A DNA stretch of 64,000 bases from an uncultured archaeon (GCA_964583985.1 CAZOYD010000010.1:1-64000); one strand, 5' to 3'. Counted from the first letter of the stretch, positions 1 through 64,000 are shown. Made by a program: numbers and translations. Notes: generated by a model not told the origin, from the sequence alone.

Positions 1-318
1 ATTAATGATATTAAAAAAATGGCAAGTATTCAAAAAAATCTCTTAAAATCTGGTTTAAAATGCTTGAAACCAGGTGGACAATTAGTTTATAGTACGTGTT
101 CTATCGCTCCTGAAGAAAATGAATTTGTAATAAATGATATTCTTGAGCATAATCCAGATTACACAATTCTTGAAATTCATAACAACTATGGAATAAATGG
201 ATATAATAATATATTTGGAAGAGAATTAAGGGCAGATCTGATTAATTCAAAAAGATTATTTCCACATACCGACGATACGATTGGTTTTTTTGTATGTTTG
301 ATTCAACGAAATAAATGA
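1..318 (+). CDS. RsmB/NOP2-family RNA m5C methyltransferase, C-terminal part (5' end outside the window)
   Basis: LKPGGQLVYSTCSIAPEENE (motif VI with catalytic Cys) and FPH..GFFV tail; frame is open back to base 1. Confidence 0.9.
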   Translation: MNDIKKMASIQKNLLKSGLKCLKPGGQLVYSTCSIAPEENEFVINDILEHNPDYTILEIHNNYGINGYNNIFGRELRADLINSKRLFPHTDDTIGFFVCLIQRNK

Positions 319-390
319 TATAAAAATAATAATTTTTGTAGAAATTTAGTCCTTATTCATTTTTATATTTCAATTTCTTAATAATCATGA

Positions 391-762
391 ATTAATTCTT
401 TTTTCAATAAAGTAAGAGAATTGGGTGAAATCCAATGTTTATTTTAATAAAAGAAAAAAATCTCTTTCTTAGAGAAATAGTTTTCAAACTTTCCATCTCA
501 TTTTATCTCTGGTAGAAATTAACCTTTACTTTTATCCAATAAATACATAAAACGAGTAGGAAAATTTGATAATAATCTCAAAAAATTATTTAGTGATGAA
601 AAAGAATATGAAAATATAACAAAATAAATGCAAGAATCTACAATTGATTTAATACCAAACTTTTTTTCACTCTTTTATGATCTTAAAGACGAAATTGACA
701 CTTTCGAGGAAATTGAAAACTTGAATTTTTTTGTTTCATCATTACTTATTGCTTTCTCCTGA
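391..762 (+). pseudogene. Possible decayed gene of unknown function
   Basis: One frame reads as protein-like text (INSFFNKVRELGEIQCLF**KKK...KRVGKFDNNLKKLFSDEKEYENITK*MQESTIDLIPNFF...) broken by several stops; no family recognised. Confidence 0.3.
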
Positions 763-1318
763 GATAATACCCTTTATCAGTTAAGTTAGTTGCAGCTAAT
801 TCTCCTTGATCTAACAATTTAAAATTAGTATTATCAATTTCTGAACGAGCAAGGGCTATTAGCTCCCTTGACTCATTTAAGACTAGAAGGATTGCATTTT
901 TTCTCAAATCTATTGGAGTTTTTAAAATCATCTTTTTTACAATTGGATTTCCATAAAGAATTGCTTTCTCTGCTCTATTACTAACATTAAAGATTTTTTG
1001 ATCAGGAATTAAATTTTGTTTAAAAAAGAATTCTGCTCCTTCTAAACTTAAAAAAAAAGTATTTCTTAAAATAAAACCCATGTATAAACCAGCTGAAGCA
1101 ATATTTATATTATTTTGAAAGCTAGAGATTACCTTTCTTAATTTTTTGGAAATTAAATATATGAGATGTTCTTCTGGATTTTCATAAGTTAATATATATG
1201 ATGATAAATGCTTATCTTTTATAAATAAGGCAATATTGTGTGAAATTTGATTTAAAGCAGTAAGAACAATTTTAATTTCAGTTTCATCCAGATGTCTAAA
1301 ATTTTTAAAATCTCTCAT
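746..1318 (-). CDS. NIP7-like PUA-domain ribosome biogenesis protein
   Basis: G.YMG...F.LSLEG, AEKAILYG and terminal DKGYYLRR match the NIP7/UPF0113 pattern; next to a NOP2-like gene. Confidence 0.8.
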   Translation of the reverse strand: MRDFKNFRHLDETEIKIVLTALNQISHNIALFIKDKHLSSYILTYENPEEHLIYLISKKLRKVISSFQNNINIASAGLYMGFILRNTFFLSLEGAEFFFKQNLIPDQKIFNVSNRAEKAILYGNPIVKKMILKTPIDLRKNAILLVLNESRELIALARSEIDNTNFKLLDQGELAATNLTDKGYYLRRKQ

Positions 1319-1476
1319 TCTTAATTAGAATAAAAAGAAATAAGTAGTTTTATTATTACTGATTAATTAAGCTTTTAAAAAATATTTTTTTAATTGTGTC
1401 AATTAATTAACAAGATTCAAGAAAAATAAAAATTATTGCACCCAAAAGGGAAAAACCGTAAAGTGGTGTTATTGAA

Positions 1477-2193
1477 TTGGGAATCCGAAAAATTGAAGAT
1501 GAGATTGATTTAAGAGAAGCAATGAAAAGGAAAGCAGCAGAACTAAAAATTAAAGATATCCAAGCAAAAGCTTCAACTGAAAATTTCACCAAAGAACGAC
1601 TTAAAGATTTAGCTCAAAAACACGGCGTGATTTTAGCCTTAACTCCTGAATTGAAAAAAGAAGTGAGAGAATTACAAAAAATGTATAACATACCTTCTTC
1701 TAAAATTATTACAGAGCAAATAACTGAACACGATGTATTATTAAAAATCACGAAAATCGATCATGAAAAATTGGGACTATTAGCATATCAAAGGGTATTA
1801 TTACAGAAAGAAGAAATTGGTGTTGGGTTGGTTCCGATTAATGAAGTATTTGATCTAGTAAATACAGGAATCCTTAAAGGTAACATTGATTTGAAAGATT
1901 TGCATAAAGCTTTACGCATACTCGAGAAAAAACACGTGATAGAAGAATTGTTTGAGTCCGATTCTAGAACAATTATGATAAGATTTTTCCCAATTCAATA
2001 TACAAGTGATCAAGTGAAAATTATGGGTGTGGCTAAAGAGAAAGGATACGTTTCGGTAGAAGACGTTTGCGTATCTTTAAATTGGTCCCAAGATCGTGCT
2101 TTAAAAACTTTAGAATCACTAGAAAGTAGCGGAATAGCAAAATTTAGAGATTCATTATTAAAAGGAAAACAATGGTATTTTCCATCAGTTTAA
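1477..2193 (+). CDS. ESCRT-II Vps22/Vps36-like (EAP30 domain) protein
   Basis: N-terminal MGI..I helix and tandem winged helices (DLHKALRILE; KGYVSVEDVCVSLNWSQDRALKTLESL; WYFPS); ESCRT context; TTG start. Confidence 0.85.
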   Translation: MGIRKIEDEIDLREAMKRKAAELKIKDIQAKASTENFTKERLKDLAQKHGVILALTPELKKEVRELQKMYNIPSSKIITEQITEHDVLLKITKIDHEKLGLLAYQRVLLQKEEIGVGLVPINEVFDLVNTGILKGNIDLKDLHKALRILEKKHVIEELFESDSRTIMIRFFPIQYTSDQVKIMGVAKEKGYVSVEDVCVSLNWSQDRALKTLESLESSGIAKFRDSLLKGKQWYFPSV

Positions 2194-2197
2194 ATGG

Positions 2198-3082
2198 TTA
2201 TTCAACTTTTATCTTAAAGGATATTTGTCCATCTTCTAATTCTATTATTTTTCCTCTTCTATCCTCTTCTAGCATCTTAAATATTTTCAAGATATCTTCT
2301 TTTGGAAGGTTGCTAAATTCTTGGTTAGATTCTCTTATTTCAAATATCAAAATAGGCTCCAATGGTGAAATCTCCATTGCCCAATCATATATATCTTCTG
2401 CCCAATTATCGAGTGATTTCCAATATACTCTCAATTTTTCTTTACTCTTTGAAAGCCATTCTGCTTGTTTTTTATCAACAAGTCCTTGCGCAATTTCTCT
2501 CAATGCAGTATCTCTATCTTCAAAATTTGCAAATGGCTTAACGGTGTGCATCTTTCTTAAGTATAAAATATGTAAAATTGCATATCGAGCATAATCGAAA
2601 AGTACTTTTTGCCACTCATTTTTCCAAGATTCATAATCTTTTGTATTAGTCTTCTTATTAGGTATGGAATACATGAAAATGTATCTTGTTTCTTCTAACC
2701 AAGGGTAATCATTAAGCAGTAATTCATACGTTGATACTTCTTTTGCTACAACTGCTTTTTCTCCAATTATTTCTGTTTCTATGAGGTGTAACTCTTTTTC
2801 AATTTCTTCAGCATTTTGTTTATAAGCGCTATTATCTATTTTCCCTAGATTAGAGGTGAGAAAATCTTCAATTTTATTAAGTCGGGTTTCAATGTTCTCA
2901 TCGGTAGGTTCATTAAGCTGTTCTTCGGTTGAAACTTCCTCTTCTTGAATGCGCTGCAATTCTTGAATTTTCTTTAATTCTTTTAATCTCGCAAGTTCTT
3001 TCCTTAATTCCTCTAAATCGCCTTCAGTTTTTTCTTTTACTTCCTTTGGGATTTCTTCTGATTTTTCTCTCTGTCTTTCCAT
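2198..3082 (-). CDS. vps25: ESCRT-II Vps25-like protein with acidic coiled-coil N-terminal extension
   Basis: W..EW..VLFDY, PF.N and VYWKSLDNWAEDIYDWA match Vps25 winged helices; directly downstream of vps4. Confidence 0.85.
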   Translation of the reverse strand: MERQREKSEEIPKEVKEKTEGDLEELRKELARLKELKKIQELQRIQEEEVSTEEQLNEPTDENIETRLNKIEDFLTSNLGKIDNSAYKQNAEEIEKELHLIETEIIGEKAVVAKEVSTYELLLNDYPWLEETRYIFMYSIPNKKTNTKDYESWKNEWQKVLFDYARYAILHILYLRKMHTVKPFANFEDRDTALREIAQGLVDKKQAEWLSKSKEKLRVYWKSLDNWAEDIYDWAMEISPLEPILIFEIRESNQEFSNLPKEDILKIFKMLEEDRRGKIIELEDGQISFKIKVE

Positions 3083-3104
3083 TCATCCTCAACTGGTATT
3101 AAGG

Positions 3105-4328
3105 TTAATATTCTCCAAATTCTTTTGCCCAATTTTGATAATGATCCAAATCCTTTTCAGTGGTCATTGGTTTGACTTTCTTTAAGGTTTTAATAAAATC
3201 CTTCAAATTTATATCCCTAACAATCACATCTTGACTCGGATCTTCTAATAAACCCCCCATATCTAATTCCCTCACAGGTATCATTATAACTTCGCGGCAT
3301 ACATTCGAAATATCCCTCCCAGAATAACCTTCAGAACGAACAGCCAATTCAATATAATCCTCGTCACTCAAATCAGAGTTGATACCTTCGGTATGAATCT
3401 TAAAGATTCCAGCTCTTGCAGGCATATCTGGAAGAGGAACATATACTTTTTTCTCAAATCTACTTAACATTGCAGCATCAATGTCCCAAGGACGATTCGT
3501 AGCACCGAGTACTAAAAGAGGTTTTTCAGAAGAAGATTTTATTCCTTGAATTTCACTTAGTAATTGTGTTTTAACCCGTCGTTCACCCCCTCCTTCATGA
3601 CCTTCACCTCTTTTTGTTGCAAGTGAATCAATTTCATCCATAAAAATCAAGCTTGGAGCTTTAATTCTTGCAACGTTAAACAGAGTGCTTATTAATTTCT
3701 CACTTTCACCCAACCACTTGCTTAGAAGATCAGCCGAAGATACGCTAAAAAATGTGGCTTTGCATTCTGTAGCCGCAGCTTTAGCTAATAAAGTTTTCCC
3801 GCATCCTGGAGGTCCAAACAAAAGTATACCTGACCAAGGTTTTCGTGCTCCTGAAAATAATTTGGGTTTTATAATAGGAAGAACAATAGCCTCTCTTAAT
3901 GATTGCTTGCAATCTGCTAAACCTGCAATATCTATCCAGCGTATATTTGGTGATTCTGTCAATATGGTGTCAGAAATAGTATCAATTAATTCTTGTTCCT
4001 CTGGGGAATACTGACTTCCACCTTTTTCACTCTCTTTATCACCCCCTTCTGAATCAGTTGACTTTGGTGATGGATGAGAACTACGTCCGCGCGGACCACT
4101 TAAATGTGCTTTAAGAACTTTAACACGTTCTACAAAATTTTCGACTTTTTCTTGACAGACTTTTCTCATTTCCGGATTTTTATTGTATTTCATAAATTGT
4201 ATGAGAATATCCGCGGCTCTTTGATATTTATTTATAGCTTTACGGTATTGTCCATTTTCATCCAATTCTACTGCTGCTTGAGCTTCTCTCACTGCTACTT
4301 GATATAATTTAGAATCAACACTACTCAC
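3105..4328 (-). CDS. vps4: Vps4 AAA+ ATPase with N-terminal MIT domain
   Basis: MIT helix (AVELDENGQYRKAI..Y), Walker A GPPGCGKT, pore loop SKWLGESEK, Walker B FMDEID, ATNRPWDID, C-terminal WAKEFG; GTG start. Confidence 0.95.
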   Translation of the reverse strand: MSSVDSKLYQVAVREAQAAVELDENGQYRKAINKYQRAADILIQFMKYNKNPEMRKVCQEKVENFVERVKVLKAHLSGPRGRSSHPSPKSTDSEGGDKESEKGGSQYSPEEQELIDTISDTILTESPNIRWIDIAGLADCKQSLREAIVLPIIKPKLFSGARKPWSGILLFGPPGCGKTLLAKAAATECKATFFSVSSADLLSKWLGESEKLISTLFNVARIKAPSLIFMDEIDSLATKRGEGHEGGGERRVKTQLLSEIQGIKSSSEKPLLVLGATNRPWDIDAAMLSRFEKKVYVPLPDMPARAGIFKIHTEGINSDLSDEDYIELAVRSEGYSGRDISNVCREVIMIPVRELDMGGLLEDPSQDVIVRDINLKDFIKTLKKVKPMTTEKDLDHYQNWAKEFGEY

Positions 4329-4539
4329 GACTAAAAACCTTTAATTTTAAGATATTTATTTCTATTAAGATATTCTTAGTATTTATACGTGATCTAGAAC
4401 AATCTTTAATTCTAATTTAATCTGTGGAATTATTTCAAATTTTCTCTTGAAACATCATTTATAAGAATTGGACTACAAAAAATTATATAACCTTGAATTT
4501 TCTAATTATATATAAAAATAGCAAAATTAAGTGATTACG

Positions 4540-5166
4540 ATAGGATTTTTAAAGGACATGTCAAAATGGTTAAGCGGTGGTAAGAAGCCAGATTCGATTC
4601 GATCCGCTACAGTCAAATTGAAAGTTTTCAACAAGCGATTAATGAGACAAACAAAAAAAATGGAAATGACTTCAAAATTGGCAAGAGACAAGGCAGTACA
4701 ACTACGAAAACAAGGCGATATGCAAGGCTCAGAATTCCACGCAAGAAATTATTTACAGATAAAGAAACAAGCCCGTGCAATCGATCATTTCAGAACTAAC
4801 CTTGAAGGAATGGTCTTTAAATTAGAACAAGCTAATGCCGTAAAAGATGTTTCGGATGTAATGGCTGGAATTGCTCAGAGCTTAGGAATGTTGAAAAACC
4901 AACTATCAATCCCCCAACTTACAGAATTAATGACTCAAATTGGCATAGATATGGAAGATTTCAGTGTAACTGAAGAAATAACCTCTGATGGAATTGGAGA
5001 TATGATGGTGGATACAGCAGTAACTGATTCTCAGGTAAAGGAAGTTTTAGGTGAGATTGATGCGGAAATACAAGTTGAGGTGGGAGGAGCATTACCAACA
5101 GTTGAACCTGACGGGAAAATCAAAGAATTAGAAGATGAATTAAATAAATTAAAATCCAGAGATTAA
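4540..5166 (+). CDS. ESCRT-III (Snf7 family, Vps2/24/46-like)
   Basis: Basic N-terminal hairpin, acidic C-terminal half, terminal LPTVEP plus ELEDELNKLK (MIM2-/MIM1-like); divergent from vps4. Start uncertain: GTG 4531, ATA 4540 or ATG 4558. Confidence 0.9.
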   Translation: MGFLKDMSKWLSGGKKPDSIRSATVKLKVFNKRLMRQTKKMEMTSKLARDKAVQLRKQGDMQGSEFHARNYLQIKKQARAIDHFRTNLEGMVFKLEQANAVKDVSDVMAGIAQSLGMLKNQLSIPQLTELMTQIGIDMEDFSVTEEITSDGIGDMMVDTAVTDSQVKEVLGEIDAEIQVEVGGALPTVEPDGKIKELEDELNKLKSRD

Positions 5167-5357
5167 CTACCCTTAATTTTTATCTATATTCTCTTATATT
5201 TAAACTCTATTTATTCGAATTTTTTATCGTAAGAATTAAATTAGTAAAAAATAGAATAAAAAAAAAATTAATAACATAATTTACTTGGCAAAATTATTTA
5301 AGATAAAATGCCATTCTTATCATAATTTCTAATTAATTTTATCCAAGGAATTTAATC

Positions 5358-6377
5358 ATGAGCATGAAAAAAAAAATTATTACAATTGGAAGTAATACTC
5401 TCGATGCGCTTATACAAGTAAAAGACATTCTGCGATTTGAGCTATTTGATAAAGAAACCGTCAAAAAATACACCGCTATTGAATATAGTCGGAAATTGAA
5501 CGTAGAAGATATTCGATTTTACCCAGGTGGTTCAGGTGCAAATATCGCTTCGAATTGTGCGATGTTGGGATTTAATGCGATTTATATAGGAGTAGTCGGA
5601 AAAGACTTCTCTGCTCAGATATGTATAGATGATCTCAAAAGAAGGGGTGTTGATTTGTCTTATTTAAGACAAACTGATGAGGACTCAACGGCTTTTTCTG
5701 TCATCTTAAAAACGGATTGGGGTAAAGATAGAAGCATTCTTGCATATAAAGGTGCTAATAACCTGCTTAAACCAGAAGATATAAAAGAAGAACTTTTTAA
5801 GGATATAAATGCTTTTGCTTGGACGTCATTAACTTCTGAAAGTGGATGTCAAGCTATTGAAAAAGCGATAACTCTTACTAAAAATAACGGTGGGATGGTT
5901 TTTGCTGCTCCTAGCATGTCAATTATAAAAAATAATCCAAATTGGGCAAAAATTTTAATTACAAATTCGAACGTCGTTTCAATGAATGCTGAAGAAGCAG
6001 AAGTGTTTACTAAAGAATCAGATCGATATTTTGCTGCCAAGAAAATATTGGATTTGGGACCTAGATTGGTTTCAGTTACAGATGGTGCAAAAGGTTCTTT
6101 ATTAACAGACGGGAAAAAAGTTGTAAGGAGTGGGATATACAAAGTTGATGTCTTGGACACAACCGGAGCAGGAGATGCATTTCTAAGTGGTGTATTAATA
6201 TCAAAATTAAACAACTATCCACTTGATAAAATGACCAAACTCGCAACCGCAATGTCCTCCTTTGAATCCATGAAAACTGGCGTTCGCGAAGGATCAGCAA
6301 CCAGTCTCCAAGAACTAGAGACCTTTATTAAATCTCACGAATTGCAGCAGACTGTTTCCGAATTCACCCAATTTTAG
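5358..6377 (+). CDS. PfkB/ribokinase-family carbohydrate kinase
   Basis: GGSGANIA and DTTGAGDAF signatures. Confidence 0.92.
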   Translation: MSMKKKIITIGSNTLDALIQVKDILRFELFDKETVKKYTAIEYSRKLNVEDIRFYPGGSGANIASNCAMLGFNAIYIGVVGKDFSAQICIDDLKRRGVDLSYLRQTDEDSTAFSVILKTDWGKDRSILAYKGANNLLKPEDIKEELFKDINAFAWTSLTSESGCQAIEKAITLTKNNGGMVFAAPSMSIIKNNPNWAKILITNSNVVSMNAEEAEVFTKESDRYFAAKKILDLGPRLVSVTDGAKGSLLTDGKKVVRSGIYKVDVLDTTGAGDAFLSGVLISKLNNYPLDKMTKLATAMSSFESMKTGVREGSATSLQELETFIKSHELQQTVSEFTQF

Positions 6378-6456
6378 ATCTTTTTTAAAATTCTTATACC
6401 AATCTTAAACAAAAAATTTTAATTATTTAGTTTATTATAATTAACATTAAAAACTC

Positions 6457-6558
6457 GCGCTGCTAGTATAGACTTTGTTAAACATCTTAGCAAAAGTAGT
6501 CTGGTCAGTATACTGGTTTGCCAAATCAGTGACCCGGGTTCAATTCCCGGGCGGCGCA
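6457..6558 (+). tRNA. tRNA-Gly(GCC) with a 28-nt D-loop insertion (probable non-canonical intron)
   Basis: Acceptor GCGCTGC/GCGGCGC, anticodon arm CTGGT-TTGCCAA-ATCAG (GCC at 6520-6522), T arm CCGGG-TTCAATT-CCCGG, discriminator A, no encoded CCA; removing 28 nt restores a normal D-loop with GG. Confidence 0.9.
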
Positions 6559-6698
6559 TTCTTATTTTTCATTCCTCAAAAATATCTATGAAAATTGGTC
6601 TCTTGATCTTATTTATTATGAAAATATTTATATTCATGTAATATCTGTTAATAATGTTATATTATCAACCTTATACAAACAAACAAGTGAAATCATAT

Positions 6699-7319
6699 AT
6701 GAGCGATATAGAAAAAGAAATTATGAATGAAGTACGCGATTTCATTAGGGTACTGCTTAAAAAGTATTGGTATATCTTAGTAATCGTACTGATTGGAATA
6801 GTTGGAGCCGTTGTTGGCGGAATAACAGTTGAATTATTATACATAGAGTCTTCCGATGTAGGAGGATATGGTACTTGGACTTTCAATGATTTTTCAGTTG
6901 GTACGACCCTCTTATTTATCCTTCAATCGATAGGATGGTTGCTTTTACTCGTGCTACTTCCATTAATTGGGTACTTTGCTCTCGTAGTGGGCATTTTCTG
7001 GTGGAAGATAATATCTACCGATAATAAAGCCTTTATTAAGGAAAAGATGAAACACGACGAAAATAAAGAAGCGAGAAAAGCACATAGGAAAAAACACGCT
7101 AAAAGAAGAGGTGGAGGCGGTGGATTTACATTTTTCACCTTCATCATCTTTTTAATTATTGTATTTGCTGAGGGAAATTGGCTTGTTCCATTTGCGAGCT
7201 TACCATATAGTTATTTCATCATTACATATATTAAAATTTTAATATGGATTGGAATAATTGGTGGAATAGCAGGAATTGTCGTTTTTATCCTCTGGCTTTC
7301 TGGTAAAATAGGGAAATAA
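6699..7319 (+). CDS. Hypothetical membrane protein (about 4 TM)
   Basis: Hydrophobic segments flanking a basic, poly-Gly loop; ATG 6699 preferred over 6654 because of an upstream AAGTGA. Confidence 0.7.
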   Translation: MSDIEKEIMNEVRDFIRVLLKKYWYILVIVLIGIVGAVVGGITVELLYIESSDVGGYGTWTFNDFSVGTTLLFILQSIGWLLLLVLLPLIGYFALVVGIFWWKIISTDNKAFIKEKMKHDENKEARKAHRKKHAKRRGGGGGFTFFTFIIFLIIVFAEGNWLVPFASLPYSYFIITYIKILIWIGIIGGIAGIVVFILWLSGKIGK

Positions 7320-7602
7320 GTAATTTATGAATAAATTCTCAAATTAATTTTTTTTTTCTTTTCATTTAAGATACGAAACATTCTCATTTTATCTCAAAAT
7401 CATCAACTTTTTCCTCATTTCAATGATATAATACTTAAGTTTATTTATTTCGGGTTCAATAGTCTTTAGGTGCTAGACAAAATACAAAAATTTTGATTTC
7501 CTTTTGAATTAATTAAAAATAAGCATTTTTTTTAAATACCCCTCAAACTTAATTTAATAATTATACAATAAAGATCTCTATAAGTTCAAAAAGGGGATAT
7601 CT

Positions 7603-8322
7603 TTGAATGAAAATACAAAAAAAAATGAAAATGAAGGAGAACTTCATGTAATATATCTTAGAAATTATTCTAAAGCGATATTTCTTTTCCCTTTATTCTT
7701 TACATCAATAATTTTATGGATAATCGAAGCACTTTATGCTTTACCTGGGAGTTCTATAACCGGATTGGGATTTATATGGACTTTGGTATTTTTTATTAAT
7801 TTGCTGACAATTTCATTTGATTTTTCTTCGATGAAGCTATTCATAATAGCTTTAATAATCGTTGTTATTATTCTGCTAGTTGTTTTTCTCGTATTACCTG
7901 CGTCATTGGCCATGATTATGGGCGAAGTTCAAACCTTTGAGTTTAATATCGGAATGACAGCTGAATTTTACATGGTAATGTCATTTATTTTGACTGTAGT
8001 GTTAGCCGCTGTATTAATAGGGGTAAGATTTGATTATTGGCGATTGGAACAAAATGAAATTTACCATAGAAGTGGTATTTTCGTCAAAACCGAGAGATAT
8101 TCAACTCAAGGGATAAGGATTTCAAAAAAAATACCAGATCTAATAGAATTTCTCCTATTAAGAGCAGGATCTATAACATTAATTTTTGGAGATAGTGACG
8201 TTGTTCATTTAAGCACAATACTAAATATCAATCAAATATCAAATAAGATTGATAAACTTCTCAGCGAATTAAATGTTGATGTCGAATTACCTGATGATAT
8301 TAAAAAATTAACTTCAAAATAG
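7603..8322 (+). CDS. Membrane protein, about 4 TM plus small C-terminal PH-like soluble domain
   Basis: Four hydrophobic segments then YWRLEQNEIYHRSGIF...GSITL, resembling bacterial PH (bPH) domains; TTG start after AGGGGA. Confidence 0.65.
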   Translation: MNENTKKNENEGELHVIYLRNYSKAIFLFPLFFTSIILWIIEALYALPGSSITGLGFIWTLVFFINLLTISFDFSSMKLFIIALIIVVIILLVVFLVLPASLAMIMGEVQTFEFNIGMTAEFYMVMSFILTVVLAAVLIGVRFDYWRLEQNEIYHRSGIFVKTERYSTQGIRISKKIPDLIEFLLLRAGSITLIFGDSDVVHLSTILNINQISNKIDKLLSELNVDVELPDDIKKLTSK

Positions 8323-8367
8323 ATTGAATCTTTATCATTTGTAACTAAAAAATAAAACATAGGAATA

Positions 8368-10140
8368 TTGCCAAGATTAAGAGAACTGAAAAATGAAACT
8401 ACTAAAGTTTCCTACAAAAAAAAAATAATTTTGGTAACTCCCATATTATTTTTTATCATCTGTTCTATATTTTTATATTCAAATAGGATGGAAAATTACG
8501 TTTATTATGAAAGATTAAGCTTTGAGTCTTCTGGAGCAACCATTTATGCCAACTTTTTTTATCCTAGTCATGAACTAACATTTCAAGAAAAAGCACCTTT
8601 AGTAATTTTTGCTCATGGATTCGGAAGTCAAAAAGATTTGGATCCACGCATTCCAAATGAACTTACCAAGAGAGGATTTTATGTGGCATCAATTGATTAC
8701 AGAGGTGATGGAGAGAGTACCGGTCACATATTGGATATGAATCCTCAAACTTATAGAAATAGAACCAATGTTCCTGCGGTTGCTCAAGATTGCTCAAAAT
8801 TATTAGATTTGATTGAAACCTTGCCAGTTTATGAGAAGATAAATTCTTCACAAATCGGTTTAGTTGGACATTCTTTAGGAGGAATGGTTGCTCTTATGAC
8901 TAGTACTTTTGATAAGCGTTTTGTGGCTACAGTTACCTGGGCCGGTTTAGTAAATTTTACAGCAAGCTTTTTTGGAATTAGTACTACCAATCCATTTATG
9001 AATTACATACCTGCAAAAATAGTCAATGAAACCAATCCAAGTAACTTGCTTGCAATTCAATCTATTTACGATGATACTGTACCATATAAAAAAAATGCCT
9101 TAGTTCTTCAAAAACTTACAAATTGTACATTAGTTAACATAACTCAACAATTATTTTTAGGAGCACATTATTTATTTTCTGATACGGTTTTAATTAATAC
9201 AATAAATTGGTTTGAAAATATCTTCTTTACTTCAGATACAATTAATGGACCAATACAACTCTCTTATACATATACTTTATTATTACTTGGTTTGTGTTTA
9301 ATGGGGCTATTTTTAACCACGATATCGATAATGATCTTCATTTTAAAATATTTTCATATAAAAAATGAAATTAAATGTGGTGGGAAAATTCAATCAGAAA
9401 AACTTGAATGTAATACAATATTATCTCCTTTAAGGCAATCTTTAAAGGTTCTTTTTTATTTTATAAGCTTTTTAGGAATCTGGTTCGTCCCCTTTCTAAT
9501 TTTCGGAATCTCTAGTCTTATCATTACCCCTATTATCATAATTATTGTTTATTTTATAACTATTATGATTAAATATTATATTAGTTCAGAGAAAATTGGA
9601 GAAAAACTAAGCTTATATATTGAATTACAATTAAAAAAGGAAATAAAATCACAATTTCACAAGAATGTTTTATTGTATTCATTTTCATCTACGATAATTT
9701 TTTTAACTTTATACATTACTTTCTCAATTTCTTATCCATTTGCTTTTTTTTCACCAGTAAATATCCTAAGTTTTATTTTAGCTTATACAGTTTACCCCTT
9801 TTATTTAACCATGGAATATTTTTATAGAAAAATAATTTATCCTTCATTAAATTTCATAAGATCCACATCCAAGAAAACATTGATTACTAGCACATTATCA
9901 ATCATTAATATTTTAATATTAATGATTTTGACTTATCCTGTTTTTATTATAAATTCAATCATGGTTAGTTTTTTAATCTTTTTAGCAGTAATGATTATGA
10001 ATTCAATAATATACGAAAAAACAAACAAATTTAGTTCCGTAATATTAAATTCTTTCATAATAATTCAAGTATTTTTCGGAGCTGCAGTGTCCACAATTTT
10101 AGGAATAGGTTCATTGATCCATTTAATTACCATTTTATGA
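8368..10140 (+). CDS. Membrane-bound alpha/beta hydrolase with multi-TM C-terminal half
   Basis: N-terminal anchor, HGFG, DYRGDG, nucleophile GHSLGG, DDTVP, GAH; about 8 C-terminal TM segments. Confidence 0.85.
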   Translation: MPRLRELKNETTKVSYKKKIILVTPILFFIICSIFLYSNRMENYVYYERLSFESSGATIYANFFYPSHELTFQEKAPLVIFAHGFGSQKDLDPRIPNELTKRGFYVASIDYRGDGESTGHILDMNPQTYRNRTNVPAVAQDCSKLLDLIETLPVYEKINSSQIGLVGHSLGGMVALMTSTFDKRFVATVTWAGLVNFTASFFGISTTNPFMNYIPAKIVNETNPSNLLAIQSIYDDTVPYKKNALVLQKLTNCTLVNITQQLFLGAHYLFSDTVLINTINWFENIFFTSDTINGPIQLSYTYTLLLLGLCLMGLFLTTISIMIFILKYFHIKNEIKCGGKIQSEKLECNTILSPLRQSLKVLFYFISFLGIWFVPFLIFGISSLIITPIIIIIVYFITIMIKYYISSEKIGEKLSLYIELQLKKEIKSQFHKNVLLYSFSSTIIFLTLYITFSISYPFAFFSPVNILSFILAYTVYPFYLTMEYFYRKIIYPSLNFIRSTSKKTLITSTLSIINILILMILTYPVFIINSIMVSFLIFLAVMIMNSIIYEKTNKFSSVILNSFIIIQVFFGAAVSTILGIGSLIHLITIL

Positions 10141-10214
10141 AAATGTTTTAAATGATAAAAATTAAAAAATCACTGTAATTTTATATAAAAATAGCTTATG
10201 AAAAGGAGATTTTC

Positions 10215-11468
10215 TTGACAGAAAAGAGATTAATTAATAAGAAGGATATAGAAACAAAAGAGAAATTGTTTCAATACGTAGAACAATTTAGCTTCCCAAG
10301 ATTAGCAGGATCTGAAGGTGAAAAAACCGCTGTGAAGTTAACCGTAGAAGAATTTGAAAAAATAGGTTTCCAAGCAAATGAAATTCAAAAACAAGAATTT
10401 GAATTTTCGACTTTTTACTCAGAAGAATTAGCAAAAATAATTGCATTTATGACTCTTATTCTCATCACGGTGCTTCTATTTATAAAATATCTTTTTCCGG
10501 CTTTTGTTTTTCTTACAATTCTTGGTATTATAATAATATTTCTCTCAATGATCAAATTCTTAAAATATCCAGAACTGCAAGGATTTTGGGAGAAAAATTT
10601 TGGAAAAAAAATAAATGCTACTAATGTGTTTGTTAAGGTTCCCGCAACTAAAGTTCCCGCTGAAGACGCCCGCAATATAATCATTTCTGCACATTTAGAC
10701 TCTAAATCCCAAACCTTCAAAACCATTTGGAGAGTTCTTTTTGTCGTGTTATGGGAACTTGGAGGAATTCTGTTTATGATTTTTTTTACAGTATTCTTAA
10801 TTGATTTTTATTTTGGAGCATTTAAATCCATTCTTTTAGGAATAGAAATTTGTATAATTGTTGTATCGATTGTAACCATTTTTTCGTTACTTATGGTAAT
10901 GGCAATTAACACAGGAAATAAGTCTAAAGGTGCTTTAGATAATGCTTCAGGAATGGCATTAGTTTTTGAATTGAGTTCAATATTTAAGACCGCGCCTCTG
11001 AATAATTTTAATCTATGGTTTTGTCAATTTTCAGCCGAAGAAATAGGTACTATGGGATCAAGATTTTTCGTCGATAAATATGAAGGCTCTTTTCATGAAG
11101 GAAAGCCACTTCAAATTAATTTTGATATGGTTTCATGTATAAATAGTAAAAAAAACGAAGTTGAATATATCAGATCCTACGGCATTTTTCCCCCTAAAAG
11201 TGCATCTCATGTATTGCTTTCTTACATTCATAGATCGGCAGAGGAACAAAATATAAAGATTTACGGTCATCGAGTCTTAAACGGAGCCCACACAGATTCG
11301 GTCCCATTCCATTTAAGAAAGTATGATTCGATTGATATCACTTCATTAGCTGCAGCAAAATATTCTCATAGTATAAATGACACACCAAATAGAATTAATC
11401 CTCAGGTTTTATTAGAAACGTATAAAATTGTGAGAAGAATGACCTCAATGCTTGATGAAAATTTATAA
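10215..11468 (+). CDS. M28-family metallopeptidase with TM insertions
   Basis: PRLAGSEGE, SAHLDS, GALDNASG, AEEIG..GS, NFDM, TD..PF, YSHS..D. Confidence 0.88.
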   Translation: MTEKRLINKKDIETKEKLFQYVEQFSFPRLAGSEGEKTAVKLTVEEFEKIGFQANEIQKQEFEFSTFYSEELAKIIAFMTLILITVLLFIKYLFPAFVFLTILGIIIIFLSMIKFLKYPELQGFWEKNFGKKINATNVFVKVPATKVPAEDARNIIISAHLDSKSQTFKTIWRVLFVVLWELGGILFMIFFTVFLIDFYFGAFKSILLGIEICIIVVSIVTIFSLLMVMAINTGNKSKGALDNASGMALVFELSSIFKTAPLNNFNLWFCQFSAEEIGTMGSRFFVDKYEGSFHEGKPLQINFDMVSCINSKKNEVEYIRSYGIFPPKSASHVLLSYIHRSAEEQNIKIYGHRVLNGAHTDSVPFHLRKYDSIDITSLAAAKYSHSINDTPNRINPQVLLETYKIVRRMTSMLDENL

Positions 11469-11499
11469 TTTAAAGAAAGAGTGACTTATTTTCTAAAAA

Positions 11500-13203
11500 T
11501 TAAACATTCTTTTTCCATAATGGCTGCTTTTCTAGACCATAAGCTTTTTTTGCATATTCAGTAACCATGCGGCTTGTATTGAAAAATGCCCCTAATTTAA
11601 TGGCATGTTTCATTCTTTCGCTCCACTCATCTGGTTCCTTTTCATAAGTAGGAATTATTTCATGTTCTAATTTATTATATAAATCTTCAGCATCAGAATG
11701 ATCATTCCACTTTTCTACATCTGGATTATCTGGTTCAGGTCCTATTGCCCATCCTGCTTTTTTATTTGACATAAAATAACCTTCAATCCACCATCCATCA
11801 AGTGTTGAAAAATTCAATACTCCATTTAAAGCCGCTTTCATCCCACTTGTACCACTTGCTTCCATATATCTTCTTGGAGTATTAAGCCATAGATCTACAC
11901 CGCTGACTAATAATTTCGCTAAATTTATTTCGTAATTTTCTAAAAATGCTACTCCGATATTATAAGAATTCCATAAATAATCGCTAAAGCTAATTATCTG
12001 TTTTATGTAGGATTTGGCTTGGGTATCAGCGGGGTGTGCTTTTCCAGCAAAAAAAAATTGCGCTTTTCCTTTGGTAATTTTTGCCAAGCGTTCAAGATCT
12101 GTAAATAAGAGTAATGGACGCTTATATTCAGCCATTCTCTTTGCAAAACCAATCGTTAATAAATCGTTATTAAATAAAACCCAAGAATGAGACTCCTCGC
12201 GCTCTAGTAACTCGCGTTTAGCTTTTGAATGCATTCTCCGTAGTTCGTAATTATCTAGCTTTAACGCCCGTTCAAATACGGTACTGTCGTGATGCCATGT
12301 TCGCCCAAATTCGTTATTAAAAAAATCTCGCATATAGGGAGATAACCAATAACCTATATGAACTCCATTCGTAATGGAATCGATATTGTAATTGGGGAAC
12401 ATTTTTCTGGAAACTTCAGAATGCTTTTTAGATACAGCGTTAATATAGCCACTTGAATTCAAAGCAAGAAAAGTCATGTTCAATCTATCCTTACCAGCAA
12501 GTTCATATACATTTTCGGGTAGTCGATCTCGAAAAAGATCCCGAATTAAATTGTAATCAAATTCTTCAAGACCAGCCCTTACTGGAGTGTGTGTTGTAAA
12601 CACGCAGTGTTTCCTTACTTCTTTAATATCCTTATATTTTTTTAATAATTCAAAAATCAAAAATGCAGCATGCCCTTCATTCAAGTGGTAAATCTTTAAA
12701 TTATTGAACCCTAATTTTTCAAGCATTTTAATCCCACATAATCCTAAAATCATTTCCTGTGTGATTCGTTGAAAAGAATTGGCATCATATAACACATGAG
12801 TGAGGTTTCTTTGCCAAGGTTCATTTTCAGATAAATCTGTATCGAGTAAAATTACAGGAACTACATGTCCTGTACGACCTACGACATCATAACGCCAAGC
12901 TTCAACGTGAATAATTTTATCTTGTAATTGAAGTATTATTTTCTCTCCTATTTTTTTAAAATCATCACTAAAATCCCACTCCATATCACGTTCAAATTGA
13001 CTTCCATCGGGAGCAATTTGTTGATAAAAATATCCAGCGTTATAAGTTAATGTAACTCCAACTAAGGGTATGCCTAAGTCTGCTGCTGATCGAATAGCGT
13101 CTCCAGCTAGTACCCCTAAACCGCCAGAATATATTGGAACACCGCTATCTAGGGCAATTTCCATTGAAAAATAAGCGACCTCTTGATTATTTTCTTCAAG
13201 CAT
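11500..13203 (-). CDS. glgP: Alpha-glucan (glycogen) phosphorylase, short form
   Basis: YFSME, YSGGLGVLAGD, HLNEGH, FTTHTP, ITNGVH, PLP-lysine motif EASGTSGMK, LDGWW. Confidence 0.95.
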   Translation of the reverse strand: MLEENNQEVAYFSMEIALDSGVPIYSGGLGVLAGDAIRSAADLGIPLVGVTLTYNAGYFYQQIAPDGSQFERDMEWDFSDDFKKIGEKIILQLQDKIIHVEAWRYDVVGRTGHVVPVILLDTDLSENEPWQRNLTHVLYDANSFQRITQEMILGLCGIKMLEKLGFNNLKIYHLNEGHAAFLIFELLKKYKDIKEVRKHCVFTTHTPVRAGLEEFDYNLIRDLFRDRLPENVYELAGKDRLNMTFLALNSSGYINAVSKKHSEVSRKMFPNYNIDSITNGVHIGYWLSPYMRDFFNNEFGRTWHHDSTVFERALKLDNYELRRMHSKAKRELLEREESHSWVLFNNDLLTIGFAKRMAEYKRPLLLFTDLERLAKITKGKAQFFFAGKAHPADTQAKSYIKQIISFSDYLWNSYNIGVAFLENYEINLAKLLVSGVDLWLNTPRRYMEASGTSGMKAALNGVLNFSTLDGWWIEGYFMSNKKAGWAIGPEPDNPDVEKWNDHSDAEDLYNKLEHEIIPTYEKEPDEWSERMKHAIKLGAFFNTSRMVTEYAKKAYGLEKQPLWKKNV

Positions 13204-13258
13204 ATTATTTCATTACTCAAATCTGATATTATAAGGATTTATGATAAATAATAAAAAA

Positions 13259-13714
13259 TTATCGAATAATTAAGACATCACATGGAGCATTATGAACAAC
13301 ATGAGTAGATACCGTACCTAAAAATAAACCAATTTTTGAATGTTGTCCTTTACCTCCTAAAATAACTAAATCAAAATTTTCTTCATTAATTTTATCAATG
13401 ATATATTTTTCAGGTTTGATATCTTCCACTAATCTGGTTTCGACAGTAATTCCCTCACTTTCAAAGATCTTTTTTGCTTCTTCTAATATTTGATTGCCTA
13501 TTTTAACGTATTCGTCCCTAATCTCTGTATAGCTATTTAAAGGAAAAGAATATGCAGTAGTAAATATAGGCATCGAAACAGGAATCATGTGATGTTCGAC
13601 TGAGTGAAAAATTACGATTTTACTCTTCCAATCTCTATATAAAGCTATAGCTTTTTTAAGAGCATCGTGAGCCTCTTTAGATCCATCTATACCTATGATG
13701 ATATTTTTATACAT
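13259..13714 (-). CDS. Universal stress protein (UspA family)
   Basis: IIIGIDGS, DLVILG..G...LGTVS..VV.NAPCDVLII. Confidence 0.93.
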   Translation of the reverse strand: MYKNIIIGIDGSKEAHDALKKAIALYRDWKSKIVIFHSVEHHMIPVSMPIFTTAYSFPLNSYTEIRDEYVKIGNQILEEAKKIFESEGITVETRLVEDIKPEKYIIDKINEENFDLVILGGKGQHSKIGLFLGTVSTHVVHNAPCDVLIIR

Positions 13715-14045
13715 TTGTTTTCGTTTCCAATTTTTGTTTATTTTGAAAGTATAAATTCCCTTTATTTTTTAAAATTATTCTTTTTAACTATTTGGATTTA
13801 CTTAAAATATCTTTAAAATATCAGAAATTTCTATTCATATAACATTTTTAAATTGTTAAATTTTATTAATCAAGCTATAAATTCAAGCTAAACAATTTTA
13901 TTAGGATTAAAAAAAATATTCATAATTTAAAACAAGTTTAAAATAGTAAAATTCGAGTGTCTTCTAACATTTGCTTTTTTAATAATTATACTCATTATAA
14001 GAAAAATAAGAAATAGATTAAGGTTTAAGTTAAAATGGAAAAAAA

Positions 14046-16505
14046 TTATATTTGTAGAGATTTTTCAATTTTTTTTGCATCTCTGCGATTTAACCACCTT
14101 ATAGTTCCTATCTTTATGAAGTCATTCCCTACAAAGGCTCCAAAAGCAAACACCCATATGAAACCCGCTAATACCCAACCAATTGGTGCCATTAAAAATC
14201 CCATGGCAGCTAAAGTTGTGGCCACTAATTGAGTTATTTCACTAGTGAAAAAGAGACTTTTTGCTGGAAAAGGACGTTTCCAAAAATTATCTTCTTCAGT
14301 TCTAGTAAGATATATTGTCATATGTCCAGCTACAGTCAATTTCAAAAAGATGAACGTCTGAAGTGTTGCTGGATCGAGTAAAAACACAAATTTTCCTACC
14401 ATAAAGATAGTAAAACTGAAGACAACTCCGGAAATCCCTAATACCGAAGCTATAATTAGAATTCTTTGCATTCTCCATCGTGATGGTTTTTTATCAATTC
14501 TAGTATTATCAAACGCAATAGTCATTATTGGCAAATCATTTAAAAGAGCTAAAATTACGATCATAACCGCGGTTATAGGGTAAAAGTTAAGAATAGAAAT
14601 CGAGAGAACTAAAAAAATAAGGATTCGAACAGTTTCTGCTATTCTATATATTGCATAACTTTTCATTCTTGCAAAAATCTTTCGGCTTTCCTGTGTTGCG
14701 TTAATAATTACAGAGATACCGGGATCAGTTAACACAATAGCAGCTGCGGATTTTGCAGCGTCAGTTGCATTAGAAACTGCTATTCCTACATCTGCTTTCT
14801 TCAAGGCAGGAGCGTCATTTACACCATCACCAGTCATACCGACTACGTGATCTTTACTTTGAAGAAGTTCTACAATATGATATTTATGTTCCGGATATAC
14901 TTCGGCAAAACCGTCAGCACTCTCAACCAAACGAATTGTATCAGAGTCCTGTTTTCCTAGGATTTCTGTAGACACTACAATATTTGTGCCAATTCCTAAA
15001 CTGCCCGCAATTTGTTTTGCAATTTCTACATGATCCCCTGTTACCATTTTTACATTTATTCCTAATGTCCTTGCTGTTTTTATTGTATCTGCTGAATCTT
15101 CTCTAGGAGGGTCATGAAGTGCAACGATTCCTATGTATTCCCATGCGTTATTGCTGTCAGATTTAGCTATTCCCAATGCTCGAAAACCTACCGATGCAAA
15201 GTCCTTACCAAAGTTATTAACTCTATTTTGAAGTTCTTGATCTCCATTTACTAAAGATAAAATGACTTGAATGGCACCCTTAGAAACTTGAAATACTTGA
15301 TCATTTTCAATTTTTATTTTCGCTTCCGTTCTTTTTGCAATAGGATCGAAAGGCTTAAATGAAATTAATTGGAATTTTGAAAAAGCTGCATCAAGCTCAG
15401 GATCTTGCTTTAATTTTTCTAAAAAGGCATCATCAATAGGATCTCTACTTTCTACTTTTGAAGCTAATCCGCCATAAAGAATTACATCCTTTTCAGAATA
15501 CTTCCCAAATGGTATGACTTTCGCAATGGAAATTTGATTTTTCGTTAAAGTTCCCGTTTTATCACAGCATAGGATGTCCATACTGGCTGCTTCTTCAATG
15601 GAAAGCAATTTACTCACAATAGCTTTTTTTTTTGCTAATTCCATAGCTCCCACCGCCATTGACACCATCATCACAGCAGGTAGTGCAACGGGAATTGCAG
15701 CTACAACCAAGACCAAAGCAAATTGTAACAAATTAAAAAAACCTTCTGCTCTTATTAAACCTACAATAAAAACTATTGTTACCAGAGTAACTGCAATTAT
15801 TATAAGATAATTACCAATCTTAACTATGGCTTTTTGAAAGTGGCTTTTTGTTTGTGCATCTTGAACTAATTTTGTTGTCTTTCCGAAAAAGGTATTTAAA
15901 CCAGTTCCAATTACTACTCCATTCATTTCGCCCTGACGAATAATTGCTCCTTCATATCCCATATCTGAAACCTTTTTATCAACGGGTAATGATTCTCCTG
16001 TTAAAACAGATTCATCTACAGAAAGATACTCCCCATCAATTAGCTTTACATCAGCAGGGATTATATCTCCCAATCTAAGATGCACTATATCTCCAGGGAC
16101 TAACTCTCTCGCTTGAATTTCAATCCAATTTCCATCACGAATAACTTTAGCTCTTAACGCGAGTTTTTCTTTTAATAATTCTATAGCATTATCTGCCTTG
16201 TTTTCTTCCCAAAATCGTACTATACTATTGATTAAGAGCATTAGTATTATTATAATAAAGTCGTCCCATTCTTCGATGATAAGAGATAATATCGCAGCAA
16301 TTTCGATCATCCATGGTATAGGTCCCCAAAAATTTCGTAGAAATCTCAATAGTGTTGATTTTTTCTTTTCTGGGATTTCATTAGGTCCATATTTTTGGAG
16401 GCGATTAGCAGCGTCTTGAGTTGTAAGTCCCTGTTCGTTCGTTGATAATTCGTGGTAGATCTCATTAATTGATAATGATTTCGTTTCTTTAATATTAATA
16501 TCCAT
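14046..16505 (-). CDS. P3A-type plasma-membrane H+-ATPase, copy B
   Basis: TGES, IPVALP, DKTGTLT, PFDP, KGA, DPPR, TGDGVNDAPALKKAD, YRI and LLND proton-site residues. Confidence 0.95.
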   Translation of the reverse strand: MDINIKETKSLSINEIYHELSTNEQGLTTQDAANRLQKYGPNEIPEKKKSTLLRFLRNFWGPIPWMIEIAAILSLIIEEWDDFIIIILMLLINSIVRFWEENKADNAIELLKEKLALRAKVIRDGNWIEIQARELVPGDIVHLRLGDIIPADVKLIDGEYLSVDESVLTGESLPVDKKVSDMGYEGAIIRQGEMNGVVIGTGLNTFFGKTTKLVQDAQTKSHFQKAIVKIGNYLIIIAVTLVTIVFIVGLIRAEGFFNLLQFALVLVVAAIPVALPAVMMVSMAVGAMELAKKKAIVSKLLSIEEAASMDILCCDKTGTLTKNQISIAKVIPFGKYSEKDVILYGGLASKVESRDPIDDAFLEKLKQDPELDAAFSKFQLISFKPFDPIAKRTEAKIKIENDQVFQVSKGAIQVILSLVNGDQELQNRVNNFGKDFASVGFRALGIAKSDSNNAWEYIGIVALHDPPREDSADTIKTARTLGINVKMVTGDHVEIAKQIAGSLGIGTNIVVSTEILGKQDSDTIRLVESADGFAEVYPEHKYHIVELLQSKDHVVGMTGDGVNDAPALKKADVGIAVSNATDAAKSAAAIVLTDPGISVIINATQESRKIFARMKSYAIYRIAETVRILIFLVLSISILNFYPITAVMIVILALLNDLPIMTIAFDNTRIDKKPSRWRMQRILIIASVLGISGVVFSFTIFMVGKFVFLLDPATLQTFIFLKLTVAGHMTIYLTRTEEDNFWKRPFPAKSLFFTSEITQLVATTLAAMGFLMAPIGWVLAGFIWVFAFGAFVGNDFIKIGTIRWLNRRDAKKIEKSLQI

Positions 16506-16681
16506 AAAAGAGAAGGTATTTCTTAAATATTTAAATTTTTTTAATCAAATTATAAATTGCACAAGAGATGTTTCAGATCTATGTTATAACCATCTACTTA
16601 AAAACAAGATTATTAAATTACAGCATAACAAAATTAAGAACTAATTAATTACATTACTTTAATAAAAAAAAAAATTAATGA

Positions 16682-19126
16682 TTAGAACATTCTTCCTCTA
16701 TTACGCAGGAACTTATAGAAATAATATTTTAGATAATCCGTTATTATAAACCAGACAAATGCATAAATTAATACAAATATTGCCAATCCCCATCCCATTG
16801 GAGGAAGTATTATCCCATATACTGTAAAAATTACCGCAAGAATTTGTGTAGTAGTTGTTGCTAAGAATAATTCTTTAGCAGGTTTTCTTTCCCAGAAGTG
16901 ACCTTTAGTTCGTGCAACATACACAGTTAATGATGCTGCCACTGATAATTTAAGAAATATAAACGATTGAATGATTATAACACTAAGGTGAAAAACAACC
17001 ACTCCTATATAAAACAATAGAAAAGAAGCTACAACCCCTATAACGCCAAGATAAGTACTAATAATTAAAATTACATTCATATTCCACCGTTCTGGCTTAT
17101 TAGAATACCCTACATTATCAACAGCAATTGTCATAATTGGAGCATCATTTAAAAGGGCTAAAAGCACGATCATAACTGCGGTTACTGGATAAAAATTGAA
17201 AATAACAATCGCAAGTGTGATAAAAATAATTACACGAATGGTTTCTGAAATTCGATATATGGAGTAATTAAGCATTCGGTGGAAAATTTTACGACTTTGG
17301 ATTGTTCCATCAATTATGACTGAAAGCCCTGGTTTTGTAAAAGTTATATCTGCTGCTGATTTTGCAGCATCTGTTGCATTCGAAACAGCAATACCAACAT
17401 CTGCTTTTTTTAATGCAGGGGCATCATTAACCCCATCTCCAGTCATTCCTACAATATGATTTTTCATTTGTAATAATTCAACGATTCGGTATTTGTGTTC
17501 TGGAAAAACCTGTGCAAATCCGTCTGCGTTCTCAACGATTATTTCAGCTTCATTGTCTGGTTTACCCAGAAAAGCAGAAACTGGTTTAATATTCGTACCT
17601 AATCCCAGAGTTTTAGCGGTTTCTTTAGCTATAGCAACATGATCTCCAGTAACCATTTTTACGCTCATTCCCATAGATTCAGCAGTTTTTATTGTTTCAG
17701 CAGAGTCCTCTCGGGGTGGATCGAATAATCCTATCAATCCAATAAATTGAAAATTATCACTTTCATTTGACGTTTTTCCCACTCCTAAAGCACGATATCC
17801 TTTTGATGCATACTCCTCAACAGCTTTATTTACTTCTTCTTCTAGACTCTCTTTATTTTCTGAAAGAGATAAAATAATCTGAGGCGCTCCCTTTATGACT
17901 TTAAATGGTTTTCCAGTGCTATCTTTTACCACTGCTTCAGTACGTTTTATAACGGGATCAAATGGCGTGAATTTCTCTATTGTATATCCATCTATTTTCT
18001 TTTTTAGACCTTCAAAAGTCTCACCCTTAACTAAAATTGCATTATCAATAGGATCTTGATCTTCTGCCCTCGATGCCAAAATTCCATTTAATATAACACT
18101 TTCTTCATTAGTATCTCCAAAAAACTTGATCGTTGCTACTGAAATTTCATTTTTAGTAAGAGTGCCCGTCTTATCTGAACACAAAATTTCAACACCAGCT
18201 AATTCTTCAATGGCTACTAATTTACTAACAATAGCATTCTTTTTCGCCATGTTAATAGCTCCTATCGCCATAGTTACTGATAGAACTGCGGGTAAAGCAA
18301 CAGGAATAGAAGCAATGATCAAAACTAAGATGAACTGAAGTGTATTCAGAAAGGTCGCTCCACGAAGAATTGACACAATAATAATAATTGTAACCATGCA
18401 GAATGCAAAAATAATTAAGTAATTTCCTATTTTTACAACAGCTTTTTGAAAATGGCTGCGAGTTTTCGCTTTTTCCACAAGTTCAGTGGTTTTTCCAAAA
18501 AATGTATTCATTCCAGTAGTAGTTACGATACCATCCATTTCTCCTTGTTTAATGATGGAACCAGAATAACATATATCAGCTACATGTTTCTCAACTGGTA
18601 GCGACTCACCGGTTAATGCTGCTTCATCAATCTGTAAATAATCTCCCGATATTAGCTTTACATCACCAGGAATAATATCACCTAATCGTATACGAATCAC
18701 ATCTCCAGGTACAAGCTCTCTTGCAGGCACATTGTTCCACTTTCCATCACGTAAAACACGTGCTTTAATAGCTAGCTTACTTTTTAAAAGTTCAATTGCA
18801 TTATCCGCTTTATTCTCTTGCCAGAATCGCACAACTCCATTCACCATTAATAAGATTAAAATTATCCAAAAATCTTCCCAGTGTCCGATTATCGCCGATA
18901 TTACAATTGCAACCTCTATCATCCATGGAATAGGACCCCAGAAATTCTTAAAAAAATTTAATAGGGGATTCTTTTTTTTCTCAATTAATTCATTTGGTCC
19001 GTATATTTCCAACCTTTTTTGTGCACTGGTATTAGAAAGCCCATCTTTGTTTGAAGATAATTCTTTAAAGAGTTCTTCAATTGCAATCTTTTCTGCTTTG
19101 TCTGCTTTAATTATTACTTTTTCCAA
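16682..19126 (-). CDS. P3A-type plasma-membrane H+-ATPase, copy A
   Basis: Same full motif set as copy B; TTG start. Confidence 0.95.
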   Translation of the reverse strand: MEKVIIKADKAEKIAIEELFKELSSNKDGLSNTSAQKRLEIYGPNELIEKKKNPLLNFFKNFWGPIPWMIEVAIVISAIIGHWEDFWIILILLMVNGVVRFWQENKADNAIELLKSKLAIKARVLRDGKWNNVPARELVPGDVIRIRLGDIIPGDVKLISGDYLQIDEAALTGESLPVEKHVADICYSGSIIKQGEMDGIVTTTGMNTFFGKTTELVEKAKTRSHFQKAVVKIGNYLIIFAFCMVTIIIIVSILRGATFLNTLQFILVLIIASIPVALPAVLSVTMAIGAINMAKKNAIVSKLVAIEELAGVEILCSDKTGTLTKNEISVATIKFFGDTNEESVILNGILASRAEDQDPIDNAILVKGETFEGLKKKIDGYTIEKFTPFDPVIKRTEAVVKDSTGKPFKVIKGAPQIILSLSENKESLEEEVNKAVEEYASKGYRALGVGKTSNESDNFQFIGLIGLFDPPREDSAETIKTAESMGMSVKMVTGDHVAIAKETAKTLGLGTNIKPVSAFLGKPDNEAEIIVENADGFAQVFPEHKYRIVELLQMKNHIVGMTGDGVNDAPALKKADVGIAVSNATDAAKSAADITFTKPGLSVIIDGTIQSRKIFHRMLNYSIYRISETIRVIIFITLAIVIFNFYPVTAVMIVLLALLNDAPIMTIAVDNVGYSNKPERWNMNVILIISTYLGVIGVVASFLLFYIGVVVFHLSVIIIQSFIFLKLSVAASLTVYVARTKGHFWERKPAKELFLATTTTQILAVIFTVYGIILPPMGWGLAIFVLIYAFVWFIITDYLKYYFYKFLRNRGRMF

Positions 19127-19402
19127 CTTGTAAAACCTATTTTTATATTTGATTTTTAAAAAATATATTTTATATATGACAAATATTAAAAAATCGCATT
19201 TAAATATGTCTTATATAATTCAAAGACTAATTTTCTAAAATATTAATCAAATCAAAATAAAGATAATTTTTTCTAAAAAATTATTTCATCCATTAGGTGT
19301 TTGATAGGATATTTCTTCCCCTTTTTCTAAGTTTAAGAAAACATCTTGCCATAAAATCGGTTAAACTAAATTTTTTAATATTCATTAATCAATTATTACA
19401 GA

Positions 19403-19424
19403 TCGTGAAACAGACCTTTCACGA
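19403..19424. promoter_or_regulatory. Perfect inverted repeat TCGTGAAA-N6-TTTCACGA, candidate operator
   Basis: 8-bp arms in the divergent intergenic region upstream of the H+-ATPase pair. Confidence 0.3.
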
Positions 19425-19581
19425 AAAAAACTATAAACAATTATTGTAAAGCTAATTTATCTCAAGCTTATCTAAATCCGAAATTGCGTTGGGTTTTTGA
19501 AAAATAAATTAAAAAATCAGTGGTGATAATCTGTTTTTAAGCTAATTTTCAATAGTTACATCACATTTTATCACGATGTGA

Positions 19582-19920
19582 ATGAATGATATGGCAGTAG
19601 TGAACGAAAAACAAATAGTGGATAATGAGACGAAATTGATTGATTTGATATCACAAACAAAACATTTGAGTCTAACTCCTGAAGATATTAAATGTATTGA
19701 TAAACCAGAGTTGCTTTTTGAATATCTTAAAGATGATTCCAACAATATTCAGTTTGAGTACACCGTTAAGTTCTATGCATATGGTTTTGGTCTTGATGGA
19801 TTTGACAGCTATAAAAAAATCATAAATAATTCGAAAATACAAGAATTAGACTTTAAAATAATTTGGTATCCTGAATGGCGTCCCTTAAGAAGAAAAGATT
19901 ATATTGAGAATTCGGTATAA
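19582..19920 (+). CDS. Hypothetical protein
   Basis: 112-aa ORF with normal composition filling a gap; no motif recognised. Confidence 0.6.
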   Translation: MNDMAVVNEKQIVDNETKLIDLISQTKHLSLTPEDIKCIDKPELLFEYLKDDSNNIQFEYTVKFYAYGFGLDGFDSYKKIINNSKIQELDFKIIWYPEWRPLRRKDYIENSV

Positions 19921-19966
19921 CAAAATATCCAGGAGTTATGTAGTAAATATTTAGACATGAAACTTT

Positions 19967-20812
19967 TTATAAAGTTCCTAAGAAATTAGAGATGCTTGAA
20001 GATTTGGGTATTGTTACTCCAAAATAATATTCGACTACTTCATATAAATATTCCAAGTAAGGAATTTGAAGTTGGATTCCACGTATATTTGCTAAATCAG
20101 ATATTACTTTTTTAGAATATAATGTTTCATTTTTCTTTAAATTCTTAATCATGTCCACGATTATTTCAGAGAGTTGGTAAATGCGCGTGAGTTCACTTTT
20201 CAATAAAACCATGCTGGTCATTGGTTCTATTTCATTTAGGAAGGTTTGAATTATAGTTCTTTCAACCTTAACATTTTTTGAGGCGAAGATATTATCATCA
20301 TCCTTTATGACCTCATTTTCTTGAATGACAATATGATTTCCATATTTCTTACTATCATAATCTTTAAGTTTTATTATATCAAATTCAACATCAAAAGATT
20401 CGTTGCAAATATACCTAAGAAAATTAGATAAGTGTTCGTGGAGGAATTCTTTTTCAGATATTATAATAATTTTTTTTCTCCTAATTATAGCTTTTAAAAA
20501 ATACGCTAATACCGATGCTGTAAAATTAATTCGGAGTAAAGATACATCAAATGATTTAGGTAATATACCGATGTCTTTTTCAATTTCTTTTTTTGAAACT
20601 GAAACCGGCATGTCAATTTGGAAATCAGCTATAAATGAATCTCTTACGACTAAATTTTTATCTACATAAACTACAAATGAGTGATCGCAGATCATTTTAT
20701 CCTTTACATTTACTGCATATAAACCTTTAGTCGTATTTTTAACTTCTTCTTCAGAAACCTCAATTTTACCTCTTTTAGAACAAGCTGGACATCTCACTTC
20801 GAGAATTACCAT
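19967..20812 (-). CDS. Hypothetical protein with N-terminal CPxC...CxH zinc-binding domain
   Basis: VRCPACSK...ICDHSFVVYVDKNL.VRD followed by an alpha/beta and helical region. Confidence 0.75.
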   Translation of the reverse strand: MVILEVRCPACSKRGKIEVSEEEVKNTTKGLYAVNVKDKMICDHSFVVYVDKNLVVRDSFIADFQIDMPVSVSKKEIEKDIGILPKSFDVSLLRINFTASVLAYFLKAIIRRKKIIIISEKEFLHEHLSNFLRYICNESFDVEFDIIKLKDYDSKKYGNHIVIQENEVIKDDDNIFASKNVKVERTIIQTFLNEIEPMTSMVLLKSELTRIYQLSEIIVDMIKNLKKNETLYSKKVISDLANIRGIQLQIPYLEYLYEVVEYYFGVTIPKSSSISNFLGTL

Positions 20813-20960
20813 AAATTTCTACTATTTTCCTTCTCTTTTATATAAATAATCTAGAAGTAACTATTATATAAATTTTGACCAAAAATATTAGCCATTAGGA
20901 AATAATCATGAATTTTATATTGAGAATTGGAAGAATGATAAGATGAAATCGGTATAAGCT

Positions 20961-21440
20961 CTAAAATCGCCTAACCTTAGCATAATTCTTCTCAAAATAA
21001 TTAGCAATAAGCAAACAAACCACTCCAGCAATTATTTCTGAAATCAAAAAAGCCATTTGGTTATTTATTAAGGATGAACTGATGAAAAATGTTATGAAAA
21101 AGAATGTGGTGAAGAAAGCAAAAATGATCAATAATGGACGTGCAATAGAATTATTAAGAAAAGCCTTAATTTTTGAAGAATATGAACCAGATTTAATATA
21201 TTGACGTTTTAGTTTTTCTTTTCTTTCCACTTGGGCAAAAGCTTCATAAACCATTATTGATGCGAAATACAATGCCGCAATTGTACCAAGAGGGATGATT
21301 GTGATAATCAAGTAATTTCCTACATAAAATATATATTGACTGATCGCGATGATAAGTACTTGAAATAAACCACAAACACCAAGTAATATTAACGCAGTTG
21401 GCATATACTCTTTAGAGCTCCAACGAATTTTAAGCGGCAT
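20961..21440 (-). CDS. Hypothetical membrane protein (about 4 TM)
   Basis: Start moved to ATG 21440 (MPLKIRW) because the longer ORF begins inside tRNA-Val. Confidence 0.75.
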   Translation of the reverse strand: MPLKIRWSSKEYMPTALILLGVCGLFQVLIIAISQYIFYVGNYLIITIIPLGTIAALYFASIMVYEAFAQVERKEKLKRQYIKSGSYSSKIKAFLNNSIARPLLIIFAFFTTFFFITFFISSSLINNQMAFLISEIIAGVVCLLIANYFEKNYAKVRRF

Positions 21441-21466
21441 TTTAATCTGTTTTTTATATAGCTTTA

Positions 21467-21566
21467 TGGTGGGCCAGGAGAGGATTGAACTCCCGACCTT
21501 CCCCACGTCAAGGGGACGTTATTGTCGTTTTTTTTGAGAAAAAAAATACGACTAAACCACTGGCCC
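21467..21566 (-). tRNA. tRNA-Val(GAC) with a 25-nt D-loop intron (position ~21/22), CCA encoded
   Basis: Acceptor GGGCCAG/CTGGCCC-ACCA, anticodon arm TCCCC-TTGACGT-GGGGA, T arm GGGAG-TTCAATC-CTCTC; removing 21522-21546 gives a 75-nt cloverleaf. Confidence 0.92.
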
Positions 21567-21663
21567 AGCATATTGCAAAGTTGTGATTAAGTTAATTATA
21601 ATGGTAAAAAATAAATATTTTATTAAAATTACTCTCTACTTTAAAAAATTAAAAATAAAAATA

Positions 21664-22896
21664 TTAATATTTCTTTTCTCTTAACGCTTTTATCATCGGA
21701 AGGTCATGACCCGAAAGGATTTCCAACATTGCACCTCCTGCAGTGGAAATAAATGATACGTCGTCAGCTTTTCCTGCCATTGAAGCTGCAGCACCCATTT
21801 CACCACCACCAATCACTGTTAAGGCATGATTTTTCTTAGTAGCCTCAACCATGGCATCAATAATCTTGTTTGTAGATTCTCTAAAGACTTCTTTTTCAAA
21901 GATACCTGGTGGACCATTTGCAATGATAGTTTTGCATTTCATGATTACTTCAATGAACTTTTTTACAGTTTGAGGCCCGATATCACCAGTAGTCATGTTA
22001 TATGTTTCGGCTTCATCCACAGTGATAATTTTTCGAATCCCATTATTATCAATCACTAAATCTTGGGGAAGGATGATTTTATCCTTAAATTTATCATAGG
22101 TTTCTTTAATCATGACATGATTCTCTTCTAAATCTTTGGCAATGATTTTATGATTTGGTTCACCCATTTTTTTGCCAAGTGCTTCAAAAATTAATACAGC
22201 TGTCAATCCCGAACATAAAGCATAATCCAATTTATCATTTTCAAAATTAAATTCCATTGCTTTGAATTTATCAATTGCTTTTGCTCCTCCAATGAGCATC
22301 GCCATTGGTCTTTCTGGTTCGTCTATGATTTTTTTTAACACGCCTAATTCTTTATCAGTTATGGGTCCAGCAAGCATTTTTGGCCAACCTACAATGGATG
22401 CATGAGCACGATGAGCAGCACCAAATGCATCCACAATAACGTAATCTACTAAAGGGTATAACTTTTGTACTAATTCAGTCGCTTCAGCATCGGAGAAATT
22501 CTTATAATTTTTCATTTCGCCTTCAAATTTTCTTACATTATCAAGAACTAATACTTCACCCGGTTTTAACTCTTTAATTGCCTTGATTGCGACCTCACCA
22601 AAAATATCCTTGACAAATTTTACGGGGCGCCCTATTTCTTTTTCAATTTCTTTCGCATGCAAGCTCAAATCAGTAAAATCGGGATCTCCCGGTCTCGATT
22701 GATGTGCCAAGATAATAACAGCACATTCCTTAAAGTGTTCATTTAATGCTAATGCTAACTCTCGAATTCTGGGTGAATCTCTAATCACCATCTTGTCAGT
22801 ATCAATATTTGAGTTGATATCTACTCTGAGAAGAACCTTTTTACCTTTTAAATTTACATCCTTATACGATGTATAGTCGATTTTCATTACAACCAC
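21664..22896 (-). CDS. pgk: Phosphoglycerate kinase
   Basis: LRVDINS, AHQSRP, DAFGAAHRAHAS, GGAK..DK, NGPPGIFE, STAGGA; start may be ATG 22887. Confidence 0.95.
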   Translation of the reverse strand: MVVMKIDYTSYKDVNLKGKKVLLRVDINSNIDTDKMVIRDSPRIRELALALNEHFKECAVIILAHQSRPGDPDFTDLSLHAKEIEKEIGRPVKFVKDIFGEVAIKAIKELKPGEVLVLDNVRKFEGEMKNYKNFSDAEATELVQKLYPLVDYVIVDAFGAAHRAHASIVGWPKMLAGPITDKELGVLKKIIDEPERPMAMLIGGAKAIDKFKAMEFNFENDKLDYALCSGLTAVLIFEALGKKMGEPNHKIIAKDLEENHVMIKETYDKFKDKIILPQDLVIDNNGIRKIITVDEAETYNMTTGDIGPQTVKKFIEVIMKCKTIIANGPPGIFEKEVFRESTNKIIDAMVEATKKNHALTVIGGGEMGAAASMAGKADDVSFISTAGGAMLEILSGHDLPMIKALREKKY

Positions 22897-23093
22897 TTCA
22901 TGTTTTTTAGATTAAGATAGTAAACTTATAATCTTGCATTGCAATTAAATTTTGATTAGTAAGTAAGCAATCTTATTCCATTTTTTCCCCCATAAATTTA
23001 AAGATCTTTTTGGGATTGTATCAAAGCTACAGAAAAGTTTAAAGATTTTTAACAGCTTTTCAATTTGTATCATATATATGAAAGGTGATATGA

Positions 23094-23873
23094 TTGGAAA
23101 ATATCAGAGAGATACTTAATCGATTATTAGAAAAAAAATGTTCAATAGAAGATGCGGAAAAGCTTTTAAAAGCCAATTTGATTGAAGAAGTGGGAGATCT
23201 TGCCAAGTTAGACGTGTTTCGTAAAATGCGTACTGGAATTGTAGAAGTAATATATGCAGAAAATAAGAGTGCTGATATGATTTTGAAAATAATTACATCT
23301 TTTTTAGAATCGAGTAAGTATGCAATTGTTTCGAGGTTCACTGAAATCCAACAAAAAGCCATTATTAATAAATTTGGATCCAATTCCGAAATTTCAATAG
23401 AATATAATGAGTTAGCCAAGATTATGATCATTAAACTTAAAAATTTCGAGTTTGAAAGGAGAAATGGTATTGTTGGTATCATAACTGCTGGTAGTTCTGA
23501 TATTCCGATTGCTGAAGAAGCTAAAGTGATTGCGGAATCAATGGGATGTAAAGTTATTAGTAGTTATGATTTAGGTATTGCTGGGATCCATCGCATTTTT
23601 AAACCTTTAAGTGAAATGATAAAATCAGGAGTGCACGTAATAATTGTATGCGCTGGAATGGAAGGAACCCTTCCGGGAGTAGTAGCCGCTTTAGTAGATA
23701 TTCCAGTAATTGGTGTTCCAGTTTCAAGTGGTTATGGATTAGGAGAAAAAGGTATAGGGGCTTTAACAACAATGCTGCAATCTTGTTCTCCCGGATTAGT
23801 AGTGGTAAACATTGATAATGGATTTGGCGCCGGAGCTTCAGCAGCTTTGATTGCTAATCAAACTACAGGATAA
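23094..23873 (+). CDS. larB: Nickel-pincer cofactor biosynthesis protein LarB
   Basis: AKLD..R..RTG..EVIYAE.K, AGSSDIPIAEEA, D.GIAGIHR, AGMEG.LP, PVIGVP.S.GYG, VNIDNGFGA; GGTGAT upstream of TTG. Confidence 0.93.
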   Translation: MENIREILNRLLEKKCSIEDAEKLLKANLIEEVGDLAKLDVFRKMRTGIVEVIYAENKSADMILKIITSFLESSKYAIVSRFTEIQQKAIINKFGSNSEISIEYNELAKIMIIKLKNFEFERRNGIVGIITAGSSDIPIAEEAKVIAESMGCKVISSYDLGIAGIHRIFKPLSEMIKSGVHVIIVCAGMEGTLPGVVAALVDIPVIGVPVSSGYGLGEKGIGALTTMLQSCSPGLVVVNIDNGFGAGASAALIANQTTG

Positions 23874-24015
23874 TTTCTTCTATTTGAGAGTTTTTTCTTC
23901 AGATGATTATGGTGGATTAATTTCTGATGAAAAAAATATATAAATATCAAAAATTAAGATTTTGCATGATTAAATTAATAATATAAAAAATTAAAAATCA
24001 AAATAGTGCATTAAA

Positions 24016-24684
24016 ATGACACCTACACCTGCTTCTCTTGAAGCACTGTCGAATTTAAGACAGTTAAATCAAGATACTGGATGGTATATTGTTACCTTAT
24101 TGGTAATTGTGATGTATATATACGGCGTTGAAATAAAAAAAGCACGGGAAACAAATAATTGGAGTACCGTCCTTGCTGGCTTAACTCTTTTAGGCTTGGA
24201 TTTTTTTAATGAGACTTGGAATGCCTTGGTGTTCGCATTCTCAGGATACTCTGCTTTCTGGACAACTCCTAGCGCAAGTGGTCTCAAAGTCTTGATTGGA
24301 TGGAATATCGAGATCATATTTATGTTTGCGATATCTGGCATCGTATTCGCAAAATTTCTACCTGATGATAAAAATAAGAAGATGTTTGGATTACCAAACA
24401 GATGGGCAATGGCAATTGGTTTCGCAATTTTTGGAGTTTTTGTTGAATGCCTATTAAATATAGGAAATTATTTAATTTGGGCATATCCTTGGTGGAATCT
24501 TAGTTTAGGAGGTATTTGGTTAATCTTCTTTATCGGATATCTTCCTTTTTTTGTGGGAACGTTTTATGTATATGACTTGCCAGAAACAAAGGATAAAATA
24601 AAAGTAGTTGTAGTAATATATGGTATCAGCATCATCCTACTGTGCATTTTTGGTCCCTTGTTTGGTCCATTAGGGCTACTTTAA
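24016..24684 (+). CDS. Hypothetical multi-pass membrane protein
   Basis: About 6 TM segments with polar DFFNETWN and GWNIEI motifs. Confidence 0.75.
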   Translation: MTPTPASLEALSNLRQLNQDTGWYIVTLLVIVMYIYGVEIKKARETNNWSTVLAGLTLLGLDFFNETWNALVFAFSGYSAFWTTPSASGLKVLIGWNIEIIFMFAISGIVFAKFLPDDKNKKMFGLPNRWAMAIGFAIFGVFVECLLNIGNYLIWAYPWWNLSLGGIWLIFFIGYLPFFVGTFYVYDLPETKDKIKVVVVIYGISIILLCIFGPLFGPLGLL

Positions 24685-24949
24685 AAAATCCTCTTTCTTT
24701 TTTTTTCATATTTTTACTAATCGTTGGCTTTTACTTAAACAACTATTTAATTAATTCAAGACCCTAAAAACTGTTCTTAATTTTATAATTTTAGTAGCAG
24801 TAAGAGAGATATTTACTAACTATTTATCCCTTTTTTGATACCAAACACATTATCTAAACGATCTAAAACCTTATATAGGTAGATTTCTATAGTTTATATT
24901 GAACCTTATTCTAAAATCTAATACAAATAAAAATTCTCGTTTGAGACTT

Positions 24950-25480
24950 ATGGTCGCTGAAATCGACTATTTTCAAAAATCGAAAGTATTATTTAAACAA
25001 GGAGATATTTCTGCAACATTAGAAAGCTATGAAAAAGTTATAGAGCACTTACATGATATAAAGGAGCAGAAAAAAGAAATAATAGAGTTCCTTACAAAGA
25101 TCTTGAAGTACTGCCAAGAAAATAATTTAGCACTAGAAGAAGCTACTGTATTGCGAGCACTCGGAAGAACTCATTCTAAATTTAAAAACCACATCGAAGG
25201 TTTAAAATTTTCATACCAAGCGTTAAAGATTCAGAAAAAACTTGGGAAAAAACAAGATGTGGCTGAAAGTTTGGAATTTCTGGCTGAAGACTTGGAAATT
25301 TCTGGAAATTATGAAGAGTGTATAAAAATTTTTAATGAAGCAAGAGAGATCTATAAAGAGTTGGGAAAGTTAAGAAAGGTGAAAGATATCGAGAAAGAGA
25401 TTTCTCGTTTAAAATCGTTTTCGGAAAATATTGTTGAAGACGAATATTTAATGAGCAAATTTCACGTAGATAAATACTAA
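24950..25480 (+). CDS. Tetratricopeptide-repeat protein
   Basis: A.VL..LG......A/G..F...AL.I.KKLG repeats; ATG 24950 preferred over TTG 24899. Confidence 0.8.
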   Translation: MVAEIDYFQKSKVLFKQGDISATLESYEKVIEHLHDIKEQKKEIIEFLTKILKYCQENNLALEEATVLRALGRTHSKFKNHIEGLKFSYQALKIQKKLGKKQDVAESLEFLAEDLEISGNYEECIKIFNEAREIYKELGKLRKVKDIEKEISRLKSFSENIVEDEYLMSKFHVDKY

Positions 25481-25522
25481 AATCGAATTCAAAATCATTA
25501 CTTTCCTTTTTTTTTACATTTC

Positions 25523-26788
25523 TTAATTTAATTTTTGATATAACATTTTCAGTTTTTCTTGAGCAAACATTTGAACTTTCTTCATTGATAATCCGGTTGC
25601 TTTGCAAATATTGTTAAGATCCTCGTATTCTGGTTTGATATTAACCAATTTTTTTTGATCTAATGTCTGTATGTATGAAATTTTGTACTTTATTGGATAC
25701 TTTTTTCCATCAATTTCTATTTCTATGGTTTCATAAATTCTTTCAACACATACTCTATTAAAAGTAGTAAACCTGACTCCTAATGTGCCCAATTCATCTA
25801 ATAAAATATATATTATTTCAAATTTGTATTCAAGAGAGCACAAAACTTTAATTATATTACTCGGCCTTCTTTTTTTTGTCCAAGCTGGTATTATCTGAAC
25901 ATCTAACACGTTCTCAGATTCTAATCGTTTTATGAGATGACCAATTATTTCCCCAGATACGTCATCAACATCAGTTTCAATAATAGCTATTTTTTCCATG
26001 TATTTCTCGAGATTAGTAGCTATTTTAGAACTCTCTCCATAAAAAATTCGCAATATATTTGGAAAATTAGCAAAATCCATTTGTCCCGTACTGCAAGAAA
26101 TTTTCTCCATACTCATTTGAGGTTTTTCGCAAATAAACGCAAGGTTTTTTAACAATGCTGCTCCAGTAGGGGTTGTTAATTCACTATCTATTGGTCCAAA
26201 GCGCACGCACATCCCAGAATTTTCAATTATTTTAGAAGTAGCCGGTGCTGGAACAGGTAAGATACCATGGGCCGTGTTAATTGTCCCTCCTCCTAAAGGG
26301 AGATCACTAATTGAGACGTTTACTCCTTTTTTAAATACACCTAATTTTTCTAATACTCTTGACACACCTAAAATATCTAATAATGTATCAATGGAACTTA
26401 ATTCGTGCAAATGGATTTCTTCAGCTAATTTTCCATGAACCTCCGCTTCAGCTTTGATTAAAGAGTTTAACACATTGTTAGCATACTCTTTTGCATTGGT
26501 TGAATACTTTTTTTCCTCCATAAATCTATTTAATGCTTCTCGTAATGCTTTTGTTGAACGATGGTCTTTTTTTTCTTTAATTGTCACATCAAGTTGGTTG
26601 GTTTCAATGCCGGAACGTCTAACTTTCACTAATTTTACTTCAAAATTGATCATTCCGGAGATAAATCTTGAAATTTCATTGAGTTCAATTATAATCTCAT
26701 CAGGGTCTTCCACTAATCCTAATAAACCAGCAAGTAGCATATCTCCAGATACTCCTGAACTTGTTGGGTCAATAAATAAGGTTTTCAT
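25523..26788 (-). CDS. larC: Nickel-pincer cofactor nickel insertase LarC
   Basis: SGVSGDMLL, AEAEVHG...IHLHE....D...DI, HG.LPVPAPAT, ELTTPTGAA, ETDVDD, KKRRP, TLGVR, KPEYED. Confidence 0.93.
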   Translation of the reverse strand: MKTLFIDPTSSGVSGDMLLAGLLGLVEDPDEIIIELNEISRFISGMINFEVKLVKVRRSGIETNQLDVTIKEKKDHRSTKALREALNRFMEEKKYSTNAKEYANNVLNSLIKAEAEVHGKLAEEIHLHELSSIDTLLDILGVSRVLEKLGVFKKGVNVSISDLPLGGGTINTAHGILPVPAPATSKIIENSGMCVRFGPIDSELTTPTGAALLKNLAFICEKPQMSMEKISCSTGQMDFANFPNILRIFYGESSKIATNLEKYMEKIAIIETDVDDVSGEIIGHLIKRLESENVLDVQIIPAWTKKRRPSNIIKVLCSLEYKFEIIYILLDELGTLGVRFTTFNRVCVERIYETIEIEIDGKKYPIKYKISYIQTLDQKKLVNIKPEYEDLNNICKATGLSMKKVQMFAQEKLKMLYQKLN

Positions 26789-26870
26789 TTAATAATATCT
26801 TCTCCTTTATGCAAATTTCATAAAAACTTCAAATTTAATTTAAATTCTCCAGAAATACTAAAAAAATTAA

Positions 26871-26946
26871 ATTGAAATAATTTTGTAATTATATAATTAT
26901 TGAAATAATTATTATTGAAATAATAATAGTATAATAATTGAAAGTA
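26871..26946. repeat. Tandem palindromic ATTATT-GA-AATAAT units with flanking ATTGAAA copies, candidate operator array
   Basis: Palindromes at 26896-26909 and 26911-26924; related copies at 26871 and 26937; lies between divergent larC and the nikR-containing unit. Confidence 0.4.
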
Positions 26947-26994
26947 TTAAGATTTAACAAATTAAATTGAACTATTAAAAATTAAGGCTTACAC

Positions 26995-27732
26995 ATGAGT
27001 GAACTTCAAACTATAAAATGTTACTTAAATCAGTTGCCTGCTACGTTTTTAAAATTATTAGGAATCGACCCTCCATTAAATACAATTGCTCCACCCGTTC
27101 AAGATATTATAAATCTATATGAAAGAGTTGATCGCATTAGCATTAATCTCATTGATAATTTTGGATTATTTGAATTAACATATCATAAGCCACAATTCCT
27201 CATTTCTAATTCGGAAGTAATGCTTTTATTATCAACAAGGAATCCTTACACATTAGGAGTTTTGCATCAAATCATGTATGGTGGGTTTGACGTGGAACCT
27301 AATGGGTTCCATTTACTAAAATATCTGAATGAGAATAATAAAAAATCGTGTCTTATCGGAAGACAGAAAGATATTGAAAGATATGATGGAGGAACTTATT
27401 CAATTCCTAAAGATAGTGATATGGCAACTTGGGTTGAATCTGCAAAGACCATTAACAATTTTGAACTCTCTTGGATGCATTATCTTGATTTCGAAAACCT
27501 TCATAAGCAACAACGATCTCTAAAACAAAGAACACCAGAAGATTTAATAGAAAAGTTAATCTTACGTACGGATAAGTGGATATTAAGTAACTATAAACAA
27601 TTAAGATCTAATTCACTAATGATTATTTTAGGAGATCATGGGCGAGTTAAATTGGATTTAGAATATTCTGGTAAAATTGCGCAATGGCGAGAAGCATCCG
27701 TTCCAATTGCAATTGTAATTAGAAAAAAATGA
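26995..27732 (+). CDS. Small, divergent alkaline-phosphatase-superfamily protein
   Basis: LPAT...LLG, INLIDNFG, HYLDFE.LH, D.WI, IILGDHG, VPI pattern. Confidence 0.6.
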   Translation: MSELQTIKCYLNQLPATFLKLLGIDPPLNTIAPPVQDIINLYERVDRISINLIDNFGLFELTYHKPQFLISNSEVMLLLSTRNPYTLGVLHQIMYGGFDVEPNGFHLLKYLNENNKKSCLIGRQKDIERYDGGTYSIPKDSDMATWVESAKTINNFELSWMHYLDFENLHKQQRSLKQRTPEDLIEKLILRTDKWILSNYKQLRSNSLMIILGDHGRVKLDLEYSGKIAQWREASVPIAIVIRKK

Positions 27733-27810
27733 TTTTTCATTTTGGAAAATTGATTATTATTTTGATAAACTTTATTTCTATAATATTATTCAACCAATGG
27801 AAGAATAAAG

Positions 27811-28332
27811 ATGGAAGAATATAAGCGCTTTACTGTATCCCTCCCTAAAGATCTATACGATAAATTTGAGAGATTTAGGGAAAAATTGGGAATATCTCGT
27901 TCGGATGGTATCAGGAAAGCCATGCAGAGTTTAATGATTAGTGAGGAGAATATTCTTGAGACTTCGGGAAATGTAGTTGGTTGCATCACGATCATCATGG
28001 TTCATGAACATTTTCAACCAAGTTCAGAAGAACATCATCATCTTGAGAGAGATATTCATGAACATGAACAAGATCATGATCATCAGTATAGTTCTCAACC
28101 AGTTTATGCAAGTGTTCATCAAACTGATGAGATTTTAAAAAATGACATTCAACATCATTTCAATGACATCATAATTTCTACAATGCACATTCATTTAGAA
28201 TTCGAAAAATGCTTAGAAATTATTGCCGTATCTGGACCCTATGATCGAGTAATTAAATTAAAAGAAGATTTGCAACGATTAAGAAGTGTATTATCTTTAG
28301 GTTTCTTTATAATTGATAAAGAGAGTCCATAA
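27811..28332 (+). CDS. nikR: NikR-family nickel-responsive regulator with His-rich insertion
   Basis: Ribbon-helix-helix KRFTVSLP...SRSDGIR; Ni ligands QHH...TMHIHL....CLE. Confidence 0.88.
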   Translation: MEEYKRFTVSLPKDLYDKFERFREKLGISRSDGIRKAMQSLMISEENILETSGNVVGCITIIMVHEHFQPSSEEHHHLERDIHEHEQDHDHQYSSQPVYASVHQTDEILKNDIQHHFNDIIISTMHIHLEFEKCLEIIAVSGPYDRVIKLKEDLQRLRSVLSLGFFIIDKESP

Positions 28333-28553
28333 AAGAAGAAGAAAGAATAAAAAATTCAGTTTCAAGATGTAAAAAATAAGGATAAGGCGATTTGTCGTGA
28401 ATTTTTTATTCCATTAGGTCGTTAAATGTTTTGTGTGTGTAATTAGATATTGTATTTTTAGCATAATAAATTACAACACGGTAAGAAATTTTTGGTTTTA
28501 CATCTGATATAAAATAAGCGAATATTAATTATTAAAATGGATGTGTTATTATC

Positions 28554-28933
28554 ATGAAAGATAAAAAAATTATCGCATATAAAAGCGAATGTTCCAAGAA
28601 AATCGCCTATAATCTCAGAAAGTTACTAACTAAGGTGGTTATGCAAGAATGGAGTCGTCTAAGCGATGAACAAGAGGGTAAATCTACACTATAACATATT
28701 AGAATCGGAAATATACGTAGCGATTTGTACAGGGCTTTACACGCGTCGATTTGTATCTGTCCAGGCTGTCATCAAATCGAAAGAAACATGATGTACAATG
28801 CTTATCTGTAAGGATGGTACTGCACCTCCTGCGCTCAAGAATACCGCGAGTTCTACCACAAAAAAAAGGCAATTCTCGATAAAGGCGGGTTTTCGGCGAT
28901 TTTGACGCAAAATTCCATGAATCTTTTTTATGA
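28554..28933 (+). pseudogene. Decayed gene for a small CxCPxC...WxCxxC zinc-finger protein
   Basis: One frame from ATG 28554 with in-frame TAA at 28692 and 28809 (..RALHASICICPGCHQIERNMMYNAYL*GWYCTSCAQEY..) and a probable frameshift near 28890. Confidence 0.7.
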
Positions 28934-29186
28934 CGTACATCCTCTGTTGAACTTCATTTCTTTCTTTTTTGCCTTAGAATCTTTTTAAAGGACCTCTTAA
29001 TTCAAGATCATCCCCAATTATCTCGATCCTTGTCTACATCTTGTTTAAAATTAAATGAAAAAAAAATTTTTTTTCCGACCTCTTCATTATTTCGTCTTTG
29101 CTTTTTTTCTTCCCTTTAGATGCGAGAAAAAACGCACACAATTGAATCCCGAAGATCTCGGCATCCAAATATTAATTTGCGATGTG

Positions 29187-29208
29187 AAAAATAACGAAAA
29201 AATTTCGT
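29187..29208 (-). terminator. Hairpin plus U-tract directly after the histone stop codon
   Basis: Minus strand: TAG-ACGAAA-TTT-TTTCGT-TATTTTT. Confidence 0.45.
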
Positions 29209-29406
29209 CTAAAGGTCTTTTTCTTGAACGGTCTTCCTGCCATTCGCTTTAGCCCGAGCAATTGCTTTATCTAGAATCTCAATGATGGCATCATTTAAAC
29301 AGTTTCCATCAATTAGGTCTCCAGATGTGTTACAATCTTTTGCTTTTATATATTCTCGGATTTTGCTTTTCACGAACAAGGCATCAACCTGAGCTTTTTT
29401 AGCCAT
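29209..29406 (-). CDS. Short histone-fold protein (alpha3-truncated, face-to-face type)
   Basis: LFVKSKIREYIK...NTSGD...LN..I.E.LDKA..RAKANGRKTVQEKDL with terminal RxTxxxxD; AAGGAGG upstream. Confidence 0.85.
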   Translation of the reverse strand: MAKKAQVDALFVKSKIREYIKAKDCNTSGDLIDGNCLNDAIIEILDKAIARAKANGRKTVQEKDL

Positions 29407-29788
29407 TTTTTATTCCTCCTTATAGTTTGTTTAAACTAGTTTTAAAAATAAATTGTGTTTAAATTATATTTCTCCTTGCTTATATTTAAAGTTAGTTGAA
29501 AGATCATCATAGACTGTTAATATTCTCCCCATAATCCCGTTTTTTGATCCATGTTTCAAAAATCAAGAGGATTGAGCTTTTTACACCTTGATTAAAAATA
29601 ATGGAGATTTTAAAGTGTAAAAAGGATAGCGAGTGCATTATATTACCTACATTAAGTAATTTTAGTCTTTATAATGAGAAATCCCTTTTAAGACGAGAAT
29701 TTATTATTTTAATTTTGATGTTAAAATCTGTGATAAAAACATAAAATTTTTTTAATTCTCAATAATGGAGATAAATTAGGAGGAAAAA

Positions 29789-30781
29789 ATGAAGAAAGTT
29801 GTATATTCCAGAGCTCCCGTAAGGATCTGTGATATAGGGGGATGGACAGATACATGGTTCTATCCAAAAGGTGTAGTTTTTAATATTGCGGTCGATCTTT
29901 TTACTTATCTTCGAGTTTGCGAAAATTCTAGCAATAATATTTGCATTACATCTGAAAATCTTGAAATAGAAACTAAATTCAATGTTAATAATATTATTTA
30001 TGATGGAAAATTAGACCTTCTAAAGGCAGTTATTAACAAGATGGGTATTGACAAGGGTATCGATATCCTTGTAAGATCTGATGTACCTCCTGGGTGTGGA
30101 ACCGGAACTAGTGCAAGCGTAGCCGTGGCACTAATAAGTGCTTTAGCTCATCTTCAAGGAGAAGAAAAAGATCCTTTACAAATTGCTAATTTAGCACATC
30201 AGATTGAAACAGACGAGTTGAAATTAGAAAGTGGCGTTCAAGATCAGTATGCTGCAGCGAAAGGGGGGATAAATTTTATGGAAATAGATTATCCTTCTGT
30301 AAAATTAACACCGATAACTGTTTCTAAAAGAAGAATGTATGAATATGAAAACCAATTAATCTTGATCTATTTTGGTTCTCGAAGTTCAAGTGAGATGCAT
30401 AAAGCAGTAATTAAAAAATTTAAGCAAAAAGATGAAAAAGTGATTAAAGCATTTGATACAATCAAAAATTGTGCGCTAAAAATGAAAAATAGTGCTAAAT
30501 TGACATTGGAGGAAATTGGAGCCATTTTAAATACAAATTGGAGTGCTCAAAAGCAATTACATCCTTTGATGACAAATTCGTCTATAGAAAAAGCAGAAAA
30601 GATAGCACGAGATAAAGGAGCTTTAGGATTTAAATGTAATGGGGCAGGAGGAGGAGGATCCGCTACGATTTTAGCAAAACCTGAAGGAGTATATTCATTA
30701 ATGAAAGAATACACTCGAAATGGATATACAGTATTAAAAATTAAGTTAAATTTTGAAGGCGTCTACAGTTTTACGCTTTAA
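29789..30781 (+). CDS. GHMP kinase (heptose-7-phosphate/fucose kinase-like)
   Basis: RAPVRI...GGWTD, PPGCGTGTSA, SG.QDQYAAA.GG, K..GAGGGG; AGGAGG upstream. Confidence 0.9.
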   Translation: MKKVVYSRAPVRICDIGGWTDTWFYPKGVVFNIAVDLFTYLRVCENSSNNICITSENLEIETKFNVNNIIYDGKLDLLKAVINKMGIDKGIDILVRSDVPPGCGTGTSASVAVALISALAHLQGEEKDPLQIANLAHQIETDELKLESGVQDQYAAAKGGINFMEIDYPSVKLTPITVSKRRMYEYENQLILIYFGSRSSSEMHKAVIKKFKQKDEKVIKAFDTIKNCALKMKNSAKLTLEEIGAILNTNWSAQKQLHPLMTNSSIEKAEKIARDKGALGFKCNGAGGGGSATILAKPEGVYSLMKEYTRNGYTVLKIKLNFEGVYSFTL

Positions 30782-30826
30782 AAAGTGATGTGTTTGGTTT
30801 TTATAGTCAATTATTTAAAGAATGGT

Positions 30827-31636
30827 ATGACTATTCCAGATGATTCAATTATCATCTCAAAAATAAAACGATTTCCTGAAAAGTTAAACTTTCACCAGTT
30901 GCTCATCTTTAACAAGTCAGGCATTTGTATATATAAATTAAATATTTCAGATTCTTTTCCAATTCAAGAAGAACAATTGATTTCTTCCTATTTTACTGCA
31001 TTAATGTCATTTACCAAGGAATTAGTAGGTAATAGAATAAAAGCATTAGAAATGGGAGGAAATCTCAAACTCGTTGTATTTGATAGAAAAAATTTATATT
31101 ATGTCCTTTTATGCGATTCAATAGAAAATATATCTCTTATAAAAGAATTAATTTCTTGTATCCACAAGGAATTTCTTCATTATGTATCTAAAAATGAAAT
31201 TAGAACAGATTTAGAATATATTAGTGATTCAATCTTAGATCTTACATTGAAAGATGTATTCGATAGGGTTTTAGGAAAAATTTTTGATACAGATAAAGAA
31301 GAATCGATTTTGAATTATTTAAAAGATCTTAGATTAAATGATGATATTAATGGAGTTATATTCTTAACTGATCTAGGGCATGTGATATATTCCTCGCTAA
31401 AAAACCCTAAATTACGTAAATTTCTTAAAGAAGTCGAATTTCGAGTTAAAATCTGTAATAATTCTATTATTAAACTTTTTTATACTTCTAAGGATAATGA
31501 ACTTATCTATTCAGAATACATCAAAGATAAGTATTTGATCATCTTGATTTTTGATTCCAAAATTAAATTCGGTATAGCAGAATACTATTTACAGAAGGTT
31601 TTAAGGAAGATTTCATTACTTTTAGAGAATACTTAA
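30827..31636 (+). CDS. Longin-like plus Roadblock/LC7-like two-domain protein
   Basis: LLIFNKSGICIY...QLISSYFTAL.SF.KE (longin) then INGVIFLTDLGHVIYS...LIILIF...KFGIAEYYL (roadblock); start 30827 or 30785. Confidence 0.7.
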   Translation: MTIPDDSIIISKIKRFPEKLNFHQLLIFNKSGICIYKLNISDSFPIQEEQLISSYFTALMSFTKELVGNRIKALEMGGNLKLVVFDRKNLYYVLLCDSIENISLIKELISCIHKEFLHYVSKNEIRTDLEYISDSILDLTLKDVFDRVLGKIFDTDKEESILNYLKDLRLNDDINGVIFLTDLGHVIYSSLKNPKLRKFLKEVEFRVKICNNSIIKLFYTSKDNELIYSEYIKDKYLIILIFDSKIKFGIAEYYLQKVLRKISLLLENT

Positions 31637-31759
31637 TTACCACTTTGATGAAATTCTTTGTTTTGAACTTTTTATATTGAAATTTATATAATATAAAATA
31701 CAAATTGAAATAAGTAAAATCATAAATCAACATAATAACTTATAAAATGAAAGAGATAA

Positions 31760-32263
31760 ATGACAAAATCAGAAGAAGGATTAAAAACCGCATTTGCGGG
31801 CGAATCTCAAGCCAATAGAAAATATTTAGCTTTTGCTAATCAAGCAGAAAAAGATGGTCTTCCAGGAATAGCACATTTATTTCGTGCTGCTGCTGCTGCT
31901 GAAACCGTACACGCACATAACCATTTAAGAACGTTAGGAGGCATTAAAAATACTAAGGAAAATTTAAAAGAAGCGATTGGGGGGGAATTTTATGAATTTA
32001 CCTCAATGTATCCAGAATTCATCGGATACGCAAAAGATGAGTCGAATGCTGCTGCTGAGAGAACATTTAATTATGCTAACGAAGTTGAGAAAATTCACCA
32101 CGAGCTATACAAAAAAGCATTAAATGCAGTAGAAAACGGAAAAGACCTCAAAGATACAAGTATTTATGTCTGCTCTGTTTGTGGATACACTCACGAAGGA
32201 GAAGCCCCAGATAAATGTCCCGTTTGTGGTGCTGTAAAAAAAGCGTTTAATAAGATTGATTAG
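31760..32263 (+). CDS. rbr: Rubrerythrin
   Basis: AFAGESQA..KY, ETVH, GE..E...MYP, EKIH, rubredoxin CSVCG...CPVCG. Confidence 0.95.
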   Translation: MTKSEEGLKTAFAGESQANRKYLAFANQAEKDGLPGIAHLFRAAAAAETVHAHNHLRTLGGIKNTKENLKEAIGGEFYEFTSMYPEFIGYAKDESNAAAERTFNYANEVEKIHHELYKKALNAVENGKDLKDTSIYVCSVCGYTHEGEAPDKCPVCGAVKKAFNKID

Positions 32264-32276
32264 AATTTCTTTTTTT

Positions 32277-33848
32277 TTAAATTATCCAAGGTTTATATCC
32301 CGATTTAACTTTATTTAGATAATCATCAATAGAAATGTCACATTCTTTTTCAGCTCTTCTTAATGAACCCATATTTGCACCATTTTCATAATATCTGATT
32401 AATAGATTTGAGATTTGATCATCCCCTAATGAAATAAGTGTTTGCAATTGAGCTTGTTTGATTAATGCGTTAAAGTTTTTAAATTTTAAGTTAATTGAAG
32501 GAATATCTTTTAGTCCCTTTTGGAGTATTTTAAATTTTTCTTTTAAGAGAGGTAAATTTTCTCTTAAATAAGTAGTACATTCTTTTTCATAAGGGGTGTT
32601 AAATTTAGGAATGAAAGGGTTCACATTTACCTTTAATGAATGTTTTTGAAATCCTAATTCATCAATCTTTTTAAGAAGTTGTATAATTTCTCTTACATCG
32701 TCGTCAGTTTCTTCAGGTAAACCAATCAAAAAGTAAAATTTAATCCCTCTTATTTTAGATTTCTTAACTTGTTCAATAATTTGAAATAATAAAGTATTTG
32801 ATATATTTTTACCAACCGATTTCCTAAGTATTTCTGTTCCTGCTTCAGGAGCAATAGTAATTGTTTTTATGTTTCCCTTTTCGAATAAACTAATTAATTT
32901 AGGTGTTATATGATCTATTCTTATTGAAGGAACGCTGAAATCCTTTCCTGTGGCAATTATGCGCTCACAAATTTCATAAAAGTTGGGGTGAGATGATACA
33001 CATGACCCAATTAAACTAAATTTTTCAAAATTCCTGAAATTCGCGCTCTTGTTGATACATTCTACTATGCTTTCATAACTTCTATTTCTAAATGGTCGAT
33101 TATGAAAGGAAGAAATGCAAAATTTACAGTGATAAGGACATCCTCTATTTACCTCAATAAAAAAATACGACCCAAGAATTTCATCTTTATTGTTTATATC
33201 TTGCAATAAAAACTGTTTCTCAGGAATCTTTGATTCATCAAGATTTTTTAATATCACCCTTTTAACTTGATTTTTTAAAACGGGTACATATAAACCTTCA
33301 ATCTTGCTACATTCAATTAGGAAATTATGATAATCAGCCTTGCTTTTTTTATACTTATCATACAAGGAGAGAAAAATTCCCAAATTAGGCTCAGCATCAC
33401 CGATAAACATGATATCGAAAATATTACTGAAAGGTAAAGGATTAGAAGTTATGACAGGACCACCAGCAATTATCAAGGGATGATCTTGCTCTTCAAATTT
33501 AGCTCGATTCCATCTTTCAGAATTTAATAATGGAATTTTTGCCTTGTCTAAAATCCATAGTATGTTCCTAAAATCATTTTCAAAATGGATAGAAACCCCC
33601 AAAATATCAAATTGATTGGGTAAATATCCAGTTTCAAGACCCTTGATACAATTAATGGGTTTAAGATCTTCTATTGCTGGAAATTTAATTCCCTTAGGTA
33701 AATGTATTCTATCACATAACACATTATTATATGAATTGAGATAACTATATAGGAAACGTATTGTATAAGATGAGAGCATTATATTTAATTGATTTGGATA
33801 TATCAATCCAAAAGAAGTCAAATTTTCGTTATGACCCTTCAATATCAT
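32277..33848 (-). CDS. Radical SAM protein with N-terminal B12-binding-like domain
   Basis: IAGGP..T.NP.P, FIGDAE, EVNRGCPYHCKFC, PS.R.D, TIAPEAG, YFLIGLP.ET, PFIPK..TP. Confidence 0.88.
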   Translation of the reverse strand: MILKGHNENLTSFGLIYPNQLNIMLSSYTIRFLYSYLNSYNNVLCDRIHLPKGIKFPAIEDLKPINCIKGLETGYLPNQFDILGVSIHFENDFRNILWILDKAKIPLLNSERWNRAKFEEQDHPLIIAGGPVITSNPLPFSNIFDIMFIGDAEPNLGIFLSLYDKYKKSKADYHNFLIECSKIEGLYVPVLKNQVKRVILKNLDESKIPEKQFLLQDINNKDEILGSYFFIEVNRGCPYHCKFCISSFHNRPFRNRSYESIVECINKSANFRNFEKFSLIGSCVSSHPNFYEICERIIATGKDFSVPSIRIDHITPKLISLFEKGNIKTITIAPEAGTEILRKSVGKNISNTLLFQIIEQVKKSKIRGIKFYFLIGLPEETDDDVREIIQLLKKIDELGFQKHSLKVNVNPFIPKFNTPYEKECTTYLRENLPLLKEKFKILQKGLKDIPSINLKFKNFNALIKQAQLQTLISLGDDQISNLLIRYYENGANMGSLRRAEKECDISIDDYLNKVKSGYKPWII

Positions 33849-34660
33849 TTTCCTTTCATTAATAGGTTCTTAGTGTCCAAAATCTGTTTAACTTGCTCCA
33901 CAATTAATGGTAGAATTATTCCCGTTTTATGTTGAATTACAACCTCAGCCCGGGCATCTAAATGCGTGGGTTGATCATTTACAATGATTAATTTCCCTTT
34001 ATCTCTTAATGTATAAAGCGGGAGATCACAAACAGGAGCCACTTCGAGGGAAGATCCCGCTATAAGCATGACATCTGCTTTTTGAGATAAAGCTTGCGAT
34101 TGATAAATTTCAAACTTAGGTAAACTTTCACCAAATAAAGTAACAGAAGGTTTCAATGGAGCAGAGCACACATCACATTGAGGGGGATAATGTTTTTCCT
34201 TTTTTAATTTTCTCAATACTTGATCCTTTGTATAAGAAGCACCACACCCAAAACAATCAAACCGATTAATATTACCATGAACTTCATAGACTAAAATAGA
34301 ACCTGCTTTTTGATGAAGCTCGTCAATATTTTGAGTGATAACTCCTTTAATTATATTCATTTTCTCAAGCTCAGCTAAAGCTATATGTCCCCTATTTGGT
34401 TTCGCTTTAAATAATGTAGGAGCTATTTTTTCAGCCATTTCCCAGAATTTTGTTGGATCCTTTATGAAAGCCTGGATGTTGCCATAAATCTCAACCTTAT
34501 ACTTCTCCCATATACCACCTTCACCTCGAAAGTCCGGTATTCCAGACTCTGTGGAAATGCCTGCACCTGTTAGGGCAATTGCGCTTTTAGAGTTTGCCAG
34601 AAGTTCAGCAGCTTGCTGAATTTTCTTCTTTTCAATAATTCTCATCACTTTCATTAGCAT
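33845..34660 (-). CDS. cobB: Sir2-family NAD-dependent deacylase
   Basis: TGAGISTESGIPDFRG, TQNIDELHQKAG, HG, two CxxC, FGE.LP, GSSL.V.P; stop overlaps the radical SAM start (ATGA). Confidence 0.95.
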   Translation of the reverse strand: MLMKVMRIIEKKKIQQAAELLANSKSAIALTGAGISTESGIPDFRGEGGIWEKYKVEIYGNIQAFIKDPTKFWEMAEKIAPTLFKAKPNRGHIALAELEKMNIIKGVITQNIDELHQKAGSILVYEVHGNINRFDCFGCGASYTKDQVLRKLKKEKHYPPQCDVCSAPLKPSVTLFGESLPKFEIYQSQALSQKADVMLIAGSSLEVAPVCDLPLYTLRDKGKLIIVNDQPTHLDARAEVVIQHKTGIILPLIVEQVKQILDTKNLLMKGK

Positions 34661-34965
34661 GACCTCATTTTTCCAATTTTAACATGGATTTAAAATGAAT
34701 AAATTAACATCTAGACTTAAAACGTGTAATTGTTGATTCAATTATATTTCAATATTCCCGTTATACAAATATTTTTAATATATTGTTGAAAATTATAAAA
34801 AGTTAATTATTAGGAAAAAAAATATGTAAGACTTTTCATGGAAATTTAGTATTATACTATGTCCCGTAATATGTTTAGTTTCAAAAATCATTAATATATT
34901 CATTAATTCCTTATTTTCAATGGGATAGCTTTTTTTTTTAAAAACCATATTTTCTGCGCATTTTT

Positions 34966-35853
34966 ATGATTACCGGTTTCGCAATAATTTTGAATGAGGA
35001 AATATTGTACGTTTCTAATGAAAATAAATATGCTTTCTTTGAAATAGTGCTATTTATTGAGAAATTAATTAAAAGCATAAATCCAAAAAATTATTGGCGC
35101 TTGAAGAACATATTTTTCGAAAATGAGAAGGGCAAAGAGCGTATGATTATTAAACATCTCATAACAGAAAAAAATGAAAACTTATTTTACTGCATTACCG
35201 GTGAATTTATTTCTGGTTCAGAAGAAGCAAATAGAATGCTTGACGAATATATTGAAAAAGTTAGCGCTAATTATCCTAATGTAGACGCAATTGAAAGAGC
35301 TTCAAGTAAACCTGAATTCTCTAAAATAATAAAGCTGATTACTGCTTATCTTTGGAATAAATATCGTGATTCTATCGCAGAAGAAGAATTGACAAGTAGT
35401 TGTCTTACTAATAATAATAAAATCTTGTACTGTGGTATTTCTACCCAAGGATTACCTATTATTTCAAAATTATATGATGACTCTCTTTTAGAAAATATTA
35501 AAAGAGACGCGTCAAAAGAAAATATCGATATCTTTACTTCAAACTTATCAGCTAAATTAGCTACAATTACAATGAATACTCAAATAAGAGCAAAAAGTTA
35601 TATTAAAGAAATCCATTTCGACGATTTGGAAAATGAGGGATGCATGAAATTAATTTTATATGGTAAAATTAATAGTTTTTCATTAGATCTTATCGCTTCT
35701 GGAAATTTATTTAGAATTAAAGATATTTTTAGCCAATTGGAATCAAAGATTGCTAAAGAGGAAGTTTTACTTAATGAGTTCGATGGAGATCTTAAACCTT
35801 ATCGAGCACTTACATCTTATCTAGATGAAATAATACATGAGTTTGATCATTAA
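34966..35853 (+). CDS. Hypothetical protein, probably tandem longin-like domains
   Basis: Two beta-beta-alpha-beta-beta-beta-alpha patterned halves (GFAIILNEEILY..; LYCGISTQGLPIISKLY..LSAKLATI). Confidence 0.55.
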   Translation: MITGFAIILNEEILYVSNENKYAFFEIVLFIEKLIKSINPKNYWRLKNIFFENEKGKERMIIKHLITEKNENLFYCITGEFISGSEEANRMLDEYIEKVSANYPNVDAIERASSKPEFSKIIKLITAYLWNKYRDSIAEEELTSSCLTNNNKILYCGISTQGLPIISKLYDDSLLENIKRDASKENIDIFTSNLSAKLATITMNTQIRAKSYIKEIHFDDLENEGCMKLILYGKINSFSLDLIASGNLFRIKDIFSQLESKIAKEEVLLNEFDGDLKPYRALTSYLDEIIHEFDH

Positions 35854-35884
35854 TTTATAATATTATGCTTTTTTAGAGATATTT

Positions 35885-37177
35885 ATGAAAGCCGTAATCC
35901 TAGCAGCTGGAAAGGGAAAAAGGTTACGTCCTATAACAGCAACTAAGCCAAAACCCATGATTCCAATTGCAGGTAAACCTTTATTAGAGCACACAATCTT
36001 AGCTTTAAAGAATGTAGGCATCCATGACGTTCTAATTATTACTGGTTATAGAGAGAATGCCATTAAAGATTATTTTAAGGATGGAATTGATACAATCGGT
36101 ATAAATATATCATATATTACTCAAACAGAATATCATGGCACAGCAGATGCGACTAATTATGCAAAAAACTTTGTGAAAAATGATAATTTTCTTTTAATGT
36201 ACGGAGATTTGTTGGTTGATGAACGTGTATTCAAGGATGCAATTGAGCAATTCAAAACTCACGATCTTGACGGAATTATTTGTCTAATTAGAGTTGAAAA
36301 TCCGCAAGATTTTGGAATTATCACGTTAGATTCTCAGTTAAATGTCAAGAATATCACTGAAAAACCAGATCCTAATATGAACTTAGGAAATTTAGCTAAT
36401 GCAGGAGTTTATGTCTTTAAATCAAAGATTTTTAAAGCGATTGAAATGACAAGGGAATCCATTCGAGGGGAACTGGAATTTACAGATTCAATGCAAATTT
36501 TAATAAAAGACTTAAGCGGCAAAATTAAGGGTCATGTCATTAATAATCTCTTTTGGAGTGATATCGGATTACCTTGGCAATTACTAGATGCAAATAAGTA
36601 TTTGTTAGATCAATTAAACCCCTCAATTGAAGGTATTATTGAAAATAATGTGACTAAATCAGGTTCAATCCATATTGGTAATAAATCGATAATAAAAGCG
36701 GGAACAACAATAAACGGGCCTTGCTATATAGGAGAGAATTCATTAATAGGACCTAATGCTTTTATTCGCCCTTATAGCGTTATAGGTAATAATTGTCACG
36801 TTGGAATGTCTGAAGTAAAAAATTCTTTGATTTTCTCAAACACAAAAATCCCTCATTTTAATTACGTTGGTGATTCAATTATATGTGAAAATGTCAATCT
36901 CGGAGCGGGTACAAAAGTATCTAATCTCAGATTTGATAATAAAAGTATTAAGATGAACATCAATGGAAAATTGATAGATTCTAATAGAAGAAAATTAGGA
37001 GTTGTAATAGGTGCTAATTCTCAAACAGGCATAAACGTGAGTTTGATGTGTGGTAAAAAAATAGGCGAAAATTCTGTTATAGGAGCACACACTTTAATTA
37101 ATGAAGACGTACCCAGAGATAGTATTTACTTCCAAAATTCAAATGGGAAATTAATAAAAAAAGCTAATCATTTTTGA
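35885..37177 (+). CDS. glmU: Bifunctional sugar-1-phosphate nucleotidylyltransferase/acetyltransferase (archaeal GlmU type)
   Basis: LAAGKGKRLRP.T..PKP, GTA.A, EKP, RGE.E.TD, hexapeptide repeats, HFNYVGDS, NLGAGT. Confidence 0.9.
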   Translation: MKAVILAAGKGKRLRPITATKPKPMIPIAGKPLLEHTILALKNVGIHDVLIITGYRENAIKDYFKDGIDTIGINISYITQTEYHGTADATNYAKNFVKNDNFLLMYGDLLVDERVFKDAIEQFKTHDLDGIICLIRVENPQDFGIITLDSQLNVKNITEKPDPNMNLGNLANAGVYVFKSKIFKAIEMTRESIRGELEFTDSMQILIKDLSGKIKGHVINNLFWSDIGLPWQLLDANKYLLDQLNPSIEGIIENNVTKSGSIHIGNKSIIKAGTTINGPCYIGENSLIGPNAFIRPYSVIGNNCHVGMSEVKNSLIFSNTKIPHFNYVGDSIICENVNLGAGTKVSNLRFDNKSIKMNINGKLIDSNRRKLGVVIGANSQTGINVSLMCGKKIGENSVIGAHTLINEDVPRDSIYFQNSNGKLIKKANHF

Positions 37178-37297
37178 TAAGAATTCAATAATATCAGTAA
37201 AAACGAATGCTTTAGCAAAAATTATCGCAGAATTTATGAATATAAATTTGAAGCTAAAAAAATCAAAAAAAGTAATAAAAAATTCTGAATTAAGAAA

Positions 37298-38101
37298 TTA
37301 TTCTTCAGCTTCTTCTTCCTCTTCTTCAGAAATATCTTCCGGAATAATTTCTTCCTTTTGAGGTGTGGGTCTAGCTTGTGCTAGTTTTCTAACATTAATC
37401 CTTTCACTTCTTTTTATTTCACTCTTACGAGATCGTTTAACTTCAACTTCAACGATGTCAAAATCCTCTTCTTTTGAAACGTAAATTTGATCCTTCCCTC
37501 CTTCAGGAGTAGAAATTAATTTGCTTTTAATGATTGAAGAATTTGATAAGGGATAAATTGTTTTTGCTACTCTTTGTATTTGCTTAGCAAATTCTCCATA
37601 AACCATTCCACTTATGAATTTTTCATGATCAATGGATTTCCCAAATTCAGTGAGAATTTGTTTTATTATCTTTCTAATGAGAATTTGTTGACTGCTTCTA
37701 GCTCTCTTAATAGTTGTGCATATTGTTGTTAAGCGAAATACATACCCATCTTTTGTTGTAATGTTTAAAATAATTTGGATCTTTGAGCTTCCCCTTTCAA
37801 TCAACGATCTTACAAAATCATTGGTAAAAATATGTCCTATAAACATTGTGTTACAAGTGTTAGTTTCAGGATTTACGTCAATAACTTTAAATTTTATCTT
37901 GAGATTGATATCTGAAAAATTATTGGTAATATCATAGAGTAGGATTTCAATTGTTCTGTCAATGACGTTATTTTCAAATCCCATAATTTCTCCAATTTCT
38001 TTAAAATTGAAGCTTTTTGGGGCTTTTAAAGCAAACCAACTTTTATCTTTAAAAGATACTTTCTTTACTCTCACTCTCTTCTTTTTAGCTTTCTGGCTCA
38101 T
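37298..38101 (-). CDS. rps3ae: Ribosomal protein eS1 (S3Ae) with C-terminal extension
   Basis: KSWF...AP..F, R.IE..L.D, DFVRSL..R..SKI, TKDGY, SQQ..IR, IYPL...I.K; acidic tail. Confidence 0.93.
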   Translation of the reverse strand: MSQKAKKKRVRVKKVSFKDKSWFALKAPKSFNFKEIGEIMGFENNVIDRTIEILLYDITNNFSDINLKIKFKVIDVNPETNTCNTMFIGHIFTNDFVRSLIERGSSKIQIILNITTKDGYVFRLTTICTTIKRARSSQQILIRKIIKQILTEFGKSIDHEKFISGMVYGEFAKQIQRVAKTIYPLSNSSIIKSKLISTPEGGKDQIYVSKEEDFDIVEVEVKRSRKSEIKRSERINVRKLAQARPTPQKEEIIPEDISEEEEEEAEE

Positions 38102-38109
38102 TTATATTA

Positions 38110-38568
38110 TTACCTCGCCATTAATGTCCTTATTTTTTCAGGAACATACTTGAATTCTTGCTCCAATACTTTCTTCTTCTTATAATATCGGATTAACCGA
38201 TAAATTTTTGCTTCAGTTCGTTGCAACCCTTTTTTTGATTCAAGATCTTTATGATTAATTTCGAGATGTTTACGTAGATTGAGTGCTTTCTTAACTAAAT
38301 CGGAGAGATCTTCTGGTAAAGGCGAAATTATGTCATTATTTTCGAGAATCTGACTAATCGACTTCCCAGTTACAACTTTTACTAAAGGTACGCCATGGGA
38401 ATCTCTTAAAATAATTCCAATCATTGCTTTGGAGAATCCTCTTTTCGCTAATTTGACGACTTCAGCTTCTACTTCTTCACCAGACAATTCAACCCATACG
38501 GGTTTCTCTAATCTTGCAGGTCGAGTACTGCCGGAAGTTCCCTTCTTTCTTGAATGCATCCGAGCCAT
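38110..38568 (-). CDS. rps15: Ribosomal protein uS15 (S15P/S13e)
   Basis: MARMHSRKKG.SGS.RP, IG..LRD.HG.P, LPEDL..L..KA, E.KI.RL.RYYK; start corrected to ATG 38568. Confidence 0.96.
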   Translation of the reverse strand: MARMHSRKKGTSGSTRPARLEKPVWVELSGEEVEAEVVKLAKRGFSKAMIGIILRDSHGVPLVKVVTGKSISQILENNDIISPLPEDLSDLVKKALNLRKHLEINHKDLESKKGLQRTEAKIYRLIRYYKKKKVLEQEFKYVPEKIRTLMAR

Positions 38569-38758
38569 TTTATCACAGCACAATTAAAAATTTTAAGATT
38601 CTAATTATAATTTTAAATGATTTTTCGAAAATAAAATTTTGGAATTTTATTTAATTCCCAACCATTCAGCGTATTTTTTTTTCTAGATAAGGGAAAAAAA
38701 CTCACACAAAAATTAATTGTTTATATATCTAAATAAACCTTAGAGAATTATTACCAAT

Positions 38759-39343
38759 ATGACTCTATTAAAAGAAGACTTATATTTTATCACAGGGAAT
38801 TCTCATAAATTTCTTGAAATTCACCACTTATTCAAACAAGAATCCTTACAATATAACCTTATTCAAAAAGAATTAAAAACAATTGAAATTCAATCTAATT
38901 CAATTAAATCCGTGGCAGAATTCAAATTAAATAGCGTAAAAGAAAAATTAACCAAATCTGCCTTTGTAGAAGATGCTGGTTTTTTTGTCGATAATCCATT
39001 GAATGGTTTTCCCGGTGTATTTTCTTCTTATGTCATGAAAACAATCGGGAATAAAGGAATATTGAGTCTAATAAATAATTTTGAAGAGAGTAAAGCTCAT
39101 TTTTGTACAGTAATCGCATTATACTTTAAACCGTTGGATAAAGTATTATGCTTTGAAGGGATAGTAGAAGGTAAGGTATCAAGTGTTCAGAAAGGGACCA
39201 ATGGATTTGGATTTGATCCTATCTTCATTCCAGATGAAATCCCAACAAAAACATTCGCAGAATTAACTACGTCACAAAAAAATTCAATTTCTCACCGTGG
39301 TAAAGCTTGGATGAAACTCATTGATTTTTTAAAAGAAAATTGA
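38759..39343 (+). CDS. rdgB: Non-canonical purine NTP pyrophosphatase (RdgB/HAM1)
   Basis: ITGN..K, EIQ, EDAG, LNGFPG, GFGFDPIF, KN.ISHRGKA. Confidence 0.95.
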   Translation: MTLLKEDLYFITGNSHKFLEIHHLFKQESLQYNLIQKELKTIEIQSNSIKSVAEFKLNSVKEKLTKSAFVEDAGFFVDNPLNGFPGVFSSYVMKTIGNKGILSLINNFEESKAHFCTVIALYFKPLDKVLCFEGIVEGKVSSVQKGTNGFGFDPIFIPDEIPTKTFAELTTSQKNSISHRGKAWMKLIDFLKEN

Positions 39344-39351
39344 AAAATTGA

Positions 39352-42315
39352 TTAAAAAGTCTGCCTAAATATATCCATTATAGATTGCCTACTCAGTCGT
39401 ATCAGTATGAAGTACATTCCTACAACACCAATAAGTATTGATATTGTAAACACTCTCAAAATGGCATCAACGGGTAGGATAAAATTAGCAGGAAGCTCTG
39501 TCATTAAGGCCATATTCGTTTCAAGCAAATAGCCACAATATGTGCCTATAAACGTGCCCATCGTTCCTGCTGATAATAATAATAAAAGACTTTCGATTAG
39601 AAACATATTTCGAACATTTCTAGTCTTCATGCCCATGCTTCTTAAGATGCCAATTTCAAATTTTCGCTCAAGCATGATCGCAAACATATTGCTAATTAGT
39701 CCAAAAATCGATATCATAACCGCAAACATCAAGATAATTTCCATCAATGTACTTTGACGCTCCATCATTCCAATCATAAAGTTTACTTTCGAAATCGCAT
39801 CATCAATTGAAAAACTTTTATCTTTATAGATTGTATTTATATCATCCATCGTTGATTCTATATTTTCTTCAGTATTTTCAATCAGATTGACAAATATCTT
39901 ATCAATGATCATATTTGGTTCTCTAGGATTATCTACCTTCATTAAATTAATATAATTATCTAAAGAAACTAAGATCCCACCACCATAAGCAGAAATTTCT
40001 GAACTTCTAAAATTCCAATAACCTGGCATTCCTCCACAGATCCCAACAACCCTAAAAAGCGAAATATTACCCGGATCATTTGGTATTTGAGGATTATAAA
40101 AATTTAATCGAACATATTCACCTACATCTTCAATTCCTAAAACTGATGCTATTGATTTTGCGATGATACAAGTGTTATTATTTTGAAAGATTTGACTAAA
40201 AGAATAATTAAACCCGCTATTGGGGCTACTCCAAATTATGAGATCTTTATCTACCACCTTGGTAAAATCTTCATCAATTCCAATAAATCCTGCTTCAATT
40301 TCATCAAAATTGGCGATATCTGCTGCAGTCACTTGGAACTTTGTTTCTGCTTGTCGAGCATAGAATTCAAAGATGTTTATAAAAACCTCATCTGTAGAGT
40401 CACCTCCAAACCCTATTCCTCCTTCTGATGATGAAAAAATTGTTGAAATCACAGAAGTCAAATCATATGTATTAAAAAGAGAGATCGCAATCGATTTAAT
40501 ACCTGGGAAGGATTGTAATTCTTCTGCCATATCAAGAGTCAAGGCGCTCTCCGGATCATAACCTTGGTTTGCTAGCACCAAATCTGAACCATACTGCATT
40601 TTCAAACTAGTTGACATGGTTACTGATTGCATTTCGGTAACACTCGTTATAAAAAAAATGAAACTGAAGGATATTGAAAACATTACTATGGTGCTTGTAT
40701 TTCTTCGTGTATATCTCTTTAAGGAAATCTTGACGATATTCCTATATTTTCTTATAAATGGTGAAATAATCGTTAAAAACACCCTTTGAATGATCGGTAT
40801 CATTCCTACTGAAGCGAATACAAGTCCAAGTAAAACTGCTGCTAGCATTCCTATAAATAGTCCAGCTAACATCATCATTCCCCCCGTTACCATTATTCTT
40901 GGTAATAAGACGAATACTATCATTCCTAACGTGGAAATTGATATTCCTATCAGAAAATTCTTTATGTTTATGCTTCCTTCTTTTTTGACTTCCCACCCCT
41001 CTTCTTTGGTATGAAAAGGTGTGATAGATTTTATCAAATCTTGTCTCGAGGTTTTCAGTGCTGGTATTAAAGCAATACAAAGAGAGGTAATTGATCCAAT
41101 AGATAATTCCAATGCAACAGTTTCTGGATTTATAACGAAATCTTCCATCAAAAAAGGAAAATTAGTCATGCTGAAAAGTACACTAACAATGGAAGGAGTG
41201 AAAATGATGCCTATTATTACTCCTATTATGGATCCCATTACTCCTAAAAGAAATCCCTCAAAAAGGACCATTTTTATTGGCATGCCTTTTCTACCTCCAA
41301 CAACGCGCATTATGCCAAACTCTCTCATTCTTTCTTCGATGGAAGTGGACAATATTGAATTAATTAGGATTCCTGTTATCAAGATAGAAAGAATTGTTAT
41401 AAACCAAAAGATGATTGTCATCATCACTAGCGTAAATTCACCACTAGATAATTCCTCTAATTTTGGCATCGTAACTGAATATGTATTAATGTCTAATCTT
41501 TCTTGAATTCGTGTTCCGATTTCTCGTAGACGAGTAGTGGTCTCATCCAAATTACTCACATCATATATAAATTGTGGATTTTCAATCGTGCCTACTATAA
41601 AATTAATTTCATCTGATCGTTGAAGAAATTCTTGTGCTTGTTCTAAGTTAACTAAGATCAAACTTGTTTCGAATTGGAAAAACTTTAGATCCTGTTCACA
41701 AATAGCAATGATTTCTAAATCTAAATTATATTGCTGATATTCTAAGTGAATAGTATCTCCTATTGAAACATTTAGTAGTTCTGCAACATTCCACAAAATA
41801 ACACATTCTCCATCATCAGGTTCCTTAATGTAAATCTCCCCGGTTTCAACTCCATTTTCATCGACGATTTTTAAATCTCCCAGCTTTCCACTGTTTGCTT
41901 CTTGAATGAAATTTAAACCATACATTTCAAGGGATCCGTTTGAATCTGTATTATCTGATGATGTTTTAACTACAGCCATAATCCTTGGAAAAAATTCATT
42001 GACACCCGAGATATCATGGAGTTCATTTTGAATGAGAGATTCATCAAAATAAGGGTCATATGTAATATCTGTTTGAGGAATTTTGGTGATCATAATATCA
42101 GCACTTCCAGTTGTAGTAGTTACTGAGTCGATATAATTATAACTCATGGTATCGTTAACCATTCCGATTGCAGTCAATAAAATGATTGAAATTGCAATTC
42201 CACCAATACCAAAAAATGCTTTGGCTTTATTACGCTTAAGATCAATCCATGAGTTTTTGATAAATTGTAAATTAATCTTCAGCTGAAATTTATACCAAAT
42301 TTCTCTTATGTTCAA
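39352..42315 (-). CDS. FtsX/MacB-family ABC permease with two internal repeats (permease 2)
   Basis: ERMREFGIMRVVG and ERKFEIGILRSMG coupling motifs, each after a large extracellular loop. Confidence 0.9.
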   Translation of the reverse strand: MNIREIWYKFQLKINLQFIKNSWIDLKRNKAKAFFGIGGIAISIILLTAIGMVNDTMSYNYIDSVTTTTGSADIMITKIPQTDITYDPYFDESLIQNELHDISGVNEFFPRIMAVVKTSSDNTDSNGSLEMYGLNFIQEANSGKLGDLKIVDENGVETGEIYIKEPDDGECVILWNVAELLNVSIGDTIHLEYQQYNLDLEIIAICEQDLKFFQFETSLILVNLEQAQEFLQRSDEINFIVGTIENPQFIYDVSNLDETTTRLREIGTRIQERLDINTYSVTMPKLEELSSGEFTLVMMTIIFWFITILSILITGILINSILSTSIEERMREFGIMRVVGGRKGMPIKMVLFEGFLLGVMGSIIGVIIGIIFTPSIVSVLFSMTNFPFLMEDFVINPETVALELSIGSITSLCIALIPALKTSRQDLIKSITPFHTKEEGWEVKKEGSINIKNFLIGISISTLGMIVFVLLPRIMVTGGMMMLAGLFIGMLAAVLLGLVFASVGMIPIIQRVFLTIISPFIRKYRNIVKISLKRYTRRNTSTIVMFSISFSFIFFITSVTEMQSVTMSTSLKMQYGSDLVLANQGYDPESALTLDMAEELQSFPGIKSIAISLFNTYDLTSVISTIFSSSEGGIGFGGDSTDEVFINIFEFYARQAETKFQVTAADIANFDEIEAGFIGIDEDFTKVVDKDLIIWSSPNSGFNYSFSQIFQNNNTCIIAKSIASVLGIEDVGEYVRLNFYNPQIPNDPGNISLFRVVGICGGMPGYWNFRSSEISAYGGGILVSLDNYINLMKVDNPREPNMIIDKIFVNLIENTEENIESTMDDINTIYKDKSFSIDDAISKVNFMIGMMERQSTLMEIILMFAVMISIFGLISNMFAIMLERKFEIGILRSMGMKTRNVRNMFLIESLLLLLSAGTMGTFIGTYCGYLLETNMALMTELPANFILPVDAILRVFTISILIGVVGMYFILIRLSRQSIMDIFRQTF

Positions 42316-42342
42316 TTTTTTTCCTTATTTTATCAAGTAATT

Positions 42343-45300
42343 CTAATCTAAAACACTAAATTTTTTATTCTTTTTATCATACTTTTTTAATATTTTTCCC
42401 TCTTTTGCTAAAATATCCATAATTTCTTGCTTCTCTCTTCTAACTAATCTTACTCCTTGACAAGTTTTGTTTTTACAGTAGTAATGCTCTCCAGGTTCAT
42501 CTTTAAAATACCATTTTCCACAATTCAAACAGTTATATGCGACAAATAACTGATCATGCTCGCAACTCGGACATATATAACTGTATCTATCAGCAGAAAA
42601 CCAAGATTTGCAGTATCTGCAATGAACTATTAAGGGTCTAGTTAATTCATCTGCTTCCATGACTTGAATCCTTTTAATTATCTGATCTTTATCAATGGAC
42701 TTTAGGCGTATTTTTTCAACATTATTAACTGTAAGCCGTTTATTCCACGTTCTTCCTTTTAAGAATATTATTAAACCAATTATGAATGCTACTCCAAAGA
42801 TAATTAACCAAGGTCCAAAAGTACGGAAATTGAAAATTCCATTTTGAATAGTTATGGTTATAGATTCTTCTATCCAATTTCCCTCTTTATCATAAGCAAT
42901 GACATTTATGTGGTGTATTCCATCATTATAAAAAGTTGTATCCCACTCATAGAGCAATAAGTTGGTACTGATATCATATGAAAAAGAGTTTCTACTTATA
43001 ACCTCACCATCAATATATAGAAAAATTTTTGCTAAATTTAACTCTACGTTATCCGTTATGTTGACTTTGATTGTAAATATGGAACCTATTAATTGGTCCT
43101 CTATAGGTGATAGGAAATTTATTGTGGGTTGTATGAAATCTGTTTTTTGATCATATCCAATATACATATTTGACAATAACCAGCCATAACCCAACCCTAT
43201 GGTATTATCATTTGACTCCAAAGCAAACATAATCATTACAATTTCATCTGAATATTGGGATAGGTCAATAGATTCATTACCAGAAAGAGTCTCATCATAG
43301 AAATATTCTTTTAATACTTCCCAATTATCACCATAATTTGTGGAGATTAAGACCACGCATTTATCCAACAAATCTCTATCCATGTAATATTCATTTTGGA
43401 GTGAGATTTCAAAAGAATATTGGAGAAACGTGGTATATTCATCTCTCAGTTGAATGGGCTTTGTGATTAATTCAATATTCCAATTTGGACCATAACCTTG
43501 TTCAAATCCACCATAACTCATTCCCAAGCCTCCATATAAATAATGCTTTCCCAATCTTGTTATTGGGTGCCAAGTATTATCTCCTTTTAACCAAGCCGTG
43601 TTTTCTTTTGGAGTTGGGACCCCATTTATATAAAAGTCATTTAAATTCTCATCAGAGAATTCATAACCAATTAATTTTTCACTATTAATGATATTGTATT
43701 CTAAAGCCATAGGAAACTCGAAAGAGAATAACTCATTATTACGATTATACCAAGGCGAGTGATACGTGAATTTACCATCAGAAACGTGAAATCTAAACGA
43801 TTTATTGTCATAATTTCCTAAAAATAAAGATTTAAGAAATAATATTCCTTCTCCTTCATTATGCTGAGAGCTCACATTCCAATCCCCATGTATATTAATC
43901 ATTGAATGATTCTCATTGCCAACTTCTAAATAAAGATACTCAGGATAATTATTATCTAAATCGTAATACCTACACATAATTAGAAATTGTTCATATTTTG
44001 AACCCTTGTTATTTGAAATGTCTCTACTTATATTAAAGTCGATGAAAGGTGTATAATAATTTGTTAAGTTAACCAATGAAAAGTAATCTAAAATTAAACC
44101 TTTATAATTAATAGGATCATATTGGTCATCAAGATTAGTAATAAATTGGAATTGTACAAAATTTCCTAAATATCTTGATAAATTTATACTTTCAATGAAC
44201 CAGTCGCTTTCTTCATTACTGTATGTTTTTATAGTCGTCCATCCCGTCCAATTAAGGTTAACCTGTAAATAAACATAATCTCCCGCATTTATACTCGTTC
44301 TCATTCCAAAATTCGCAAACGGTTGCGTATGATTTTCGTTTAGTCTTGTTAAATTAAATAAAGGACTGATTAATGTTCCATTCGGATATGGATTTGATAA
44401 AATATACGGTTGGTAAGTATAATTGGATGGAAAATGATGGTCTCTCCCAAAATACATACTTTCCCATTGAGTATCATATAACAATGAACGGTTATCTATT
44501 TGATTTGATTGAATTAAAAAATCCCATCCCGTTCCAATAATTGTCCAATTATTCCAACCATTATTGAAATAATGAGAATATGGTAATTGCTTGCTATCAT
44601 CGGGAAATTCCACTGTAATATTTAGAAACCCAATCTCCGGAAATCGTACGGTGTGCAAACCATCACTCGCTAAAAAAAAATAGTGAAATACTCCAGATGA
44701 CGGAAACTTAAGGTACTCCGTTTCAAAAAGCGCTCCATCTGTAAAATTGCTATCAAATTCATACAATTGAGACATTGAATAATTTAATGATGTTTCCATT
44801 ATTGATACGTACACTTCTTGTGGAGGAACATTTGAAACATCCATATCAAAATAATCAATATAAAAACGATAGCTATCTATTGAATAATTCTTATATGGAT
44901 TATATCCTAAATATTCTTGACGGGAAAGAATTGTTGCATTCTTTTGACCCCCCACGAAATTTATTAAAGGAACGCGCAATTCTGGAACGTGATTGTTATC
45001 AATCGTTGATATATTTAAAGTAAAAGTACTTTCACCACTGATTGCTTTTACAACTATTATGCATTCAGTTTGATTTGATTTTGGTGTAAAATAGAACGAG
45101 TCAAAATCACCATACCATTTTCTTGTTGATTCTAATAAGATCGGTTCTCCATTTACTTTTGACGAATTAACAAAGAGAAACATATCCAAATTTGAATTCT
45201 CATCTACATTTTTTAGCTTAAATTCATATTGTTTATCTTCATTGAGTAATATTCTACGAGCAAAAACATGATTACCTAAAGGATTTATTTTGGAACTGAC

Positions 45301-47112
45301 TACTGAATTTTGAATTGAAGAATTAACTGAAAGGTATTTTATTAAAGCCTCAGTAGCTGCTTGAATATTAACGCGCCCATAACCTTCATGAATATCTTTA
45401 ATAGTTGAGGGAATTCCTATATAAGAACTTGGTGAATATTGGCTTTCATCAATGACTGTTGAAGGGTTATCTTCTCTATTAAGATTTGTTTCTGAAGCAG
45501 TCATTAACAGTATTGCTTTTAATGATTTTGCTAATTGTGAGGTATTGCAAGCGCTCCAAGAACTCCAATCATTCCATCTCGCATCAATTAAAATATTTAT
45601 TGCAGCAGAGATTATTGCTGCTGAAATAGAAGTTCCTTGAGAACCAGTAACATGATCAGAATTTGCTTTAGCACTTATGATATTCCGATGTCCTGGTAAT
45701 TGACTCCCTCCTGGAGCGAGAATGTCTGGTTTAATAATATTTTCACCAATTAATTCTCCCATACTACTATAAGCAGCTACTTGATCCTTGTCATTTATTG
45801 CTCCTACAACAATAGCATTCTCACTAAGTGCTAATTTGTTAAGAGGACTTGATCCCTCGACGCCAGAATTTCCAGCTGCTATTACAACCACAATACCATT
45901 ATCTGCTACATCATTAATTGCTTTAGTAACTGCCATTATATCTTGACCTAAAGTCCCAATACTCAGGCAAGCAGACACTATTTTATTTGCATCTTTATTT
46001 TGTAAAACATTCCCTAATGCTGAGATCAGATCAGAAGTATACCCATAACCAGAATTGTTCAATATTTTATAAGAATGAATATTAGACGCGTTTGCTATCC
46101 CAGTGAAATGATTGAAATTGGGAATATAATTTTCTGGCAAAAAAGACGCATTTACATTATAATAAAATTTGGGATTTTTATTTAATTGCTTGTGATATTT
46201 CATGTACAAATCATAGATCCCCGTTCCGTACGTCGAAATTCGTTGAGAAAACTGATACATCGTGTTTTGCATTAGATTATGGGTCGAATTCACTAAAGTT
46301 GAATCGAAATATAATTCAAACCACACGTTATCTATTCCAAGTTCCTCCAGTTGCCAACTTGCCGATATGTTTATATTAGAACTTACAGGTGTGGCATTAA
46401 ATGATCCGATCTTAAAAGAATAATTTTTAGAGGGAATATATTCTTCGAATAGATCTAAATGAGAATAATTCGCTTCATATAATATTAAAGACGGATTTAC
46501 ACTATCATAATGATCAATTCCAGTGCCTGCTATAATTGAGGATATAAACGTACCATGACCGTTATTATCAGAAATAGGCGCTAAATCCACAAAATTATCA
46601 TAACCCGAAATTTTACCTTGCAAAAATTGTTGATTAGAATCAATTCCAGTATCTAAAACTGCTATTGAAGAACCCGTGTCTCCATTAAATCCATTTATGC
46701 TCCAAGTTGAATTAACAGCCCCTGATTGATATGAAGCATAATTTAATTGAGTTTCAATAATTTCATCTAATTCTATGTTGATGTCGTTAAACTCGGAAGC
46801 AAATGAAGAAATATTCTCAGCAGGCAACTTTCCGGCAAATCCTGAAATACTTTTAAACACATTGTTCCATTCTTCATTCTCCTTTAATTGACCTCCATAA
46901 AACTCGAATCTGGTTTTAATACTTGGATTAAAAGTTGATTGATTGAAAAATATTATGAGATCTGGCATGTTTGAGGTTGATAAATGAAGATTTCTCTTTT
47001 TTAATTCTGAAGTAGATTGAACAGAGATGTGCTGCGGGAATAGTAATTGAATTCCAAAAATTGAAAATATGAAAATTACTATGAAGAAAATCGTTTTATT
47101 TTTCACATTCAC
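42343..47112 (-). CDS. Membrane-anchored S8 (subtilisin-like) protease with multi-domain stalk and cytoplasmic double zinc ribbon
   Basis: Signal/anchor, I9-like prodomain, VLDTG, NGHGT, AAGNSG, KPDILAPG, GTS, GYGRVN; C-terminal TM then CRYC, CPSC, CLNC, CKNKTC. Confidence 0.88.
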   Translation of the reverse strand: MNVKNKTIFFIVIFIFSIFGIQLLFPQHISVQSTSELKKRNLHLSTSNMPDLIIFFNQSTFNPSIKTRFEFYGGQLKENEEWNNVFKSISGFAGKLPAENISSFASEFNDINIELDEIIETQLNYASYQSGAVNSTWSINGFNGDTGSSIAVLDTGIDSNQQFLQGKISGYDNFVDLAPISDNNGHGTFISSIIAGTGIDHYDSVNPSLILYEANYSHLDLFEEYIPSKNYSFKIGSFNATPVSSNINISASWQLEELGIDNVWFELYFDSTLVNSTHNLMQNTMYQFSQRISTYGTGIYDLYMKYHKQLNKNPKFYYNVNASFLPENYIPNFNHFTGIANASNIHSYKILNNSGYGYTSDLISALGNVLQNKDANKIVSACLSIGTLGQDIMAVTKAINDVADNGIVVVIAAGNSGVEGSSPLNKLALSENAIVVGAINDKDQVAAYSSMGELIGENIIKPDILAPGGSQLPGHRNIISAKANSDHVTGSQGTSISAAIISAAINILIDARWNDWSSWSACNTSQLAKSLKAILLMTASETNLNREDNPSTVIDESQYSPSSYIGIPSTIKDIHEGYGRVNIQAATEALIKYLSVNSSIQNSVVSSKINPLGNHVFARRILLNEDKQYEFKLKNVDENSNLDMFLFVNSSKVNGEPILLESTRKWYGDFDSFYFTPKSNQTECIIVVKAISGESTFTLNISTIDNNHVPELRVPLINFVGGQKNATILSRQEYLGYNPYKNYSIDSYRFYIDYFDMDVSNVPPQEVYVSIMETSLNYSMSQLYEFDSNFTDGALFETEYLKFPSSGVFHYFFLASDGLHTVRFPEIGFLNITVEFPDDSKQLPYSHYFNNGWNNWTIIGTGWDFLIQSNQIDNRSLLYDTQWESMYFGRDHHFPSNYTYQPYILSNPYPNGTLISPLFNLTRLNENHTQPFANFGMRTSINAGDYVYLQVNLNWTGWTTIKTYSNEESDWFIESINLSRYLGNFVQFQFITNLDDQYDPINYKGLILDYFSLVNLTNYYTPFIDFNISRDISNNKGSKYEQFLIMCRYYDLDNNYPEYLYLEVGNENHSMINIHGDWNVSSQHNEGEGILFLKSLFLGNYDNKSFRFHVSDGKFTYHSPWYNRNNELFSFEFPMALEYNIINSEKLIGYEFSDENLNDFYINGVPTPKENTAWLKGDNTWHPITRLGKHYLYGGLGMSYGGFEQGYGPNWNIELITKPIQLRDEYTTFLQYSFEISLQNEYYMDRDLLDKCVVLISTNYGDNWEVLKEYFYDETLSGNESIDLSQYSDEIVMIMFALESNDNTIGLGYGWLLSNMYIGYDQKTDFIQPTINFLSPIEDQLIGSIFTIKVNITDNVELNLAKIFLYIDGEVISRNSFSYDISTNLLLYEWDTTFYNDGIHHINVIAYDKEGNWIEESITITIQNGIFNFRTFGPWLIIFGVAFIIGLIIFLKGRTWNKRLTVNNVEKIRLKSIDKDQIIKRIQVMEADELTRPLIVHCRYCKSWFSADRYSYICPSCEHDQLFVAYNCLNCGKWYFKDEPGEHYYCKNKTCQGVRLVRREKQEIMDILAKEGKILKKYDKKNKKFSVLD

Positions 47113-50100
47113 TTTTCTTTTACTCCTCCCGATAATTGTGATTTAGTACCTCTTAACTCTTTTTTCTCATCTTCAGAAAGATTTAGGAAAAAATCATTTA
47201 ATGTTTTTTCTACCTTTAAAATCGTATCTAATCCTTTCATTCTGAATAGCAATTCTTCATTCCTCGCAATTTCATACTTTTTCAGGTTATATCTTCTTGA
47301 TTGATATAGATAGATTGCTAAAATCAACAGAGCTAACGCTGTAGGTATACCGATAAATAATATCTGAGTATGAATTGGAAAGATTATCTTAACTTCAACC
47401 GCGTTTGAAGTTACTTTTACTTGATGAATGTAATATAAATGAATGGTGGAAGGATTTAATTTTATAAGACTTTGACTCATGGCTTTGATTGCATATGAAT
47501 ACGTTTTGTTCTCGCCTGGATTGATTAAATCAATTTCATTTATCAACTTACCTTCAACTAAAGCAAAGTTAATTCTTGTAAAACTTGTAATGTCACTTAA
47601 ACTTAAACCTTTAACGCAAATATTTCCCGTATTTCTAACTATTAAAGTAACCACGAGAATATCCCCAATTTCGACTTGATTTTTATTAATGTTTTTAGTA
47701 ATGGTCAAATTGATACTTCCTAATATTACCGGTTCAGAATGAGAAATCTGTATTAAACGACTGTTATCACTATCAAAGTAATTAATGGGAGGATAGTAAT
47801 AACCATTCCACTCCAATTTTTTCAATGTGATATTATAAGAATAAATTTCATCATATTGGATGTTTGTAATGGTATGTCTTTCATTTTGAATAATTCTTAA
47901 AGCACCATAATTATCTTTAAGATTTAATGATAGCTTAGAGATATTCAATCTATTGGGACTAGTATTTTTTATCTCTACCGAAATATTAAAAATCTCACCG
48001 ATCATTGGATTATTAATGAGGGGATTAAAGAGAATTTGAATCGTATTAAGGAAGGGTTGAGTCTTCCCGTAATCAACTCTTGCGGTATAAAACACCTCAT
48101 TCGTACGAGTTATAATTGTGCGTGTATCTAAATTCTCAATTTTTTCTGTATTGTTATACTCGAGTCGTAAAGAATTTATAGTAGCAGAATTTGGAGTGTA
48201 AAATTCCATTTGAATTGTTTGCTGTTCTAGGGGTGCTAATTCGTCTAAATAGAAGTATAAGTGATTATCATATATAGAAAAATTAATATTATCATTTATT
48301 ATTCCTGGAAGAAGCATAGAAATATTAAGATCGTGGGCAATTTGGGAACCAACATTTTTAAAATGTAAAGTATAAGTATTAATTTCACCAATTTCAGTAT
48401 TATATTTTGAAATTTCAGCAAATGCTATGATCGACGCCATATCATAAGTACTTAATGAAATAGAATTAGAATATCTTACATATTGGACTTCTCCACTAGT
48501 AGTACTGTATATTACTCGTGATCTTGAAGCCTCATAATGATTTATGTCACGATAGGATAATTCGACTTCTAAATAATTTAAGCTAATATTGAAAGCGCTT
48601 GATTCTGATCCAATCAATCGTAAAACCATTGTGTGATTTATTCGAGATGGAGAATCAAAAAGCCATTCTAAAGATCCTTTATTTTTAATAAATGAATAAC
48701 GAGTTGTACCATTTTGTTGAGATTCAAAGTAAGATGAAATATCTTCAAATTGGCCACTTGAGAAATTAAATATTTCTAATCTTAACGAATTTTGTTGATC
48801 TGTTAAATTGATAAGAATTGATACGCGATCCAAAGATTTATTTTGATAATTGATGCGTGTCGTATTTTGAAATAGAAATTGTACTTCAATTTGGTGTTGG
48901 TCCACATATTTTTCTTCTGAAGATATATTCCAACTTTCATCATCAAGTCTCAATGCCATACTAGGATCAGTATCATCTAATGATGATCCTGAAATCATAT
49001 CAGGAAGTGGTGGATATGATTCATCAATTATGAAACTATAATTATAAAATGGTGTGAATGTATCAAATGCTTCGATTGAGAAGTTAGAATACACGTAAGA
49101 AATCCTTTCTCCTGGCTCTAAAATCCAATTATCATCGTTCCAAATACTATATTTATTGGTAAAGATATTTTTTAAATCATTTGAAGTGATCCCTAGAATT
49201 AATAAACCAGCAATTAATTGAGGATAACCAATACTTATGATATCAATGACATTATCCATTTTCTCATTATAAGGGAAATAATTTGATAGATTGCTCAAAT
49301 CTGGAAAATATGTATCCACTAATCCTGATCCCAAACTATCCATATAGAAAATTCTTGGATTTTCATCAAAATTGAAAAAATCTTCTAAGGAATCATATTG
49401 ACCTGAATATTCTACTTTTACAACATCCCATATTGCATCCATGAGTTCACCACCTAATGGACCACCAATTAAAGTGAACATTTCTTCAAGTCCTAAAGGA
49501 AATGAGGTTGGTACACCCCAAGCAGATTCATTACCTACATTCTTTACAGTTATATTAAAATCATAATTATTATATGCACCATATGAAGCGTTTCCGTTAA
49601 CTAAATCTTTGGTTATCATTAAATTTGGTTCTGAATTAGAAATCTTGTAATTTACAATAAAATCAGAAACAGGATTAAATAATCCTGTCATGATACCAGA
49701 AATACCTTGGAATCCAAGTTGAGGTAGAAAATTAATAATATCTAAGGAATCGTTTAGATTAATTGGCAATACGTAACTTCTTTTTATACCACCAAAATCA
49801 ACCCATACTAAATCAAAGGAATAATTTTTGAGTGATTGAATGTCAATATCAACATTTGAATAATATAGTAATAATCCAAGTTGTTCTAGTAAAAATTCAT
49901 ACAATTCAAAATAATTTGGAGTAGTATCAATTATATCAGAACATAATATTGATACATCAATATTACTTAAAAAAGCTCCTGCTAAAGCGATAAATATTTT
50001 GGCACTAGGTTTTAATTCATCTCCATTATAATCCATGGCATCCCACAAATTGAAAGAAAATTCATCATCTCCAATTTTTTGTATCGCATTTTCAATTCCT

Positions 50101-51020
50101 TCGTATTGGATCATAAGATTTGTATAATGAGAATTATTTGATAGAGATAGGCTACCAAAAAGATCAGAAAGCATCTCAAGACCAGTCTGATTTGTACCTA
50201 AAGTATCATTTAAACCTGAATATGTTTCAAATATATTCTCTAATTCAAGATTTTCTAAAAAACTTAGATCTAATGAATCCAAGTTAAAATTGACTTGGCT
50301 AGTTAAATCAAAAATATCTTTACTAAGAATATCAAGAGAATTTATCAAGAAATAAGTTGATGAAAGGTGATAATTTTCATTATATTCTTTTGAGGTTATC
50401 CGATCAATATCTAGAGCCTTCCAATATCCATCTTTTGGGAGATTTAATGTGATTTGATCGATATATACATTCCAGTCAGGAACATGTCCAATAAATGGAT
50501 AATAATTTGGTTTAGATACATTCAAAAGAATGAGATCGATTTGGAATTTTCTCCTAATGATCTCAAGAGCTCTCTCAGCTCTAATATCAGCATCAGTTGC
50601 GCTTATATCTTCATCATAATACAAAAACCCTGAAAATCCATTAAAACTCATTTCATATTGCATGCTAAATCCATCTTCTGTAAGTAATCTTGGAAATATA
50701 GCCGGAGTAATGCCATTTGAAACACTAATGAGCACATTACACTTATAGAACGCAGGATCTCGTGTATCAAACTGAGATAAAATGCTCGTATCATTAGTAA
50801 AAAGTGATTGCCTGATAATTGATTTATTTCCTGCCACATAAGCATCTATATTTTCAGAATACAGATCTGTTCCTGCGATATCTGATAATTTCAGCGTTTC
50901 AGTTCCATCTATTTCTTTACTATTAGATTCATTTATAATAGAGTTATCAAAATTAAAGTTAGGAGGGATACTAAAACAGATACAAATGATAAAAAATAAT
51001 CCTAATTTCCATGTTTTCAT
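47109..51020 (-). CDS. Large surface protein with DUF11/CARDB-like Ig repeats and C-terminal TM anchor
   Basis: Signal peptide; repeats ITKD..ITVKNVG, IGE..TYTL.FKNVG, IGE.F.ISVEIKN, ITK..IGD..VTL.VRNTG; many NxS/T sequons; TM near the end. Confidence 0.8.
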   Translation of the reverse strand: MKTWKLGLFFIICICFSIPPNFNFDNSIINESNSKEIDGTETLKLSDIAGTDLYSENIDAYVAGNKSIIRQSLFTNDTSILSQFDTRDPAFYKCNVLISVSNGITPAIFPRLLTEDGFSMQYEMSFNGFSGFLYYDEDISATDADIRAERALEIIRRKFQIDLILLNVSKPNYYPFIGHVPDWNVYIDQITLNLPKDGYWKALDIDRITSKEYNENYHLSSTYFLINSLDILSKDIFDLTSQVNFNLDSLDLSFLENLELENIFETYSGLNDTLGTNQTGLEMLSDLFGSLSLSNNSHYTNLMIQYEGIENAIQKIGDDEFSFNLWDAMDYNGDELKPSAKIFIALAGAFLSNIDVSILCSDIIDTTPNYFELYEFLLEQLGLLLYYSNVDIDIQSLKNYSFDLVWVDFGGIKRSYVLPINLNDSLDIINFLPQLGFQGISGIMTGLFNPVSDFIVNYKISNSEPNLMITKDLVNGNASYGAYNNYDFNITVKNVGNESAWGVPTSFPLGLEEMFTLIGGPLGGELMDAIWDVVKVEYSGQYDSLEDFFNFDENPRIFYMDSLGSGLVDTYFPDLSNLSNYFPYNEKMDNVIDIISIGYPQLIAGLLILGITSNDLKNIFTNKYSIWNDDNWILEPGERISYVYSNFSIEAFDTFTPFYNYSFIIDESYPPLPDMISGSSLDDTDPSMALRLDDESWNISSEEKYVDQHQIEVQFLFQNTTRINYQNKSLDRVSILINLTDQQNSLRLEIFNFSSGQFEDISSYFESQQNGTTRYSFIKNKGSLEWLFDSPSRINHTMVLRLIGSESSAFNISLNYLEVELSYRDINHYEASRSRVIYSTTSGEVQYVRYSNSISLSTYDMASIIAFAEISKYNTEIGEINTYTLHFKNVGSQIAHDLNISMLLPGIINDNINFSIYDNHLYFYLDELAPLEQQTIQMEFYTPNSATINSLRLEYNNTEKIENLDTRTIITRTNEVFYTARVDYGKTQPFLNTIQILFNPLINNPMIGEIFNISVEIKNTSPNRLNISKLSLNLKDNYGALRIIQNERHTITNIQYDEIYSYNITLKKLEWNGYYYPPINYFDSDNSRLIQISHSEPVILGSINLTITKNINKNQVEIGDILVVTLIVRNTGNICVKGLSLSDITSFTRINFALVEGKLINEIDLINPGENKTYSYAIKAMSQSLIKLNPSTIHLYYIHQVKVTSNAVEVKIIFPIHTQILFIGIPTALALLILAIYLYQSRRYNLKKYEIARNEELLFRMKGLDTILKVEKTLNDFFLNLSEDEKKELRGTKSQLSGGVKEK

Positions 51021-51036
51021 TTGTAATTCTTTCCTC

Positions 51037-54009
51037 TCACATTGTTTCTCTATAGATTTCTATTATTTTTTTCTTGCGAATTTTTCTTAATAAAAATACC
51101 ATGCTTATCAAAATGAATATTGTTGAAATAAAAAAGACAGATAAAGCATCTGAAAGTGGAAAATTTGTTGGTGTAGGTATGTTTCCCATTTCATTTAGAG
51201 ATGAAGCTAATAATAATCCTGTTGCATATCCAATAAGCACGCCTACTGAACCACTACTAAACATGATGATAAGTGCTTCAATAGTAAATAAACGATTTAT
51301 TTGTCTCCCTTTTAAACCTAACGTTCTAATAATACCAATATCTTTTTTTCTCTCAATAATTGAAGAATAAGACGATGAGATTAAACCAAACAAGCAGATA
51401 ATGATAGTAGCATCGAGTGTTATGGTAAAAAAAATATCTAATATTGAAAAATATGATTGTTCTTGACGGATGGAACTATCGAGGTTATCGAGATTAAAAT
51501 CGAATATACCTCTATAAGCATCCCAAATTGTCGCACCAATTGCTTGTTGGTAATCTAAACCCGTCTCAGTTAATTTTATAAAGACTTTATCTAAGTATGG
51601 AATGGGAGGAATATCCATTAAAGTCATGTACGTTTGGTCGTTAATCATTACTCCTCCTCTAAAAGCAGCCCCGCTTGATCTGCTAAATACAGAAGAAAAA
51701 CCAGGCATTGCTGTTGCTATTCCAACAATCCTAAAAGGATAAATTTCTGATTCATCGCCTCTATGTACTATAATTCTGATTAAATTTCCCATGTAGAGAT
51801 TTAAATTGATAGATATGGCTTCTGAGATTATACACGTGTAATCACCCTCAAGATTAAATAGATTATCAAATGAATCTATCAAGTTACCCCCAGTAAAATC
51901 AATATAATTCGTGTCAATAGTCGAAGGATATTCTTCATCGACTCCGATCAATGATATTTCTATCGTGGATAATCCAGCATAATCTCCAATTTCTGCATAA
52001 AATTCGTTTTCTTCATCAGAATATAATTGTGTCAAATGAAATGGACTGGCAATGATAGTTGATACTTTCTCTACTCCCTCAATTTGTAATATATCAGTTT
52101 TGAATTCACTTGTTAGAATTCTACTCGGATCAACAGAAAAACCATCAGTAAGCATCTTAAAAGATTCCCCAGAGAGCCCAAAACCTCCTCCAGTGTCTAT
52201 TTCCTCAAGATCTTCCCATCCAATTGTTTCAATAACTAAATCAGATCCTAAATCCAAGGTCGTTTCGATTTTCCCTTGATCTGATAAGAATTTAAATGCT
52301 CCAGAGACGAAAATAACAAACGAGAATGTAAAAGCAAACATCAAAATGGTGCTTGAATTCCTTCGAGCATAACGAAATACGAAAATTTTATAAATTGGAG
52401 CTAACTTTCTGGAGATTAATCTAAATGCTTGTATAAAAAAACGTAAGATGACTGGCATCAACCCTAATCCAGCAAGAGTAGTTCCGATTAAAAATAGAAT
52501 AAGTAACGCAATGAGAATACCCGCCATTAATGCGAGATCTCCGGTGATCATGACACGAGGTAATATTAATATAATAAATAAACCATTTGCTGCCAATATC
52601 AATCCAACGAGAATAATTTTATAATTAACTGACGCTCTTTTTTGAAGATGATAGAGGGTATCTTCATGTCTATAAGGATGAATAGATTCAATTAATTGAA
52701 GTTTCATTACTTTTATTGCTGGAGAAATACTCACGATCAATCCCACACCTATTCCTATTATATATGAAAGGATAACTGATCCCAACGTAATTGAGTAAGT
52801 CATGTTACCGGCTAATCCTGGTATGGATCCTGCAACGACCACTTCAGCAAAGGGTAATATCACAAATTGAGTCAGCAATTGTGCTCCTATAATCCCAAAT
52901 ATTGTCCCAAAATTACATAAAAGGAATCCTTGAACTATCACTATCATTAAATTATGGTTTTTTGTCGCACCAAGGGTTCGGAAAATTCCAAATTCTCGTA
53001 TTCTTTCCTCTACTGATGTTTTTAAAATACCATTAATAAGCACTCCAGATATAAGCATCGCAATCATGGATACAAATACGAAAATAATAGTTATTCCAAC
53101 GCTTAACCATTCTGAGAATCCTAGCACTCTCAGTTTAGGCAAATCCAAGAAATATTCATTGATGCCAATTTTCATTTGAATTTCACCCGCGAGATCTTTT
53201 ACCCTATTTTCAGTTCCCTTTAGATCTCTTACATCGTAATATTCTCCCGCATTTGTAAATGTTAGAATTAATTCATTACATTTTCCACCAAATGTGCCAT
53301 TACCAAATAAATCATATAGCGTGTCAATATCCACAACTATCAATGGTCGATCTGCATAATTAATAGGCCATTTCTGCTGAAAGTCAAATATTTTTGCTAT
53401 TGTGAAATTATGTGTCTTGTAATAAGTTACATCTCCATTCTGCATTCTCATGGCTATTTCAATGGTGTCATTTTCAACATATTTAATATCTTCGCTAAAC
53501 TTGTATAAGATAGCACATTCATTGATAGATAATTCTTTTATTTCCAAAAGGGCATTACTTTTTGGTTGAGTAAAGGCACCAAAACCTAGTGAATTTTCTA
53601 AATTAATATCAATTCCAGAAATTAACGCATTTGCCCTTTCATTTGTCAATTCTTGCGTTTCAAATCCTTGGGAAACGTTAATTTCCCCATATATTTCCAT
53701 TCTAGGAATAAATGCATCGATTTGAGGAAAATTTCCTTCAATTTTATTGACTAACGGATTGAATTCAAAATAATTTGAACGATTACTTGGTTCTCCATTA
53801 TAATGTCGAACTGAAATTGATATGTCTTGATTACCCGCATCAATTGATAAATATTGGGCAAATGTTACGGAGATTGAATCCGATAAAAATAGGACTATAG
53901 CTAAGAGGGCAATTGAGAAAAAAACCCCAAATATCCCTATTGATGTTCGGATTTTTTGACGTCCAAGATCCTTAAATGCATATTTGAAAATTATTTTAAA
54001 ATTCAGCAT
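51037..54009 (-). CDS. FtsX/MacB-family ABC permease with two internal repeats (permease 1)
   Basis: ERIREFGIFRTLG and ERKKDIGIIRTLG; same architecture as permease 2. Confidence 0.9.
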   Translation of the reverse strand: MLNFKIIFKYAFKDLGRQKIRTSIGIFGVFFSIALLAIVLFLSDSISVTFAQYLSIDAGNQDISISVRHYNGEPSNRSNYFEFNPLVNKIEGNFPQIDAFIPRMEIYGEINVSQGFETQELTNERANALISGIDINLENSLGFGAFTQPKSNALLEIKELSINECAILYKFSEDIKYVENDTIEIAMRMQNGDVTYYKTHNFTIAKIFDFQQKWPINYADRPLIVVDIDTLYDLFGNGTFGGKCNELILTFTNAGEYYDVRDLKGTENRVKDLAGEIQMKIGINEYFLDLPKLRVLGFSEWLSVGITIIFVFVSMIAMLISGVLINGILKTSVEERIREFGIFRTLGATKNHNLMIVIVQGFLLCNFGTIFGIIGAQLLTQFVILPFAEVVVAGSIPGLAGNMTYSITLGSVILSYIIGIGVGLIVSISPAIKVMKLQLIESIHPYRHEDTLYHLQKRASVNYKIILVGLILAANGLFIILILPRVMITGDLALMAGILIALLILFLIGTTLAGLGLMPVILRFFIQAFRLISRKLAPIYKIFVFRYARRNSSTILMFAFTFSFVIFVSGAFKFLSDQGKIETTLDLGSDLVIETIGWEDLEEIDTGGGFGLSGESFKMLTDGFSVDPSRILTSEFKTDILQIEGVEKVSTIIASPFHLTQLYSDEENEFYAEIGDYAGLSTIEISLIGVDEEYPSTIDTNYIDFTGGNLIDSFDNLFNLEGDYTCIISEAISINLNLYMGNLIRIIVHRGDESEIYPFRIVGIATAMPGFSSVFSRSSGAAFRGGVMINDQTYMTLMDIPPIPYLDKVFIKLTETGLDYQQAIGATIWDAYRGIFDFNLDNLDSSIRQEQSYFSILDIFFTITLDATIIICLFGLISSSYSSIIERKKDIGIIRTLGLKGRQINRLFTIEALIIMFSSGSVGVLIGYATGLLLASSLNEMGNIPTPTNFPLSDALSVFFISTIFILISMVFLLRKIRKKKIIEIYRETM

Positions 54010-54023
54010 AGATATTTATCCAA

Positions 54024-55211
54024 TTAATAAAGATTTAATACGTTTCCATCAACATTTCCATTCAAATTATTCTCTTTAACCAATTCTTGTAAAATATCGT
54101 TAAAATGTTCGGGTAAATTTAACAGAATAGCACTTGGAATGCTATTTTTAATATCTCCTACATCTATTGACGTTTTTCCTTGATGTGAAAAGAGATATTT
54201 AAATATCATGTTTTTACATTTTTCTTTGTTCATTTCTGCTTCTAATTTCCTATTGAGTTCCATCTGCTGAGTTTCTTTTAGTCCTCCAATTTTACCTTCC
54301 TTGGTTAATTTTCCATCTCTCATGTGAAATACGCGGTTTGCAAATTCTGAGACTGCTGCGTCATGACTCACTGCTATAAATGTTGCACCCTTACGATTCA
54401 AATCTCTTAATAAATTTAATATCATGACTCCTGTCTTACTATCAAGATCTCCTGTCGGCTCATCCAATACACAAAGTGCAGGATCATTTGCAAATGCTCG
54501 GGCTATTGCCACTCTCTGTTGTTCTCCCCCACTCAATTCTGAAGGTGTATGATGTGCGCGATCTTCTAACTCTACGAGTCTCAATAAATCTAACCCTCGT
54601 TTTCTCTTTCCTCTTCTACTTAATTTACCGGAAAAATGTAAAGGAACTAATACATTCTCCAAAGCAGTCATTTGCGGTAAAAGATTATAGAATTGAAAGA
54701 CAAAACCAATATTCTCTCTTCTGATATCTGCTAAATCATTATCTTTTAGGGTAGCGATGTTCCTTCCTTCAAGAAAAATCTTACCTCGTGTAGGTGTATC
54801 AAGACCCCCAATTAAATTTAAAAGTGTTGTTTTACCACTCCCACTAGGACCCATGATATCAACAAAATCACCTTTATCAATTGTTAAATCAACGCCACGT
54901 AGCGCAGCTACAGCTGTTGTTCCTAGTAAGTATGTTTTATGGAGATTTTCAACCACAATTAGATGTTCATAATCTTTATCAACGTCTTTTTGATTTTTAT
55001 CTTCTAATTTTACTCGATTTCTTTCCTCTCGTGATGTTGATAATATCTCAAATTTATGTTCCTTAATTTCTTGTCTTTTTTTCTTCTCTTGCCAATTATA
55101 AAAATTTTTACTAACTTTCCCCTTCCATATAGCAAGATTCCCCGTTTCTTCTTCATATAATTCCATTTCGGGTGTTTTAATAATATGGGCATCTGGCATT
55201 ACATTTACCAT
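54024..55211 (-). CDS. LolD/MacB-type ABC ATPase with N- and C-terminal extensions
   Basis: ALRGVDL, GPSGSGKT, IGFVFQFYNL, LSGGEQQRVAIARA, LDEPTGDLD, VSHD. Confidence 0.95.
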   Translation of the reverse strand: MVNVMPDAHIIKTPEMELYEEETGNLAIWKGKVSKNFYNWQEKKKRQEIKEHKFEILSTSREERNRVKLEDKNQKDVDKDYEHLIVVENLHKTYLLGTTAVAALRGVDLTIDKGDFVDIMGPSGSGKTTLLNLIGGLDTPTRGKIFLEGRNIATLKDNDLADIRRENIGFVFQFYNLLPQMTALENVLVPLHFSGKLSRRGKRKRGLDLLRLVELEDRAHHTPSELSGGEQQRVAIARAFANDPALCVLDEPTGDLDSKTGVMILNLLRDLNRKGATFIAVSHDAAVSEFANRVFHMRDGKLTKEGKIGGLKETQQMELNRKLEAEMNKEKCKNMIFKYLFSHQGKTSIDVGDIKNSIPSAILLNLPEHFNDILQELVKENNLNGNVDGNVLNLY

Positions 55212-55292
55212 GAAATTATTTAAAATTTTTTTAAAAAATTATAATGTTTTTAGGCATTTAATTTAATACCTTTGTGTTAGCATTAGCAAAAG

Positions 55293-56081
55293 TTAGGAAA
55301 ATTTTAAATCTTGAGATTCTATTTTTTTAGAACTTGCTTTTTCTTCATTAAAATCGAATTCATGTTCTTGAATATACTTTAAAGCTTTTAAACAGAAGTC
55401 TTTTTCAGCGTCTTTTCGTTTTTTATGGAAGTCTGAAGTAATTGAATGAGGAATAGAGTAAATTTCTTTTCCCATTATGTTCAAAATTCTAATTCCCTTG
55501 GCTTTCCATCTAATTTTATCTCCTTGTTCAAATTTTTCATATGAAAACTCAATATTGGGAGTAATTCTGAATTTTTCTTGGATATATTCGAGAAAATTAT
55601 TTTTTGCGAATTGAAAGCTTGTATCAATTATTTCATCCCAATTCTTCATAAATCTCGTAATAATTTTTTCATCCACCATATCCAAATTAAGATTAGAGTC
55701 TAAAAACAAAGCCCCACATATACTTTCAAAAACATCAGCCATAATGGACGTCCCAATAACCTCTTGATTGTTAGCTTTAAAAATGAACTCATTTAATCCC
55801 ATATTAGAAGCGATTTTTATCCAATTTTGATTGCTTTCTACACATAATTTATTTCGTGTTAAAGTGGCTGGGTCATTTGTTCCTTGATGATATATCTTTA
55901 ACGTAAATATTAATTTGAGAACGGCATCACCAATCGTTTCAAGAATCTCATAATGATTTGTGTTTGTTTTCTTACCAAGTTTTGGTGTTGTTAATGCTTG
56001 TTTAAGAAGGTTTAGATCATTGAATTGATAGTGAATATATTCTTGAAATTTGTTCAATTTTTCTGCAATTTCCTTTTCCAT
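55293..56081 (-). CDS. rnc: Ribonuclease III with C-terminal dsRBD-like domain
   Basis: LL.QALT, YEILETIGDAVL, ADVFESICGALFLD, AKNNFLEY.Q and KRKDAEKD.C..AL. Confidence 0.87.
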   Translation of the reverse strand: MEKEIAEKLNKFQEYIHYQFNDLNLLKQALTTPKLGKKTNTNHYEILETIGDAVLKLIFTLKIYHQGTNDPATLTRNKLCVESNQNWIKIASNMGLNEFIFKANNQEVIGTSIMADVFESICGALFLDSNLNLDMVDEKIITRFMKNWDEIIDTSFQFAKNNFLEYIQEKFRITPNIEFSYEKFEQGDKIRWKAKGIRILNIMGKEIYSIPHSITSDFHKKRKDAEKDFCLKALKYIQEHEFDFNEEKASSKKIESQDLKFS

Positions 56082-56142
56082 AATATTAACAAAATAATTA
56101 ATTAAGAAAAATTTATAAACCTAAACTAGACTTATTTAGTAT

Positions 56143-56568
56143 ATGGATGCAGAGCAAGCAAAGAAAGCATTATCACTTATTGAAGGAATTGAAAACAAAC
56201 AATTAGAGATTGAAACATTTTTATCAAATTTAACTATCTCTTCACGAGAAGAAATAATTAAAGATATCATCATAGAAGTAATTAGAAATAATTTATTCTT
56301 CAGACAATTAGGCATAACCCAAGAAATCCTTAAAGAAAATAAATCGTTGGAATCCAACTCAAAAGAGATGATTGTAGATCATTTAATTTCCAATATCCAA
56401 AACGATCCTTCAAAAAAAATCATACATTTAAGACATTTCTTGGACAGATTTTATGAAATATCTGAACAAGATAAAAATGTCATTCTCCAATCGATAAAAA
56501 ATGAAAAAAATGAAAATCTCAAAGAAGAACTGCTTTCCTTGGTAAATATTTTCAAATTGAAATTATAA
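56143..56568 (+). CDS. Hypothetical helical protein
   Basis: 141-aa ORF with ATG start filling the gap; no motif recognised. Confidence 0.7.
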   Translation: MDAEQAKKALSLIEGIENKQLEIETFLSNLTISSREEIIKDIIIEVIRNNLFFRQLGITQEILKENKSLESNSKEMIVDHLISNIQNDPSKKIIHLRHFLDRFYEISEQDKNVILQSIKNEKNENLKEELLSLVNIFKLKL

Positions 56569-56578
56569 AAAAATTATT

Positions 56579-56980
56579 TTAAGCATTATCAGGTTCTAAG
56601 AGAGCGAATAAATCGAGTATTTTATTCATACCTTTTATCTTTAATTTTCGGGTTATTATTTTTACCAATGAGGCTCCAGTACCTAATTGTCCTGATGCTA
56701 TTTTTAGAAATAATTCTGTCGTGGTCTCAAGTTTCGCTTCCCACCCTAAAACATCTTGCTTTAAATCATTTTTTTCTTTATTCACAATTCCTTCTACATC
56801 TACAGTTCCATTATCAATAATTACTAATGCAGCATATTTACCATCCACCGCATTCAATAAAATTTTACTTTTAATATCTTTATATTTTTCCTTGAATTTT
56901 TCATTATCATTCAAAGGCATCACTGTCTTGTATATCATGCTAGCGAAGCCTCTTGGTTTTTTCTTGGTTTCTTCTGTCAT
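56579..56980 (-). CDS. SCP2 sterol/lipid-binding-domain-like protein
   Basis: V.IDNG.V.V, LETTTELFLKIASGQL.....I.TRKLKIKG pattern. Confidence 0.7.
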   Translation of the reverse strand: MTEETKKKPRGFASMIYKTVMPLNDNEKFKEKYKDIKSKILLNAVDGKYAALVIIDNGTVDVEGIVNKEKNDLKQDVLGWEAKLETTTELFLKIASGQLGTGASLVKIITRKLKIKGMNKILDLFALLEPDNA

Positions 56981-57178
56981 TTTAATCGGACTTTATTTAT
57001 TTGATTTCTTTTAAAAAGTTCTTTATATATTACAGATCACATACTAAAGAATAAAAACTTTTAAATTATTTTTGACAAAATAATCCAAACACAAATCATG
57101 ACATGGATTTATAGAAGATTGAAATCATTCAGAAGAAGATTTGAACTAATAAATATGAATACATTAGTCAATTGGAAA

Positions 57179-57430
57179 CTAGTAAGAATCGGCTTCTGAG
57201 CCCCCAAAGAATTCCTCATATGCTTTTCTGTCTTGGGCCGAAATACGACTGTCTTTAATACCATCTCTTAGAATGACAGGAGCTGCTTCTTTTTCATCGT
57301 GCTTGATTTTTTTGACTATTTTGTACTCTTCTTTCTCCTTATCTAACTCGAACTCTTCATTACACGCTTTACATATAAGCTTCTTGTTCTTTGGTATCAG
57401 AATGTTATCGCAGTGTGGACAAAACTTCAT
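57179..57430 (-). CDS. TFS/Rpb9-like protein with only the N-terminal zinc ribbon
   Basis: MKFCPHCDNILIP....LICKAC and KIKH linker; no second CxxC pair and no QTRSADE-type loop. Confidence 0.75.
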   Translation of the reverse strand: MKFCPHCDNILIPKNKKLICKACNEEFELDKEKEEYKIVKKIKHDEKEAAPVILRDGIKDSRISAQDRKAYEEFFGGSEADSY

Positions 57431-57708
57431 GAATAAACTCCATTTCTTTTATTCTTGCTTTTAAAGTTTATGTTTCAAGTCTTTATATATTATCAGAAAT
57501 ATTAAAAATGTAAAACACTTATATTCTTTTCTATTCTAATGTCTATGTGATGCAGAATCAAGTATAAAAATCTTCTTCTAAAAATACTAATAATTTGTGC
57601 GAAAAAGAATTAAGATTATTAAGGTAAAATACTAAAATTAGATAAAAAATTATGGGTATTATAATAGCCGCATAATTCAAGAAAAATTAAATTTTAACCC
57701 GATATATT

Positions 57709-58449
57709 ATGAATGAGAAAAAGGATCAAATTGTAGTAATGGGTCATCGTGGAGCAAGCAAAGTAGCACCTGAGAATACTCTCCAATCTTTTAGGAAGGC
57801 AATTGAATTAAAAGCAGATTTTATTGAATTTGATGTTTTACAATCACGTGATGGAGAATTAGTGGTAACTCACGATGAAAACCTATCCCGCTTAACAGGG
57901 AAAAATAGATTGGTTAAAGAGATGACTTTAAAAGAATTGAAACAGTTGGATTTTGGAAACGGGGAAAAAATACCTACACTAAGTGAACTTATTGAAGTCA
58001 CTAAGGATCATATAAAATTGAACTGTGAAATTAAAGTTAAAGGGATTGCAAAGAAAATTATAGATTTATTTCGAGTTAAAAATATCGTTGATACTAGTAT
58101 CGTTAGCTCTTTTTTACATGATGAATTATTGGAATTTCAGTTAGAAGAACCTAATTTGAAATTAGCTTCATTAGAACCAACGCTAGGAGTAACTAAGTTC
58201 GATTGGAATATAAAAAAGAAGATGATTGATTATTGTATCGACAATAATTTATTTGCCATTAATCCAATAGTAATGCTTGTTGACCAACAATTTGTTGACT
58301 ATGCTCACGAAAATGAAATAAAAATTTTTCCTTGGACAGTAGATACAAAAATTTCAATAAAGAAATTAATAAATTTTGGTGTGGATGGAATAATCACGAA
58401 CGATATAGAAACAGTAAGAAATCTTTTGGAAAAATATAAAAAATTGTGA
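57709..58449 (+). CDS. Glycerophosphodiester phosphodiesterase, copy 1
   Basis: GHRGA...PENT, IEFDV..SRDG..VV.HD, IPTL.E, EIK, SSF, WTVD, GVDGIITN. Confidence 0.93.
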   Translation: MNEKKDQIVVMGHRGASKVAPENTLQSFRKAIELKADFIEFDVLQSRDGELVVTHDENLSRLTGKNRLVKEMTLKELKQLDFGNGEKIPTLSELIEVTKDHIKLNCEIKVKGIAKKIIDLFRVKNIVDTSIVSSFLHDELLEFQLEEPNLKLASLEPTLGVTKFDWNIKKKMIDYCIDNNLFAINPIVMLVDQQFVDYAHENEIKIFPWTVDTKISIKKLINFGVDGIITNDIETVRNLLEKYKKL

Positions 58450-59171
58450 CTAAAATGAAAGAGAAAATATTAGTTATAGGACATAAAGGAGCTAGTAACA
58501 TCGCTCCCGGAAACACTCTTTTGGCTTTTCGAAAAGCAATAGAACTTAAAGCAGATTATATCGAATTTGATATCCATAAATCCCTTGATGGAGAAATAGT
58601 CATTATACATGATAATGACACGTATAGTGTTACTGGAAAGCAAGGATTAATTAAGGAACTAACTTTAAAAGAAATACAAGGATTAGATGCGGGAAGTGGT
58701 GAAAAAATTCCAACTCTTATCGATCTAATTAAAATAGCAAAAGACAAGATAAATCTCCAACCAGAAATTAAAGCTCCTGGATTAATTGATGATCTTGTCC
58801 ATATTTTGATGAAAAATAAGTTGGAAAAAAAAACTATTATAAGCAGTTTTGATATTTCTCAATTAATAAAAATAAAAGAATGTGAACCTCGATTAAAAAT
58901 AGGTTATCTAATTCCTTCAGAATTAACCCGACCTCGAATATTAAATCGATACATACAAAAAGCAGTAAGAAATGAATTTTATGCAATTCATCCACATTTT
59001 ACAGCTATTAGTAAGGAATTTGTCGATAATGCTCATGAAAATAATCTTAAAATAAATGTATGGACTGTCAATGAAGAGGATGAAATTATTAGATTGAAAG
59101 CCTTAGGAGTAGATGGAATTATTACTGATGATATCGAGTTAGTTCATAAATTGTTAGGGAACTTACAGTAA
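58446..59171 (+). CDS. Glycerophosphodiester phosphodiesterase, copy 2
   Basis: GHKGA...PGNT, IEFDI, IHD, EIK, WTVN, GVDGIITD; start GTG 58446 (overlapping the upstream stop) or ATG 58455. Confidence 0.92.
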   Translation: MTKMKEKILVIGHKGASNIAPGNTLLAFRKAIELKADYIEFDIHKSLDGEIVIIHDNDTYSVTGKQGLIKELTLKEIQGLDAGSGEKIPTLIDLIKIAKDKINLQPEIKAPGLIDDLVHILMKNKLEKKTIISSFDISQLIKIKECEPRLKIGYLIPSELTRPRILNRYIQKAVRNEFYAIHPHFTAISKEFVDNAHENNLKINVWTVNEEDEIIRLKALGVDGIITDDIELVHKLLGNLQ

Positions 59172-59258
59172 TAAAATATTTTAGTCAAACTACATTATTT
59201 CTTTTAATTTTAACTTATTTTTAGATTTCACCACATAACTAAAATAGAGGATTCAAAC

Positions 59259-60716
59259 ATGGATTTATCGAAATTATTTTTCCCTGAATCAATTGGAATC
59301 ATTGGAGCGAGTTCTAATCCCGCTGGTGGGGGTTTTTTTTATAGGGTTATGAAGGATAAATTTAAAGGATCCATTTATTTATTCAATCCTAAATTAGCAG
59401 GAGGAAAATTATTTGGGGAACATGTATATTCATCAATTTTAGATGTTTCTGAACCAATCGATTACGTCATATTAGCGGTTCCTGCAAGAATAGTTCCACA
59501 AATGTTAGAACAGATAGGTCAGAAACAGGTACCTTTTTGTACCATCTTTTCATCTGGATTTCGAGAAGTCGGAAATAAAGATCTTGAAAAAGCAACCTTA
59601 GAAATGGCGCGGAAGTATAATATTCGAATAATCGGTCCTAATTGCCTGGGGGTCTACAATCCCAGAGGGGGGCTTTACTTTGGTTTTGAGCAATCGAGAA
59701 AATCCGGAAATTTTGGAGGCATCTTTCAATCTGGAGGTATTGCTCAGAATATATCCCAACTTGCAGTTTCTTATGGACTGTACATCTCAAAATTTATTTC
59801 GGTAGGAAATTCATTAGACATCTCTCCTGCAGATTTCTTAGATTATTTTATAGAAGATGAGCATACTAAAATAATAGGAATGTATATTGAAAACTTGCGA
59901 TCGATTGCAACAGGGAGAAAATTCATGCAAATGATGAAAAAGTGTAATTTGAATCGAAAACCAGTGATATTATGGCGAGCAGGTTATGGAGAAGCGACAA
60001 AAAAAGCAATTCTTTCTCATACGGGTGGTTTAGCAGGGAATAACCAAATATGGAAAGCAATAGGAAAACAAACTGGGAGTTGTATTGTAAAAAGTTCAAA
60101 TGAGCTTGCAGCCTTGGCTTCAGCATTCAATTTCGCGAGTTTACCTGATTCACGTAATGTCGGCGTAATTGGGATTGGAGGGGGATCAACGATAGAAGCT
60201 GTGGATATCTTGGAAAATTATAATCTAAAAATTCCTGCATTATCGGCAAAAACTATAAACAAAATGAGTCGATTCATTCCTGATGTGAATACAAATCTCA
60301 CAAATCCAATTGATTTAGGAGGTATGGGAATTCAACCACACATATATTATCGGACTATCTTAGCGCTTGATAAGGATCCTAACATTTCTTCAATAGTGTT
60401 TATTAAAGATCCTGAAAGGTTTGGAGGATTTACGGAAATTTTAAACGAATTAGGCTACCATGGCATGGATTTAAATCGAGAATTTATAAGGTACATCTCT
60501 AAAGCGAAAAGTGTTTGCACGAAACCGATGTATTGTGTGATGCTTAAAATTAATGAGGGATTTGAAGAATATAAGAGTAGATACAAATTCAAACTAAAGC
60601 TGCTTAATAGGAATGTCCCTGTTTTTGAATCATTGGAGCTCACAGGTTCAGTTCTTGATAAATTGAATAATTATCGAGAATTTCTTCAAAAATATGATAA
60701 ATTCCCCAAAAAATAG
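59259..60716 (+). CDS. Acyl-CoA synthetase (ADP-forming) alpha-subunit-like CoA-binding protein
   Basis: P.SI.IIGAS, SSGF.E, IIGPNCLG, QSGG, S.GN, phospho-His SHTG.LAG, NP.D; no ATP-grasp subunit seen in the window. Confidence 0.88.
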   Translation: MDLSKLFFPESIGIIGASSNPAGGGFFYRVMKDKFKGSIYLFNPKLAGGKLFGEHVYSSILDVSEPIDYVILAVPARIVPQMLEQIGQKQVPFCTIFSSGFREVGNKDLEKATLEMARKYNIRIIGPNCLGVYNPRGGLYFGFEQSRKSGNFGGIFQSGGIAQNISQLAVSYGLYISKFISVGNSLDISPADFLDYFIEDEHTKIIGMYIENLRSIATGRKFMQMMKKCNLNRKPVILWRAGYGEATKKAILSHTGGLAGNNQIWKAIGKQTGSCIVKSSNELAALASAFNFASLPDSRNVGVIGIGGGSTIEAVDILENYNLKIPALSAKTINKMSRFIPDVNTNLTNPIDLGGMGIQPHIYYRTILALDKDPNISSIVFIKDPERFGGFTEILNELGYHGMDLNREFIRYISKAKSVCTKPMYCVMLKINEGFEEYKSRYKFKLKLLNRNVPVFESLELTGSVLDKLNNYREFLQKYDKFPKK

Positions 60717-60728
60717 TAATTTTTATAT

Positions 60729-61514
60729 CTATTTCAAGTGTTTCACTTCAATTGGTCTTCCAGGACTTCCTTGATAATAAAACTTTTCCGGTTTTCCTCT
60801 CCAATTTTTATGTAAGACTGTATTAGGGAAAATAACATTATTACTTGTTGTCAAGGCATTTGGCCCGACGATATTTCCTGGATAAAGTGTAGTGTTGTTA
60901 TCTAATTTAATTTCCATTATAGAAATTTTTCCAAATATTGAATTAACAGCATGAGATGATAATGCAGCTGTAGGATAAATAAATACATCATTCCCTAAAT
61001 CTGTAAATTCTAATCCCACATACGCATCGCAATAGATTACATTTTTCCCTATCTTATTATGGCCAACTTTTCGTAGAGTTCTATTAACTAACCATGGAAA
61101 TATGGATTTAGATGTAAGCCACATGGGATATTTAATAATGAAACCACGCTTGTGATAATATTTGATCATCTTTCCTTCTTCACTATTAATGTCATCAAGT
61201 TCTCTTTTGAACACGCCTTGACGGGGGGGTGATTTTCGATGCCAATAATTAGCCCAGAAGGCAGTGAATTCAACTAAAATAATTAGATATAGATAATATA
61301 AAATTAAGAGAACTATAGGCAGGATGATCAAATGAATGATCAATGGAATTGAAAATAAAATGATGAAATAATATTCAAATATGAGAAATAAACCCAAACA
61401 TGCATATAAAGGTACAATAAAACTTATAATGTTAATCTTAAAGAAATCTAAGGCTGGTAAATTGACAGTTTGTTTTTTTTCTTCTTGACCTTCTTTATCT
61501 TTGGTTGCATTCAT
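60729..61514 (-). CDS. Membrane-anchored left-handed beta-helix (acyltransferase-like) protein
   Basis: Two TM segments, then KIGKNV, LGNDVFI, SSH, L.NNT.L.PG.IVGP, YQGSPGRPI. Confidence 0.72.
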   Translation of the reverse strand: MNATKDKEGQEEKKQTVNLPALDFFKINIISFIVPLYACLGLFLIFEYYFIILFSIPLIIHLIILPIVLLILYYLYLIILVEFTAFWANYWHRKSPPRQGVFKRELDDINSEEGKMIKYYHKRGFIIKYPMWLTSKSIFPWLVNRTLRKVGHNKIGKNVIYCDAYVGLEFTDLGNDVFIYPTAALSSHAVNSIFGKISIMEIKLDNNTTLYPGNIVGPNALTTSNNVIFPNTVLHKNWRGKPEKFYYQGSPGRPIEVKHLK

Positions 61515-61749
61515 TATAAGAAGATATAAATCCTCTCAATAAAAAAATATGTGATCGTTTTTATAATAAAAAATAAAGTAAAATTTCATAGAAAACTGGA
61601 TTTGAAATAATTAGAAAATTGAACAGTTCCTCATTTTTTATACGAATACAGTATAACGAAATACTTTAATAATAATTTTTGATTTTACTCTTTAATTTGG
61701 GAATTATAGGTACCTATTCATAATCAATACAAAGAAAAATAAGATTTTT

Positions 61750-62976
61750 ATATCTGGACTCAACGAAAAAAAAATATTTAAATATCGAAACTTAACACCC
61801 CTCTGGATTTCTGTCTTTACAGATATAATAGGATTTTCTTTAATCCTTCCCATGTCTGGATTCTTTCAAGATCTTTATCACACCACTACTATTATGATCG
61901 GATTAGTTTTTTCCATTAATGCCATGTTTGGTTTTGTTTTTGGTCCAATATTGGGAAAACTTAGTGATAAATTTGGAAGAAGACCCTTGTTATTAATTTC
62001 TCAGTTTGGTACTCTAATTGGATTTGTATTATTAGCGTTTTCAAATTCACTAGAACTTCTAATTTTCTCAAGAATTATTGATGGGGTTTTTGGAGGAAAT
62101 TTTCCTATAGCAAAAGCGATTGTGAGCGATGTTGTACCTCCTAAGGATAGGGGAATACAAATGGCTAACATAGGAATAGCTCATGTTTTAGCCTCTCTCA
62201 TTGGACCTGGATTAGGTGGTATATTTTTTTCAATTGGGGGCCTTTTTCTCAGTGGTATCTTTGCTGCTGGTTTATCCGCTTTCACAATGATTCTCACAAT
62301 CTCCGTGTTAAAAGAATCATGGCCTAAAGAGCAAAGAATGGAGTCTCACAAACTTTTAAAAGCAAATAATGAAAAAATCTTTAGTAATAAAAATGCAGTA
62401 TTTCTTCTAACACTTTTTGGATTTCATTCCGTATCATTTATGATAATGATGAGCTCAATATCCTTTTTTGGGGTATTAGTTCTTAAATTAGGGATTTTAG
62501 AAATATCTTTAATATTGATGGTGTCAGGAATTGTTCGTACAACCATTCGTTTTACGCTTTTTAAACCAACTCTTAGGAAACTAGGAGAAAGCAATGCAAT
62601 TAGGTTGGGTTTATCTATATTTCTAGTTTGTTTCTTCTTCATTGGATTTTCTCCAAATGTTATGATATTCTTCATCTTATTGATGGTAATCAGCTTTGCA
62701 GCTTCTTTAACGAGGGGACCTTTAAATAGCATGATTAGTCAAACTGTTTCATCAAAAATTCAAGGAAAAATTAATGGTTATGGTTCTTCTTTGGATAGCT
62801 TTGCTCAAATTGTTGGACCGTTGATTGGTACATTCATTCTTCAGTTTTTTATGCCCTTTTGGTTAGGTATTGTCATAGCCGCTTTTGCTTTTCCTCCATT
62901 CATTATGGCTTTTCAAAAAATTGAATCTAAAAAATACATACTTCCATCATTTAGAGAGGAAAATACTATAGGATAA
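61750..62976 (+). CDS. MFS transporter (TetA/DHA1 family)
   Basis: Motif A GKLSDKFGRRP, SRIIDG.FGG, IGP.LGG. TM1 (LWISVFTDIIGFSLILP) lies upstream of the first ATG (61852), so the start is placed tentatively at ATA 61750. Confidence 0.9.
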   Translation: MSGLNEKKIFKYRNLTPLWISVFTDIIGFSLILPMSGFFQDLYHTTTIMIGLVFSINAMFGFVFGPILGKLSDKFGRRPLLLISQFGTLIGFVLLAFSNSLELLIFSRIIDGVFGGNFPIAKAIVSDVVPPKDRGIQMANIGIAHVLASLIGPGLGGIFFSIGGLFLSGIFAAGLSAFTMILTISVLKESWPKEQRMESHKLLKANNEKIFSNKNAVFLLTLFGFHSVSFMIMMSSISFFGVLVLKLGILEISLILMVSGIVRTTIRFTLFKPTLRKLGESNAIRLGLSIFLVCFFFIGFSPNVMIFFILLMVISFAASLTRGPLNSMISQTVSSKIQGKINGYGSSLDSFAQIVGPLIGTFILQFFMPFWLGIVIAAFAFPPFIMAFQKIESKKYILPSFREENTIG

Positions 62977-63023
62977 AACGAGTGTAAGATCTGTAAAAAT
63001 AAGATTATTGAAAAAAAATTTAT

Positions 63024-63860
63024 TTATTCTTTTAAAAAATCAATTATAGCTTGATTAACTTCGGGTGCTTTTTCTAAAGGGCTACTATGTCCTGCTTTTT
63101 CAATTACTATAAATTTACTATTAGGTATTTCATTATGAATTTCTTCCATTGAGCTTTTTGGAGTTAATCTGTCGTGTGATGCTGTTATAATCAACGTAGG
63201 ACTTTTAATCGTTTTTAATCTATCGAATGTATCATGTGTTTTTAACGCACTTGCTTGCATTTCAATATCTTCTGCCGTAGGAGAATCAATTATGCTTGTT
63301 TCTATCATATCCTCGGCTGACCATAATCCATACCATTTTTTAGAAGGATTTGCTTCCATTTCTTTCCGAAACTTTATATAATATCCACTTCTAGCTCCAT
63401 CCCACCACGCTTTCACGTGATCAATTTTTTTTTGCTTTTCTTCTTCTAAACGCATGTTTTTATACACTAATGGACCATCTTCATCTGGAAATCCGTAATT
63501 AGTATTGATTAAAATAACCTTTTTTATTTTCTCTGGATATTTTAAAAGGAAATTTTGTACAATCATCCCACCAAGCGACCACCCCGCTATATTGGTCTTT
63601 TCAATACCCAAAAAGTCCATCAAACCTTTAATATCATCGGCGAATACGTCCATCGTATAGTTTCCTTTAGGACGATCACTTTTTCCAGCACCCCTATTAT
63701 CAAATCGGATCACTTTGAAATGTTTAGATAACACGGGAAATTGAGCAATCCAACTCTCCTTTTTACTGCCAAATCCATGCACTAAAAAGAGTGGTTCCCC
63801 ATCTCCGGCTATTTCATAGCAAATTTTAATACCATTAACTTCTGCATATTGTTCTGTCAT
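63024..63860 (-). CDS. Alpha/beta-fold hydrolase
   Basis: LVHG, FDNRGAGKS, GWSLGG, D.LTP, AGH...EK. Confidence 0.93.
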   Translation of the reverse strand: MTEQYAEVNGIKICYEIAGDGEPLFLVHGFGSKKESWIAQFPVLSKHFKVIRFDNRGAGKSDRPKGNYTMDVFADDIKGLMDFLGIEKTNIAGWSLGGMIVQNFLLKYPEKIKKVILINTNYGFPDEDGPLVYKNMRLEEEKQKKIDHVKAWWDGARSGYYIKFRKEMEANPSKKWYGLWSAEDMIETSIIDSPTAEDIEMQASALKTHDTFDRLKTIKSPTLIITASHDRLTPKSSMEEIHNEIPNSKFIVIEKAGHSSPLEKAPEVNQAIIDFLKE

Positions 63861-64000
63861 TTTTTTTGATTCCTCATTTCATAGATTATCTATCAAATCT
63901 CATGTTTAGATTAAGCTTTTTAGTCAATTATGATATAGTAAAAAGATTAGGATTTTAAAAAATCTATGATAAGTTGATTAATTTCAGGGGCTCTTTCTTT

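Follow-up and report, generated by a model that had tools for sequence, protein, structure and literature searches.

Among the ABC systems described so far, the closest known precedent for the locus analyzed in this work would be YbbAP-TesA of Escherichia coli. In this system a single gene encodes an ATPase of the LolD/MacB type, the permease is a duplicated protein with 10 transmembrane (TM) helices, the gene of an extracytoplasmic hydrolase adjoins those of the transporter, and a mechanotransmission mechanism has been proposed. The structures of the YbbAP-TesA complex (PDB 9GE6-9GE8) show the 10 TM helices of the permease YbbP, with large ectodomains between TM1-2 and TM7-8, and a linker formed by TM5-6; YbbP binds the hydrolase at a 2:1:1 stoichiometry (PMC12646458). 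TesA is a small soluble SGNH esterase. FtsEX, together with EnvC, PcsB, CwlO or RipC, is also a type VII engine, which controls an envelope hydrolase from the cytoplasm by means of its ectodomain. FtsX has one 4-TM module in ~300 aa and forms dimers; coiled coils mediate the binding of its partners. LolCDE and MacB are further relatives, with a MacB-type ectodomain. Here we compare an operon of Lokiarchaeales with these type VII ABC systems.

The window analyzed, a stretch of 64,000 nucleotides from an uncultured archaeon (GCA_964583985.1 CAZOYD010000010.1:1-64000), carries five co-directional genes that span 16 kb of the minus strand. ORF calling and Pfam searches identified, in this order, an ABC ATPase of 395 aa (54024..55211; ABC_tran), permease 1 of 990 aa (51037..54009; FtsX twice and MacB_PCD), a type I membrane protein of 1303 aa that we call the scaffold (47109..51020; DUF11, TRAP_beta and CARDB), an S8 pro-subtilase of 1589 aa (42343..47112; Peptidase_S8 and Big_7), and permease 2 of 987 aa (39352..42315; FtsX twice and MacB_PCD). 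The successive intergenic distances are 14, 16, −4 and 27 nt, which leaves no intergenic space for further promoters, and translation of the protease gene is predicted to be coupled to that of the scaffold gene, with which it overlaps. An AT-rich spacer of 81 nt precedes the ATPase gene (55212..55292, minus strand) and includes TATA-like words in an A/T-rich stretch located ~25-35 nt ahead of the ATG; this spacer is the likely promoter region, which in a genome of 30% G+C is only suggestive. The ORF calls bear out the order and the gaps of the five minus-strand genes as given in the original prediction, and the Pfam matches, the topology and the gene order agree with its view of a type VII ABC system with two large exported and anchored proteins placed inside the operon.

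The gene order is the same, as far as the contigs reach, in all 44 other Lokiarchaeales genomes that were checked, from four families (f1 to f4), including those of P. syntrophicum MK-D1 and L. ossiferum; linkage in other genomes had been set beforehand as the test of the original prediction, and it holds across this sample. Order and strand do not vary among the stretches of 19 kb taken from other genomes of f1, f2 and f3 (20/20), and the immediate neighbours are identical in 27/27 and 29/29 further loci. Permease 2 is encoded directly downstream of the protease gene in 20/20 and 29/29 loci, and an orthologue of permease 1 occupies the same position at every locus long enough. This order persists while the two giant proteins diverge to 25-30% identity, and in f2 and f3 other genes flank the operon. 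The gaps are short or overlapping in all the loci, the 4-nt overlap recurs at the scaffold/protease junction, and in f2/f3 it is also present at the protease/permease 2 junction. Given that the same order and neighbours appear in other genomes, the five-gene arrangement is not due to chance. Gene order and conservation are direct observations, as are the domain content, the intact catalytic motifs and the hydropathy topology described below. The family f4 shows a four-gene form, i.e. ATPase, permease 1, scaffold and permease 2, in which the protease is missing. Since the scaffold is retained between the permeases in this family, it is the constant partner. The protease is not a universal part, which excludes a "protease machine" as the ancestral or universal role of the operon. 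Three of the five proteins were used as queries against a genome of the same genus as the window (G233, 92% complete), and no orthologue of the protease, the scaffold or permease 2 was found. In other orders of Lokiarchaeia the permeases are split (458 plus 546-665 aa), the ATPase has 236-237 aa, and the giant genes are absent. A literature search found no published description of the operon, in line with the earlier statement that no described equivalent was known in Asgard archaea.

Both permeases include two FtsX stretches (PF02687; 96.1 and 102.6 bits, cut-off 25.5). MacB_PCD matches permease 2 above its cut-off of 27 bits (37.4 bits), and permease 1 just below it (26.4 bits). The two proteins are full-length paralogues with 30% identity, and hydropathy gives the same pattern for both: TM1, an ectodomain, TM2-4, TM5-6, TM7, a second ectodomain and TM8-10, with ectodomains of ~240 and ~280 aa. 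This pattern corresponds to two 4-TM modules joined by TM5-6 and, as far as hydropathy can tell, fits the published topology of YbbP. We therefore describe each permease as a predicted internal pseudo-dimer of ~10 TM helices, of the YbbP type and within the type VII ABC superfamily. The solved chains matched by the permease profile were MacB, YtrF and LolE/F/C, and YbbP was not among them at E <= 1e-3; judged by sequence, YbbP is no nearer to the permeases than MacB, LolE or YtrF are. A duplicated 10-TM pseudo-dimer should be a complete engine with two copies of the ATPase, and the operon would therefore encode two type VII ABC engines that share one ATPase. This differs from YbbAP-TesA, which has one permease, and the "bracketing" of the original prediction would accordingly refer to two engines and not to the two halves of one.

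The core of the ATPase (residues ~85-305) is of the LolD/MacB/FtsE type (ABC_tran, E 8e-35), and 21 orthologues share the Walker A, Q-loop, LSGGEQQR signature, Walker B and H-loop without any change. The closest NCBIfam models are LolD, DarD, MacB and FtsE, with LolD as the top one (236.5 bits, cut-off 307.75), followed at lower scores by FtsE (210.3 bits, cut-off 264.85) and YbbA (186.6 bits, cut-off 336). In comparison with YbbA, the protein has extra parts at both ends, of ~85 aa at the N-terminus and ~95 aa at the C-terminus. The alignment of orthologues places the C-terminal extension at residues 301-395 (54027..54311, minus strand); it is kept in f1-f3, is recognisable with an insertion in f4, matches no Pfam family, and is confined to the operon form, since the ATPases of 236-237 aa in the split systems are too short for it.

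These data separate the operon from the other well-known type VII systems. Among solved and curated proteins, LolCDE and MacB score best with the ATPase and with each half of the permeases; however, no equivalog cut-off was reached, and the scores for LolC/E (62.9 bits against the lolCE cut-off of 362.45) and for LolD led to the rejection of a classification as LolCDE. The operon includes no gene for a LolA, MacA or TolC-type partner, and its permease halves are fused in one chain. The likeness to FtsEX pointed out in the original prediction stands at the level of the type VII superfamily but fails in the detail, given that these are duplicated 10-TM permeases of the YbbP type. The assignment of the operon as an FtsEX was discarded because the scores for FtsX (31.1 bits, cut-offs 255 and 225) and FtsE are far below the cut-offs, the permeases are two-module proteins of 987-990 aa, 10-TM fusions with MacB_PCD ectodomains, and the partners are TM-anchored and beta-rich; besides, the hydrolase here is a protease, which has both a propeptide and a membrane anchor of its own. 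With regard to YbbAP-TesA, the partners are an anchored scaffold of 1303 aa and, in most families, an anchored protease of 1589 aa instead of a small soluble esterase, and the archaeal host has a single membrane.

From the N-terminus, the protease shows a signal/anchor and a propeptide, then the catalytic domain, in which a beta-sandwich interrupts the stretch from the catalytic His to the Asn, and next several beta domains and Big_7; a TM helix (~1429-1456) separates these from the cytoplasmic tail. It has the characteristics of an S8 peptidase (Peptidase_S8, 115.6 bits): the Asp-His-Ser triad, which is invariant, the oxyanion Asn and the subtilisin fold. The chains of pro-subtilisin and pro-Tk-subtilisin align from residue 100 of the protein (model residue 1) into their propeptide regions, and a propeptide-like pattern can be seen by eye at residues ~50-120; no Pfam match to Inhibitor_I9 was reported in the protein. 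The protease is thus predicted to carry an N-terminal propeptide of the subtilisin type (zymogen form). This propeptide would give it an activation route of its own, therefore the sequence does not require activation by the ABC system, which had been proposed earlier. The cytoplasmic tail (residues 1457-1589; 42346..42744, minus strand) includes two predicted zinc ribbons formed by C1498, C1501, C1514, C1517, C1528, C1531, C1546 and C1551, all invariant in 21 orthologues, and the zinc-ribbon families of Pfam match it below threshold. The stand-alone giant S8 paralogues of the same genomes have no zinc-ribbon tail and are not adjacent to ABC genes, which indicates that the operon protease is a specialised form. 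The protease was also compared with the cell-envelope subtilases Tk-SP, SpyCEP/ScpA and Vpr, and with the membrane-anchored convertases S1P and furin; the type I anchoring is common to S1P and furin, whereas the insert between His and Asn, the double zinc-ribbon tail and the fixed place in an ABC operon set it apart.

In the scaffold, the signal peptide is followed by ~600 aa of alpha/beta structure, by five to six beta-sandwich domains and by the TM helix (~1212-1241), after which ~60 aa form the cytoplasmic tail. Its description as an Ig-repeat surface protein is adequate for the C-terminal half; in contrast, the N-terminal ~600 residues are mixed alpha/beta. The membrane-proximal sandwich (residues ~1104-1194; 47439..47711, minus strand) is TRAP-beta/DUF11/CARDB-like. 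PF05753 scores 29.8-32.6 bits on the scaffold (cut-off 22.4), covers positions 19-108 of the 178 of the profile, and matches 22 of 22 orthologues (best E 2.2e-21); the profile of this domain also matches the solved TRAP-beta chain 8b6l_F (E 3.6e-4). At this stretch or one that overlaps it (1082-1190) there are also matches to DUF11, CARDB, BatD and DUF7507, and PF05753 also fires in Methanosarcina acetivorans. The orthologue of the scaffold in MK-D1, DSAG12_01731, has been cited as a TRAP-beta homologue (PMC11284389), and a different MK-D1 accession was used as TRAP-beta in another paper (PMC11417166). The last beta-sandwich is the sole ground for the published label of DSAG12_01731. TRAP-beta (SSR2) is a subunit of the eukaryotic translocon-associated protein complex, and its likeness to the scaffold lies in the sandwich just before the TM helix. 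However, TRAP-beta has ~180 aa arranged as one lumenal domain, a TM helix and a short tail, whereas the scaffold is a multi-domain protein whose gene is located in an ABC operon and not with translocon genes; as the match is unspecific and covers ~90 residues, an identification as TRAP-beta by whole architecture was rejected.

Taken as a whole, the operon probably couples the use of ATP inside the cell to work on surface proteins. The reading that we prefer, with confidence and doubt evenly balanced, is that the five genes form one operon for a cell-envelope complex specific to Lokiarchaeales; that this would be a mechanotransmission complex, in which the scaffold is the core partner and the protease an added client, we hold with about equal weight for and against. 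What we infer is that a complex forms, in which direction it acts and on which substrates. One ATPase would serve the two paralogous permeases, giving two engines; ATP binding and hydrolysis in the cytoplasm would move the permease ectodomains, and this movement would act on the scaffold. Either membrane-embedded or membrane-proximal polypeptide substrates would be handed to the protease, in a manner comparable to YbbAP for the hydrolase TesA, or the protease itself would be repositioned and gated. Inside the cell there are two candidate points of contact or control, the double zinc ribbon in the protease tail and the extra domain at the C-terminus of the ATPase, both conserved, and the protease may have been added in most families to a core formed by engine and scaffold.

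The tight coupling of the genes would also suit a role in biogenesis or release, in which the two giant anchored proteins are the cargo, and the engines help to insert or fold them, to extract them, or to shed them into the amorphous coat of the cells, similarly to the extraction of lipoproteins by LolCDE. Both giants are membrane-anchored surface proteins, the ATPase and the permeases score highest against the LolD and LolCE models, and in culture the cells of Lokiarchaeales are covered by an amorphous protein coat and lack an S-layer lattice (10.1101/2025.11.06.686947; PMC11284389). We consider this role doubtful: both giants possess conserved cytoplasmic tails past their TM helices, that of the protease with eight invariant Cys, and these tails favour permanent anchoring over extraction; moreover, every Lol family score is far under its cut-off, and no gene for a LolA-like acceptor is present in or adjoining the operon.

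MacB-family pumps often export drugs or peptides, and the operon could accordingly join an efflux or defence pump to an unrelated feeding protease, with regulation as the only thing in common. The subtilase would then be the main extracellular protease for peptide fermentation, the scaffold a substrate-binding or adhesion protein, and the engines would expel e.g. peptides, lipids or antimicrobials. In favour of this idea, the only match of the full-length protease in the genome of the window is the protease itself, Lokiarchaeales have been described as users of peptides and amino acids, and in the glycoproteome of MK-D1 the dominant component is a solute-binding protein with a link to oligopeptides (PMC11284389). 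Nevertheless, regulation alone rarely keeps an exact order of five genes with overlapping stop and start codons down to 25-30% identity while the flanks change, the stand-alone giant subtilases lie away from ABC genes and lack the tail, and f4 retains the scaffold between the permeases in the absence of the protease; we judge such an association unlikely. Signalling of the BceAB type seems quite improbable to us. In that case the ectodomains and the giant ectoproteins would sense an event at the surface (a substrate, cell contact or a partner cell) and relay it inwards by way of the zinc ribbons in the protease tail and the C-terminal extension of the ATPase, with proteolysis as output or trigger. 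The invariant double zinc ribbon and the conserved extra domain of the ATPase are consistent with this, as is the 10-TM topology common to BceB, which signals through a partner kinase (PMC12646458); but kinase, response regulator and transcription factor are all absent in and beside the conserved unit, and the extension and the tail match no recognised signalling or DNA-binding family.

The scaffold of the mechanotransmission complex that we favour was also compared with PIGT/Gpi16, the scaffold subunit of the eukaryotic GPI transamidase, likewise a type I membrane protein located beside a membrane-anchored protease. The lumenal part of PIGT consists of a twisted beta "rib cage" with helices and a beta-sandwich (PMC9098846). 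With one aligner and one structural model, the N-terminal half of the scaffold appears to adopt a PIGT-like fold, a rib-cage lobe and a beta-sandwich lobe, then one TM helix. PIGT was not among the Foldseek matches listed for the scaffold model, a listing of 50 ranks with some omitted, and Gpi16 (PF04113) gave no match at E <= 10, either in 22 scaffold orthologues or in the genome translated in six frames. PIGT has less than half the length of the archaeal protein, which includes additional beta-sandwich domains, and the protease of the GPI transamidase is a C13 cysteine protease, while its counterpart in the operon is an S8 serine protease. That the scaffold is a true, very distant relative of PIGT, and the operon a prokaryotic forerunner of the protein-processing complexes of the ER lumen, is a long shot. 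If it were true, a membrane platform would hold the anchored protease above the membrane and cut or re-attach surface proteins at a fixed height, and the type VII ABC engines would power and feed this platform by pulling substrates or lipid from the membrane. The current reading of DSAG12_01731 as TRAP-beta would then be replaced, and the operon would represent a new kind of eukaryote-like membrane machinery in Asgard archaea.

The operon occupies positions 39352-55211 on the minus strand, and its five open reading frames were recovered where the original prediction had placed them, separated by the same gaps of 14, 16, -4 and 27 nt. Read along that strand, the genes encode an ATPase (54024-55211, 395 aa, Pfam ABC_tran), permease 1 (51037-54009, 990 aa, Pfam FtsX twice and MacB_PCD), a 1303-aa protein referred to here as the scaffold (47109-51020, Pfam DUF11, TRAP_beta and CARDB), a 1589-aa protease (42343-47112, Pfam Peptidase_S8 and Big_7) and permease 2 (39352-42315, 987 aa, Pfam FtsX twice and MacB_PCD); the names given earlier to these genes are therefore backed by Pfam matches. 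The neighbours in the window are housekeeping genes: upstream, on the strand of the operon, is RNase III, and downstream are found convergent Ham1 and the genes of ribosomal proteins S15 and S3Ae. The ribosomal proteins, a G+C content of 30% and the names attached to the nearest database proteins assign the window to Lokiarchaeota/Promethearchaeota. The RNase III is of bacterial type (Pfam Ribonuclease_3; 55293-56081, minus strand) and lies 81 nt upstream of the operon; it was considered as a sixth member and left out of the unit because it is conserved in that position only within f1, the family of the window genome, and is absent in f2 and f3, two other families of the order Lokiarchaeales. 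On the plus strand the window also carries two tandem genes for glycerophosphodiester phosphodiesterases (246 and 241 aa, 57709-59171), with overlapping stop and start.

The linkage of the five genes, predicted from this single locus, holds across genomes. Full-length orthologues of the protease are present in nearly all f1 genomes and also in f2 and f3, with identities from 80% down to approximately 30%. When about 19 kb around the protease orthologue was searched with the window proteins in 20 genomes, the order ATPase, permease 1, scaffold, protease, permease 2 was identical and on one strand in all 20 loci, one of which is truncated at a contig end. Across this set identity drops to about 59% in the ATPase, 35-40% in the permeases and 25-30% in the giant proteins. 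Of the genes around the unit, RNase III, a 141-aa ORF, Ham1 and S15 are retained in f1 only, with other genes in their place in f2 and f3. A short-flank survey of 29 further loci found permease 2 immediately downstream of the protease in all 29, and the scaffold gene immediately upstream of it in 27 of 27; together both surveys cover 44 distinct genomes besides that of the window. Intergenic distances are short throughout. The scaffold and protease genes repeatedly overlap by 4 nt, as do the protease and permease 2 genes in f2 and f3. Exact protein look-up gave names to three of the operon genomes, i.e. Promethearchaeum syntrophicum MK-D1, in which the scaffold orthologue is DSAG12_01731 (WP_147662800.1), Candidatus Lokiarchaeum ossiferum, where the match is NEF87_004158, and Candidatus Harpocratesius repetitus. 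From these surveys we conclude that a tightly packed unit is conserved across the order.

Variants of the system indicate which of its parts is constant. In family f4 (three genomes of two genera) a four-gene form is found, with the ATPase, permease 1, the scaffold and permease 2, and no protease between them; f4 thus keeps the scaffold without the protease, and the partner that stays with the ABC genes throughout is an anchored scaffold-like protein. The protease is an addition to, or a loss from, the unit. In a genus of f4 (g22), another locus (L061, G278:C1:206000-225500) shows a 990-aa permease 2-like gene following an unrelated 641-aa ORF with a 4-nt overlap; this ORF occupies the place of the scaffold, and the arrangement could represent another variant of the system. 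A search of genome G233, of the same genus as the window genome and 92% complete, with three of the five proteins yielded no protease orthologue, scaffold or permease 2, which is consistent with loss or non-assembly of the whole unit. In other orders of Lokiarchaeia only a split system is present, with permease genes of 458 and 546-665 aa, an ATPase of 236-237 aa and no giant genes (three such three-gene loci, L054-L056, are in genomes G123, G126 and G124). The two split permeases match the N- and C-terminal halves of the fused permease, so that this version looks like the unfused counterpart of the permeases in the window.

Permeases 1 and 2 are 30% identical over their full length. Their topology, with transmembrane (TM) segments counted from hydropathy, consists of TM1, an ectodomain of about 240 aa, TM2-4, two helices, TM7, an ectodomain of about 280 aa, and TM8-10. 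The same topology has been solved for E. coli YbbP, a protein that associates with a pair of YbbA ATPases and a single periplasmic hydrolase, TesA (PMC12646458). Given this likeness, each permease should form a complete engine with two copies of the ATPase, and the operon should encode two complete type VII engines served by one ATPase gene. Sequence comparison assigns the permeases to type VII but to no curated family; the best models, those of the ADOP duplicated permease, LolCE, MacB and FtsX, all score far below their cut-offs. Among solved chains the permease 2 profile matches MacB, YtrF and LolE/F/C, and YbbP is not among these matches. An HMM search of 1.84 billion representatives returned 538 clusters at E <= 1e-30, many of them duplicated permeases of 880-1100 aa with 22-27% identity over the full length; among the members with a named source are a Verrucomicrobiae bacterium and a eukaryote, Naegleria lovaniensis. 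On this evidence the fused type is widespread. The Naegleria protein (P0221, 1343 aa, 225.8 bits), one of the 150 best duplicated-permease relatives, is thus an amoeboflagellate representative of the type VII ABC permeases and may have been acquired from prokaryotes.

In the alignment of ATPase orthologues all the catalytic motifs are invariant, and the enzyme is predicted to be competent. A C-terminal extension of about 95 aa has no Pfam match. Families f1-f3 conserve this segment, and in f4 it can still be recognised, with an insertion; the ATPases of the split systems, at 236-237 aa, are too short to contain it. An N-terminal extension (residues 1-85; 54957-55211, minus strand), also with no Pfam match, is conserved in closer genera only; in genus g2, as in families f2 and f3, it is either truncated or missing.

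The protease residues D154, H186, N415 and S495 are invariant in 21 orthologues, and an inserted beta-sandwich separates the catalytic His from the oxyanion Asn. The C-terminal two thirds contain beta domains like those of cell-envelope proteinases, followed by a TM helix (residues ~1429-1456) and a cytoplasmic tail of about 130 aa that bears eight invariant cysteines in four CxxC-type pairs and matches zinc-ribbon families below threshold. These features predict a competent, anchored pro-protease. Inspection by eye of the signal peptides of the operon revealed no convincing lipobox. The full protease sequence has itself as the sole match in the genome of the window. The same genomes and their relatives also encode giant S8 paralogues (1700-1860 aa) that do not adjoin ABC genes; these stand-alone proteins stop shortly past the TM helix or have none. 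The putative zinc-ribbon tail and the C-terminal ATPase extension are the cytoplasmic parts limited to the operon forms. A general link between subtilases and ABC genes was also considered and rejected, given four stand-alone giant S8 paralogues without ABC neighbours.

The scaffold begins with a signal peptide and closes with a TM helix and a tail of about 60 aa. In a confident model of residues 23-1222 (mean pLDDT 83.9, pTM 0.76) the N-terminal half is alpha/beta, and five or six beta-sandwiches come after it. Foldseek returned generic beta-sandwich matches only, and in an exhaustive VIA-align search three PIGT/Gpi16 chains of the GPI transamidase ranked first. PIGT combines a rib-cage beta lobe, a beta-sandwich lobe and one TM helix, and is the platform for the anchored protease PIGK (PMC9098846). 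No Gpi16 sequence support was found for the scaffold, and the resemblance is a fold-level likeness, obtained with one aligner on one predicted model. For the N-terminal half, phmmer found no solved relative; 39 shorter matches (46-88% identity) come mostly from partial records or short contigs, those with an organism name being all Asgard or marine-sediment metagenome, and no relatives were detected outside Asgard-labelled and unlabelled metagenome sequences. The ESM Atlas gave no usable match for the scaffold.

In all 22 orthologues Pfam TRAP_beta hits the last beta-sandwich of the scaffold (residues ~1104-1194; best E 2.2e-21), which also matches a solved TRAP-beta with an E of 3.6e-4. The Pfam match extends over only ~90 residues, a stretch that is wholly or partly common to DUF11, CARDB, BatD and DUF7507. 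Among the control genomes, TRAP_beta (PF05753) exceeds its cut-off in Methanosarcina acetivorans too. DSAG12_01731 of MK-D1 has been cited as a TRAP-beta homologue (PMC11284389), and elsewhere the MK-D1 TRAP-beta was given another accession, WP_147662978.1 (PMC11417166). Because of its size and operon setting, DSAG12_01731 is not a plausible TRAP-beta orthologue; this amounts to a correction of the literature, since TRAP-beta is claimed as a eukaryotic signature protein and the MK-D1 gene cited under that name encodes the scaffold of the operon, with a TRAP-beta match in one domain only.

Translational coupling and co-inheritance suggest that the operon products would assemble into a complex, in which ATP-driven movements of the permease ectodomains would act on the scaffold and, through it, reach the protease or its substrates. 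Such an action on a partner has precedents in YbbAP-TesA and FtsEX, and we give this reading about an even chance of being right. It is unlikely that the engines serve instead in the biogenesis or release of the giant proteins. Mere co-regulation, with a feeding protease and an efflux pump expressed together, we rate a little lower, and a signalling role like that of BceAB is the least probable of these alternatives.

Partnerships between type VII ABC engines and hydrolases are already known. In the literature searched there was no account of two paralogous engines around membrane-anchored giant partners, nor of a serine protease client, a PIGT-like partner or an archaeal occurrence for type VII engine-hydrolase systems; the operon is not described there, in agreement with the earlier statement that no described Asgard equivalent was known. 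Lokiarchaeales cells are covered by an undefined protein coat and lack an S-layer, and to our knowledge this order includes the only cultured close relatives of eukaryotes used in cell biology. The operon is among the largest conserved surface-gene units of the order and may bear on this coat, its building or its remodelling; since both P. syntrophicum and L. ossiferum carry the operon, it is directly testable. If the proposed mechanism is true, the recently established idea of a type VII engine coupled to a hydrolase, as in FtsEX and YbbAP-TesA, would come to include archaea, proteases and partners anchored in the membrane. Should the PIGT-like fold be a sign of ancestry, the scaffold would also bear on the origin of the ER-lumenal processing machinery.
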